Below are positions 1-64,000 of a stretch of DNA of 64,000 nt, piece after piece. The stretch is from Tubiluchus corallicola (Eukaryota > Animalia > Priapulida), in contig JAQGDQ010000319.1 of assembly GCA_030141605.1 (NCBI GenBank), forward strand, positions 186,001 through 250,000. Direction: 5' to 3'. Position 1 is the stretch's first letter, and every line of letters begins with the position of its first letter. The notes under the pieces are model-generated. The model made no database searches and had not been told where the DNA came from. It saw nothing but the letters and a program-made list of their open reading frames with translations. A program made the position numbers and the translations under genes.

Positions 1-159
1 ACTGCTGTCATTGAATTTGCTATGCTTTTGCTAAATACGAATTGCATTTTGTTTCAAAGAAAAACGTTCCCTAAGGATTTCAGTGTTTCCCAACAATGAG
101 GCTTTTCACAGTTGCAGCAACTGATGATGATTGTGAAAAGGACAAAAGTTAAGTGAACC

Positions 160-587
160 AGACAACACATTTGTGTACACTTGACAACGCATTTGTGTAC
201 ACTTGACAACGTTTTTGTGTACACTTGACAACGCATTTGTGTACACTTGACAACGCATTTGTGTACACTTGACAACGTTTTTGTGTACACTTGACAACGC
301 ATTTGTGTACTCTTGACAACGCATTTGTGTACACTTGACAACGCATTTGTGTACACTTGACAACGCATTTGTGTACTCTTGACAATGCATTTGTGTACAC
401 TTGACAACGCATTTGTGTACACTTGACAATGCATTTGTGTACTCTTGACAACGCATTTGTGTACACTTGACAACACATTTGTGTACACTTGACAACACAT
501 TTGTGTACACTTGACAACGCATTTGTGTACACTTGACAACGCATTTGTGTACACTTGACAACGCATTTGTGTACACTTGACAACACC
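160..587. repeat. 22-bp minisatellite (CACTTGACAACGCATTTGTGTA)n, ~19 copies, in an ABAT-like intron
   Basis: Near-perfect tandem repeat; explains the three overlapping repetitive minus-strand ORFs at 54-586. Confidence 0.95.
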
Positions 588-1108
588 TTGCAGCCCCTGC
601 TGTTGTAATAGTAACAGTTTTAACAGCTAGCTAGAACCTTACCTAGTTTATTTTTTCTTGTTCCCAAGCAAGATCGTGCTAGTAAATCACTCTATGCACA
701 GACTAATGCATAATTAAGCAAAGTCCGGGTAAAACAACTGAAGTTACGGAATTAAACGGCTTTGCTTTACCCACATGTCACGTGACGCTTGTAGGTAAGA
801 TGCGTTGCTGTGGTACACTTAACCTTTGACCTACAGCAACTGTGCATGCGCACAACAGAACTGTGAAAAGGCTTATTTCAAAAGTGTTCGGTTCCCCAAC
901 ATCGAAAAGGAAGTACTCGTATTCCTACTGAAATGATCATTCAACAATCAGTAATTGATCTCAGTCACGATAAAAAAATCAATAACCAATCAGCTTCTAG
1001 ATCTAGGTGTAGGTTAAGAAAACAAGGTACTACTGGTGTCTTCCAAAAACTAGGAATTCTGCGTATCTGCACAAAATTCTCATCACTGTTAGTTACTGCT
1101 GCACATAC

Positions 1109-1227
1109 CTGAATCTTGTCCAATTCTTGTAAAAGTTCTGCAGACTGTGGTCCGGGAATGGCAGTCTTCATGGATGGACGTTCCGGCTCTGCTGGACAGA
1201 AGCTTTGTGTAGCAGCATGTCTGGACA
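1109..1227 (-). CDS. ABAT: 4-aminobutyrate aminotransferase (GABA-T)-like, N-terminal coding exon; gene continues off the left edge
   Basis: Translation SRHAATQSFCPAEPERPSMKTAIPGPQSAELLQELDKIQ resembles the GABA-T N-terminal 'EPxGPxMKTxxPGPxSxELxxxL..IQ' segment; acceptor ttttctag and donor CAG|gtatgt. Start exon not resolved. Confidence 0.8.
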
Positions 1228-4200
1228 CTAGAAAAGCCAGCAGAAATCAAGTCATACTAACATGTCGCTATCAGCTTATGTAGCGCATGCAGAAATTCAG
1301 GTATCAGCTATAACTAAGCTTCTGTAGCTATAATTACGTGTGCAAACAGACTATCTTGATTCTAATAATCACGCAATGCCACAAAAACAATATTTGGTAA
1401 TCAAATACATATACGAATCAAAGTGTGGCACTGGGGCTGTTTATAGTTTTATGTATTCTTTATACAAATCGCTCCAAGCAACATTCAAGGTATGCACTTG
1501 TCTATTCAGGAGTACTCCAGAGATCAGTCCTGGGATATCTGTTGCCCCTAATTTATGTTAATGCAGTTGGCGAGTGCATAGTACTTATAGAATTATGTAA
1601 ATTAGCAGATAACTGCAAAATGAGCACATATACTGACATTCTGTCCCCGAGAAACTCCTTGCAGATGCTTTATAACTAGCTGTTAGAATGGAATATGTTA
1701 CTTATATGAAATGCATGGATATCAAATGCCCACCAGGAGGAAATTATGATGTATTTCACTAAACATAGTGCAAAAGAAAACTAATTTAAACGTATTTCCG
1801 CAAATGTTAAAAGAAGCAAAGAAAATACAATCTAGATGCATCCTAGGCAGAATTTTTATCAATAAAAATGACATGTAAGTCTAAAATCCGTCCTTAATGG
1901 AACATGCTAGCCGTCTTTGGAATTCATACTAGACATGCTTAACTGCTCAAGGTTGTTCAGAGAAGGACTACAAAGATAGTTGAGTGTCTAATATTGGTAA
2001 CAACTTACGCCTCTATGTCTGCACTCACACACAGCTGGCTTAACACAAATTTTTAGGATGTTAAAGGGAATGGAGCTGAAAACTTTTTAAAAATCGTGGG
2101 AGGACCAAGTGTGAACACCGGTTGTAACTGTTTAAAAGAAAAGAGCAAATTTGGATTTAAAACATTTTTCTTTAGCTGCAGTTAATTGATTACCTCAAAA
2201 CATTGTGGATGCTCTAAAGGTAATCATTTCAAGGAGGCAATTCAAAAATGTGCATCATGTACTGAAGAATGGAACATAAATAATTGGATTAAAAAGAAAC
2301 AAGTTTGCAAACATTGACTTTCTTCTACAATGAGATACCAATATCCTTACGGACGACGTAGCGTAATGCATATTAATTATTATGCTTTTCTATATGTTCA
2401 TAATCAATGTATGCAATTAATTTTTATTGTAAGTAATGCCAGCAGCTCCAAGTGTTAACTATTTTAAACCAGTGCATTTACTAATGTTGTTTGGGAGCAT
2501 TACACGAGGGAACCAAGCCATAAAAAATTGATGCAAACGTGGTTGGCTAGTGGGAAAGGCGAGTGAAAAAAGGCCAGGATTTTTATAATAAAAAACAGTT
2601 TTGGTTGCAAAAACTCTTGTAACGGATTTATAAAAAGCAAGCAATTTGAGAAAATATTTAGCGTATAAATAATTCACCGTTAACCTACCTACTCTCGAAT
2701 ACACTGGTAAACTATTCACCGTCACTTCAACATTAAATTTTGCAGTATGCCCTAATCGGCAAATACATTTCACACAGTTAGAAACAAACATGATATCTAC
2801 AGCTGTCACTCCACTTGATTGCAGAAAGACCAACAGCAAAGCAGCCGACGAGTGACCAAGCAGCTGCAGTGCAGTCTGCCTACGATTCCGAAAATAACCC
2901 CAACCAGCACTCACTGAACCTTACAATGAACTGCGGGTGCGAAGCTTTCTGCTTCTTTCTTAACCGCAAAAGTAGTTGTTGAAAAGATTGAAAATTGTCC
3001 TTCACGACAAAACTGCCTGTTTCTCAACGACCAGTTCATTTGTTAGTGCTGGTACGCAAGCTCGCACACACGGCGTTGAAGCTAAAGATTATTGAAATAC
3101 ACATGTACGTTATGATAAAAGATAATAAGGTTATATGCGACTTCATATTTTAGAAGTATGAGTGCCGAAAAATCTGCATTATAACTATTTTCGAAAGGGC
3201 AGTCGTTCATTCTTATAAGTTACTGTGTGAATATTAACAAGTGTATCAGCAGAAAAAGTTTATACCATTTTATTTCTGCCATGTTAATTTGAAGTCGCTA
3301 TAATAATAACGTGTAACTAATAGGTTTCGAAACTGGATTACTGTTACGAGACTATTATGCACACGACAAATTTTTTTAATGAGCTAGCACTGGATGCCAC
3401 TTAGAATAGTTAAACTTACAAAAATCTTTTCCAATTTCATTACATTCGTGCATAAAAGAAATTTGATGTCAACTTTGATTTTCAGAATTTACAAAATTTT
3501 GCCTCTCATGCCAAGGTACGCATGTCGCTTGTTGAATTGAACTATCTAGCTGAAAGTCATTTTGGTTAGAACTGACTAACCCGTCTGGCTGAATGAGTCA
3601 GTAATAAAAATGGTACAAGAAAAGTTTTGTTCTTTTATGGGGAGAAACCTATGGCATGAACATACCACTTCAGAAGACAATGGCGTATTCGCCACCATAT
3701 CTGTTCCAGATGACTTTATAACCACACCAGATCCATTCATGGGTCTTAGAAGTAGTTCAAGCAGCATACCCTAAATTTAGACTTAAGGTGGTCTTTAATT
3801 AAAGCATCACGCTTTGGGGATTTTTCCTCACTGTATGCGTATCCCTGTCATTTACAGGTTTGCATGCATTTAGCTCCAACAGCAGTTACATTGGACAGAC
3901 AAAGAAGTCATTTTAGAGTTAGGACTAAGTAACACTTGGGCAAATCTCCTCGTTTAACTCCCCACTCTGCTGCTCAGGAACCTTTGACAAGAATAGTCTT
4001 CATTTTTCGGATTTGAAAGATTTGACGAAATTGAGGAGCCATAATGATTTTCTTAGCTGGTGACACAGAATTTCTGGTCTTTATAGAGGAAAAACCAACT
4101 GTAAACACTACTGGCTTCTGAATCCCAATTAAATTTTTTTCCATTAAATTGCTTAATATAAGATGCATTTGTGGGCCAGCAGGCCTCAAGCTGCTTAATG

Positions 4201-5100
4201 ACTGATGATAAAGTTGCCTGCTACTGGTACTGCTGCTGGTACGCTAGTGAACGCCTAGTATTGTACATGCACTTTTTTATGTTCTTTATGTGCTTTTTTA
4301 CTTTTTTGCACTCTTGTGTATAAAAAATAAAATATATGATGTGACTGTTTAGTGATTATTCTTGTTAATTAAGATCGTGCTAAACATAATGTGTATGGCG
4401 CTTCAAATGTCCATTGAACAGAAGATACAAGCAGCAATGGTGAAAAACAGTGACAAAAAACCGTAATCCACCCTCACACAGATGTTTGCAAACAATCTGT
4501 TGTTATTATTTCAAGACCACGCATACCGTTATGAAATTTGTTCTTGTCTTGGTTTTATTGTATAAAACTCCATTAATATGGAGCAACTTCAGCATAAATG
4601 AAGCCTCTGTTTACGACTATTCATAACTTATTTCAGTTTCGTTACTCTCTGGAAGTTTTTCTCAATCGATGTTTTTATCCAAAGTCTAAAACTTCCTGCA
4701 TACAGGACAGCTCAATTAAATGAGACGAATGTACTCGATAATTCATAGATTCTGAAGATTTCAAAAAATTTATGTAAGTTTGAAACAGCTTTAATTAAAA
4801 CAGGCTGGTGTAATGCTGACAATCAAATACCCTTGTTCAAATTTACGGATATATTTCGCTTATTAGTAGCAATAGGTCTAACTTGGTCATTTGTTTTCAT
4901 CTGTCTAAGATGCATCACTTTTCTCGCAAATTTCACCGGACAAAACTAGCCGCTGCAAATCTAGTTTCACGCATTACTTTCCGGAGACAGGGAAAGTTCA
5001 ACAAGAAACTTCTCAGAAAGCATATGAAATTAATGAATACCATTATGCCATCATTGGAAAGAGCATACCCTTCATTTCATCGGGTAAATGCTGTTACTAG

Positions 5101-5275
5101 GTTTGCAGCTGTTGTCTTAAAGTTAGAAAGTGACGTTAGAAATATGGTGAAAGTTTGCAGCTGCTGTCTTAAAGTTAAAAAGTGACGTTAGAAATATGGT
5201 GAAAGTTTGCAGCTGTTGTCTTAAAGTTAAAAAGTGACGTTAGAAATATGCTGAAAGTTTGCAGCTGTTGTCCTA
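5101..5275. repeat. ~52-bp tandem repeat, ~3 copies
   Basis: GTTTGCAGCTGTTGTCTTAAAGTTAAAAAGTGACGTTAGAAATATGGTGAAA repeated. Confidence 0.8.
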
Positions 5276-7319
5276 AAGAGAAATACGCGGAAAGCTATGT
5301 GGAAGACATTTATTTCGCGAGTCAGTAGCTGCCTAATCCAGGCTTGATGCCTGAGTAAACATCAAGTTTTGCGATAATTTGGCTTAGTAAGAATTTATTT
5401 ACGATTTTCCAGAGAAATAGTAAGTAACGTGTCGCGTTTCTCAGGAATTACGTATTCACCTGGTAACCTGACTCGTGAATTTGCAGAAACAAAGAACTTC
5501 TTGTTCATGTGCGTACTGGAGCTGTATTTAAATTTATAATTTTTTAGATTATATATTGATCTGAAGAGATGTGTTCATGAAACGCCGTCGTTTAAAATAA
5601 ATTTCCTATGGATAATATTGGACTGAATTCGACTCAAGGGGGAGGGAGGGCGGTCCCGAATGGCATGGCGGTCTTGATATTGCGTATCACGAAGATCCAT
5701 TTTTGTATCGTCGTGTAATTGATTATTTAACTACAAATGTTAATCTTAATTATAAATGTTATGCTAATTAATTAAGCTAATGTCTGTGAACTAATGGCAT
5801 ATACGTGTTATAGCATATCATTTAACTCACACAAAATGGAACACAAATATTACATTGTGCGGAGTTTATTACTAGCACTTGGAACAAAATACACACGCAC
5901 ACGCACGCGCACACGCACACGCACACAAAGATAACAGGCTGTAGTGACCTCTACGCGCTTATACTAGCATTCCAGGTCAGCTGGCTTCTTACACCACGTG
6001 TAGGCCCAAACAAGACGTCTGGACCTACAAGAAAGGGGTGAGTCGCTGCTGACGTGGAAGCAGGGCGCGTAGAGGGCCCTACACCTGACCCGATAACAGG
6101 TGCCTCCGTAACAGTATTTGCACGATTTTACATAAAAGTTTATCTATTGAAAGTTATATATATTTCTAGATAAAATCCAATATATATAATCTTGAATTAT
6201 GAAATTCTTAACATGTTACAGTAACGAAAGATATTTATAGTAATGAAAATAAAGTTGAACTTAGTGAACCTGAACACGTCTTGATTTGTTTGAAAATCGC
6301 TCTGTAATAAGTGATTTTGAACATATTTTGGCAAAAATCTTGAATTTGAACACATTCCGACTTCATTAATTATAATTATGTAAAAGAAAACTTCATACTA
6401 TGGTTTTGAACAGTTTAACACCAGTTAAATTAGTCACTTTATTTTTTGTTTTGTCCAGTTTGTCTGTCTGTATGTTGTAACCCATAACCTCAATAAAAAA
6501 TTATGAACACTTTGGTACAGGTTGATTTCCTCTATTACTGTGCTCAAAAAAAAGAAGTGAAGGCGGTGTAGAGGGGGTGGGATTTCAACATAAATTGCAG
6601 TCTTAACAAACTGCATTATGAAGTTTGAAATCTGAACTTTACCAGCAGACTATGAAACCTCAACTACTACTGCCCAACATACAATAGCCAGGACGCCTGT
6701 TACACCTCATTAACTCTAGTTGAAACCCAACGGTTGAAATTGTTGAACTACAATGGTATTTGAAATACAATGGTATGTAAGTAGATAGTACAGTAAACAG
6801 CTTAAGAAATAGGTAAATTATTTTTACAGGCAAACAACCAAAAGACCTCCATAAGATACTACCACTTTCTGCTAAGTCTAAATCTAAAAAACATTAATTA
6901 TAGCACAATTGCATAACAAAATGCATATTATCAAATTGTTTCCTTAACAATACATTTTCCACTATAAGTTTTCATTATTATTTAATTTGCTTATTATTCT
7001 ACTTCCTGCTCATTGAAATGCTTTAGTGATGCCATTCGTAGGTATCACCTACATTTCTTACATTTTTAACTACTAGGCCTACAACTAATTCTCTTATTCT
7101 ATGTTAGTACAATATTTTGCGCATATTACTAATAGCAACATTGCTTACAGGGTGGTTGACTTTGGTAACTTTTAGTTTTTCGCCACCCTTTCACCAATCA
7201 CTTGAACACCATTAACTCAGGTAATTTATTAATTTAATAATCTTGTCACTTTGTATCATATTACCATATTATCGTTTCATGCTTTGCGTTTGTCTTGTAG
7301 AAAAGGTGATAAATAAAGA

Positions 7320-7320
<1 letters not shown>

Positions 7321-7366
<46 letters not shown>
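7321..7366. repeat. (ACTT)n microsatellite
   Basis: Direct observation. Confidence 0.95.
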
Positions 7367-7368
<2 letters not shown>

Positions 7369-8823
7369 TGGGTTAATACTAATTAAAGCATTTTTAAGGG
7401 TTATCTGAAATTTTATAGACTGTTCCAATTAACGGTTTATATAGCTTGACATCTTTGTGAAAATTTTAATTCAAAGTTTTTTATTTTCATCAGTCTCACT
7501 TCTAGCCTACGGTAATCAAATTTTCTTGGATATATATGTATATATATGAAGTTCCGCTTTCATTTCGCTGATGCGATGATCGTAAAACAAAATCCATGAT
7601 TATTGTAGCAATTTAATTTGTTTAAACTAAATATTTGACAAATTTCTAGTTATGCTCATAAAAACTCCAGCTTGTAACGCAATTGTAAAACTTATTTTAA
7701 GCGCGGATCTAGCAGTGAGGTGTAGGCAGGTGGCAGATCCCTGGTGTGTCCGAATTACAGATTTTATAACTCTCCCTGGAAACATTTTTATGATCCCTTC
7801 CTAATTCATAACTATTATGCCAAATCTTCTTAACCTCAGTAATTAATAAATTAATAAATGACGAATTAAAAACTGTTCAGCCAATTCAAAAATTTAAAAA
7901 GAAGTACAGCGCGATGATTCTCAACAAGTACAACACTTCCTAATTTTCCACACCTACTGCGGCAGTCATACCACAATCCAGGTACAGATTATGCAAAACA
8001 AGGCATCATTGATAAATCTTTAGAGCTGATGTTAACATAGCGCAATCTATTATCTTTCTTCCTACCATTTCCACTAACACATCCTTCTACCCTTCCTGTG
8101 TGATCTAACCTTTTGCCCAGTTCTTTTTTTTGTTCACTCATCCATTCTTTTTTATCGAGTTCACACGACAGTGGGCCTATACAGGCCTTTGCTTCTCTAG
8201 CCCACTGCAGTACAATTATTCTTTTATGATAACGATAGTGTATGAAACATAACAATTTAATACAGTATGATGTAATAATTTTGATGTCACTGTGTGCTTA
8301 GTGTCATTATATTGTACTGAATGTGATAATAATAATAATAAATAAAATTATTAATTCCTTACAACTATTATAAGGTTTTAGCGCTGTGGTTACCACGCAA
8401 AGCACGAAAATCAACCCGTCCTTTCAATTTTATTGTACTAATCCGCCCTTATATTACGTACTTTCACAGACAGCGCATTGTAAAAATGCTTGTAATATTT
8501 TATAATATCTTATGAAGATTCCTTCTGAAAAGAATTCATAAAATATTCAAAATAACAACGTTAATAATTTTCTTTGAATATCGTGGATTTTTTGTTGAAG
8601 CGAAACGATTTGTATGTTCAATGCTCAGTGAGATTACAACTCATGTAACAGAAAGAAAGAAGAAAAAGAGAAAGAAGAAGAAGTTGATACTGTAAAAGGT
8701 GAGCATTTAAATCTGCGAATTAAATTCATAAGATTTCGCTCACTCAGGTTTGGAGCTTATCTTCTTTTCGTTGCTCGAATTTAAGGTTCAAATTCAAAGT
8801 GCAAAGAAACAGTAAAGAGGACC

Positions 8824-9156
8824 TGTTGAACTATGTTAAAAGCATTAGATTATGATAGATAATTATGTTGATGAATGCTGGCATGAAGCCAGTTAAGGAG
8901 TGGTGTCACGTGAGTAAGTGATTCAGAATCGAGGCGTCGAAGCTCGGCGCACGATATATAAGCCTTGTGATGCGCCCAGCTCAGGGGATTGAGTCTGGGA
9001 GCTGAAGGAGAGCAGGCTAGATCAGGGGGCTTGGCATTACTATCTGTTATATTTATTGTGTTTGATGTTTAATAAACGTGTAGTTTTATAATCTGACTCT
9101 TCATAGTTTTGCCATCCCTAAAACACCAATAATCAGCTACACACAACCAATACAAC
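8824..9156 (+). mobile_element. possible degenerate solo LTR
   Basis: Starts TGTTG; TATATAA near 8955; AATAAA at 9071-9076; ends ...TACAAC. No clean TSD. Confidence 0.4.
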
Positions 9157-9727
9157 GAATTATTTTACTAGACTAAATATTTCTTTTATTTGAGTTATAA
9201 AGATTTAACGTTGGTTTGTATGCAAAATCGTAAGCTAAAAGCAGGACACTAATCTAACATTTTATGCGTAGCAAGCCTGAATGTTTTAATGTACATTATC
9301 TTGGTTCTACAAACATCTAATTAACGTCTAGCTTTTACACATACTAAAACGTTGAATGTTTAATGTACATGTATTTCAGAATTCGAGATTAAAATGATGA
9401 ATCAAATTTTGACTTTATTCTTGCAGCAGCATCCGCAATACCTAATACTAAAACATTTAACGTTAAGCAGAACGTCAGTCATGCTCACTCTAGCTCTGCT
9501 GACTGCACAATTAGCGTGCGTAAGTTTCACACACCTCCGGAAGCTACGTGTCGCCGTTTTTTTCGGGACATGAGCTGCAGCTATGCATTTCCTGGCATGT
9601 TAGCCTGTTGCTACACTTTACTAGGATTGGTGTTGCAATCATCAATGGCAAATAAATTATTCCATTATTCTCTCACAGTGAATGAATATTTGCAAATGTC
9701 GAGACGTGACTACTCTTTAAACGTTTT

Positions 9728-10092
9728 TGTTGTGGAGATCGCTGGCATCTATTAGAATTAAATAGAACATTGTATAATGTTTCGTTAGAATAATCGTCTT
9801 ACCTTGTAGAATGTTCTGGAAAGGAACTTCTAGAAACTTCTCGGCCGCGCTATATAAGGCGAAGCAGGCCGCTGCGACACACACAGATTCACACGGACGC
9901 CACTAACATTCTCTTGTGTACTTACATTTTCAGATACACTCAAACGTTTTCCAGATTTTCACGTTTAGTGTAATCATTTCATGTTCCTTCATACTTTTGT
10001 GTTGCAGAATTCTCGCTTAATAAACTAATTTAATTTGATGACGTGTTTTCTAGTTTTCTCTACGAGCCTTCAGAGAGAAACAAAACACAACA
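9728..10092 (+). mobile_element. solo LTR (BEL/Pao- or Copia-like), 365 bp
   Basis: Termini TGTTGTG...CACAACA; 5-bp TSD GTTTT (9723-9727 and 10093-10097); TATATAA at 9851; AATAAA at 10019-10024. Confidence 0.8.
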
Positions 10093-12251
10093 GTTTTAAA
10101 AAAATGTCATAGTTTTTTAATCAACAAATATATTAGAGAAATTTTCAAGCAAAATGAAGTCATGTTTATTATCCTGGTCAGTGTTTTATAAACCTCAATA
10201 AGATCAGTGTCGTGTCGTATTTCATTTGTGGTCAAAATGTTTATTACATGTCAATGTAATATTAGTATCCAAAAAGAAATAGTTAATTTTATGCTATTTT
10301 GTTTGGTTATAAACATGGTTAAAAATGTTAGTAGGGCTTATGTAACTTTGACGGTTGCCATAAGGATCGTCTACGGAATACAGCAGTAAATTTTTTCCAT
10401 TTCTACGGATTCCTAAAAAAACGCAATTTTTTATTTTTTTTAACTACTAGCATTTGAAAATCTACCTGGAAATTGGCGCATATTTCCAAAATTGCCTTTG
10501 AAATTTTGCTGGACAAAACAATAAAATTCTGGTCTTGTTGCTGATAATTTTAAACTAATGTTTAGTGTAAATTTTTGCCGATAGATGTCACAATTCTCAG
10601 CCTTGACTTGGCTTTCGTAGCAACTTGATAACAACGTGGTAAATAACTTACACCTTGCAACTAACACGCCACAAGTTGTTTAGTAGAAGGTGCACAACGC
10701 AACTAAGACGCCACAAGTTGTTTTGCAGAAGTAAATTGCCCATAAATGCATTTAGTAAGACTAAGTTTATTGGGGAGAGTTGGGGTAGATCCTTGCTTCT
10801 TCAGTCAAGCAAATGTTGCCTCAGCAAGGGCTTATCCTTTCAACGATCAGCCCTTCACTGTTGTAAGACACAAGGTGCATCGTGCAGCCAGCTGTGAACT
10901 GGAGACCCACAGAATAGGTAATAGAGGGTAAGCTATGATCTACACTGTGATGAACCCAGCTGTAACTGTGCATGCGCCCGTTTGCGAGACGGGAGCGACA
11001 GGTTGATCCGATCTCCGAACTCGACCTTATGATTTTTAAAACATAGGAGATCTGATCTCGAACTCGACCTTTTGATTTTTAAAACATAGGAGATCTGATC
11101 TCCGAATTCGATCTTTTGATTTTGAAGTTTTAAGACGTAGGTTAAGTTTCAGCTCAGACAACAGCTCGACGACATTAAATTTTGAATGGAAGAACTTATT
11201 AGAGACAAAAGCGATTTGTAACAGCTAGTCTCCGAGACCCGAACTTATTTTTTTGTAATCTATGACTATAGTAGCAAAGTAGCTATAATGTCGGTAGAGT
11301 TTTCACTCAGCTTTTTTACTGAAGTAGTTCTCAAAATAAAACTGAAATTCAAAGCAACGTACATGGTTGAATTTTTAAAATGTTGCTTCACAGCCTCGGC
11401 CTCAGAAGGCGATGTGTAATGGCCAAAGGGTAAAATTTCACTAAACATACTTATGACATTTATCAGACTAATTTCAAATACTATAACAAACTAGAAAAAT
11501 TACCAAAATTGTATTTCTTATGACTATGTTCAATTCTGTATCTGTATTTCGTTAGAATTTTAGAAGTCTTCATGTGTCCAGGGACATTATTTTTTTCACC
11601 TCTGTTCTACTGGTTATTGAATAGCTACTTCCTCACCGGACTACCATCAGGTAGTCTGTACACAAATGGCGCGTTTTATTTTCCTTGCTCATTTTAGAAG
11701 AATAATTCTATACTCGTTACCATGGGAATTAGTCTGCATCATCATCTCCTGAAAGTGCGTCATGACACATTACGTCATTCATATGAAGATAACAATCGTT
11801 GCCATGGCAACGACTGTTCTTCTTTCTTGCAGTGACGTGATAGATGTCAGCCTTTGTTCGGCCTCATTTCTTTCTGTGCTGTCGATGCGGAAAGAAGTAT
11901 ATATTATTATTATTATTATTTGCGAGTCATTTTCTGCGTTTTATTGGGCTACCATGGGATGTTTTAGTTTCTTGTGCAACCGCGAGCGCCGTGAGGACCG
12001 TGAGGACCAACCGGTGCCTAGACGCTGGAGGATCCGGACCATATGGTCTAGGACCCGGGGGCGCGTCGCTCCTATGCCCTCAGTCCAATCCTCGTCTGGG
12101 ACCTCCACGCGTTGTAGTGGTGAGGGAGAGTCTTCCGGGACAACCACGGGGGCGGTTCGTCTTGGAAGCTCGAGTAGCATGGGTCTCCCTCTGGTTGAGT
12201 GCTGAATGTCATTCTTAAGTACTAACCTTACCGTACCATGCTCTCACGTCT

Positions 12252-12810
12252 GGGGTCTGGTCAGGACAGCCACTATTGGACTGTCAGAGCCCAGTTGGGA
12301 GGCGGGGTTGAGTGGAAATCTGGGCTCTGGTCAGGACAGCCACTATTGGACTGTCAGAGCCCCGTAAGTGAATAGGTGGGGTTGGGCGGAAATCTGGGCT
12401 CTGGTCAGGACAGCCACTATTGGACTGTCAGAGCCCCGTAAGTTGGTAGGTGGGGTTGGGCGGAAATCTGGGCTCTGGTCAGGACAGCCACTATTGGACT
12501 GTCAGAGCCCCGTAAGTTGGTAGGTGGGGTTGGGCGGAAATCTGGGCTCTGGTCAGGACAGCCACTATTGGACTGTCAGAGCCCCGTAAGTTGGTAGGTG
12601 GGGTTGGGCGGAAATCTGGGCTCTGGTCAGGACAGCCACTATTGGACTGTCAGAGCCCCGTAAGTTGGTAGGTGGGGTTGGGCGGAAATCTGGGCTCTGG
12701 TCAGGACAGCCACTATTGGACTGTCAGAGCCCCGTAAGTTGGTAGGTGGGTGGGGTTGAGCAGAAACTGGGCTCTGGTCAGGACAGCCACTATTGGACTG
12801 TCAGAGCCCC
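12252..12810. repeat. 74-bp tandem array (8 copies) of a hairpin plus G-rich linker, inside a ~1.1-kb GC-rich block (~11950-13095)
   Basis: Unit GGGCTCTGGTCAGGACAGCCACTATTGGACTGTCAGAGCCCCGTAAGTTGGTAGGTGGGGTTGGGCGGAAATCT; starts near 12252, 12322, 12396, 12470, 12544, 12618, 12692, 12769. Confidence 0.9.
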
Positions 12811-13899
12811 GTGCCTCGGGGGGAGGGGGGCCTGGCTCGCGGTAGTGCGTGCACTACAGGGGTGTGTGATGCGTTAGGCATAATTGCCTACTAAAGCTAA
12901 CTGTAGACGAACAGTTGGCACACAGCCTCTCCACACCCAAGACTCCTGCGTAACCTCCACGAGGTGCGAGCTGGTAACTGCCCCATTACAGGAGCAGGCT
13001 AATCAGCAGGGGATCTCGGAGCAGTATGGAGCCCCCAGAGGTGCAGTGTTGAAAGGCACTCACCATTCCATACCCCAACTATGGGTTAAATAGCATAATA
13101 TATTTCAGAGCAGATCTACGTGTACTTAAAAACAGAAGTTTTTTGTATTTTCTCTCATTATAGTGGAAATTAAGTTTAATAAAAAGTTAACAGGTTAACT
13201 GTATTGTTTACTGTTTTTTTGTTTGATTTTTGTATGTATAGTAGATGAAATGCTTTTAATTGTTTGCAATATTTATGCAGAAAATCGAGTTTAAATGAAA
13301 TTTGTCTTGTCTTACTTTATTTTATCTTACGTCTTCTCCTCTCCTCTACTTTCCTCTCCCAATTCTCTTTATTATTGTAACAAATTATTTTTATTGTAAT
13401 TTTTGTTTTTGTGTAAGAGTGTGTGATTTTTTTTTGTATTGATTTTTCTTTTTATATAATATGAGCTTCAGTTTGAAATAAAAGATCAAATCAAATCAAA
13501 TCAAATCAAATTCACTCCGTTTGTATCTCGTTTCGCCTCTTTCGTCTAGCACATCTTCTGATCTTACGTTAATTTTAATGCTACTGCACATGGAAAATGA
13601 TTTTTTTATAAAATTTCCGTGCAAGGCAGTGGTGGATAAGGCACAGACTTTATTAGTTGAGGTGCCTCCAGAGATTACGTAAAGTTAAATTACTACAGAA
13701 TGAGAGCAGAATTATGCTGAATTATCTCCTTGAAAAGGGCTCAATTAATTAATATACCGTAGAATAAAACATTATTATTATTATTGTTATTATTATTATT
13801 ATTATTACTATTGTTATTATTATCATCATCATCATCATCGCCATCACCATCATCATCATTATTATTCATTTTTATTACTAATATGCACTGTAATGAAAT

Positions 13900-14131
13900 T
13901 ACCACTATCTGTCCTGAAAGTAGAAATATATGGTTTGTAATATAAATTTTAATAACTTCTAAAATAGTTTCTTGAGTGTAGTAGTAGTAATGATGTACGC
14001 AGGAAGGATGCAAAAAAAATCATTATTAGGCCTTTCTGTACTTGGCTCCTTGATCAAACTGCCTGTGGCCCGCAGGAATTGCGGGAAAGTTTAATGTGGC
14101 CTGGCTAGTCAGATAATTTGCACACCCCTGG
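13900..14131 (+). mobile_element. 3' part of a dispersed hAT-like MITE; second copy at ~23502-23728
   Basis: ~230-bp homology between the two loci, ending TTTGCACACCCCTG / TTTCCACGCCCCTG. Confidence 0.65.
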
Positions 14132-14736
14132 TATATAGTAATATATAAACAGACTTTAAGAGTTTCCTGTTTTCCTACAGGTAAATCATCACAGGCCTAC
14201 ATGGACTCATAATTCACGTGTTGTGTATAAAAGAAAAACCAAATGTGTGATCAAAATTAAATTATCACCATTAAAGTTTATTAATCAATTTGTACCAATA
14301 TTTACAAAACATTTGCCTTATTGACAACAACATAAACAATATTTTTATGATCATGACATTATTTTTACAGAACAATACAAATGGTGTTATGTATGCACTA
14401 AACAAATACATATGGTCAACAGGCACTACGCTTATCACAGATTTAGCTATTTGTGTAGCTATATATTCAAATGATCGTTAACAATCATACAATGGTAATT
14501 TGGTATTATGTTCATTGTAGGTCCTTTCAATATATATTGTACATGAAACTACTGTAAATGTGTAATGTGAAATAAATGACTTATAATAGCGATTCGAATA
14601 GACAAGTTTCAAAGAAATGTATGTGATTTACAAATGCTTGTTTTCACCAAGTCGAGTTCAATGTCAATTCTAGGTACAATACGCAATCGAAAACACAATG
14701 TAATGGACAAAGACATGTTACGAATTCGTTCATTAA

Positions 14737-15196
14737 CCCTTTCATACCCGTTGTATCCCGTGGCATACGAGAATATTTTCTGCCTTTAAAATTAATAAAA
14801 TTTAAAAACTGACAATTATTTGATCTGTTAATAGTTATTTTGATTTAAGCCAATAACAATAGACTAAAAATGGTGATAAAATGGCAAACTAGAAAATTTA
14901 TATAGCAAAAAAAACTGAGCAAGGTACAGTACTTTAGAGACGACTTTGTACAGATCAGCATAGCGTGCATACTAAATGTCTTAAATACTTTAAAAAATTA
15001 TCAACAGTTGCAAAATGAAGCATATTTCATGCTTCCATTGAATACCAATGTATCCCGTGGGATACAGGCTATATTTAGCACGCGGGCACAGGTAGAAAAA
15101 AATTATTAATGTGTGCAAACAAGATGGACATACTGAACAAAAGTACCAAGCCAAATTTTTTTTTCTTATTAAAAAAATAATTTGGGACTGGAAGGG
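14737..15196. mobile_element. piggyBac-like MITE
   Basis: TTAA|CCCTTTCATACCC ... GGGACTGGAAGGG|CTAA: imperfect CCCT/AGGG TIRs with TTAA-like flanks. Confidence 0.55.
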
Positions 15197-15994
15197 CTAA
15201 TTGTTCAGAACTATTACAAGTTTGTTCATTGATGTAAAAACAACAAACGCCGACAGATTACAGCCCATAAGCAGATTACGTAATAAAGTAAGAGTTTTAT
15301 TCACAAGTGTGTAGCTAATTGTGCAGTTAATTTTAATTAATTAAACGTATTAAAAGCACGGATTAAAACTATTCCTAATTAGCCTGAATAAAGCAACGTA
15401 TAATTTACAAGAGTTCATTACTCAAATGAACAAGATTTTTCATATTACATGTTGCTTCATTTTAACATTGCAAAAAAACTCACATTGGTTTACAGATCAG
15501 CTTCGTGAAGCCATGTTAGGCTGTCATAACTGATGCAACTGATGCACAACTTGCTCTTGTGTAGATCAGTAAAACAATGTCTATTCAAGGTGGTACACAA
15601 TAGTCAATGTCCACAGACGTTTTTAGCATCTATTTTTCTATACTAAAAACCAGATTTAGCATTAAGCAGCAGGGTTTATTTAATATTGATGTTTGCGACA
15701 GGACCAGAATCTAGCCATATAAACTGAGCCACTAGACTGGCACAGAGAAGTTTTAGCCACGCTCGGATTTATACGTTGTATTGGTTAACATACAACATAT
15801 GTAAAAAATTTTAATGTAACTTATTCAACAGCATTACACAATTATATTACTACTCGGGAAAATAGTAAAGTTTTCTGGAATAAGCATCTGTGATTCTTTT
15901 AAGTGATAGACACGATTAAACAAAATAGATTTCTAACAGTGAAATTAGTGTGAAGAATAGGCAGTCGATTTACTAAGCCATCGGAACTTTCTAC

Positions 15995-18900
15995 TTAACA
16001 AAAAGTCGGGTGATGATCTATTTGTCCATTCACTTCAACACGAACGCAAACTCCATTAAGATTGTCGTTTTCAACTAAGCGAATAAACGCCACAGCGACA
16101 TCTGCCGGCCTGAAAAAGAAACATCTTTTTTATAATGGCTAATTTCGAGTTCTATTAAACCTTTCAAGAAATATGGCGGCAAAGAATAGTGGACAGAAGA
16201 AAATCATTTTAATTACTCTAAATTTAAATTTATGTTGTACTGTCATCATACTTTTTTGAGTTTTGGATAGTGCTGCCACCTTCAGGTGTTCTCGTTAAAA
16301 TTGTTGAAGCTTTCTCTTTACTGTTTAAATTTTCATTGGCTTCTACAGTCTTTATGAATGCATAATCTCAAAACCTGTTTTCACACCTAAATGATTTCAC
16401 CTGTAGTTCTGGTCACTTGATTTTCTGATTTTCAATATGACACTACTTCACTGTTTATGTAGGCATTTCAGAATAAAATCTTAAAGCTAAATTTCAAGTT
16501 TTTTGGTTTCTTCAAACCAAATAGTTAAAAGTAAATAGCCTTTTTAGTGCCCATGAACTTTTCCAAATTGGTAACGTTTTTTGGAAACTATTTCACAATC
16601 ACGTAAAAAGCCTTGTGCACCACATTTAGTAATTAAAGACTAATTACTCACGTTAACCATTTGGCGTTCTGATTAGTTTGCTTGAGCATGTCTTCAAAAT
16701 GTGCTTTTGTCTTCACTTCATGGGGTAGTGCAGTGTTCACAAGATTAGGACAAACAGCATTAACTCTTATACCGTATCCAGGGACGCCTGGCATAGAATA
16801 TGTCTAAAACACAAATTTTTCAACAATAAGATGGAGTCACATCAGCCACAACAAAAAAGTACATAGATAATAAGTAAAAGTAAGTAATTAATTTAATCTT
16901 TTCGTTGCTAATCGCGCTAGTGTTATCTTGAATAAACGCTCGCAACCACACCAAAACATAATTTCTTTTTATTTGAACACTTGACGTTTCGTATTACATG
17001 ATCCAAAGTATCGAAACATCATCACATGCCGGGCCGGATTATGATCTTTTGGGGCCCCCAGTCTAATGAAATTATCAGGCCTCCTCTAACGGAGCCCCTA
17101 TTTGAAATAAAAGGCCACAAACAGGGGTATTTTAACTCGAAAATGGTCACAAACAGGACAACTTTGCAACTTCCGGGCTTCTTTTTTCAACCTTGAAATT
17201 TTATTTTAAGTTAAATAAATTACTTAGCAATGCAAAAAATATAAAAATATTATACTCATTTTTCAAAAAAATTATATTTGAAAATCTTTTCGCAGGGCCC
17301 CACAGGCCTCATGAAACGTCAAGCTTCCTCAGTCATAGGCTGCAGCCTATACTAGCCTTCAGGCCTCGCGGTCAAGTTCCCTCAGTCCTAGGCTGCAGCC
17401 TATACTAGCCTTCAGGCCTCGCGGTCAAGTTCCCTCAGTCCTAGGCTGCAGTCTATACTAGTCTTCAGGCCTCATGAAACGTCAAGTTCCCTCAGTCCTA
17501 GGCTGCAGTCTATACTAGTCTTCAGGCCTCATGAAACGTCAAGTTCCCTCAGTCCTAGACTGCAGTCTATACTAGTCTTCAGGCCTCATGAAACGTCAAG
17601 TTCCCTCAGTCCTAGGCTGCAGCCTATACTAGCCTTCAGGCCTCATGAAACGTCAAGTTCCCTCAGTCCTAGACTGCAGCCTATACTAGCCTTCAGGCCT
17701 CATGAAACGTCAAGTTCCCTCAGTCCTAGACTGCAGTCTATACTAGCCTTCAGGCCTCATGAAACGTCAAGTTCCCTCAGTCCTAGGCTGCAGTCTATAC
17801 TAGCCTTCAGGCCTCATGAAACGTCAAGTTCCCTCAGTCCTAGGCTGCAGCCTATACTAGCCTTCAGGCCTCATGAAACGTCAAGTTCCCTCAGTCCTAG
17901 ACTGCAGTCTATACTAGCCTTCAGGCCTCACAAAACGTCAAGTTCCGTCAGTCCTAGACTGCAGCCTATACTAGCCTTCAGGCCTCGCGGTCAAGTTCCC
18001 TCAGTCCTAGGCTGCAGTCTATACTAGCCTTCAGGCCTCGCAAAACGTCAAGTTCCCTCAGTCCTAGGCTGCAGTCTATACTAGCCTTCAGGCCTCGCGG
18101 TCAAGTTCCCTCAGTCCTAGGCTGCAGTCTATACTAGCCTTCAGGCCTCGCAAAACGTCAAGTTCCCTCAGTCCTAGGCTGCAGTCTATACTAGCCTTCA
18201 GGCCTCATGAAACGTCAAGTTCCCTCAGTCCTAGGCTGCAGCCTATACTAGCCTTCAGGCCTCGCGGTCAAGTTCCCTCAGTCCTAGGCTGCAGTCTATA
18301 CTAGCCTTCAGGCCTCGCAAAACATCAAGTTCCCTCAGTCCTAGACTGCAGTCTATACTAGCCTTCAGGCCTCGCAAAACGTCAAGTTCCCTCAGTCCTA
18401 GGCTGCAGCCTATACTAGCCTTCAGGCCTCACGAAACGTCAAGTTCCCTCAGTCCTAGGCTGCAGCCTATACTAGCCTTCAGGCCTCACGAAACGTCAAG
18501 TTCCCTCAGTCCTAGACTGCAGCCTATACTAGCCTTCAAGCCTCACGAAACGTCAAGTTCCCTCAGTCCTAGACTGCAGCCTATACTAGCCTTCAGGCCT
18601 CGCGGTCAAGTTCCCTCAGTCCTAGGCTGCAGTCTATACTAGCCTTCAGGCCTCGCAAAACGTCAAGTTCCCTCAGTCCTAGGCTGCAGTCTATACTAGC
18701 CTTCAGGCCTCGCGGTCAAGTTCCCTCAGTCCTAGACTGCAGTCTATACTAGCCTTCAGGCCTCGCAAAACGTCAAGTTCCCTCAGTCCTAGACTGCAGT
18801 CTATACTAGCCTTCAGGCCTCGCAAAACATCAAGTTCCCTCAGTCCTAGACTGCAGTCTATACTAGCCTTCAGGCCTCGCAAAACGTCAAGTTCCCTCAG

Positions 18901-21900
18901 TCCTAGGCTGCAGTCTATACTAGCCTTCAGGCCTCGCAAAACGTCAAGTTCCCTCAGTCCTAGGCTGCAGTCTATACTAGCCTTCAGGCCTCGCGGTCAA
19001 GTTCCCTCAGTCCTAGACTGCAGTCTATACTAGCCTTCAGGCCTCGCAAAACATCAAGTTCCCTCAGTCCTAGACTGCAGCCTATACTAGCCTTCAGGCC
19101 TCGCAAAACGTCAAGTTCCCTCAGTCCTAGACTGCAGCCTATACTAGCCTTCAGGCCTCGCGAAACGTCAAGTTCCCTCAGTCCCAGACTGCAGCCTATA
19201 CTAGCCTTCAGGCCTCGCGGTCAAGTTCCGTCGGTCCTAGACTGCAGCCTATACTAGCCTTCAGGCCTCGCGAAACGTCAAGTTCCCTCAGTCCCAGACT
19301 GCAGCCTATACTAGCCTTCAGGCCTCGCAAAACATCAAGTTCCCTCAGTCCCAGACTGCAGCCTATACTAGCCTTCAGGCCTCGCGAAACGTCAAGTTCC
19401 CTCAGTCCTAGGCTGCAGTCTATACTAGCCTTCAGGCCTCGCAAAACGTCAAGTTCCCTCAGTCCTAGGCTGCAGTCTATACTAGCCTTCAGGCCTCGCA
19501 AAACGTCAAGTTCCCTCAGTCCTAGACTGCAGTCTATACTAGCCTTCAGGCCTCGCAAAACGTCAAGTTCCCTCAGTCCTAGGCTGCAGTCTATACTAGC
19601 CTTCAGGCCTCGCAAAACAGCACGTTCCTTCGGTCCTAGACTGCAGTCTATACTAGCCTTCAGGCCTCGCAAAACACCACGTTCCTTCGGTCCTAGACTG
19701 CAGTCTATACTAGCCTTCAGGCCTCATGAAACGTCAAGTTCCCTCAGTCCTAGGCTGCAGCCTATACTAGCCTTCATGCTAATCTGGCTCGGCTCACGTG
19801 TTGCTATTAGCGTCAAGAAAACTACAAGAAATTGCTTACGATAAAAATAAGAAGTAGATGCAATAGATGTCTACCTGACATATGGATTGTGTAAATCCAA
19901 CCACTCCAAATTTCGTTGCACTGTAAGCGCTTACTGATGGTAGGGCAGAACAAAGACCTAAAATTTAAATGTATGTTGTGCAATCCGATGATTACTTTAA
20001 CATTTTAACTGCACAGCAAATTGTAGAGAACTATGGGGCAAATTTGCGTTATTGTACTATTTTATATAATATAATACACTGCGTTACATACTATAATATT
20101 ATGAAAAATATTTCTTTTTCTGACTTCCAGAATTTCACGTGTCAATGTTGATTTTACCATCTTTGCCTGAACGCACATAGCTGTACTGACACGCTAATGT
20201 CTTGCAAGTTTGGGCTTGATATTCATTTTCCATCTACATTACCGAACCACAATAACAGAGTCAACCTGCGGATCCTTCCCTTTTAGGTATAAAGGCACAT
20301 GCTAGGTTTGCTTAATTTAATTTAATTTTAACACACGTGATTAATGACGAGCATTATATTATTATAGAACTCATTGATAGAATTGCTAAAGTGAGTCTTT
20401 CCATTTTAGGTATAAAGCCACATGCTAGGTTTGCTTAATTTAATTTAATTTTAACACGTGATTAATGGCAAGCATTATATTATTGTAGAACTCATTGATA
20501 GAATTGCTAAAGTGAAAGTCTTTTTGCACACTTGCTTACCTACGACTGAAGCTGTGTTAACGACCACCCCGCCATGTTCTCTCATGTAATCAAACGCTAG
20601 TTGAGTTCCTGCTATTACTGACGTCTGAATAGAAACACAGATTAAAAGTTCATAATTATTAAACAAAAATACTACGTAGGCCTATCAAACATGAACAAAA
20701 TCAATATCAGTCATTGACTTTCACGATTTGGTCATCTGAACGAAACAATTTCTGTTTGGGAGTCAGTTAGTTTGTAGATTTTAGAGCGTAAGGAGTGGAG
20801 TCAGTACCATGTGACCTTTTCTCATACTACATACACACAAGCTTGAGTGGGACCTCAGTAGTGTAAATTACTCTGTGACGTGCTCTTATCTATGGTTTAC
20901 ATTTTAATGTTTGTGATCACTAAGGTTTCCCCTCATTGTTTAAAGCGGGCCAACCACGAGGCAGCAGTCTTTGTGAATAAACATATTAATAAGCAAGAAA
21001 GATTTATGTTAAATGTTCTATAAAGTTTCTAACAATGTAACTAATGTAGTCGAGACGTTACATACTCAAGTTCATACTCCGCCGCTGAAATTTCGGAGCA
21101 AAAAAAGATAAAAACTCACCAGGTTAATGTCAATCATTCGTTTGTAGTCTATTTCATCTACAATTCCAGCTGTACACGAAACGATATCCAATCTACCAAA
21201 CACTTCAAGTGTTCTTTGAAAAGCAGCCTTTAGTTCTGATTCATTGGTTACGTCAGTTCTGATGAATGTGGCTCTTCCTGTGCCAAATCTTGTGCAAAGT
21301 TGTGAGGCTGTTTCCTTTCCTACTTCGACTTTAACATCAAGAATAGCAACACCCTGTGCTTAGAAATATAATCACTTGTACTGCTAAAGAAAAATTTAGC
21401 TATCATAAAATTATAATTGTAGAATGTAGCTATAATGAAGTATCTGACATGGTAAATATAGTATGATAAATGTGGTGATGCAGTACCCTAGCTAACAAAT
21501 CATAGATACGATTACGATGGTACATACTTTTGATACCTATCACGTTAAATTGCACACTGTTATAGGTGGTGCTCTCAGATAAATGATCACTACTTTGGGG
21601 TTGCAGGAGAGATAAAGGAATTTCTAAACTTGATTTAATATAATCATGTACTTTCAACTTGCGTTTTCCGTAAAGCAGCAAAGCTTTGAAACGCAAATTC
21701 TTATGCAAAAGTTAACTAAAATTTGATCTTTCCTGATAGAAAATTATGCACGAAAAATGAATTTTAAAATGTTTTATCATATGTACGTAATTAGAATTTA
21801 AAAACAAATAAAAGAAAACTATGAAAAAATAACAGCATAATTTTGGCTTCAATATTTTAGACAATAAATTTTACTAATCCAGAGAAGCTAAGTACACATT

Positions 21901-22230
21901 AAGTTGCTTCTCCTATACCTAGATATGGGTTATGTAAAAATAAACTAATTCCTAATGTCCTTTGCTTCTGGATGATGCTATAAAGGGGACAAGAAGGCAA
22001 GAAACTGAATGAATCAACGGGTTCACGATTGTTGAAGGAGGTGCAATATTTGGCAAGCCATGATTGATTCGAAATATCGGAATACAATTGCATTCATTTT
22101 TACATTTTGAAACACTATGATGAACAGATTAACGAACCTTTGCTTCTTTTTCCAACAATGCCTCACAATATGCTTTTCCTATTCCTCGAGCACCTCCAGT
22201 AATGAGAGCTACCTTCCCTTCTATCTTCAT
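15995..22230 (-). CDS. HPGD: 15-hydroxyprostaglandin dehydrogenase-like classical SDR, 253 aa, 6 coding exons
   Basis: Exons 22230-22138, 21353-21120, 20624-20540, 19957-19875, 16803-16652, 16109-15995, all GT-AG with matching phases (762 nt). Motifs TGGARGIG, acidic ILDV (NAD preference), [33 protein letters not shown]. Confidence 0.9.
17029..19792 (+). mobile_element. hAT-like MITE carrying an internal satellite, in SDR intron 4
   Basis: TIRs CCGGGCCGGATTA ... TAATCTGGCTCGG; 8-bp flanks ATCACATG / CTCACGTG (6/8 match). Confidence 0.7.
17303..19776. repeat. 57-bp satellite with a 54-bp variant, ~44 copies
   Basis: Unit CAGGCCTCGCAAAACGTCAAGTTCCCTCAGTCCTAGGCTGCAGTCTATACTAGCCTT; gives the 19-aa repeat ORFs at 18703-19672. 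Confidence 0.95.
20281..20517. repeat. ~122-bp tandem duplication in SDR intron 3
   Basis: TTTTAGGTATAAAG...GAATTGCTAAAGTGA occurs twice in tandem. Confidence 0.85.
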
Positions 22231-25200
22231 GATTGGTCTATTTTCACTCCCTTTATAGCAACACTGAAAGACATAAGATCAGCTGCTGACAGAAGAGATC
22301 TAACATACAATTAAAATTTAGTCTTAATTAACTTTAAACTAATTACTAATACTTACTGATGGACCACCAACTTCATCTAAATGAAAACATCTGCGCTGGT
22401 AGATTTCACTGCTTTCTCCCTTAACCGGTTCCAGGTGTATTAATAACCCGTTAGTGTTACAGTATCAGGTAATAGGCTGTTGATGAAACGATAAGAAGGG
22501 AATGAGGGTAAATTGTTTCTCGTCGGACCATGCGCGATGCCTAAAGCTAAACCTGTAGAGCAGTTTGTTGCTTTGTTGGTCCAGTTTCACAGGTCTTGTT
22601 GAACTGATCTCCTTGCTTGCAGGTATTGAGATCTAAACAGACCTAGGTTACTTTTCATTTTTCATCTATATCACCATTACTCACTCTAATTACCACTGTA
22701 AGCTATTATAAAGCTAGGTCAAATATTTCACCTATGAAGTATCCTATTCAGAGTGATTCAGTTTTTAAAATAAGTTTTAACTTTTATGAAGATGAACATT
22801 TATATGATTATCGCAAAGATAGTGCGGGTAGTTTTTTCCTCTAGATCGGATGGCATTAACCCTTACAAGACCGTTGTCACTTAATGTCACGGTCGGACAT
22901 GACGAAATTTAATGTGCTCACTTGGAACACAAAAAAGCGATGTAATCACAGAACACAGCAAACTATCACGGAAGCCGCCATTCAAGCGCTCAAATGTGCA
23001 AGAAATGCGAGAAGCAATCTGATTGGCTGGCATTAAGACCAATTAGCCAATCTCTAGGCTTCTATTATCGGGCCTGTTGAGCTGTCCAGTCGTCGTCTTG
23101 GTTAGCGCAGGTAGAACATTTTGACTTGGGTATTTTACAAAATAATTTATAAATAAATAAATTATAAATACAATTGTAAAATAACTAAGTGAAAATGATC
23201 TACCTGCTATGACCAAGAAGATGACTGGGCAGACCAATTTGTAAGTAGCCAGCAAGTTGAAAAAGTGTGGTCACTCCTGATATAGGGGGATTCACAGATT
23301 TTAGTTTCAGCTTAGGCTCAGTGGTACACACCTCAGTCAGTGGCTGTTTCATCCTTTCATCAGATGTAGTGTTCTTATAGATCAGAATCATCGATAAGAA
23401 AAAGAGGAAGATTGAAGAAGAACAGCGAGTCAAAACATTAATATGCACTGTACTATACAGACTGTGTGATACACATTCCTCATATGCATTGTAATGAAAT
23501 TAGCACTATCTCTCGTGAAAGTAGAAATATATGGTTTTTAATATAAATTTCAATAACTTCTAAAATAGTTTCTTGAGTGCAGTAGTAATGATGTGCGCAA
23601 ATCGGATGCAAAAAAAGTCGCTATTTGGTCCTACTGTACTTGGCTCCTTACCAAATTGCATGTGGCTCACAGGAATTGCAGCTAAGTTTAATGTGGCCCG
23701 GCTAGTCAGATAATTTCCACGCCCCTGGCATAGATTGATTAAAAGGGCAAGTGCTTTTAATCTGTGGTTATTGCCTTACTTTGGTTCACTTCCTGACCTT
23801 ACAAACTTTACCTCTCCCTGCCTTCTTTACGTCACCTTACATCATCTGATCTTTCGTGACATTATCATATCTCATTTTATCTTACCTTACCTTACCTTAC
23901 TCTTACATTAAACTGTCTCACATGACTTTCACCTGCCTCACATCAACTCTCTCTGTTTTCTTTACTTATTACCAGTTTCTAACATTAGCTAACATTGCAT
24001 TTTACATGACCTCGTAATAGCTTGACTTTTCTTCTTCATATTTCAAATCATGGTACTCATGGGCGCCGGCAGGCGGATGCACTGACGCACGTGCGTCCAC
24101 ATAATTTCTCGAGAAAATTTTTTTATGGCTAAATAAAGTTTTTTACCAGTAAACCATGACACAGTAAAAGTAAAGTAAAGTAAAAAATTTATTTGTCTTT
24201 GAATGTTACAAAATAAACATAAACAAAAGCTAAAAACTAAAATAAAGACGGAAAAGAGACGGGGTGGCGAAAAGACCAAGGGTCACCAAGTCAACCACCC
24301 CTATCCAAACTGAAGAAAATTAAGTGACCTGTCAAGTAAGGTATGTACAAATGAAAATAATCAGCAACTTAACAAAAAAAATAAATAAATGAAACAACAA
24401 ATTCAAATGAGTTTAAATTTAGAAACAGTAAATAAATTTGGCAATGAGAAGAGGCAAAATTTAAATTAGCAAACAAAACGGAAAATTTAAACTCATCAAA
24501 AACAAAATTAATAATTAAATTTAATAAATAACTAATACACACCAACCCTTGTTTGTCTGCGCAATCCCCGAGCAGTCAGCTGATTTGCATTTTGAAGTTA
24601 CGTTTATGTACACCACTTGTCTAGACAGTTTTTAGCTAACTGTAACTGCAATTCTGCATTTAGGGGGTGACCCAAGGGACTTGCTCCCCTTTCACTGCAG
24701 TAGTGAAATTATGAGTCACGAGTTTGATCTGAATTTGCCTGAGGAAATAGCTTCTAGCAACCACAAAATGGTCCATAATGCAGTAAAATTGCATTTAGCA
24801 GTGAACAGTGGGAAAAATTAGCACGCATGCAAACTTATTAAATCTTGCATGAACAGTGGGTGGGCGGTAAACTTAAGTCTCAAATCAGTTTTATGTTTGA
24901 TTATCAACATTTTGCTGGATAAATAATCTTGACATTAAATAAGTTAAGCTTAAGCAATGAGTCATCCGCATTGCAGTGTATTACAAACTTGCTTTCAAGA
25001 GCAAACACATTTGATCCGCTTTGCTCAGCGATCCACTTTACCCGGGGCTCCCCTATAACTATTACAATAGACTACGATGAATATTACCTACGTAAATGTA
25101 GGTAAAATAAATTTATTTAAGCAGAATATGTCACATTTGAGAAAGTTTGTGTACCAGAATTTAGATCTCATTTGAGTGAGGCGTCCAAAATGTGCTTAAA

Positions 25201-25837
25201 TACAGGAAAATGCATTGGTGGCCGGACCCCGCGGGGAAGCTTACAGCGCTCCTCCAACCCCCCCCCCCCCCCTAGCTGCTTGTGCGTCCAATTTTTTAAA
25301 ATTTGGTGACGCCTATGATAGCATTTAATCTACTTTTAACTTAACAGCAAATTCCCTTGTAATTCCACCTGATCATACCCTATTTTATCTTATCTAGTCA
25401 CTTGCCTAAAAATGAGGTATTTGAACCGATTTCAAAAACTTAAGCGGGAAGATTGTTACTCGATCAAATTGTGTTCATTATTTTAAGCCTTTTTAGTGTT
25501 CTTAGCTTTGTAATTCCTTTGCTGGTATTCTCATACTGAAATGAAAATTCTAGCAAATAATAACGTCACTCATAGTAATTACCACTCTGAACTATTATAA
25601 TGTTAGGTCAAAAATTTCACTTACATGATGTATTGCGTAATTTCACTTAAGATGTATCTCAGTTAGTCTTAAAATAAGTTTTAACTTTTAACTAATTCGT
25701 TAATGGATACATATATACAGCTTCTCGGAGTTTTTTCTGCAGAAACAATGGAAAAGAAACAATGGACTGTTGCATTGTTGTAAAAAAGGAATTAAATTTT
25801 GCCTTTTTGTCCAGAGCATAATAATAATAATAATAAT

Positions 25838-25885
<48 letters not shown>

Positions 25886-26105
25886 TACAGAAAAATAAGA
25901 AGAAAAATAGTACAAATTACCAAAAAATAAAAATAATTGAATAAAGTTACATACATAAATGAGAGCAAAAGAATGCAGTTTTTGGGGACAACAAAAAATC
26001 ATCCGTAATAATATGAAGCCTCCATATTTGTATTCTGTCTATAACTAGACAATTTTGGTAAATACGTTCTTGAAAATTTTATTGATATGGTAATTTATAC
26101 TATAG

Positions 26106-26474
26106 ATTCTCCAGAAACTGCCAAAACTCGTCATATAAGAGCGGCACTTATAGATGGTAATATGGTAATCAATCTAACTTTCTGCATACCTGATGACTAC
26201 GAAGACGTGGTATGGACCATTCCAGGGGACAAGCAAATTGTATTTACTCATTATAGTACGTATGATACGTATGGTGATCGTGTTAAAGGTAGCATTGAAC
26301 CGACGACTTCACTGGGAGCTTTAATAAAGTGTCACTTTACAGAACTGATCATTGAATCACCAACATCAGCAGACAGTGGAAACTATTCGTTGCAGGTGTC
26401 TACATTCAAATATTTTGAAAGTTATAGAAAATACATCAATGTTGGAAAACTCTTTACGACTACCAGTGAACCAG
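26106..26474 (+). CDS. immunoglobulin-like (V-set-like) domain exon; flanking exons not identified
   Basis: 369-bp phase 1/1 exon (tatag| ... CCAG|gtacgt); C-strand 'VVW', 'LIIESPTSADSGNYSLQV' with the D-x-G-x-Y motif. Confidence 0.6.
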
Positions 26475-26494
26475 GTACGTTTCGTATATTATCA

Positions 26495-26541
<47 letters not shown>

Positions 26542-27160
26542 CTATTACTATCACTAATTGTGTTACTGTTGCTACTACTATTGCTATAGCTAGTAAATTT
26601 ATTAAAAGTATAAGTACCTTTAATCCTTGTTATTGTTATGTTATATTATATTGTGATATTATTGTTATTGAGTTATTGTTACGCAAGATGGAGGTCTACA
26701 AATAAAATGTGTAAAAATTAAGAGGGTCAAGTTTTATTTCATTTTCTTGTACTGGCATTGTCTGACTATTTAATTTACAAAATTTATTCCTGATAGCATT
26801 GATGATGCCTCAGGAAAGTGCAAGTAGAACTGCATTTCCATGCAATCACAGAGTCTTGTCTGCTCTGTTATTAGCTTCAGCGCATCAGAACCAGGACGCG
26901 CTGAAATGCAGCCTCTACCCATATTGATAGTTTTGTTATTGACAAAGAGAACTTCAAAATATAGTTTTGGTATAAATATAAGAAAATCACAACACACTCA
27001 TTGCAGTTTCAAAAAATCAAATTCTATGGAAACAGTCCGATGTTACTGCGCATTAGAATCCATTTCTTCGCTGTCTTACGTCAAAACATAAAAAAGTGTT
27101 GTTCTTATATGTTTCACAAAATAGTTCACAACATTGATGTTTCGTTGTTATTATTACACC

Positions 27161-28957
27161 AAGTTCTGTGGCCGTATTAAGCAAGTTGATTAACCTGCTC
27201 TTATACTAACTATTGTTGAAGTTCTATGGCCGTATTAGGCAAGTTGATTAACCTGCTCTTATACTAACTATTGTTGAAGTTCTATGGCCGTATTAAGCAA
27301 GTTGATTAACCTGCTCTTATACTAACTATTGTTGAAGTTCTATGGCCGTATTAGGCAAGTTGGTTAACCTGCTCTTATACTAACTATTGCCGAAGTTCTA
27401 TGGCCGTATTAGGCAAGTTGATTAACCTGCTCTTATACTAACTATTGTTGAAGTTCTACGGCCGTATTAGGCAAGTTGATTAACCTGCTCTTATACTAAC
27501 TATTGTTGAAGTTCTATGGCCGTATTAAGCAAGTTGATTAACCTGCTCTTATACTAACTATTGCCGAAGTTCTATGGCCGTATTAAGCAAGTTGATTAAC
27601 CTGCTCTTATACTAACTATTGTTGAAGTTCTACGGCTGTATTAGGCAAGTTGATTAATCTGCTCTTATACTAACTATTGTTGAAGTTCTATGGCCGTATT
27701 AGGCAAGTTGATTAATCTGCTTTTATACTAACTATTGTTGACGTTCTATGGCCGTATTAGGCAATTTGATTAACTTGCTCTTATACTAAATATTGTTGAA
27801 GTTCTATGGCCGTATTAGACAAGTTGATTAACCTGCTCTTATACTAAATATTGTTGAAGTTCTATGGCCGTATTAGGCAAGTTGATTAACCTGCTTTTAT
27901 ACTAACTATTGTTGAAGTTCTATGGCCGTATTAGGCAAGTTGATTAACCTGCTCTTATACTAACTATTGTTGAAGTTCTATGGCCGTATTAGGCAAGTTG
28001 ATTAACCTGCTCTTAAACTAACTATTGTTGAAGTTCTATGGCCGTATTAGGCAAGTTGATTAACCTGCTCTTATACTAACTATTGTTGAAGTTCTATGGC
28101 CGTATTAAGCAAGTTGATTAACCTGCTCTTATACTAACTATTGTTGAAGTTCTATGGCCGTATTAGGCAAGTTGGTTAACCTGCTCTTATACTAACTATT
28201 GCCGAAGTTCTATGGCCGTATTAGCAAGTTGATTAACCTGCTCTTATACTAACTATTGTTGAAGTTCTATGGCCGTATTAAGCAAGTTGATTAACCTGCT
28301 CTTATACTAACTATTGTTGAAGTTCTATGGCCGTATTAAGCAAGTTGATTAACCTGCTCTTATACTAACTATTGTTGAAGTTCTATGGCCGCATTAGGCA
28401 AGTTGATTAACCTGCTCTTATACTAACTATTGTTGAAGTTCTATGGCCGTATTAAGCAAGTTGATTAACCTGCTCTTATACTAACTATTGTCGAAGTTCT
28501 ATGGCCGTATTAGACAAGTTGATTAACCTGCTCTTATACTAACTATTGTTGAAGTTCTATGGCCGTATTAAGCAAGTTGATTAACCTGCTCTTATACTAA
28601 CTATTGCCGAAGTTCTATGGCCGTATTAAGCAAGTTGATTAACCTGCTCTTATACTAACTATTGTTGAAGTTCTATGGCCGTATTAGGCAAGTTGATTAA
28701 CCTGCTCTTATACTAAATATTGTTGAAGTTCTATGGCTGTATTATGCAAGTTGATTAACCTGCTTTTATACTAACTATTGTTGAAGTTCTATGGCCGTAT
28801 TAGGCAAGTTGATTAACCTGCTCTTATACTAAATATTGTTGAAGTTCTATGGCCGTATTAGGCAAGTTGATTAACCTGCTCTTATACTAACTGTTGTTGA
28901 AGTTCTATGGCCGTATTAGGCAAGTTGATTAACCTGCTCTTATACTAACTATTGTTG
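27161..28957. repeat. 58-bp satellite, ~31 copies
   Basis: Unit AAGTTCTATGGCCGTATTAGGCAAGTTGATTAACCTGCTCTTATACTAACTATTGTTG. Confidence 0.95.
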
Positions 28958-29047
28958 TATTGAAACAAATTTCAGTGGCATGTCCGTTGAATTGGTTCAT
29001 ATCTGGGCCACATTTACAGAATTTCATCAGGGTAGGTTTGCAAATGT

Positions 29048-29869
29048 TTACAACATGACACTGTGGAGTACTAGAAGACTAAGTTGTATCAATAGCCTGC
29101 AGACAGGTACTGATAATGTGGCTGTGTCAGGACATGTGGGGGTAGTAGAAACTGGTCGATCAGTAGGATCCGCCAGATTTTTGAAAAATACTGGATACTT
29201 GTCAGGACTTAACCAAGGAATTTCAACAGACGTAATTTCCTCTGGATTGTCTTCATCTTCTTTGAAGTACAGTACTGCATCGGTCCTCAGCGTGCTGTGA
29301 GTCAGGTGCCAAAATCGACCATAAAAGCTCAAAAAGAAGGCATCCTTCTCCGAATCGAGCGGGTCGAGATAGCCAGTGCCCAGACCCATTTCGAAGTGCA
29401 GCGAGTCCATTGTAGCATTGTACGAAATATGGACCGTTCCTCCGAAATGGTGTTTGTACTCGCCGACGTAATCTTCAAGAGACCTCAATGAGGTTCTTGC
29501 AGTTTTCGAGTTTTGAGGCATTTCTTTAAAATTGGATTCTTCGTCGAGTCCTTGCTTCCAAGCTTCCGGAAATGGAAATGAGCAGGCAGTGGTGTTATCC
29601 AGCCACGGATCAAGTTCCAGCAAGATATCTGCAGCAGAGAAGGCAGCAAGTTGCAGTGCAAGGATGTTTTGGGCATCGGTTGGACCGTTATTACTGATGA
29701 AGACACCAGCATTTACATCTGGAAGAACCAACATCTCTGCATTGTAACCAGTCAGTGCACCATCATGGTATAAACCACGAAAACCTGAATGAAAAATTTA
29801 GTACAGTGTTCCGTATTCATATTTCTCGTTTCAGTATCTATCTATTATATTAATATTCTTGGTATGTTT

Positions 29870-29928
<59 letters not shown>

Positions 29929-32900
29929 GATTCGAGGCTACAGCCCGGACGAGGGCACCATTTGCGGCCATCTATACATCAAACGAAAGGTCTCGATCTA
30001 GTGTCGTCTCATTGGGGGTTTATTTTTCGAGTGGGGCCCACCGAGAGGAACGGGGGGCAAAAAACCTCCAAAAATGGCCATTTTTCGGCCGTTTTTTGCA
30101 AAAGTTATACGGCTGAGATGTGGAGAACGGGAATGGGCCGAGGAGGGTGCTGGGTATGGATAGATAGCCCGTTCAGCGGTGGGTGTCATAGGGATATATA
30201 TTTAGAATTCGCGATAGGGCCACGGCGTCCCGCAACGGGCGTTTTCCCGGACCCAACTCGCGATTTTTTCGAAATTTTGACCAAACAGCCTGCGGAAAAA
30301 ATGTTCTAGCGGCGCCTGGTGGGACTCCTGTTATATATTAATGCCAGAACGAGTGCACGTATATTCATTTTTTAAAGCAAACTTGTTCGGAAAGAAGAAA
30401 ATGTCAGGATTGAATCAAGAACTTTTGCATTACAAGTGTTAGTGCTGTGATCACTAGACTATACAGTAGGGTTGAGCATTCTCTACCAGAAAGTGAATTC
30501 GAATCGAACCGAATTTGTGACTTTCAAATTCGAATCGAACCGAACTTCAGTGTTTCGAATTCGAACCGAATTCGAATTGAGATTGAAAGATTTTCGAACA
30601 AGTTTTCGAACCACCAGTAAAAATTAGTCTTACAAAGATCATGCCTATCACTAGATTTTGTTCTGCAATAAGACGAATAGTAATTTCTTTAAAATTGTGC
30701 ACAGAAATCACTTCTAAATTAAGCTAATTGCATGATGTTTCAATCGTTTTAATGATGAAGAACATATGTGATTGAAGTACTGAATTATTCGAATCTATAG
30801 TCTTGGATTCGAATCGAGTTCGAAATAAAAAAAACTCGTTCGAATCGAATTCGAACGTTCGATGCTCACGCTTACTATACAGACCTGTTATACTCATTAA
30901 GCAACTTACTTTAGTAATATTATAACAGTCGTTTTACAATGCATCTTACAGTATATAATATGATACGAACACTAGTGTCCTATAGACATTGTGAATATTT
31001 GCAGACCAATGGCTTCACGTTTGAGGAGAAGCCCAGGTGTTAGTGATGCCAGACAGCTGCTAATAAAAGACCGAGGGACGCACAAAGCGGGATAGATAGT
31101 TTGGGAAACGTTTCTATAAAATAATTATACTGGGATTTCATTTACCATATGGAATTTTAATATTACTGTTGTTATGTATTAGAGCGCGGGACTACTTTGT
31201 GATGTTTACGATAGACGTAATGGGCATATGATGATGATTATTGCTTTGCTGCTTTTCCATTGTCTTTTTTCATTAGCATTGTTTGTGGAATGTCTTGTTA
31301 AGTTCATTAAGGCCCGTTGCTAATGACGACGACGGATCATTAATGCTCTGTTATTCTCACGATTACGCCTGCATTTTGATTAATGTCCAGTGTATTCCGT
31401 TGTGTTCGTGTTAATAATTTCTTTTTCATTTGCAAATAAACGCTTTCCCCCGCACGTGTAAGCCTATTATCACGCAAAAATCATTAAAATAATTTTGAAT
31501 TGAACTGAAGGCTTGGTATTTACCTCTGTAGGTGGCGCTGTAAAATCCAAGTCCATACCCCACCGTAGTTATTGTCACCGGAATTTTTGGCTGTCCAACA
31601 AACCAATTATACTGCTGGTGTTCCCTGTGCAGCTGTTGAAACAGTTCAGCTGAAACCATTTCACTGCCATCTTCCGGGTTCGTTCCGTTTCCTAATTGGA
31701 ACATCAGCCATTGCGCCATTTCAGTTGGTTTAACACAAAGCCCGCCAGCTGGCTCTGCTGGATGAACAATCCTGAAAACGCAGCATTATGACCGATAGAA
31801 TAGAAATGTTAATCTCATTAGTGGCTAAACAAAAATGACAGTGTAATAACAGTAAACTTAATAAGTCCTGACTGAATGAAGCCAATAGCAAAGATTTACA
31901 AGAGATGTCGCCAGTAATTACATTAAAAAGTCGATTACCTTTGGCTTTGACTTTTGAAATTGGTTCACATTAAATTTTAAAACAAAACACGAAACAAATT
32001 TCACAAATCTGAATTTGAATTATTATTTGCCTTACTCAACCACAATTTTGTCTACTCTAGCAAAGCCTTCATCCAATACAAAAGCGTGTGGCTTGGCTAT
32101 TGTGTCCCATTCTTCTGGATGCAGATCTGGCGACATAAATACGGCTGATTTCATATGCAGTGGATCCAGTAAGTTCTCTTTTACAAGCTCTTCATAGGTT
32201 TTGCCAGAACCATCTATAATTTCTGCTGCTCGACCCGCAAGAGCGTAATAGTAATTGTTGTAAGAGAACTCTGTTCGAAGAGGTACGACTTCCTCTAAGA
32301 ACTGCAGACGACTGAAACAGATTCATTGCATATTAACTGAAGACAACTCACAAAATTTCTGATAAATTTCTTTTTTTAGGTTTCTGAGGGGTATTTAGAA
32401 GATTCTTCTCGAAAAGTGCTTGCCGTATATCAGGTCCCCGTGCAAGTACTTCGTATCACTGTTGCCTCTTAATGTGTTTAAAAAACGTTTCTGTATTTGG
32501 AGCAGTTGAATATAACTACAACTTGCTCAATATATAACATGTTTAAACAAGTCACGCAACAACGATAAACTTCGTTCAGCATCCCATTGTTAATCTGACA
32601 AACGCGAACTCTGCAAAAAAAATTGTGGTTAAGCTGACAACGACAACTGTTAACACAACCATACTACGTTATAATCATAATTCATGATAATAATAATTTA
32701 CTCGCTTCAAATCTATTAAATGCTGTAGGGGTTTATAGTCAAAAATAGATAAAAAGTGTGAGTAAGAATGCATCATAATGAACTTAAAAATTATACACTT
32801 TACTAAAAACAAAAGAGCATAGTTAAATAATACCTATAATATAAATCTACAGAAAAAATGTAGGATATAATGGAAATCCAGTTTAAATTAATTTAATTAT

Positions 32901-35808
32901 GTAATTACAGTTTAAAGTTTTTTCAATTAAAAAGGTTTTGAGCGTATAACTGTTGCCTCTTAATGTGTTTAAAAAACGTTTCTGTATTTTGAGCAGTGTT
33001 GTTTGTAGTTTCACTGGGCATTTTTGTTGAATTATGGCAACAAATCACATGCTTAAGAATTTGTAAATAATATAAACAATATAAACACATTTTAGTTAAA
33101 AATGCGGTTATGTTTTAACATGGAAAAATCTTGCTACCACGGATTTTTAATTTAAATTTTCAAAGGATATTTTTAAGGGCCTTTATTCAATTGGGAGCTT
33201 GTCTTGAGGTCACTTTTTCAACTTAAGTTAATAATTTTTTTCACGAACCAAAACTGAAAAACGGAGTGTATACAGAAAACAGATGAGTGTAACACAAAAA
33301 AAAACGTCAAAAGTGCAAAACATAATCTCAAAATGAGATCATTTGATAAAGCGGCATACTCTAGCAATGCACTTCGAGACATCTCAATGAATTCCCCTAT
33401 TCTTCTTGGTCCATCAAACCTTTGAGAACCCATTCGTTGAGCAAGCAAATCTTGAAGCATACCATATTCAGTGCGCAGTTCATCATGTAAATTGAAATCA
33501 TTTCCTAAGATGTCTTGTATCCGACTGTTAAAACTGAACTGCCTGTAAAGAGAATTCGTGGCAAACTGTTAGATAATACTGTAACCGCATCCACTGACAA
33601 ATTTTGAAATTTAATGAAGGTAGGATCATTTTATGATTACACTGGATCAACAAGGTTTGAAAATTACACCATATAAAACTGTTCAAGCTATCTAATTTTT
33701 CGCATACGTATAGTTATTTAAATATATTTTGAGCTGCGTGTTAACACTTACAAGTATTTATTAAGTACATAACTTTTCATCTTCTTACTCTTAAATCAAT
33801 TTCAGAGCAACTTGTATAAGTTTTATCAACTGCAGTAGTGCGATCTTACTTTATTTTCAACATAGAAAAGTCACTATTGATTCTCAAATAAAAACAGGGC
33901 AATAAAACAAATGAAGATGTTCTTCTTTAAAAAAAATTCTCCTGCTTCTCACGGTCTTACCTTGGACATTCCTACATGCGCAATTAAAAGTTGTTGTTGG
34001 TATCCTTCTATCTCGGAAGACAATGGACTGTGCACCAAGAGAGTCAGTTATTGATCACATTAATCGAGCTGCAGCGTCGACTGTGGCTGAGCAATCCGAT
34101 TCTTGAACCACTGGAGTGGCCTTTCCAGGGCGCACGCTTGGGCAAGGTGTATGGAGATCCGGAGTTGCCCAGACAACAGGAACCCCCTCTCTTCCTCCCT
34201 GGTGTAGTCCAAAGGAAAGCATTTGGCACTAGGTTGGCTGCAGGAGCTGCCGGAATCAGTGAGCATGCTGCACGGGTCCGCCTTCGGGGCTCCACTCCTG
34301 ATTTGGAAGGTTTACTCCTCTACACATGGCCGTTGGGTCACTTGACCTCCTCCGCCCTCTTGTGCAGCTCCTCCGCCTAGTGTCGAGATACATTGTGGGC
34401 ATCCCGCAAGCCTACAGTATCTGGTATTCCTAGGCGGTCACCCATCCATGTACTGACCAGGCTCTACGTTGCTTAGCTTCGGTGATCAGACGAGAACCGG
34501 TGTTTTCAACGTGATGTGGCCGTAGAATTAACAGTTCTTATAAATAAATTCAGTTTTTTCTTTGAGCTACTTGTAATTAGAATTCTCTACAAAGAAAGTG
34601 TTGCCCTGAAAACTACCACCTCGTGTAGAAGAAGAAGAAGAAGAATAGATGTCTTCTATTTTGGGTTTCTATCACTAGCAACTTAATTAGAATAATTCTA
34701 TTTTTAAATCCTATTCATATTTTCATATTTTTTTGGAATTGTTCCTATTTTCAACTTTCTGTCATGGCGTCTCACCCCGAGTGACCTTTGACCTTGTTTG
34801 AAAAAATTGTAACACTTACGGATTTTTTGTTAGCACAGCAGCCAGCAAAGTTGACGTGAATGTCTTAGTGACAGAAGCAATGCAGAATCGGTGATCTACA
34901 GTCAGTTCTTCCTGCGTTTCTATGTCTGCAACTCCATAAGTTTTATTATAAACGATCTCATTGTCTTTTACCATCACTATGCTCACGCCAGGACCAAAGT
35001 GCAGACATTCCATAAGCTGAAAGTAGAACGAAAATATCCTAACAGAAGATGGCGCTGGTAATAAATTGTAAAAATCTGATAATCAGAGACTGAGGTAACT
35101 TGGCACTGGGAAATATATAGTACTTCGAAGACTTAATTAGTAGAAGTCTGACACAAAGGCGAATGATCTCTACTACTTGAAAGATTTAATTGGCATAGAA
35201 AACTGACTCAAATGTGAAGCATATGTATACTATTTGAGAACTTATTCAATAGAAAAATTACACAAAGATTCATACAACTTTGACGACGTAATTAGTAGAA
35301 GTCTTATATAAAGGCAAATGATCGGAATTGCTTTGACAATCTAGTTTGTGTGCTCTGTCGAAATTTTACTATTAATAATTACTTGACGTAGACGCGAACG
35401 GTATATACTACTTTGGTGGCAGAAAGTGGGACAAATGAGGGTCATCTATACTACTCTGTGCGTAGGCTTTGTTGTAATTTTAGTTTGAATAGTAGTTGAC
35501 ATTGAAGCAAACGATATATACTACTCTAATGCCTTGCTAACACGAAAGTGTATGATTCGTACTACTCTGGTAGACAAAGTACGTAATGTGTTGAAATCAT
35601 TGTAAGAGAATTACAAAAGTAAAATACGACCCATGGTTACTTTCATAGCAGTAAGTAACTCTAGGTAACAAACATGACAAACAAAACTTACAGAATGGAT
35701 CAAATCATCCAGCCATGACGTCTTTTCTTCACTAAGTGGCTCCGTTACCGCAGAGCAAAGAAGAACCAGACTCACAACAGAAATTGCAAACCGAACTTTT
35801 TTCTCCAT
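29048..35808 (-). CDS. secreted beta-lactamase/penicillin-binding-protein-like serine hydrolase, 585 aa, 6 exons, possibly GPI-anchored
   Basis: Exons 35808-35692, 35016-34820, 33542-33360, 32311-32036, 31771-31524, 29784-29048 (1758 nt, phases consistent). Signal peptide; PGVSIVMVK..YGVAD; SxxK (IASVTKTF); YxN (FSYNNYYY); LDPLHM; PAGGL; YGLGF; HxG (YHDGALTGY); hydrophobic C-terminal tail. Confidence 0.9.
29866..29924. repeat. (TA)n(GA)n compound microsatellite followed by a ~400-bp GC-rich unclassified insertion (to ~30335)
   Basis: Direct observation; abrupt rise in GC content within an AT-rich intron. Confidence 0.7.
30467..30874. mobile_element. hAT (Ac-like) MITE
   Basis: Perfect 8-bp TSD CTATACAG (30459-30466 and 30875-30882); termini TAGGGTTGAGCAT ... 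ATGCTCACGCTTA; subterminal TTCGAA/ATCGAA repeats. Confidence 0.85.
33993..34525 (-). mobile_element. 5S rRNA-derived SINE (SINE3-type), near full-length copy in hydrolase intron 2
   Basis: 5S head reads through with no T-run terminator into a ~415-bp body homologous to 48014-48443; (CAA)n tail; 11-bp TSD AATTAAAAGTT / AATTAACAGTT (1 mismatch). Confidence 0.85.
34408..34525 (-). rRNA. 5S rRNA-derived sequence (SINE head, probably not a functional rRNA gene)
   Basis: CTACGGCCACATCACGTTGAAAACACCGGTTCTCGTCTGATCACCGAAGCTAAGC...TGGATGGGTGACCGCCTAGGAATACC...GTAGGCTT matches the metazoan 5S consensus including A and C boxes. Confidence 0.85.
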
Positions 35809-36161
35809 GCTTGTAGCAACTACTTATAATACACTCGTAAAGATGAGGGTGCCTTGGAGTAATTACACTTACTTTGAAGTAAACTGTAATTCACCGATTT
35901 CTTTTGTTTTGCGACAGTATTTAACGACAAAAGTAGTTATTTAATTTATGTTATTACCAGTATAGTTTAGCTATAATATTGCTCATATTTGCTTCTCAGT
36001 AGGTTACATGCGTTTACTTGACCAGAGGGCAGATTCCTATCATTCGGATCTAATCCGTTTTCCAAGTGCCATCTGTTAATTTGTCAAATACAGAATAATT
36101 TGATATATTTCTTAACAGTCTGTAACTTTATTGCACTTTAACTAAACGTATTTAATGATTT

Positions 36162-36290
36162 CTATTATTGCGCTACTGAGTAGGTTGTGCTATTATTGTG
36201 CTACTCAGTAGGTTGCGCTATTATTGTGCTACTCAGTAGGTTGTGCTATTATTGTGCTACTCAGTAGGTTGTGCTATTATTGTGCTACTC
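36162..36290. repeat. 28-bp minisatellite, ~4.5 copies
   Basis: CTATTATTGTGCTACTCAGTAGGTTGTG repeated. Confidence 0.85.
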
Positions 36291-36459
36291 GACACTTTCT
36301 GTCTCTGTCTGAAGAGTAAACAGGATACAGGCGTACAAAGATGCAGAATCTGCTGCCAAGATATAAACGAGGAAGGAATTTGTTGTTCGACTGCAGAAGA
36401 AGAGCCTGCTGTTTATGTGCACTCAAGAATCGAGTATTGTCTTAACACTGCAGGAGAAA

Positions 36460-38275
36460 TGAGTATGTCTCAACGATGCACAAGAAGTGAGTATGTCTTA
36501 ACGATGCATAACAAGTGAGTATGTTCTTAAAGATGCATAAGAAGTGAGTATGTTCTTAACGATGCATAAGAAGTGAGTATGTTCTTAAAGATGCATAAGA
36601 AGTGAGTATGTTCTTAACGATGCATAAGAAGTGAGTATGTTCTTAACGATGCATAAGAAGTGAGTATGTTCTTAAGTGCAAAGAAGAGTATGTCTTAACG
36701 TGCACAAGAAGTGAGTATGTTTTAACGATGCATAACAAGTGAGTATGTTCTTAACGATGCATAAGAAGTGAGTATGTTCTTAACGATGCATAAGAAGTGA
36801 GTATGTTCTTAAAGATGCACAAGACGTGAGTATGTCTTAACGATGCATAACAAGTGAGTATGTTCTTAAAGATGCATAAGAAGTGAGTATGTTCTTAACG
36901 ATGCATAAGAAGTGAGTATGTTCTTAACGATGCATAAGAAGTGAGTATGTTCTTAACGATGCATAAGAAGTGAGTATGTTCTTAACGATGCATAAGAAGT
37001 GAGTATGTTCTTAACGACGCATAAGAAGTGAGTATGTTCTTAAAGGTGCATAAGAAGTGAGTATGTTCTTAACGATGCATAAGAAGTGAGTATGTCTTAA
37101 TGCTGCACAAGAATCGAGTATGTACTTAACACTGCACAAGAAGTGAGTATGTTTCAACGATGCATAACAAGTGAGTATGTTCTTAACGATGCATAAGAAG
37201 TGAGTATGTTCTTAACGATGCATAAGAAGTGAGTATGTTCTTAGCGATGCATAAGAAGTGAGTATGTTTCAACGATGCATAACAAGTGAGTATGTTCTTA
37301 AAGATGCACAAGAAGTGAGTATGTTTCAACGATGCATAACAAGTGAGTATGTTCTTAAAGATGCACAAGACGTGAGTATGTCTTAACGATGCATAACAAG
37401 TGAGTATGTTCTTAAAGATGCATAAGAAGTGAGTATGTTCTTAACGATGCATAAGAAGTGAGTATGTTCTTAGCGATGCATAAGAAGTGAGTATGTTCTT
37501 AAAGGTGCACAAGAAGTGAGTATGTTCTTAACGATGCGCAAGAAGTGAGTATGTTCTTAACGATGCATAAGAGTGAGTATGTTCTTAAGTGCATAAGAAG
37601 TGAGTATGTTCTTAACGATGCATAAAGTGGTATGTTCTTAACGATGCATAAGAAGTGAGTATGTTCTTAACGATGCATAAGAAGTGAGTATGTTCTTAAC
37701 GATGCATAAGAAGTGAGTATGTTCTTAAGTGCATAAGAAGTGGTATGTTCTTAACGATGCATAAGAAGTGAGTATGTTCTTAACGATGCATAAGAAGTGA
37801 GTATGTTCTTAACGATGCATAAGAAGTGAGTATGTTCTTAACGATGCATAAGAAGTGAGTATGTTCTTAACGATGCATAAGAAGTGAGTATGTTCTTAAC
37901 GATGCATAAGAAGTGAGTATGTTCTTGAAGGTACATAAGAAGTGAGTATGTTCTTAACGATGCATAAGAAGTGAGTATGTTCTTAACGATGCATAAGAAG
38001 TGAGTATGTTCTTAACGATGCATAAGAAGTGAGTATGTTCTTAACGATGCATAAGAAGTGAGTATGTTCTTAAAGGTGCATAAGAAGTGAGTATGTTCTT
38101 AACGATGCATAAGAAGTGAGTATGTTCTTAACGATGCATAAGAAGTGAGTATGTTCTTAACGATGCATAAGAAGTGAGTATGTTCTTGAAGGTACATAAG
38201 AAGTGAGTATGTTCTTAACGATGCATAAGAAGTGAGTATGTTCTTAACGATGCATAAGAAGTGAGTATGTTCTTA
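36460..38275. repeat. 29-bp satellite, ~62 copies, with decayed flanks
   Basis: Unit GTGAGTATGTTCTTAACGATGCATAAGAA. Confidence 0.95.
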
Positions 38276-39479
38276 TTGCTGCACAAGAACCGAGAATGTT
38301 ATTAAGACTGCACAAGGACCGAGTACGTTCTTATGGTTGCCCAAGAAGTGAGTGTGCTGTTTGCACTGCAAAACAGTGACCCTAATTTGTTGTATACACT
38401 TTCGAAGGACGTAGTCTACTGTTCGCACTGTACAAGCATTGAGATCGTTGCTTACACTGCACGCTGATCGAGTCCACTGTGACTGTTGATGGAAGGATCT
38501 AGTCCAGTGTTTAACTTTACTGCACAAAGATTAAGACTGCAGAGTCTACATTGCAGTCCATTGTTTATGCTGCACTTAAGTTGCACAATAGGACAGAATC
38601 TATTATTTACAACCTCTGGGACCCTCATCTGTTGTTTCACTGTCCCAAGACCGAGTCCGCTGCTTGCACTGTACGAGGACCTAGCCCGCTTTTATAATGC
38701 AAAAGGACCTAGCATATATTTCAATGTTTATGGTACGCACATATTTGCTTGCACCTGTAATTATATTACAAATTCCGTTACTGTGAAAAGCTACGGTCTA
38801 GCAAATCTGACAAAGCTAACAGCATGAATTTTCGTCGCGCCATCTTTTTATTCAAGTGATATGTATTTATCTCCTCATTAGTTTATTCTGTCTGCTGTGA
38901 TGGTCCCACTTTTCCTCCCATCCTGTTATGATAATTCCGGTTTCTGTACTTAAGCCTTAAGGTCACGAAAGATATAAACCTCTGCGAAATCTGGAAAAAT
39001 TGCTCTTGCCGTCAAAGCGAGAAGATTTTAGCTCAAATTTGGGTCATGGGCATAAATAAGTGAGCTGATTTCTGAATAATTTTGAATGAAACATGATATT
39101 TTCTATAGCAGTCAATAGGGGGAGACTCCTGTCTAAGGCTTACCAGTAGGCTAATATAAATTCATTCATTACATCATTCTATTTTGAAGCACTAAAAGTT
39201 TTCTTTATCATACGATTCACTTCAAATTTTTAGATTATTTTCATAACTTTTTTTCTTTCATTGTGTGGGACAATCTAACAAGCCCTGCTGTTTGATTGCC
39301 CGCAACACATTTGCATTTGTATACAGGTAAACAGTGTGTGATGCTTTTCTTGTGCAGAAACAATAAAAGTTTATTTGTATTATGTTCATTGTAGGCCCTT
39401 TCACTAGATATATTGTACATGAACCTATTGTAAATGTGTCATGTGAAATAAATGACTTATGACTTATATAAGCTACAGC

Positions 39480-39830
39480 TTGCGGCCGCTCAAGCTTGGG
39501 GGCGGGGGGTCTCAAACTTTAGTAACATTTGGCAAAAAATAATTTTTCACTGTGTTGAAATAATAATAATATCATGATTTGGTTTGTAGCAAATAGTAAA
39601 ATCGTGGCATTTCTTAAAGAATCTTTTCATTGGAAAAACAAAAGACAGCTATTCAAGTTTATTTAAAGAATTTTCAGTAAGTTTACTTCAGGCTGTGTAA
39701 ATGTTGCAAAAATACATCACGCGTAAAGATTTTCAAAGAAATACGTGCCAAGGAGTTAGAGGGTGGGTCTGTCTGAGAGGGCCCCATAATTTCATTAGCT
39801 TAGGACGTCAAAAGGTCATGATCCGGGGAC
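39480..39830 (-). mobile_element. degenerate MITE related to the element at 17029
   Basis: Reverse complement GGATCATGACCTTTTGACGTCCTAAGCTAATGAAATTATGGGGCC resembles GGATTATGATCTTTTGGGGCCCCCAGTCTAATGAAATTATCAGGCC at ~17036. Confidence 0.5.
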
Positions 39831-40872
39831 TTGGCCCTACATGATTTTTATCTTACGAGAATTTGTGTCCATTGTTCGTGAAATAGTTTACATTTGGTTT
39901 ATAACATTATATATAACTTGACTAAATCTTGTTTATTAATAATATATTTGCAGTTATTTATGTAAATAAACTGGTCATTTTTTTGGGATATGATTTAACA
40001 CATCTTCTTAGCTCTATATTTTTGGGATATGATTTAGCACAGCTTCTTAGCTCAATATTTTTTGGGATATGATTTAGCACATCTTTTAACCATTTAAGTT
40101 CCTCGTGCTTTCACTGATGTTCTATAAAGTACGGCGTACGGCACTCTGCACCGTGTAAATGTAACTGGTTGTGGCAGCACCGGAATTTTGCACATTATCA
40201 AGGATATCCCTCTACGATGAGATACTGAACCAACAGAGGTATTTCAGGCACGTTTGGATCTGAATGCACCCGTTCCCTGACGGTAGTGTAGGCCGACAAA
40301 ATTTATTTTAGCAGTGTTGTTGATAGGCACCCATCCATTTTCTAACCAGGCCCAATATCTTGACCTACATCTCACTATATCTTAGTTTTTATTCTTGCCG
40401 TTGTTTTAACACATAATTATATTATGTGTCATCCATATTCCATATAATTTGTGGTATTTTGATGGTTTACACGAGATTATTTGGGATAGTGTTAGCAGGG
40501 TTACCTCCCTCCCCCTGTGTGATTTGATTTAATTTGATTTAACGCTTTATTTCGAATCAAAATTCATATTTACACGCACAAAATAAAAAACAAACATAAA
40601 AAAATACATGCACCACAATCACAGTATGGTGAGGACCAGTGCAATGGGGTACCCAATCTACCCTCCTACAGACACATCTGAGTTTCGAACGTTATTAAAT
40701 CAACTTTGTCTTTTGCTGGATGACAATTCTGAGAATAAAGTATAAAGGCATAAAATTAGGTAAATTGCTAGAACGACTGTTTGCTAGAAATGTTAATAGA
40801 TTTAACAAGATGCATTTAACAACCACATAACCTTGATAATGATAATCATGGTTTAAACCTTAACATCCTTAT

Positions 40873-41188
40873 CTGTAGCGGATAGCCCTATAGGCTGAAT
40901 AGGCTGAAGCCTAAGGCCCGGGATCAAAAGGGGCCCTGCAAAATAAAACGGAAAAAAAATTTTTTTTGTAAAAAAAATAAATTGACAAAAGAGCAAGGGG
41001 CCCGCCAAAATAAAATATAGAAAAAAGTTTTTTTCAAAAGTCAGTCACTATATTTCAATTCAAGTTTACACAAATGAAGTTTACACAATTCAGTTACACA
41101 AAAACACGTCAGCTCAGCAGTGTAGCAACATTTAAAAGGCCCGTTCCAAGCTCAAGCCTAAGGCCCATAAAATCATAATCCGCCGCTG
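40873..41188 (-). mobile_element. hAT-like MITE
   Basis: Perfect 8-bp TSD ATCCTTAT (40865-40872 and 41189-41196); termini CTGTAGCGGAT ... ATCCGCCGCTG. Confidence 0.8.
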
Positions 41189-41832
41189 ATCCTTATAGAA
41201 TAAAGGTCCGAAACAGTTTTATAATGTGGCAAGAAAGGTCCTATTTTATAAGCTACGATACATAATATTACAACTTTGCATGAGTTTTGGAATGGTTTGT
41301 TACTTCGTATCTGCCCTCAGAAAATACGGTCAAATTCACCCTGGATACCATCACGTAATGGCGGCATTATAAAAATGTAAAAGCGTTTCTCATCGTAATA
41401 TTTTTTAATAATCTGCAATAACTGCTTTAGGTAACAGTCAGTAACGAAATATTTTCCACGGAAAACGTAAATTATGACTTTTAATAAATACCGGGAGACT
41501 CAAAACTAAAGAAAAATTAATAAAATGGAAAGGCGCAAGTTCAAAGAAATTGTGGATAGAAAGATCAAAGCTATAAAAAATTACCTTGGTCAATTTATAG
41601 TACCTGATGAGAGAAAAATTTTATTAGGAACGTCCGTTACCTTTAGAGCTTAGTTCAAGGTCAAAGTTCCATTACAAACACAAAATTGTAAGCTATCAAC
41701 TCAACACAGAATCGTTGCTTGGACAACTTAAAGTAGCTAATTAACCCAGTGGTGTCATCGGTGACACTTAGTGATACTTAATGTTGGGTCAGTTACAACT
41801 AAAAACGTTGTCAATCCAACCTACGTAACGCA

Positions 41833-41937
41833 GAGAGGGAGAGAAAGAAAGAGAGGGAGAGAAAGAAAGAGAGGGAGAGAAAGAAAGAGAGGGAGAGAAA
41901 GAGAGAGAGGGAGAGAGAGAGAGAGATAAGGGAGGAG

Positions 41938-41977
<40 letters not shown>

Positions 41978-41988
41978 GAGAGAGAGAA

Positions 41989-42029
<41 letters not shown>

Positions 42030-42195
42030 AAAAGAGAAAGAGAGGGAGAGAAAGAGAGTGAGAGAGAGAGAGTGAGAGAGAAAGAGAGAGAGAGGGGGGA
42101 GAGAGAGAGAGGGAGAGGGAGAGAGAGAGAGAGAGAGAAAGAGAAAGAGAGGGAGATAGAGCGGGAGAGAGAGTGAGAGAGAGATAGAGAAACCC

Positions 42196-42285
<90 letters not shown>

Positions 42286-42318
42286 GAAAGAGAGAGAGAG
42301 AAAGAGAGAAAGAGAGAG

Positions 42319-42367
<49 letters not shown>

Positions 42368-42418
42368 CCCAAAAGAGAGAGAGAGAGAGAGAGAGTGAGG
42401 GAGAGAGACAGAGAGAGC
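41833..42418. repeat. ~585-bp (GA)n-rich polypurine tract
   Basis: Direct observation; source of the SLSL ORFs. Confidence 0.95.
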
Positions 42419-43354
42419 GTGAACGACGGTGTAGCTGTAGTGATATACTATACTGTTAGGTAATTATATAAAATTTATCTTATATTGCCATGAAACTTTT
42501 ATAGAAATATTTGTTTAATAACTTTAATTATTGGTATTATTTAGGTTATTAAAGACGACGTCGTTTTTCCAAGAGTCACTAAAACGTGTCATTTTATAAA
42601 CATTTCAAATTATCACATTATTTCGTAACACCTTTTCAAGAATTACATGCATAGGCGAATGTTTAATTTCCAAATTTCGTTTGTCTAAATTCTGGCAAAC
42701 TGCGTTCATACTAACCGATAATATGATGCAGTTCCGTTTTCGTTTCATTGATGCCAAGTTTAAAAAATTATTCCGAATTATGGCCGGATTTCAAAATTCT
42801 TAAAATCTATCCATAAAAATTATTATTGAAGAACGCGTGGCATTTCGTATGCATTTTGTTAAACCCAGCAAAATACGTGCATCTACGAAAAAGCCGGTAT
42901 ATAATAAACTTTTCAAAGAGGACGAACAGAATAGTTTATTACACCTGGAACAGCAGTGCCTAGATATTCTACGTATCTACAGCAGTAAGTATGTACACCC
43001 CGTTAAGTAACCAGTCCTCTTCGTAACTTCGTAATAGGACCTGTATTATTGTTTGAAGATCCATATCATTCTTATTCAGTATTTTACCAATTTTTATCAA
43101 TGTTTAACTGCTGTATTTTGACAAAAGTGAGGCTAAATTCGTTAAATGACCAATTAACGTAACTCCCTCCTTTGAGAGTTACCTAGATACGCCCCTTTTG
43201 CCGCAGTCTATTATAATAATACCTTCACGTACAGTATGCATTGTAAAAATGTAGAACTGCTTCACATATTTTATAGTATTTTGTTAGAATCTATTAAACA
43301 ACAAATAAGTAAAATTTATGCGTTTCTTCGAACTCCAGAGAAAAACCAGAAAAT

Positions 43355-43493
43355 ATGGATTCCTTGAAGCGAAATGATTTGTATTTAAATAGCGGAGAAA
43401 CTCAAGATGCCATATCACGTTGCAAGCTGGATAGACGAGCTTTTGAAAGGGAACAGAAAGAAATAGAGAAAACAGAAGTAAAAAGATTCAGAG
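43355..43493 (+). CDS. candidate upstream coding exon of the EGF-domain gene
   Basis: ATG at 43355; donor AGAG|gtaagc (phase 1) joins in frame to acceptor tttcag|AA at 44407, giving ...KRFR-E-QTKMLNDF. Confidence 0.4.
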
Positions 43494-43858
43494 GTAAGCA
43501 TTTCAAGTCATTCTTTTGTTCAAAGTTGTTATTCTTAGTTGTAGTGAGTGAAATGACTTTGGAATTGTTTTCAGTTCCATGTATATATATATATATAATA
43601 ATATCACAATGATATTATAATAATATATAATAATGGTGATATTATCTTTCATAATACAACAATATTATCTGTCGCACGTAATTAATGGCAAAACAAAAAA
43701 CAACAATAACCAAATTAAGTAATTCAATTGTCATCAGGTAGTAAAAAGGCATCGCAAAATATTCCCTTTCCTTATTTCTTCTTTCTTTCAATTCTTTGTA
43801 CAACATATTGATCATATAACATTGGTCTTTCAGCAATGACGTCACGTATTACAGTTAA

Positions 43859-44308
43859 AGGACAAGAAAGGCCTAGTTAAAGCAAGTTATAAAATTTTCC
43901 CTAAAGAATTATAACGGTTAGAGGCAATCTTAAGCGTTTATCATACTCACCCTGAAAGAATTTCCTGTTTGTTTTCATTTTAAATCCTTCCGCGAGACTG
44001 TCACGGCGGCGCCATATTAGATGGCGTCACAGAACCACCACACAAATCTTTATAGTGCACGTGCTCAGAACTCACTGCGACTGTGTTCGAATGACGTCAT
44101 GCCACGTGATCAGTCACATGCTGGCTTTTCAATTGGCGGACTAAATGAAACAATGATGTCCACGCCAACTTTTACTGCAGTATTTGAAATAGTTTACAAA
44201 AATTGGAGTAAATGCTAAAACTTTATTCGCTTACGATTATACTTAGGTGATATAATTTTTTATTGCGAATTTTTTGAGGCTTACTTTGGTTGGCCATTTT
44301 CTTGTCCT
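43859..44308. mobile_element. Kolobok-like MITE
   Basis: TTAA|AGGACAAGAAA ... TTTCTTGTCCT|TTAA: perfect TIR and TTAA TSD. Confidence 0.8.
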
Positions 44309-44417
44309 TTAACGTTAGTTTGTATTGAGGTCATTGTATTGTAATTACTCTTAATTCTTCGTTAAATCAACGCCTGGACTAATGCCGAGTCTTTATACAG
44401 TTTCAGAACAAACAAAA

Positions 44418-46384
44418 ATGTTGAACGACTTTGCAGCATTCCTTCTATTGTCTGTGATTAACGCAGCAGTAGCAGCACCAACAGCACCTGCAACTACAAC
44501 AATCATAGAAAGACCCATTCCTCTTTGGTATCAGCTGGGAGTCCCTTTTCATCTCACTCAGTTTACGGGAGCTGATTATCGTCGAGGTCACTTTTACGAT
44601 CCAACGAAGCCATTGAAAGTGGAGGTGGATTCCGGTCCAAAACAACCACCGTACATTGGAGGAAACTTTGGACTTGATCCACTTGGAAAGGTTTACAATC
44701 CATATAACTCACCTCCACTATCGTATGGAGCAGGAAAAGGCGTCAGTCTTGCCGACTTTGCCGGTTTTGGACGCCCGGGTATTGGAGATTTATTTCAAGG
44801 TAAGACAACATACGAAAAGGTGCTTGTCACGGTATTACGTAATATCGTTTAATAATTTATTAAAACGATGTGAATTACATGCTGTTGTTGTAATACTATA
44901 ATGCAGTGTATCCCAAACTTTCTCGGACCGTTACCCAAATCGGGAAACCCGGTCGTGTCCGTTACCCCCCACCTAGTACTACTTCTCCAACTCAAAAAGT
45001 AAACACACGTATATGCCACATGTGATGGAATGATGGACCCCATGACACAGTGTTGCCTGCCGGAGGCAGTCTCTTCAAGAAGAAAACTACGTAAAATGCA
45101 TTCCGAGCGAAGTTTTAAAAATTAACGGTGCCCGTTACCCCCCCCCCCTAAAAAAACCATATTACCCCCGGGGGTAATTTACCCCTACTTTGGGAACCAC
45201 TGCTATAATGTGACAACTTTTCTCAAATTAACTGGCAATTAACGACATCCCTAATTAAATTAATGACTGAACGTTAATAAACTTTTGCGGTTTATTTTGC
45301 AAAAACTGTTACCCATTACGGGTAATGAGTTGAAGAAAGAAAAACGCTGAAAAAACTGTGAACCAGTCGGGATTCCTAGGCCTAATCATAGGTCTCGGGT
45401 TCAAATACCGACTGGTTTACAATTTTTCAACGTCTCGTCTCTTGTTTCAACTCATTACCAGCAATGGGTAAAAATGTTGAAAATAAATTGCAATGGCTCA
45501 TCAAAATTCTCGCATTTACAGTTATAATCTAATTAGTGATAAAAATCTGTGGTAAATAATCCATATATTTATAACCAATGATGGAAATCACTTGACATTA
45601 AATTCTGTTTTTTATCTCTTGTAAGATAGTATAACTGTACTACATTTAAACTCCAGAACATCAAATATGTTTAATATGCAGCAATTGTCGTTTTATCTGT
45701 AATAATAAATTACAGCAATAAGTTTTTAGCGAAAAACATAAGTTTGATAAAGGTACATTACTAAATTAGGTAACGTGATTTTCGTCTATAATTATACAAA
45801 AAAATAACAGCGAAATTGTTCTAATAGCATAAAGCAGTTCAGTAAACATAATTTGACACTTACATGTGGTCTCCCTGAGTTTTGGCACTTATAACTTGCA
45901 AAAAAAACAATAGAAATCAACTACAACATTCACATCGTATCAATTGAATTGCATGTCAGGTAATGTCTACCTGGCCAACTACCTGGTCACATGACTGATG
46001 ACAGTTAAAGGGGCAAGACCAAATTTACCAGGTAGGGAAACGGGCATGCACATAACAATAACTTACTTTAGAACAGACCTTTTTATCATTACTTTGTAGA
46101 AAATTCAAATTAAATTGGAACTTTGTTTTGTTATCCAAAATTTAAGCTTTTATTTTTTCACAGATTCCAACTGCAAACTGCCGTGTCAAAATGGCGGATT
46201 CTGCAACGACTATGATCTAGTTCAAGTTTGCGTCTGTCCGCTCAATTTTGGTGGAATTCTTTGCGAGATCAACAAAGATGTCGGCTACGGTGTCGAGTCT
46301 GCAGTGGGTCCTCTGAGGGTGGTTGCAGAAGCAGCGGTTGGAGGCGGTTGGAGGAGAGGACGTAGAAGTGGAAGGAGGGGTTAA
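44418..46384 (+). CDS. small secreted protein, 200 aa: signal peptide, Pro/Gly/Tyr-rich region, one EGF-like domain, Arg/Gly basic tail
   Basis: Exons 44418-44799 (CAAG|gtaaga) and 46164-46384 (ttcacag|), phase 1; EGF pattern C-KLPC-QNGGFC-(8)-CVC-PLNFGGILC-E; AATAAA at 46406-46411. Confidence 0.8.
44904..45202 (+). mobile_element. hAT (Charlie-like) MITE, copy 1
   Basis: TIRs CAGTGTATCCCAAA ... TTTGGGAACCACTG; perfect 8-bp TSD CTATAATG. Confidence 0.9.
45285..45494. repeat. ~210-bp imperfect palindrome with a tRNA B-box-like centre
   Basis: ~90-bp arms (TTACCCATTACGGGTAATGAGTTGAA...AACCAGTCGG versus CCGACTGGTT...TTCAACTCATTACCAGCAATGGGTAA); GGTTCAAATACC at the centre. Confidence 0.75.
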
Positions 46385-46880
46385 TCGAAGTCATCAAGTT
46401 TTGCAAATAAAGTGATTAATCGACTTTGATGCACTTAACTGTGATAGACGTAAATTTAAGTTATTTACGTTTTTTTCTATTTCTTAGCACAGTGGAATGT
46501 GATAGCGATACAGGCAAACGGAAATACAGGATCTTACAATTTTAACTCATTATGAATTATGTCAATTTATGTATTGTTACTGTAACTTTATGCATTAACA
46601 TGGAAAAGTTAGAGATGTGAATGACAATACTTGTTTTAAGTGCAATTATTTTTACTCTCCTTTATATAGCATAAGGTGCAATTCTTACATCTGCAAATGT
46701 TTTTATTTAATTTTAAATACGTAAACTAATTATTTATTTATTTATTTTGTAAGCACTCTACATGTAGTATTTATTAATGCTTTAAAAAATTGTGTATCTA
46801 ATAGACTTTGTTCGAATAAATACCCGTGATTAGCGAATTTTGGAATTATCAAGTGAATTTTTGTCAATGTCAGTTACTAA

Positions 46881-47577
46881 GGGCGCGTTCAGACTATGGA
46901 GTTTTTTAGCCGAGTTATACGTAAGCTTGTTCACACTAGAGAGAAAAACTAGAGAGAAAAGCTCTAGTGCGAGCTGACACTCAATTCTCTGTTCATTGCA
47001 AGAAACTCGCCAAGTAACTCGGCGAGGCGTTCACACTAGACAGTAACTCGCAGGAAATCAACTAACAGCAACTGTTGGAGAGCTTGCAATAAGCTACCAT
47101 CAGTAACTCGCCGAGGCGTTCACACTAGACAGTAACTCGCAGGACATCAACTAACAGCAACTGTTGGAGAGCTTGCAATAAGCTACCATCAGTAACTCGC
47201 TGAGGCGTTGACACTAGACAGTAACTCGCCGAGGCGTTCACACTAGTCAGTAACTCCCGAGGCGTTCACACTAGACAGTAACTCGCCGAGGCGTTCACAC
47301 TAGTCAGTAACTCCCGAGGCGTTCACACTAGTCAGTAACTCCCGAGGCGTTCACACTAGACAGTAACTCGTCGAGGCGTTCACACCAGGCAGTAACTCGT
47401 CGAGGCGTTCACACCTGGCAGTAACTCGTCGAGGCGTTCACACCAGGCAGTAACTCGTCGAGGCGTTCACACCAGGCAGTAACTCGCCGAGGCGTTCACA
47501 CGAGGCAGTAACTCGTCGAGGCGTTCACACCAGGCAGTAACTCGCCGAGGCGTTCATACTAGACAGTAACTCACCGG
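46881..47577 (+). mobile_element. left part of a Harbinger/PIF-like non-autonomous element with internal 29-bp tandem repeats
   Basis: TAA|GGGCGCGTTCAGACT terminus; (CAGTAACTCGCCGAGGCGTTCACACTAGA)n. Confidence 0.65.
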
Positions 47578-47916
47578 GCGCAAAGTTTCATGGAAATCGG
47601 TTCAGTAACTAATTTTTGCTAACGAAAAGAAAAACAAAACGAACAAACAAACAGACAAACAAACGACGATGAGAAAACATAACTTTAGGGGAGCTAAAAA
47701 TTAGAAATAATTTCATAGCCCCTGAAACTCATAACAAACGTTTACAGAATTTTAACTAGTTATTTTATTCACACATTTTCTCTGTTGGTGTAAAAATTGT
47801 TTTAGATGAAATAAATTTGTGTACTTTATATACGTTTAGCTTTAGATACACTTGATATATAAGAATCTCAAACTGCTTTTAACTTTTGGCACACCTTTTA
47901 ATTTTGTAACTAAACC

Positions 47917-48013
47917 AACGCCGGTTCTCGCCTGATCACCGAAGTTAAGCAACGCAGAGCCCGGTTAGTACTTGGATGGGTGACCGGCTAGGAATACCAG
48001 GTGCTGTAGGCTT
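47917..48013 (+). rRNA. truncated 5S rRNA-derived sequence (SINE head)
   Basis: CCGGTTCTCGCCTGATCACCGAAGTTAAGCAACGCAGAGCCCGGTTAGTACTTGGATGGGTGACCGGCTAGGAATACCAGGTGCTGTAGGCTT. Confidence 0.8.
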
Positions 48014-48443
48014 GCGGGATGCCCACACTGTATCTCGACACTAGGCGGAGGAGCTGTACAAGCAGCCAACGGCTAGAGGGCGGAGGAGGTCAAGTGACCC
48101 AACAGCCATGTGTAGAGGAGTAAACCTTCCAAATCGGGAGTGGAGCCCCGAAAGCGGACCAGTGCAGCATGCTCACTCACTCCTGCAGGCAATCTGGTGC
48201 CAAACGTATCGCTCCGCTTTCCAATGGACTACACCAGGGAGGAAGAGAGGGGGTTCCTGTTGTCTGGGCAACTCAGGATCTCCATACACTTTGCCCAGGC
48301 GTGCGCCCTGGAGACGTTCAAGGATCGGACAGCTCAGCCACAGTCGACGCTGCAGCTCCATCAATGTGATCAATAACTGACTCTCTTGGCGCACACTCCA
48401 CTGTCTTCTGAGACAGAAGGATGCCAACCAACCAAACCAACCA
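47917..48443 (+). mobile_element. 5S rRNA-derived SINE, 5'-truncated copy, immediately past the sGC stop codon
   Basis: 5S head lacking ~20 5' nt, body homologous to 33993-34407, (CCAA)n tail. Confidence 0.85.
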
Positions 48444-48474
48444 GTAATGGAAACATCGTAAAAGTTACATATCA

Positions 48475-50066
48475 CTACAAAATCATACAAGTAACACTAT
48501 TCTTTTTTAATCTACCTCTAACGCTCTGTCTGGTGTGATTTTTGACTGGCAAGCATCCAAACCCTTTCACAATACCAACTTGAACAGGTTTGGCATTATT
48601 TGCATTCGAGTTAGTAGTGTTATTCTTGGATGAATTGTCTGTGGTTGTGATCTTCTCTCGAGCAGTAGCGCCTAGCGAGTGATTAGCGCATTCACCGCCA
48701 GATGGCTTCTCGTCTATATGGCTGTCCGATGCGTTGCTGGGTGGACGGGATATGTGAGGTGCTAGGCGGCACCCCGTCGTGCTGTATTGACGTAAAATAA
48801 CGGAATCACCCTCTACAACTATGGCGTCCATTGGCAGGGGGGGCTGAAAAATATAGATATCATCACAGTGTTGACTTTTGGTTAAAGGTCCTATCACACT
48901 ATTTTTTATGTTATTTTCTATTATAGCATAGGCGGAGTTATATGTTTCCTAATTTTTAAAACAGTTTTGATGTATGCTTTCATGTGATATGGTAAGTTAA
49001 ATTAAGCGTTGGTACAGTCGCAAATATTGTCACCCGCCATGACACTCAGCACTGTGACGTCACGTAAGTACCACTGCACTCTTCCTACATATAAATACAG
49101 CGAGAGTCACACATGCGCAGTGCCATTCCTAACGGGACGTCACTTCCTCTTTCTTCCTCGATTTTTCGTTTTTCGCAAGATGTCTGTACTACGCTGAATT
49201 TGAAGTGTTTCAATGCTAATCAAAGCGAAACGAGCAAGTTTAGATAAAAATGTTATAAAAAAACAAGAAATAATTACATTTTGAAAAAATATTTTAGCCG
49301 CTTTTGCTTTTTTCTTTATCATTTAAACACTAATATGATTAGGGGAACGATGACCGCCTCATATTAGATTAATAATTCTTACCACGTCAGCTAAGGTAGC
49401 GCCTCCTGGACTTTTATTTCGTGCCGTATCTGATGACCTTGAAGAAGCTGAATCCACTCGCAGAAGCTGTCCTTGCTCTTCTATGAAACTTATTTCTGGT
49501 TTCTGAAAATCCTGCTTTGTAACAAAGAAGCATTCAATAGACGGGGGTACCGACTTGGGATTTGCCTCAAACGTGTATCCGTTCAACTGTAGACATCTGT
49601 AAATTAAACGCGTCTACAAAAATGATTTGCTAACAATTCAAGATATTTTTAATTTTAAACAGACATCGACCCCATTGTACAGTCAAAATTGATTGCAAGA
49701 AACAATTTTATGTTACCGTTTAATTAAGAATAGCCTTATTATTTGATAAAAATAAAAATGTCAAACAAAAGATTAAAATAAAAAGTTGGCTACATTATAC
49801 TCGATTAAATTTAAATATGGTTGTACTGTAGATGTAAACGAAAATGTAAAATTAAAGGTTAAGAACTCATTTAAAGATTATGTTTTAAGATATCTATTAT
49901 AGCTCCTTACAACACTGTATACAGTAAAATAATTACAAGGGAACTACAATGTGTGGTTGTTATAAAGTTGAATGTCTGTAGATATGTTACTTTACTAACA
50001 TCGCATTACCTGTTTTACTAACATCTTTATCTTTGTAAACTGTATATTTCTATACGAAATAAACTC

Positions 50067-50103
<37 letters not shown>

Positions 50104-50119
50104 TAATAATAATATTATT

Positions 50120-50215
<96 letters not shown>

Positions 50216-53200
50216 GAAAATGATGATGATGATGACGATGACGATGACAATAATAATAATAATAATTAATACCTGCGACAATCAGCACTAATGTTGACCC
50301 GCATCGGCAAGCTGTTCTCTTCCACTTTGTTTGCTATGGTTCTCGCGTGACCAAAGAGGCAATATTTTGGCATGTTGAGACCAACTATTCCAGCTGCTAC
50401 GGAACCGGAATGAATACCGACTCGTAACTACAGAAAGGCATAGAAAGGTAATAGTTTTATTATTATCTTTAAAAACACACTTACAGGTTTGCTTGTAATT
50501 GTAAGGGTCTAATAAAGTTAATAACAATGAAAACCAGGAGACAGTTTCGTTAAAGGAAAACCGGATGATGTGTAAACATGAGTTCAGAATAAAAAATGCT
50601 CTAAAATATTGAAAACTACAATAGCTTATTTTAAATCAAAGCTTAGATTAAATAATGATTACCTCGGATACTCAAATTTCGTTAAACTTTCAAAGCTACG
50701 CGCAGCTCAGTGAATCTACTAAGACTGGCAACGGCGCCTTTTTTGTCACATTCGCGTGGCTGACAAATAGAAGGCGATACCGTTATACCGTTTATAACCA
50801 TGATTATGAACTGCAGTGTTAGTTTCTGACGTCATATGACGTAGAGTCCATTTTCGTGACATCATGCGTTTAAGCAGTACTGTAACACTCACGCAAACGT
50901 GCTTGACGCGCAAGGGGAGATGCCTACCATTGCACAAACTGTGGTTAGCTTCTGACGTAAGCAATAACTGTGTTCGGTTGCCGTTAATTAACCTTCTAAG
51001 CTAATTATTCAAATATAAGGAACAATTGTTAACTTTTTTAGGCAAGAAAACGTATATTTTGCACAGTAAATTAAAATGAGATTGAGTCTAAACAATCCTC
51101 CGGTCTTCCGTTAAGTTAGAGACTTGGTTATTGCGGGTTTAGTGACAAATTCATCGAAACATTTAAAACCTAGTTGCAGTTTTTATTAGCATCAACCACA
51201 TTTTATATACGAACAAAGTTACATCGTGCCCTGAACAGCCAATGAGAGTGTTGGAAAAGTAAGCAAAACAAACACAAACACATGAAAACAAACACATAGA
51301 CACACGATGCTGGAACTACGCTGTTCGATTTTTTTAAAGTGAGTAGACGATTGTATGAGTGATCGTACTTGAATGTATGAGTGATCGTACTTGAATGTAT
51401 GAGTGATCGTACTTGAATGTATGAGTCATCGTACTGGAATGTATGAGTCATCGTACTTGAATGTATGAGTCATCGTACTTGAATGTATGAGTGATCGTAC
51501 TTGAATGTATGAGTCATCGTACTTGAATGTATGAGTCATCGTACTTGAATGTATGAGTGATCGTACTTGAATGTATGAGTGATCGTACTTGAATGTATGA
51601 GTCATCGTACTTGAATGTATGAGTAATCGTACTTGAATGGAGTTTTCATCAACAGGCGATAATATTTCACTACACGCAGCCACCATCCCCATTCCTAGTG
51701 AAACACTCTGGTCAGCGTGAGTTTCTGTGGTCATCACTAATCCAGCCACCGCCATGTATGCGTCTCCAATCGTTTCTACCTAAACAAGTTTATGTTTCGG
51801 TTTAAACATAATTTATTGAAGGTGTAACATCTAGGTTCGAAACAGACAGTTTTACAACTGATATATGTTTTTCCCTAGTGGGAGCGAAATGCTAGACAGA
51901 TGCAGAACAATGGTGACCACAATGTACGAGAAATATTGCAATAAATATGATCATTACTATGTAACAAGAGTAACAAAGTCAATACTATTTAAAGCACTTA
52001 GTGTTTGAAATAAAAGACTGCAGTAAAACAAAAATTTGAGTGTTCACATAGTTATCTAGGGCATGGTTCACATGCAGGAACAAACGTACAAGTTCATTTG
52101 TTGCAAGACTGTAAACATTGAAAGCAGAGATTTGTAAATAAGTCGTGTCTGACCTGGTGATGAAGTTTATGTTTTCAGCGATGTTGATACTTAAATCTTA
52201 AACTAAACAATTGACAATTGAGATAACCATACACAGAAATACATATTTTCAAATATGTATTTGAACCAGCTTTTAATTTGTTTTAGTGCAAAAACGCGTT
52301 TTCCGGATGGCTGGGTGATTGAAAATGAATTTAAATTGATTAAAAGCATTAATTAGCTACCTTGTAGAGATCGTTGATTTGGCAGAGTGTGTCGAAGTAG
52401 ACATACATTTTGTTCAGCAGCACCACAATGTCTATTGGCTTCACGCTCTCAGAACTACACATCGCCGTGAAGCCAACAATGTCAGAAAACAGAATCGTCA
52501 CAAGTTCAAACTGATCCGGCTCGACGACGCTATGGGCCAACAGTTTCCCCACGACAGGAGACGGCAGAATTTGCTGAAGCAAAGCCTCGGTGCGAAGTTT
52601 CTCGAACTCCAACTGACCACTAAGAATCCTCAATTCGTTGTTGGCTTCTTCCAAGCGTTCCATGATCTGTCTATCCATCCTTCTGTCGTGGCTGATCAGA
52701 AGCAAATCTCTTACCTTGTCGTGTAGAGGAAAGTCGCTCAGATGAAGCCCATTTCTAAGGAGTTCATCAAGAGAATTCATGCGAGGAGAGCAAAGAAACA
52801 GGACGCAGTCTACCTCCTTGAGGAAGACCATTTCTCCCTTGAGACGAAGAAACGTCCGATTCGACGGCGCGTCTTGGTTACCTGTTTCTTGTGACTGAAA
52901 GCAACATTTTTTTAGCTCGACAACAAAAACAGCATGACTGTGCATAATCATGGACTCAAACATGCCGTCTGAACGTGGTCGAACTATGGTACAGACTTCT
53001 GAGAACAAGACACGCTTTAAGGACTCCCGAGATCCCACAATGAGACGGCTGAAATAAGTCCCAGCTTGAATTATTTCCATATTACGATTGACAATGAAAG
53101 AGAAAGGGAAGATTTGGTTGAACACGTTGATATTCAGACACAGATCTTTAGGATCACTTGTGGGAAAGGCTATAGAAGGCCCGATAGATTGGAGTAGACT

Positions 53201-54358
53201 AGAAGACTTCTCGTCAGATGAGTTTGGCAATAACGAGGCTTCTCTTTTTGAGGAAGATGCATTTTTGTCTGACTGTTCTTGCTGGATTCGAAACACTACG
53301 TGGTTTTCAAATTGCGACAGATCAGGCACCACGGATATGGAAACGGTTTGATGAAAGAAAGCATCCGCCACGTATTTAACCATTCCCGTAACGATGGGAT
53401 GTAGTCCTTTTCTGGAACTAAAATAATGAAGAAGAAGAGATCCGTCTTGATCTTCATCACACCTGGAGAAATGAAAAAGAGAAAGCCCTTAATAATTAAT
53501 TTACTTTAGTGCAAAGTGATTAAGAAAATGTTATCAATGCTGCTGCCATTGTCATTGCCATGACCGACATCAACACCACCTCCTCCACCACTGTCAATGT
53601 CAACGCCAACACCACTATCACTACTACTACTACGCCTCTGCCGCTGACACCACCACTGTGACCGCCAGCCGCTGGCACCACTGCCACCACTGCCACTCTC
53701 GCCACTAGAACCACCAGCATTAACATGAACATAACTGACACAAATACTCCCGCAACCATAATCATCAACATCACCCTCAAGTACACAACCGCCAACACAC
53801 CATCATAACCATCGCCAGCGCCATGGTCGACCATCACCATCATCAGCACCAACACCACAACCACCAACACGATCATCACCAACACGGCCACCGCCACCAC
53901 CAGAGATTGTGAACAAAAAATTTTATTTGCCGTATCTAACTTATACCCCAACAAAGTGACGCAAAAGGTTAGATAAAAATGCGTGGAGTTTGTGCAGATC
54001 AAAATTAAGCGCGCAAAGTTGTGGTTTATGGTACGGTTTGTGAAATGACAAAAGTAAATAGTGTGTCAAGAAGAAAGTGTTTAACCTGAATGATGGAGCA
54101 CGCATCATTGAATACTGACTCTCCAAATGATCGTGTAGGGCGTCTAAATTGTTAAGGAAGTCCTTCAGATTTCCACTAAGAACTCGCAGTATTCGATCAT
54201 AACCCATCTCTATGCAGTAGGGAACAAAGTGTTTCCCGAACGCTTCCAGAGTTACTTCTAATGGGATGTCTGGAAGACGAATTTAAGTTTGTTCACAATA
54301 ATACAACAAGTAGCAACCGTTTTATAGTTTTGATTTTCATATTACTATACTGCTGTTG

Positions 54359-54443
<85 letters not shown>

Positions 54444-55084
54444 CACTACTACTACTACTACTACTATTAGAATGTTTTTATAACATTCACAGGGACCAAA
54501 TACGATGATATCAAATACGGCCATTTTGATTTTGATAATTACCGTGGCTTATTAGAACAAGCTCTTGTGCTTACCTGGCTAGGTACAAAGCAACCACTTG
54601 GCTATTTATTGTGCGCTCGGTGGATATAAAAAAAATCTGAATTTCACTCACCTGTTACTTCAGCTGTTGCCACAACAAACTGCATTGTTACTGAGTCGTC
54701 ATACTTTCTGTGTAAAAGAAACGTCCCACCTTGCAATTCTATGCCACATTTTTTCCTAGAACAAGATCAAGCAAACTACTTCTGTAAAAAAATAACTAAA
54801 AAGACTGGCATCTTGTACAAAAGTGCTGACCAGTGGTCACAAAAGTGGCTTACACATTTTACTGTCTCCTGTGAAGTCCTGACTAACGACTTTGCCCTGC
54901 TCTGTCTATAATGGTGTTTCAAAGCACATTCTCAGGTAATGATACCAAAAAATTATATTTAATATGTAAACATTTAACATATCATATTCAGTTTAGTTAT
55001 TATAACTTACAAAATTAAATTCAGAGCTTCTTCTCCGAAGTTTTTCCCCACCATGGATGCTAGACAGCCGTGTATGAATCCATA
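48475..55084 (-). CDS. soluble guanylyl cyclase subunit (H-NOX, PAS/HNOBA, coiled coil, cyclase, CaaX), ~783 aa; ATG exon lies upstream, not located
   Basis: Exons 55084-55011, 54755-54652, 54269-54086, 53462-52361, 51779-51633, 50427-50273, 49596-49383, 48843-48475, all GT-AG and phase-consistent. Motifs [97 protein letters not shown]; ends CMIL*. Confidence 0.92.
50068..50270. repeat. (AAT)n/(GAT)n microsatellite abutting an sGC donor site
   Basis: Direct observation. Confidence 0.95.
50550..51098 (+). mobile_element. dispersed ~550-bp repeat with a Kolobok-like TTAA|AGG start, copy 1
   Basis: High similarity to 62926-63467; both begin TTAAAGGAAAA. Confidence 0.75.
51352..51638. repeat. 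22-bp minisatellite, ~13 copies, overlapping an sGC splice donor
   Basis: Unit GTATGAGTGATCGTACTTGAAT; on the minus strand nearly every copy contains ATTCAA|GTACGA. Confidence 0.92.
54359..54467. repeat. (CTA)n microsatellite
   Basis: Direct observation. Confidence 0.95.
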
Positions 55085-55094
55085 CTGCAAAAAC

Positions 55095-55297
<203 letters not shown>

Positions 55298-55732
55298 ATT
55301 AAACTATCTGATTAATACTTGTGATTAAACTATCTGATGCAGTTCTATTGTAAATTAATTATGTAAACGGTGTAACAAAGAAAATCCTACAAGTCCTATG
55401 CTAGGGGAGCATTCAATATTTGTTTTTATTTTGTCTTATTTGTTTAGCAATAGTGACCTAATTATTATAATAGATAAAAAAGTGTTTGCCATGATAAAGT
55501 TGACACTATTCCATCATAATCTGCTACAAACATTGAAATCCTGGTCGCAGGGACGTGCCGTAGTGTCTCTGTATATACCGCTAAATTAAACGCACACGCG
55601 ATGTTGCGTGTTTGCTCATATTGCGCAATGTGAATGATCTTTGGTATTGTTCGCGCCTGTTTGTTACACTGACACATTAGTTCCAAAATTGTTTTTGTTG
55701 TTTGCGATAATTGTCATTGTTTTTATTATTAC

Positions 55733-55982
55733 TATTGTTATTGTTATTGTTATTGTTATTGTTATTGTTATTGTTATTGTTATTGTTATTGTTATTGTTA
55801 TTGTTATTGTTATTGTTATTGTTATTGTTATTGTTATTGTTATTGTTATTGTTATTGTTATTGTTATTGTTATTGTTATTGTTATTGTTATTGTTATTGT
55901 TATTGTTATTGTTATTGTTATTGTTATTGTTATTGTTATTGTTATTGTTATTGTTATTGTTATTGTTATTGATATTGATATT
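55733..55982. repeat. (ATTGTT)n microsatellite
   Basis: Direct observation. Confidence 0.95.
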
Positions 55983-56472
55983 GTTGTTGTTGTCGTCGTC
56001 GTTGCCATTGTCGTTGTCGTTGTCATCGTCGTAGTAGTACGAATGCTCTGATTATTTTTTCAAACTTTTCAAAATGTTATCTAAACTTGTTTCAAATGAC
56101 TTATCGTCAAAATGGCTGCGTCTAACGGTCATCGCGGGAGTTTATACATGTTTTATACAGCGTTACCGCAAATTGAACCCCTGTATGTAAGTGGTGTAAA
56201 ATTTCAAGACGATTTTTAAGCTTTATGAATGGTTTTCTTGTGCTTTAAATAAATTGCCACATCTGAAAACAGATAGGCGCAATCGATATTTCGTTTAAAG
56301 GGAAAAGATTCTAAACAAGTGAAGTTAATTTCTATATACAGGCGTAAATTGTCCTGCAGGCTTTCCTCACTTAATGATATAGATTTTTAGTTTTATAAGT
56401 CTGTGTATTAATCTGCACGTATTGACGGGTAGCAGACCGAGTGCTGAACTTATGCTGAACAAATACGAAATA

Positions 56473-56522
<50 letters not shown>

Positions 56523-57345
56523 AAGTCTTTGTTAGCCTCTTTTTGCATTCAAAAATATCTGTACTAACATCATATAATTTTACATAAACACTATACAGAG
56601 TGAATTCTCCAATATTACATTTACGGATTGTGTAATTAGCTTTTCTAATTTGTGCGTATAACATTTCTTACAGTGATATTAAACAAGAAGTATTGAAGTG
56701 AGTGCTAAAATCAAGGTTATTAATGCAGCAAGTTTCCTGTGAAGTAACATTAAAAGACAGATAAATTGATATACCAAATTATTAAATTCCAATTCAATGT
56801 TTAAATCCACAAGAGTTACAATCAGTAATCTCAAGAACTACACAAATTTAATCCCTATTTTACTAAAAATTACAGCAGGATTTTGAAATAAAAGGGTCCT
56901 TTTCAAAGTAGGTTAGTGCCGATATTAAATTTTCATTTTTGGTGAAATACACAAGATTTAAATTCTCATTTCCCAGTTCGTTTACTAGTACATTTCGCAT
57001 ATTTGCGTCGACTCGAGGACATCGGTATATCAAGTGTTCTTGATTCTGGGCTTCAATATGGAAAACAAGCGTAAACTAGAAGCAAACGAAAAACAGCAAA
57101 GAAGAAGAGAGAAGAATAGAACTATGGCTGTTACAGCAGTATCGAATTGACGCAAAATTTTGGCAGACAAAACAGAGACACCAAAATGCAAGCGTAAAAG
57201 GGTTGGCTAATGATCAGAAAATGACCTCCCGGGGTCACTTTTGGCTTTGAACGCGTTAGATGATGTCATGGCTTAGTGCGCCACTGTAATATCCAAAGTC
57301 GTATTAACCAATAGGCTAACTAGGCTATACCCCTGCGCCAGAGTC

Positions 57346-57806
57346 TGTTTATTATAGTGGTTATAGCTGTATGCTGGTTATTGTTGTTTATTGGATTGGT
57401 GGCTGTGGCTCGTGAAGATTGGGTGTGGAACAGCCACAATGGGCATGGCAAACTATCAAGACTTTGTTTAACAAACTACACATTTATTAAATATCAAACA
57501 CAACACGGTAAATATAAAAGGATAGTAATGCCAAGCCCTCCGTCTCCAAGTCAGTCCTCATCTCTCCCGAGGTGCGGGCCTTAAACCACTTTTGTCTAAC
57601 TACCTAATGCGCCATGAGCTTCTGCGCATAAGGATTACATCATCAATCTTTACTTCTGAGTCAGCCGGTCGAACATCAGCTGGTCACGTGATCCTAACTA
57701 GGCTTCTAGCCACGACGATAGTTTAATCTTGCATCGTCAAGCATTTAATCTTTAACTATTAATTTAATAATTTAATCACCAATTTAAATAAAATCACTAT
57801 TTAACA
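57346..57806 (-). mobile_element. LTR-like dispersed repeat, copy 1 (copy 2 at ~62132-62560)
   Basis: ~400-bp homology; both copies begin TGTTTAT on + and carry AATAAA on the minus strand; no clear TSD. Confidence 0.6.
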
Positions 57807-57822
57807 CAGCTTTCCTTTACTC

Positions 57823-58045
57823 CAGTGGTTCCCAAACTTTCTCGGACCGTTACCCAAATCGGGAAACCCGGTCGTGTCCATTACCCCCCAGCTAGTACTA
57901 CTTCTCCAACTCAAAAAGAAAACTACGTAAAATGCATTCCGAGCGAAGTTTTAAAAATTTTCAGAGGGGTGCAAGTTACCCCCCCCCCCCCAAAAAAAAC
58001 ATATTACCCCCGGGGGGTAATTTATCCCTACTTTGGGAACCACTG
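57823..58045 (+). mobile_element. hAT (Charlie-like) MITE, copy 2, internally deleted relative to copy 1
   Basis: TIRs CAGTGGTTCCCAAA ... TTTGGGAACCACTG; perfect 8-bp TSD CTTTACTC. Confidence 0.9.
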
Positions 58046-58460
58046 CTTTACTCCTACTGTTTTACCGTACCTTGAACATTATTGTGTGGCTAATTGTATG
58101 GTAAAAGCTAAATGTAAGTTTCAACGCACGGTGTTTCATTTTCGGCAGCAAAAATTCTGCTGAAAAAAGGAACGCTCTTGAAGTCTAGTAACTCTCGGAA
58201 GGAAAGTATGGCCAAGTGGGCACGGTGTGCTTCACGACTGAAATTAAGAAATTAACTGGCTTCGGTTCAATACTTGTTCTGGGAGGTTTCGTTTGAGATG
58301 CTGATTTCGACTGTTTACCTCGTAGGGGGAAGATGTATTCACATACAAACGTGATGAAGACACTCCTGCCAGTTCAGTGACTCAGAGGACTAACTTTGAT
58401 AACATGTATCTCTCCGCCGGCAATTAAAACACGCAAATTTTCATTAAAACACAAGCAAAA

Positions 58461-58830
58461 CAGTGCAGTGCAGTGCAGTTGAGTGCAGCGCAGCACAGCA
58501 CAGCACAACACAGTACAGCACCGCACAGCACAGCACAGCACAGCACAATACAATACAATACAATACAATACAATACAATGCAATACAATACAATACAATA
58601 AAATACAACACAGTACAGCACCGCACAGCACAATACAACACAGTACAGCACCGCACAGCACAATACAATACAGTACGGTACGGTACGGTACAAGACAAGA
58701 CAAGACAAGACAAGACAAGACAAGACAAGACAAGACAAGACAAGACAAGACAAGACAAGACAAGACAAGACAATACAATACAATACAATACAATACAATA
58801 CAATACAATAAAATACAATAAAATACAACA
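58461..58830. repeat. compound pentanucleotide microsatellite (CAGTG/CAGCA/CAATA/CGGTA/CAAGA)
   Basis: Direct observation. Confidence 0.95.
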
Positions 58831-58904
58831 CAGTAGTGACACAGTTTTTCCTACAATATAATACAGTAGTGACTCAGTTTTTCAACAAAATTTTATGAAA
58901 ATTT

Positions 58905-59148
58905 TCTTGGCAAGTAACTCGCAAACGCTTGTTACTAGAATACTAGACTAGAGTACTAAACTTGCTTTGAGTTACTCTTCGACAGTAAGTGCGAGCGACA
59001 TTCACTTCTCTGTTTAGTACGGAAAAGTGTCGAGAGTAACTCGCCGAGGCGTTCACACTAGACAGTAACTTGCCGAGGCGTTCACACTAGACAGTAACTC
59101 GCCGAGGTGTTCACACTGAAAAGTAAGTCGCTAAAACTGAACGCGCCA
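58905..59148 (+). mobile_element. right part of the Harbinger-like element family seen at 46881
   Basis: Same 29-bp repeats; terminus CTGAACGCGCCA|TTA is the inverted counterpart of GGGCGCGTTCAG. Confidence 0.6.
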
Positions 59149-59534
59149 TTATTTGACATTGCATTATTTTACCCTAATGCACCTAGTATTCATTATTTAA
59201 AGTTCTGCCTGGCTCTTTGTCACGACACACGTGCTGCACGCACACGCAGACTTGCGCGCACACGCAGACCTGCACGCACACACAGACTTGCACGCACACG
59301 CAGACTTGCAGGCAATGATGATTCATTGACAAATTAATTAATATAACCATCGACACCTGATTCTTAACATGGGAAGAGTTCAGAAATAATTACTCCATCG
59401 CTTCCCAAGAATGCAAGGTATGGGGCAGGTAATGTCAGGGGTGAGAAAGCTATTAAAATACTTGTTAACATGAAAAATCTTCATAAATGAGTTGTCCATA
59501 AGTGATATTATGAATTCTGATAATAATGGCTTAA

Positions 59535-60187
59535 AGGACAAGAAAAGGGGTACTTGAAGTAGGTTTCAGAAAAATCGCTTTAAAAAAATTATATTACTTT
59601 ACAGCAATTTTATGCACATATCGCATAAGGAATTTTCGTTTATTTTCGTTTTAAATCTCCCGCAATACTGTTCCGATGGCGCCATTACATGACGTCACTA
59701 CGCCACGTAAATCAGGGGAAGAAAAGGCAATGTTAAATTATGACCCAAAAAACTTTCCGTGCAAATCTATATTACTTAGCATTTCACTTATCTGTTGGAA
59801 AGACTTATGTAACTAGACTAATAATTTAAAATGTTTGTGCCAATTGGTAAAATGTCGCTGACTCACCCTCCAAGGTGCGCCACTCACTAGCCAAAAACGT
59901 ATTTTTAATCTTATTAACAAGATATAGTAATTTAAAATTTTGCTTAATTAGCAACATGTGTGCTATGAATGCTCTGATTATTTTTTCAAACTTTACTCAA
60001 TGTTATCAAAACTTGTTTCAAACCACCTACTGTCAAAATGGCTGCGCTTAACGGTGTTTAAATTTACACGTTTTATATAGCGTTACGGCCGATGCAAGCC
60101 CTGCATGCAAAAAGGTAGTATGTAAGTGGTATGAAATCTCAAGACGAATTTTTTAAGCTTTATGTAAGTGGAGGTTTTTCTTGTGCT
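59535..60187 (+). mobile_element. Kolobok-like MITE; 3' fragment also at ~56041-56249
   Basis: TTAA|AGGACAAGAAAA ... TTTTCTTGTGCT|TTAA; 5' part resembles the 43859 element. Confidence 0.7.
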
Positions 60188-60294
60188 TTAAAAGGGTCTT
60201 TAAAGAAACTGCTATGATACAAGGCCAAATAAAAAGTGTAAAAAATTCCACATTTTGAAGAGAGCGGGATGTCACTAATGAAGGTTGGTGCATC

Positions 60295-61911
60295 AGTGAG
60301 TGAGCGACTGGTGAGTGAGTGAGCATCTGATGAGTGAGTGAGCATTTGATGAGTGAGTGAGCGAGTGGTGAGTGAGTGAGCGAGTGGTGAGTGAGTGAGC
60401 GACTGGTGAGTGAGTGAGCGACTGGTGAGTGAGTGAGCGAGTGGTGAGTGAGTGAGCGAGTGGTGAGTGAGTGAGCGAGTGGTGAGTGAGTGAGCGAGTG
60501 GTGAGTGAGTGAGCGAGTGGTGAGTGAGTGAGCGACTGGTGAGTGAGTGAGCATCTGATGAGTGAGTGAGCGAGTGGTGAGTGAGTGAGCGACTGGTGAG
60601 TGAGTGAGCGACTGGTGAGTGAGCGAGTGACTGGTGAGTGAGTGAGCGACTGGTGAGTGAGTGAGCGAGTGGTGAGTGAGTGAGCAACTGGTGAGTGAGT
60701 GAGCGTCTGATGAGTGAGTGAGCGAGTGGTGAGTGTGTGAGCGAGTGGTGAGTGAGTGAGCGAGTGGTGAGTGAGTGAGCGACTGGTGAGTGAGTGAGCA
60801 TCTGATGAGTGAGTGAGCGAGTGGTGAGTGAGTGAGCGACTGGTGAGTGAGTGAGCGACTGGTGAGTGAGTGAGCGACTGGCGAGTGAGTGAGCATCTGG
60901 TGAGTGAGTGAGCAACTAGTGAGTGAGTGAGTGACTGGTGAGTGAGTGAGCGACTGGTGAGTGAGTGAGCGACTGGTGGGTGAGTGAGCCACTAGTGAGT
61001 GAGTAAGCGTCTGATGAGTGAGTGAGCGAGTGGTGAGTGAGTGAGCGAGTGGTGAGTGAGTGAGCGAGTGGTGAGTGAGTAAGCGACTGGTGAGTGAGTG
61101 AGCGACTGGTGAGTGAGTGAGCGACTGGTGAGTGAGTGAGCGTCTGATGAGTGAGTGAGCGAGTGGTGAGTGAGTGAGCGAGTGGTGAGTGAGTGAGCGA
61201 GTGGTGAGTGAGTGAGCGACTGGTGAGTGAGTGAGCGTCTGATGAGTGAGTGAGCGAGTGGTGAGTGAGTGAGCGACTGGTGAGTGAGTGAGCGACTGGT
61301 GAGTGAGTGAGCGACTGGTGAGTGAGTGAGCGTCTGGTGAGTGAGTGAGCAACTGGTGAGTGAGTGAGCAACTGGTGAGTGAGTGAGCGACTGGTGAGTG
61401 AGTGAGCGACTGGTGAGTGAGTGAGCGACTGGTGGGTGAGTGAGCCACTGATGAGTGAGTGAGCGTCTGATGAGTGAGTGAGCGAGTGGTGAGTGAGTGA
61501 GCGAGTGGTGAGTGAGTGAGCGAGTGGTGAGTGAGTAAGCGACTGGTGAGTGAGTGAGCGACTGGTGAGTGAGTGAGCAACTGGTGAGTGAGTGAGTGAC
61601 TGGTGAGTGAGTGAGCGACTGGTGAGTGAGTGAGCGACTGGTGGGTGAGTGAGCCACTGGTGAGTGAGTGAGCGTCTGATGAGTGAGTGAGCGAGTGGTG
61701 AGTGAGTGAGCGAGTGGTGAGTGAGTAAGCGACTGGTGAGTGAGTGAGCGACTGGTGAGTGAGTGAGCGACTGGTGAGTGAGTGAGCAACTGGTTAGTGA
61801 GTGAGCGAGTGGTGAGTGAGTAAGCGACTGGTGAGTGAGTGAGTGACTGGTGAGTGAGTGAGCCACTGGTGAGTGAGTGAGCGTCTGATGAGTGAGTGAG
61901 CGACTGGTGAG
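60295..61911. repeat. 19-bp minisatellite derived from (GAGT)n, ~85 copies
   Basis: Unit GAGTGAGTGAGCGACTGGT; source of the long HSLT-repeat ORFs. Confidence 0.95.
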
Positions 61912-62131
61912 CAAGATAGGTGCAACATGAAAAGTTGTTTTTTTCTGAAATTGTTTACACTGCTTCGCATAGGTGTTTGGAAAATTCGCAGTCACTCTTT
62001 ATTGTTCCCATAAACGATGATATCAGGAATTAACGTTTCGTTTGTATGACGGGTTTCATTTGTGTCTCCTCTTCCCACAGGCCGTCACACGTTTGCGTAA
62101 ATTAATATCTGTTTCTGATGAAATAATGTCC

Positions 62132-62560
62132 TGTTTATGATAGTGGTTATAGCTGCTTGCTTGTTATTGCTGTTTATTGTGTTGGTGGCTGTGGCTCATG
62201 AAGATTGCGTGTGGAACAGCCACGATGGGCATGACAAACTATCAGGACCTTGTTTAGCAAACTACACATTTATTAAAGATCAAGCACAAACATGGTATAC
62301 ATAAGAGGATAGTAATGCCAGCCCTCCGTCTTCAAGTCAGTTCCTAATCTGCCCGAGGTGCGGGCCTCGAATTCTCTTTGTCTAACTAGCTAATGCGCCC
62401 TGAGCTTCTGCTGCAATAACTATTACATCATCAATCTTAACTTCTGACTCAGCCGGTCGAACATCAGCTGATTATCACGTGATATGCCACACTTAACCAG
62501 GCTTCTAGACAAGACGATAATTTAATCTTGCACCGTCAAGGATTTATTCCTTAATTTAAT
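62132..62560 (-). mobile_element. LTR-like dispersed repeat, copy 2
   Basis: Homologous to 57346-57760. Confidence 0.6.
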
Positions 62561-62925
62561 TAATAGTTTGGGCTGTTTGCCATTTCTAAAGACTTGCTAT
62601 TCGTTACACAACCTTCCATATTTATAATCATTAATAACATCTACTAACCTGCAATTATATTCCCACAGAATGTGTATTTTTGAAGTTTAATTTTATCCTG
62701 GCTTTAGAAGCCGTGGATCGATAATGCCAGATGTTTTGTGTTAAAAACTTTGTGTGGATCACCATAGCTAAGCCTTATTGTCAAATACTCAAAAATAGGT
62801 AACTCACTCACTCACTCACTCACTCACTCAACTCACTCACTCACTCACTCACTCACTCACTCGGATTCTATAATGTAGTGAGAAGTCCTTTCCCAACCAC
62901 ATGACGTAAGTAAGACGTCATTGAT

Positions 62926-63467
62926 TTAAAGGAAAATGAGACGATTGTGTAAACATTAGTTCAGAATAAAGAATACTCTAAAATATTGAAAACTACAATA
63001 GCTTTTATTAAATCAAAGCTTAGATTAAATAATAATTACCTCGGATACTCAAATTTCGTTTTAAACTTTCAAAGCTACGCGCGGCTCAGTGAATCTACTA
63101 AGATTGGCAATGGCGCCTTTTTGTCACGTGCGCGTGGCCGACAAATAGAAGGTGGTACCGTGATAACCATGATCATGAACTGCAGTCTTAGTTTCTGACG
63201 TCATATGACGTGGAGCCCATTTTCGTGACATCATGCGTTTAAGCATTACTGTAACACGTATGCAAATGTGCTTGACGCGCAAGGGAAGACGCCTGCCATT
63301 GCACAAACTGTGGTTAGTTCCCTGACGTAAGCAACAGCTGTGTTCGGTTGCCGTTAATTAACTTTCTAAACTAATTATTCAAATATAAGAAACAATTGCT
63401 AACTTTTATGGGCAAGAAAATGTATATCTTTGACAGTAAATTAAAATGAGATTGAGTCTAAACAATC
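62926..63467 (+). mobile_element. dispersed ~550-bp repeat, copy 2
   Basis: Homologous to 50550-51098. Confidence 0.75.
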
Positions 63468-64000
63468 GTCAGCTTTTTCTTGAAGAGTCAGTCACACACC
63501 CAATCCGGTGGTGGCTTCAGAGGCTGCAGAACTCATCATCCTTGTTGTCAGGCTTGTATATATGCTACGCCTGTTATATTTTATTAATAAACCGCATTGT
63601 TATTACTTACATCAACGTCAGGGTTACTTCAATCACTGACATCAACATCACTGCAATCGTGAAGTAATTAGTTTCGGTGCCCGCATTAAACACTGGGTAG
63701 AAATGAACGGTGTTAAATCCTTGCCAATTAATTACTGTCACTATCCAATTCATTAGGGCGTGCAGACACAGCTGACGGAAATATTAGGAAGAGACTTCTG
63801 TTCTTCTCTTCCGATACGTCAAATTTTAATGTGACAGGTGGATGGTCAGCTTATTTAGAAGAAAACAATCTGATTAGAATTTCATCAAATTGGGCGTGAA
63901 ATATACTAATCTGATATCGTGTATTAAATATTTGGCCAAATATTCTTGAAAACGACGTATTCAAAAAGAAAATGTCAATATTTAAGCAGCTCTCTAGCAA

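Follow-up and report, generated by a model that had tools for sequence, protein, structure and literature searches.

The textbook NO receptor carries one haem per dimer. Among the atypical soluble guanylyl cyclases (sGCs), Gyc-89D needs Gyc-88E, and cyclases of the 88E type have Tyr145 and are O2 sensors. The haem-less H-NOX domain of the canonical alpha subunit was called "an enigma" in a review (PMC8196705), according to which an N-terminal extension of alpha blocks the haem pocket and the alpha-position H-NOX of known dimers is flexible and dispensable for regulation. Alpha/beta-like pairs in which both subunits retain the haem histidine have been reported among O2-sensing atypical cyclases, the case cited in PMC1435932 being the heterodimer GCY-35/36.

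A Tubiluchus gene compared with the known subunits

On the minus strand of a 64-kb window (the whole stretch of Tubiluchus corallicola DNA analysed), 8 predicted exons from 55084 to 48475 splice to 2349 bases, equal to 782 codons in a single frame with one stop (Table 1). Splice-site inspection found an AG acceptor on all 8 exons and a GT donor on exons 1-7. Pfam searches of single exons return HNOB, HNOBA and Guanylate_cyc in the correct order, and one chain thus holds the features of the sGC family: H-NOX, PAS, coiled coil and class III cyclase. The motifs quoted in a preliminary description of this DNA were all recovered from the minus strand where they should lie, including YGFIH at 55084, NLDALHDHL at 54150, FSDIVGFT at 52489, VETIGDAY at 51779, a 12-residue motif at 50424 and a 16-residue motif at 50364; MRAPSFRC straddles the exon 3/4 junction. 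Position and frame of the exon at 50427-50273 are the same as in homologues (tblastn). Residue numbering assumes a single upstream Met; upstream within the window there is just one ATG|GT(A/G) donor, at 62765, and it is weak.

Table 1. Exons of the predicted Tubiluchus corallicola sGC subunit gene, in order of transcription
Feature	Coordinates	Strand	Evidence and remarks
Exon 1, residues 2-26, H-NOX start YGFIH	55011..55084	-	AG/GT, phase 0 acceptor; weak HNOB match, profile 1-23; follows presumed Met-only exon
Exon 2, H-NOX, residues 26-61	54652..54755	-	Splice sites, Pfam, tblastn
Exon 3, H-NOX: Cys79, Asp103, proximal His106, Asp107, His108, Pro119	54086..54269	-	HNOB E 2e-15; top PDB match beta1 H-NOX
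Exon 4, large: Y135-x-S137-x-R139, Ile145, PAS, coiled coil, cyclase start with Asp449	52361..53462	-	HNOB, HNOBA E 5e-46, Guanylate_cyc; P0001
Exon 5, cyclase: Glu491, Asp495	51633..51779	-	Splice sites, Pfam
Exon 6, cyclase: Arg540, Cys561, alpha-type Thr568/Asn571/Lys572	50273..50427	-	Guanylate_cyc E 5e-15; top PDB match alpha1 catalytic domain
Exon 7, cyclase end and tail start	49383..49596	-	AG/GT, in frame; no meaningful Pfam match
Exon 8, predicted last: low-complexity tail, basic patch, CaaX-type CMIL, stop	48475..48843	-	In frame; tail resembles beta2/88E-type cyclases

Exon 8 is the least certain of the predicted exons. The CaaX-type end CMIL that it would encode, preceded by the basic patch, had been overlooked in the preliminary description. 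Contigs from one sequencing run of unknown kind (0.34 of words) lie on portions of exon 4 and on a repeat within an intron; they bridge no exon junction and have no bearing on expression, and a second run yielded no sequence that could be placed here. One of the contigs differs at 15 sites (8/6/1 at codon positions 3/1/2, in a variable linker), a pattern too weak to use.

The subunit has C79 together with a beta-type haem site (H106, Y135, S137, R139, I145) and the alpha half of the active site (D449 and D495, with T568 and K572 in place of Asn/Arg), the combination first proposed for it. The top PDB match of exon 3 is the beta1 H-NOX (E 1e-16) and that of exon 6 the alpha1 catalytic domain (E 9e-15, with beta1 chains at 1e-9 to 3e-7). 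With canonical alpha (GUCY1A1/A2, Manduca alpha1; PDB 6JT0_A, 6PAS_A) it has in common the domain order, both metal-binding Asps, the equivalent of Arg574 and the Thr/Asn/Lys motif of the alpha4 helix, and with Manduca alpha1 also a Lys and a His around YCLFG. Unlike canonical alpha, it keeps the His and YxSxR along with the beta-type relay, and no N-terminal extension is expected. The likeness to beta1 (GUCY1B1; PDB 6JT0_B, 5MNW) lies in the H-NOX equivalents of Cys78, Cys122, His105, YxSxR and Ile145 and in the relay residues, whereas the first metal-binding Asp is present (Gly in beta1) and Asn548/Arg552 are not. Atypical sGCs (beta2, Gyc-88E/MsGC-beta3, Gyc-89Da/Db and C. elegans GCY-31 to -37) resemble it in the retained haem His and have CaaX tails such as the one predicted for it, but those represented in our trees, Gyc-89D not being among them, stand on another branch; relative to beta2/88E, which keep Asn/Arg, its active site is incomplete, and it has Ile145 rather than Tyr145.

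Phylogenetic position of the clade

Separate H-NOX and cyclase trees, as called for in the preliminary description, were built, and in each the sister of the Tubiluchus subunit is the Priapulus protein P0223 (99/90 for H-NOX and likewise for cyclase, 98/96 for PAS/coiled coil, 100/99 combined). Both fall outside the alpha and the beta1 clades, within a third clade supported at 100/96 in the PAS, coiled-coil and cyclase tree and at 98 in quick trees of the mixture model and of the whole protein. We name it here the haem-retaining alpha-sister clade. Its members are placozoan, cnidarian, annelid, nemertean, priapulid, myriapod, chelicerate and lancelet proteins (among them those of Priapulus, Nematostella, Capitella, Strigamia, ticks, mites and Branchiostoma), mostly labelled "beta-1-like" in databases. 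Judged by its sequence, then, the Tubiluchus gene is a member of a conserved clade and no oddity of one genome, and the same comparisons place the origin of the clade before the placozoan/cnidarian/bilaterian split. Among the rows gathered for these trees no member came from vertebrates or insects, the groups in which sGC has been studied.

A sister relationship to canonical alpha is preferred and likely: it obtains 92/92 in the combined tree and 99/93 with cyclase only, and 93 and 91 in the quick mixture-model and whole-protein trees. The sister group is resolved neither by the H-NOX tree nor by that of PAS/coiled coil, and the former does not resolve the clade as a whole. In AU tests a grouping with beta2 is rejected (p 0.003), as is a placement of alpha nested among bilaterian clade members (p 0.016). 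The earlier suggestion of an alpha-like subunit that kept haem binding agrees with the preferred tree; its stricter form, an ancestral alpha, does not, as the gene is a paralogue that stands beside canonical alpha in placozoans, lancelets and mites.

Domain shuffling, also suggested at the outset, is not supported as a recent event, because all three regions (H-NOX, PAS/coiled coil, cyclase) have a single Priapulus protein as their partner; a recent chimera was ruled out both ways by AU tests, which reject the Tubiluchus H-NOX inside beta1 (p=0.005) and the C-terminal half inside alpha (p 0.00014). An older origin, from a beta1 N-terminus joined to an alpha cyclase by recombination or from a sister of beta1 convergent on alpha-type residues, has in its favour that a grouping of the clade with beta1 is not rejected in any domain (AU p 0.34 for cyclase, 0.23 for PAS/coiled coil, 0.24 for the C-terminal region and 0.12 for H-NOX). 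We nevertheless hold it to be very improbable: the beta1 H-NOX sequences form a clade of their own (99/95) with the haem-retaining rows outside, the recent form of the chimera is rejected, and the H-NOX features are common to sponge-like complete cyclases and for that reason simply ancestral.

Canonical alpha and beta-like genes co-occur with the clade gene in some genomes. In supplement 4 of PMC7400543, the consecutive Trichoplax ids 005264-005267 comprise a member of the clade, one alpha-like and two beta-like genes, and one mite gene model fuses the clade gene with canonical alpha. The placozoan "Soluble GCY-like 7" of the same supplement belongs to the clade and has its residue pattern; our P0259 has the length of the H4 GCY-like 7 entry (715) and matches it over the first 400 residues shown there. 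The passages of PMC7400543 consulted contain no analysis of haem or catalytic residues. Relative to GCY-like 7 and to the "beta-1-like" proteins, the Tubiluchus copy is set apart by its predicted CaaX tail and three private substitutions. Alpha-type subunits with a putative haem site are common in invertebrates, as the preliminary description had allowed; that they were already described did not hold in our literature search, which found no description of the clade.

Conserved residues and the question of the partner

Residues were counted over 75 clade rows, many of them near-identical tick rows, with the rows covering each site as denominators. His together with YxSxR is present in 59/63 rows with H-NOX covered and Tyr145 in 0/63; full haem sets were found in 0/19 alpha rows. 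The first metal-binding Asp is kept in 72/72 and the second in 52/53 clade rows, the first being present in 0/22 of beta1. At the sites of human alpha1 602/605/606 Thr/Asn/Lys is common to the clade and alpha, as against Asn/Ser/Arg in beta1, beta2 and sponge-like rows. Many members begin with MYGF and therefore have no alpha-type N-terminal extension to block the haem pocket. For the Nematostella member (not the Tubiluchus protein), a structure model with pLDDT 81 and pTM 0.57 gave a target TM of 0.82 against human beta H-NOX and 0.93 against a Nostoc H-NOX; the model adds only that the predicted folds are normal.

Could such a subunit work alone? A weakly active homodimer, with Thr/Lys standing in for Asn/Arg, would be in keeping with the retention of both Asps, Glu491 and Cys561 and with an Arg at the Lys572 site in 6/42 rows, but Asn and Arg occur together in 0/42 and Thr/Asn/Lys is the pattern of alpha, an obligate heterodimer subunit, so that we give this reading very little credence. 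The protein might instead be a haem sensor or dominant-negative regulator that binds beta1 or alpha, makes little or no cGMP and acts as an NO sink or brake. Since the same genomes have canonical alpha, activity does not call for another such subunit, a dimer of two alpha-type chains would be without Asn/Arg, and the Tubiluchus copy has unusual residues near the alpha4 helix. Lys559, Arg567 and Glu575 depart from the clade (each in 1/42 rows), and these departures may reflect relaxed selection on the catalytic half. Conservation of both Asps for >550 My fits continued catalysis, however, and we regard a purely regulatory role as decidedly unlikely.

The identity of the partner is a further point. 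No gene for a partner subunit was found within the 64-kb window by tblastn. In the resting state of the known receptor, alpha-Glu417/Gln418 latch the alphaF helix of beta1 (PMC8196705). These sites are His380/Asp381 in the Tubiluchus subunit (His at the first site in 52 clade rows) and the equivalent of beta-Asp374 is Asn, so an alpha-tight fit to beta1 is not given. The subunit might pair, in place of beta1, with a catalytically complete cyclase of the beta2 or Gyc-88E type, as a haem-bearing modifier tuning gas preference and membrane location in the manner of Gyc-89D/Gyc-88E or GCY-36/GCY-35. Besides the altered latch, this has for it the precedent of GCY-35/36 and the predicted CaaX tail, which is like those of the beta2/88E group, where 58/78 rows end in C-x-x-x. 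Such an end is found in only 1/74 other clade rows (many being fragments), the clade is distant from beta2 by the AU test above, and in Trichoplax its gene has alpha- and beta1-like ones for neighbours. We consider a partner of this type unlikely.

Proposed function and evolutionary meaning

The exon structure, the residues, the clade membership and the presence of alpha- and beta-like genes next to the clade in some genomes are observed, and with them in view we lean, by a little more than an even chance, to the following reading: the gene encodes an sGC subunit whose beta-type haem site is complete and which belongs to an ancient third lineage, likely the sister of alpha; by itself the subunit is predicted to have no activity, and its likely place is that of alpha, next to beta1, in a two-haem, NO-selective heterodimer. 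In its H-NOX, His106 and YxSxR would hold the haem, and given Ile145 the domain would bind NO or CO and leave O2 unbound. The subunit would supply the metal-binding Asp449/Asp495 and Arg540, and the partner would have to supply Asn/Arg. As the beta-type residues of the H-NOX-to-PAS relay, named for beta1 in PMC8196705, are retained (Asp103, Asp107, His108, Arg283, Arg328, Lys330), there may be a working link from the haem to the coiled coil, the haem then being no passive relic. On the other hand, the flexible and dispensable nature of the alpha-position H-NOX in known dimers means that a second haem there might not signal. The predicted CaaX tail would anchor the Tubiluchus dimer to membranes.

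In the likely history, an ancestral complete homodimeric sGC would have duplicated to give two lines, the beta1 line with loss of the first Asp and the alpha-type line with a change of Asn/Ser/Arg to Thr/Asn/Lys; the alpha-type line would have duplicated again, canonical alpha losing haem binding and the clade copy keeping it. A bolder extension, which we put forward tentatively and with more doubt than belief, is that animals ancestrally possessed, clustered in tandem with alpha and beta1, a third NO-receptor subunit, namely a sister of alpha that carried haem. With beta1 it would form a two-haem heterodimer, both sensors wired to the coiled coil, and cGMP would come under control that is cooperative or exerted by two gases (NO/CO). 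The subunit would survive in placozoans, cnidarians, some spiralians, priapulids, chelicerates (with an expansion in ticks), myriapods and lancelets, and would show in present-day animals the condition that preceded the alpha pseudo-H-NOX.

With an alpha-type subunit that is conserved in nature and has its haem site intact, it becomes directly testable whether an alpha-position haem can signal, and by what route a complete homodimer gave rise to the one-haem heterodimer. Many invertebrate "beta-1-like" labels (corals, ticks, mites, lancelets) are wrong about the half of the enzyme supplied, and this mislabelling affects surveys of NO-receptor gain and loss.

Gene model and surrounding features

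The soluble guanylyl cyclase (sGC) gene at 48475-55084 on the minus strand is a real animal gene with introns, whose eight predicted exons join into 782 codons followed by one stop. All motifs quoted in the preliminary description were recovered on the minus strand where it had placed them, and the Pfam matches fall in the order HNOB, HNOBA, Guanylate_cyc. No confident candidate for the Met exon was found, and numbering with one assumed Met gives Cys79, His106, Tyr135-x-Ser137-x-Arg139, Ile145, Asp449, Asp495, Thr568 and Lys572. Alpha Asp486/Asp530 and beta Asn548/Arg552 have established catalytic roles in sGC, and it is likewise established that Ile or Tyr at H-NOX position 145 sets gas ligand preference. 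The catalytic residues come from both subunits (PMC8196705), and in one bacterial H-NOX a distal Tyr stabilises O2 (PMC1435932).

Predicted exons of the sGC gene and other features of the window. Exons 1 to 7 have an AG acceptor and a GT donor and are in frame; exon 8 has an AG acceptor and is in frame to the stop (all predicted).
Feature	Coordinates	Strand	Remarks
Exon 1	55084-55011	-	
Exon 2	54755-54652	-	
Exon 3	54269-54086	-	top PDB match beta1 H-NOX
Exon 4	53462-52361	-	largest exon
Exon 5	51779-51633	-	
Exon 6	50427-50273	-	top PDB match alpha1 catalytic domain
Exon 7	49596-49383	-	
Exon 8	48843-48475	-	last exon
5S-headed element	47902-48430	+	5S rRNA-like head (Rfam RF00001, 57.8 bits), body of ~400 bases
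5S-headed element, second copy	33996-34504	-	84% identical
Dispersed repeat	50550-51100		intron before exon 6; 555 bases, 89% identical to next
Dispersed repeat	62926-63470		upstream
High-copy repeat	~51800-52200		in intron
Minisatellite	51352-51639		22-base unit, 13 copies
Beta-lactamase-family gene	29051-35082	-	PF00144, multi-exon; weak DUF3471 match
Further exon	21075-21359	-	
Further exon	46100-46381	+	
Further exon	968-1246	-	
Further exon	26045-26554	+	

Starting at the exon 5 donor, the minisatellite repeats the CAAGTACG junction present there and so creates many look-alike donor sites. Just beyond the cyclase stop codon, in antisense, lies the 5S-headed element, which looks like a 5S-derived SINE. 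The beta-lactamase-family gene is of metazoan serine-hydrolase type. Of the four further exons, one is of short-chain dehydrogenase type and one is weakly EGF-like; the other two, recognised by eye with no Pfam match, resemble an aminotransferase N-terminus and an Ig domain.

Phylogenetic position of the protein

Three kinds of query (the largest exon, its aligned best relatives, and the Priapulus relative) returned the same residue pattern from many animals, mostly labelled 'beta-1-like'. Named members of this clade come from Placozoa H4, Nematostella, Montipora, Desmophyllum and Sanderia and, within bilaterians, from Capitella, Tubulanus, Priapulus, Strigamia, Nymphon, several ticks and mites, and Branchiostoma; none of the clade members with a name came from a vertebrate, insect, mollusc, echinoderm or nematode, in searches that scored only part of the candidates. 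For residue counts 276 rows were aligned, excluding 10 fused models (one re-added as its N-half), receptor-type matches (P0022-P0075) and the Priapulus-query matches, and the 265 with enough coverage were placed by FastTree. The clade comprises 75 rows (support 99), many of them near-identical tick sequences. His, Tyr, Ser and Arg of the haem site occur together in 59 of the 63 rows with H-NOX covered, none of which has Tyr145; the first Asp is present in 72/72, while Asn and Arg never occur together (0/42; Thr in 36, Lys in 35). The full haem set is found in 0/19 alpha rows and 16/18 beta1 rows, the latter having Asn plus Arg in 14/15 and the first Asp in 0/22. Rows P0241, P0243, P0236, P0079 and P0255 show that ticks have at least two clade paralogues, one with YYSxR carrying Cys in place of its second Tyr, and that Arg takes the Lys572 site in some members from mites and ticks.

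Main trees used 50 hand-picked rows. With PAS, coiled coil and cyclase combined, the clade (100/96) branches in the order placozoan, cnidarians, bilaterians and is sister to alpha (92/92), a position also seen in quick trees under a mixture model (clade 98, alpha sister 93) and for the whole protein (98 and 91), and with the cyclase only (clade 97/91, clade plus alpha 99/93). The PAS/coiled coil tree recovers the clade (100/99) with its sister group unresolved; the H-NOX tree does not resolve the clade, yet leaves it outside a well-supported beta1 group (99/95). In each domain the window protein pairs with Priapulus P0223 (99/90, 98/96, 99/90), the two being 43% identical over exon 4, which points to a possible origin of the window in a priapulid or a relative.

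A domain-shuffled chimera, which the preliminary description had offered as one possibility, is out as a recent event because AU tests reject the C-half with alpha (p 0.00014) and the H-NOX with beta1 (p 0.005). Also rejected were alpha grouped with only the bilaterian clade members (p 0.016) and the clade with beta2 (p 0.003). The alternative of an ancient beta1-side origin fits the AU tests, which reject clade plus beta1 in no domain (p 0.12-0.34). A sister relationship to alpha is preferred, not proven, and is backed by a Thr/Asn/Lys triple common to both, where beta1, beta2 and sponge-like rows read Asn/Ser/Arg. The earlier notion of an alpha-like subunit that kept its haem site holds for the haem residues and the preferred sister group, but the protein belongs to its own clade, outside alpha. 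The gene falls in a third lineage within the alpha/beta1 sGC group, one that is ancient and mislabelled.

Whether such a clade was already known had been raised as an objection: it does occur in many animals, but the literature searched, mostly non-subscription papers (PMC10073611 and PMC2990333 among them), yielded no account of an alpha-sister clade with a retained haem site. It is apparently undescribed, although figures or supplements of bioRxiv 10.64898/2026.09.15.751659 may already show it; that preprint presents trees of alpha and of beta and speaks of 'divergent lineages' in the beta one, and 'histidine' and 'H-NOX' have zero occurrences in the text covered. PMC7400543 says of seven placozoan sGCs that they 'cluster with alpha and beta', and its text, as far as covered, does not analyse their residues.

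Genomic neighbours and a possible partner

The beta partner envisaged earlier was not found in the 64-kb window, which holds no second sGC gene. Trichoplax ids 005264, 005265, 005266 and 005267 are GCY-like 7, 6, 4 and 5 (PMC7400543 supplement 4). Over the first 400 residues, GCY-like 7 matches the placozoan clade member P0259, GCY-like 6 resembles the placozoan P0145, which groups with alpha at 100, and GCY-like 4 and 5 appear beta1-like by eye. P0145/GCY-like 6 keeps the proximal His but no longer has YxSxR, and may thus represent an intermediate step on the way to losing haem binding. In one mite gene model a clade member and a canonical alpha are fused, and clade members lie on contigs identical in length to those carrying alpha in B. 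floridae and beta1 in Tubulanus. Together with the Trichoplax ids, these cases suggest an old tandem cluster. The clade coexists with alpha.

The window H-NOX keeps the beta1 pocket residues and the beta1-type relay (Asp102, Asp106, His107, Arg258, Arg305, Lys307 in beta1; PMC8196705), a relay that is incomplete in most alpha rows. Many clade members start MYGF and therefore lack the N-terminal extension by which alpha occludes its haem pocket (PMC8196705); in a structure model of the Nematostella member, H-NOX geometry is normal. The window cyclase keeps both Asps and Arg540 without Asn/Arg and so would need a partner. Rival readings are a weak homodimer and a non-catalytic regulator.

The tail of the window protein, in the predicted last exon, is CaaX-type like that of beta2/88E proteins, and a complete subunit of that type is a possible rival partner; such an end occurs in 1/74 other clade rows. 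Gyc-89D needs Gyc-88E. Three changes near the alpha4 helix are private to the window protein. The haem His is also present in the sGCs of C. elegans, where GCY-35/36 work as alpha/beta-like heterodimers (PMC1435932), a precedent in the O2-sensing branch for alpha/beta-like pairs that retain the His.

Against a simple swap for alpha, the latch residues Glu417/Gln418, by which alpha holds the beta1 helix at rest, are His/Asp in the window protein, beta Asp374 is Asn, and the alpha-position H-NOX is flexible and dispensable in solved dimers (PMC6839917, PMC8196705). Beta1 would nonetheless be the exact complement of the window cyclase, as well as its genomic neighbour in placozoans, and pairing with it would create one active site served by two haems. 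Judged from sequence, we lean slightly towards such a two-haem heterodimer, a testable prediction for this third lineage.
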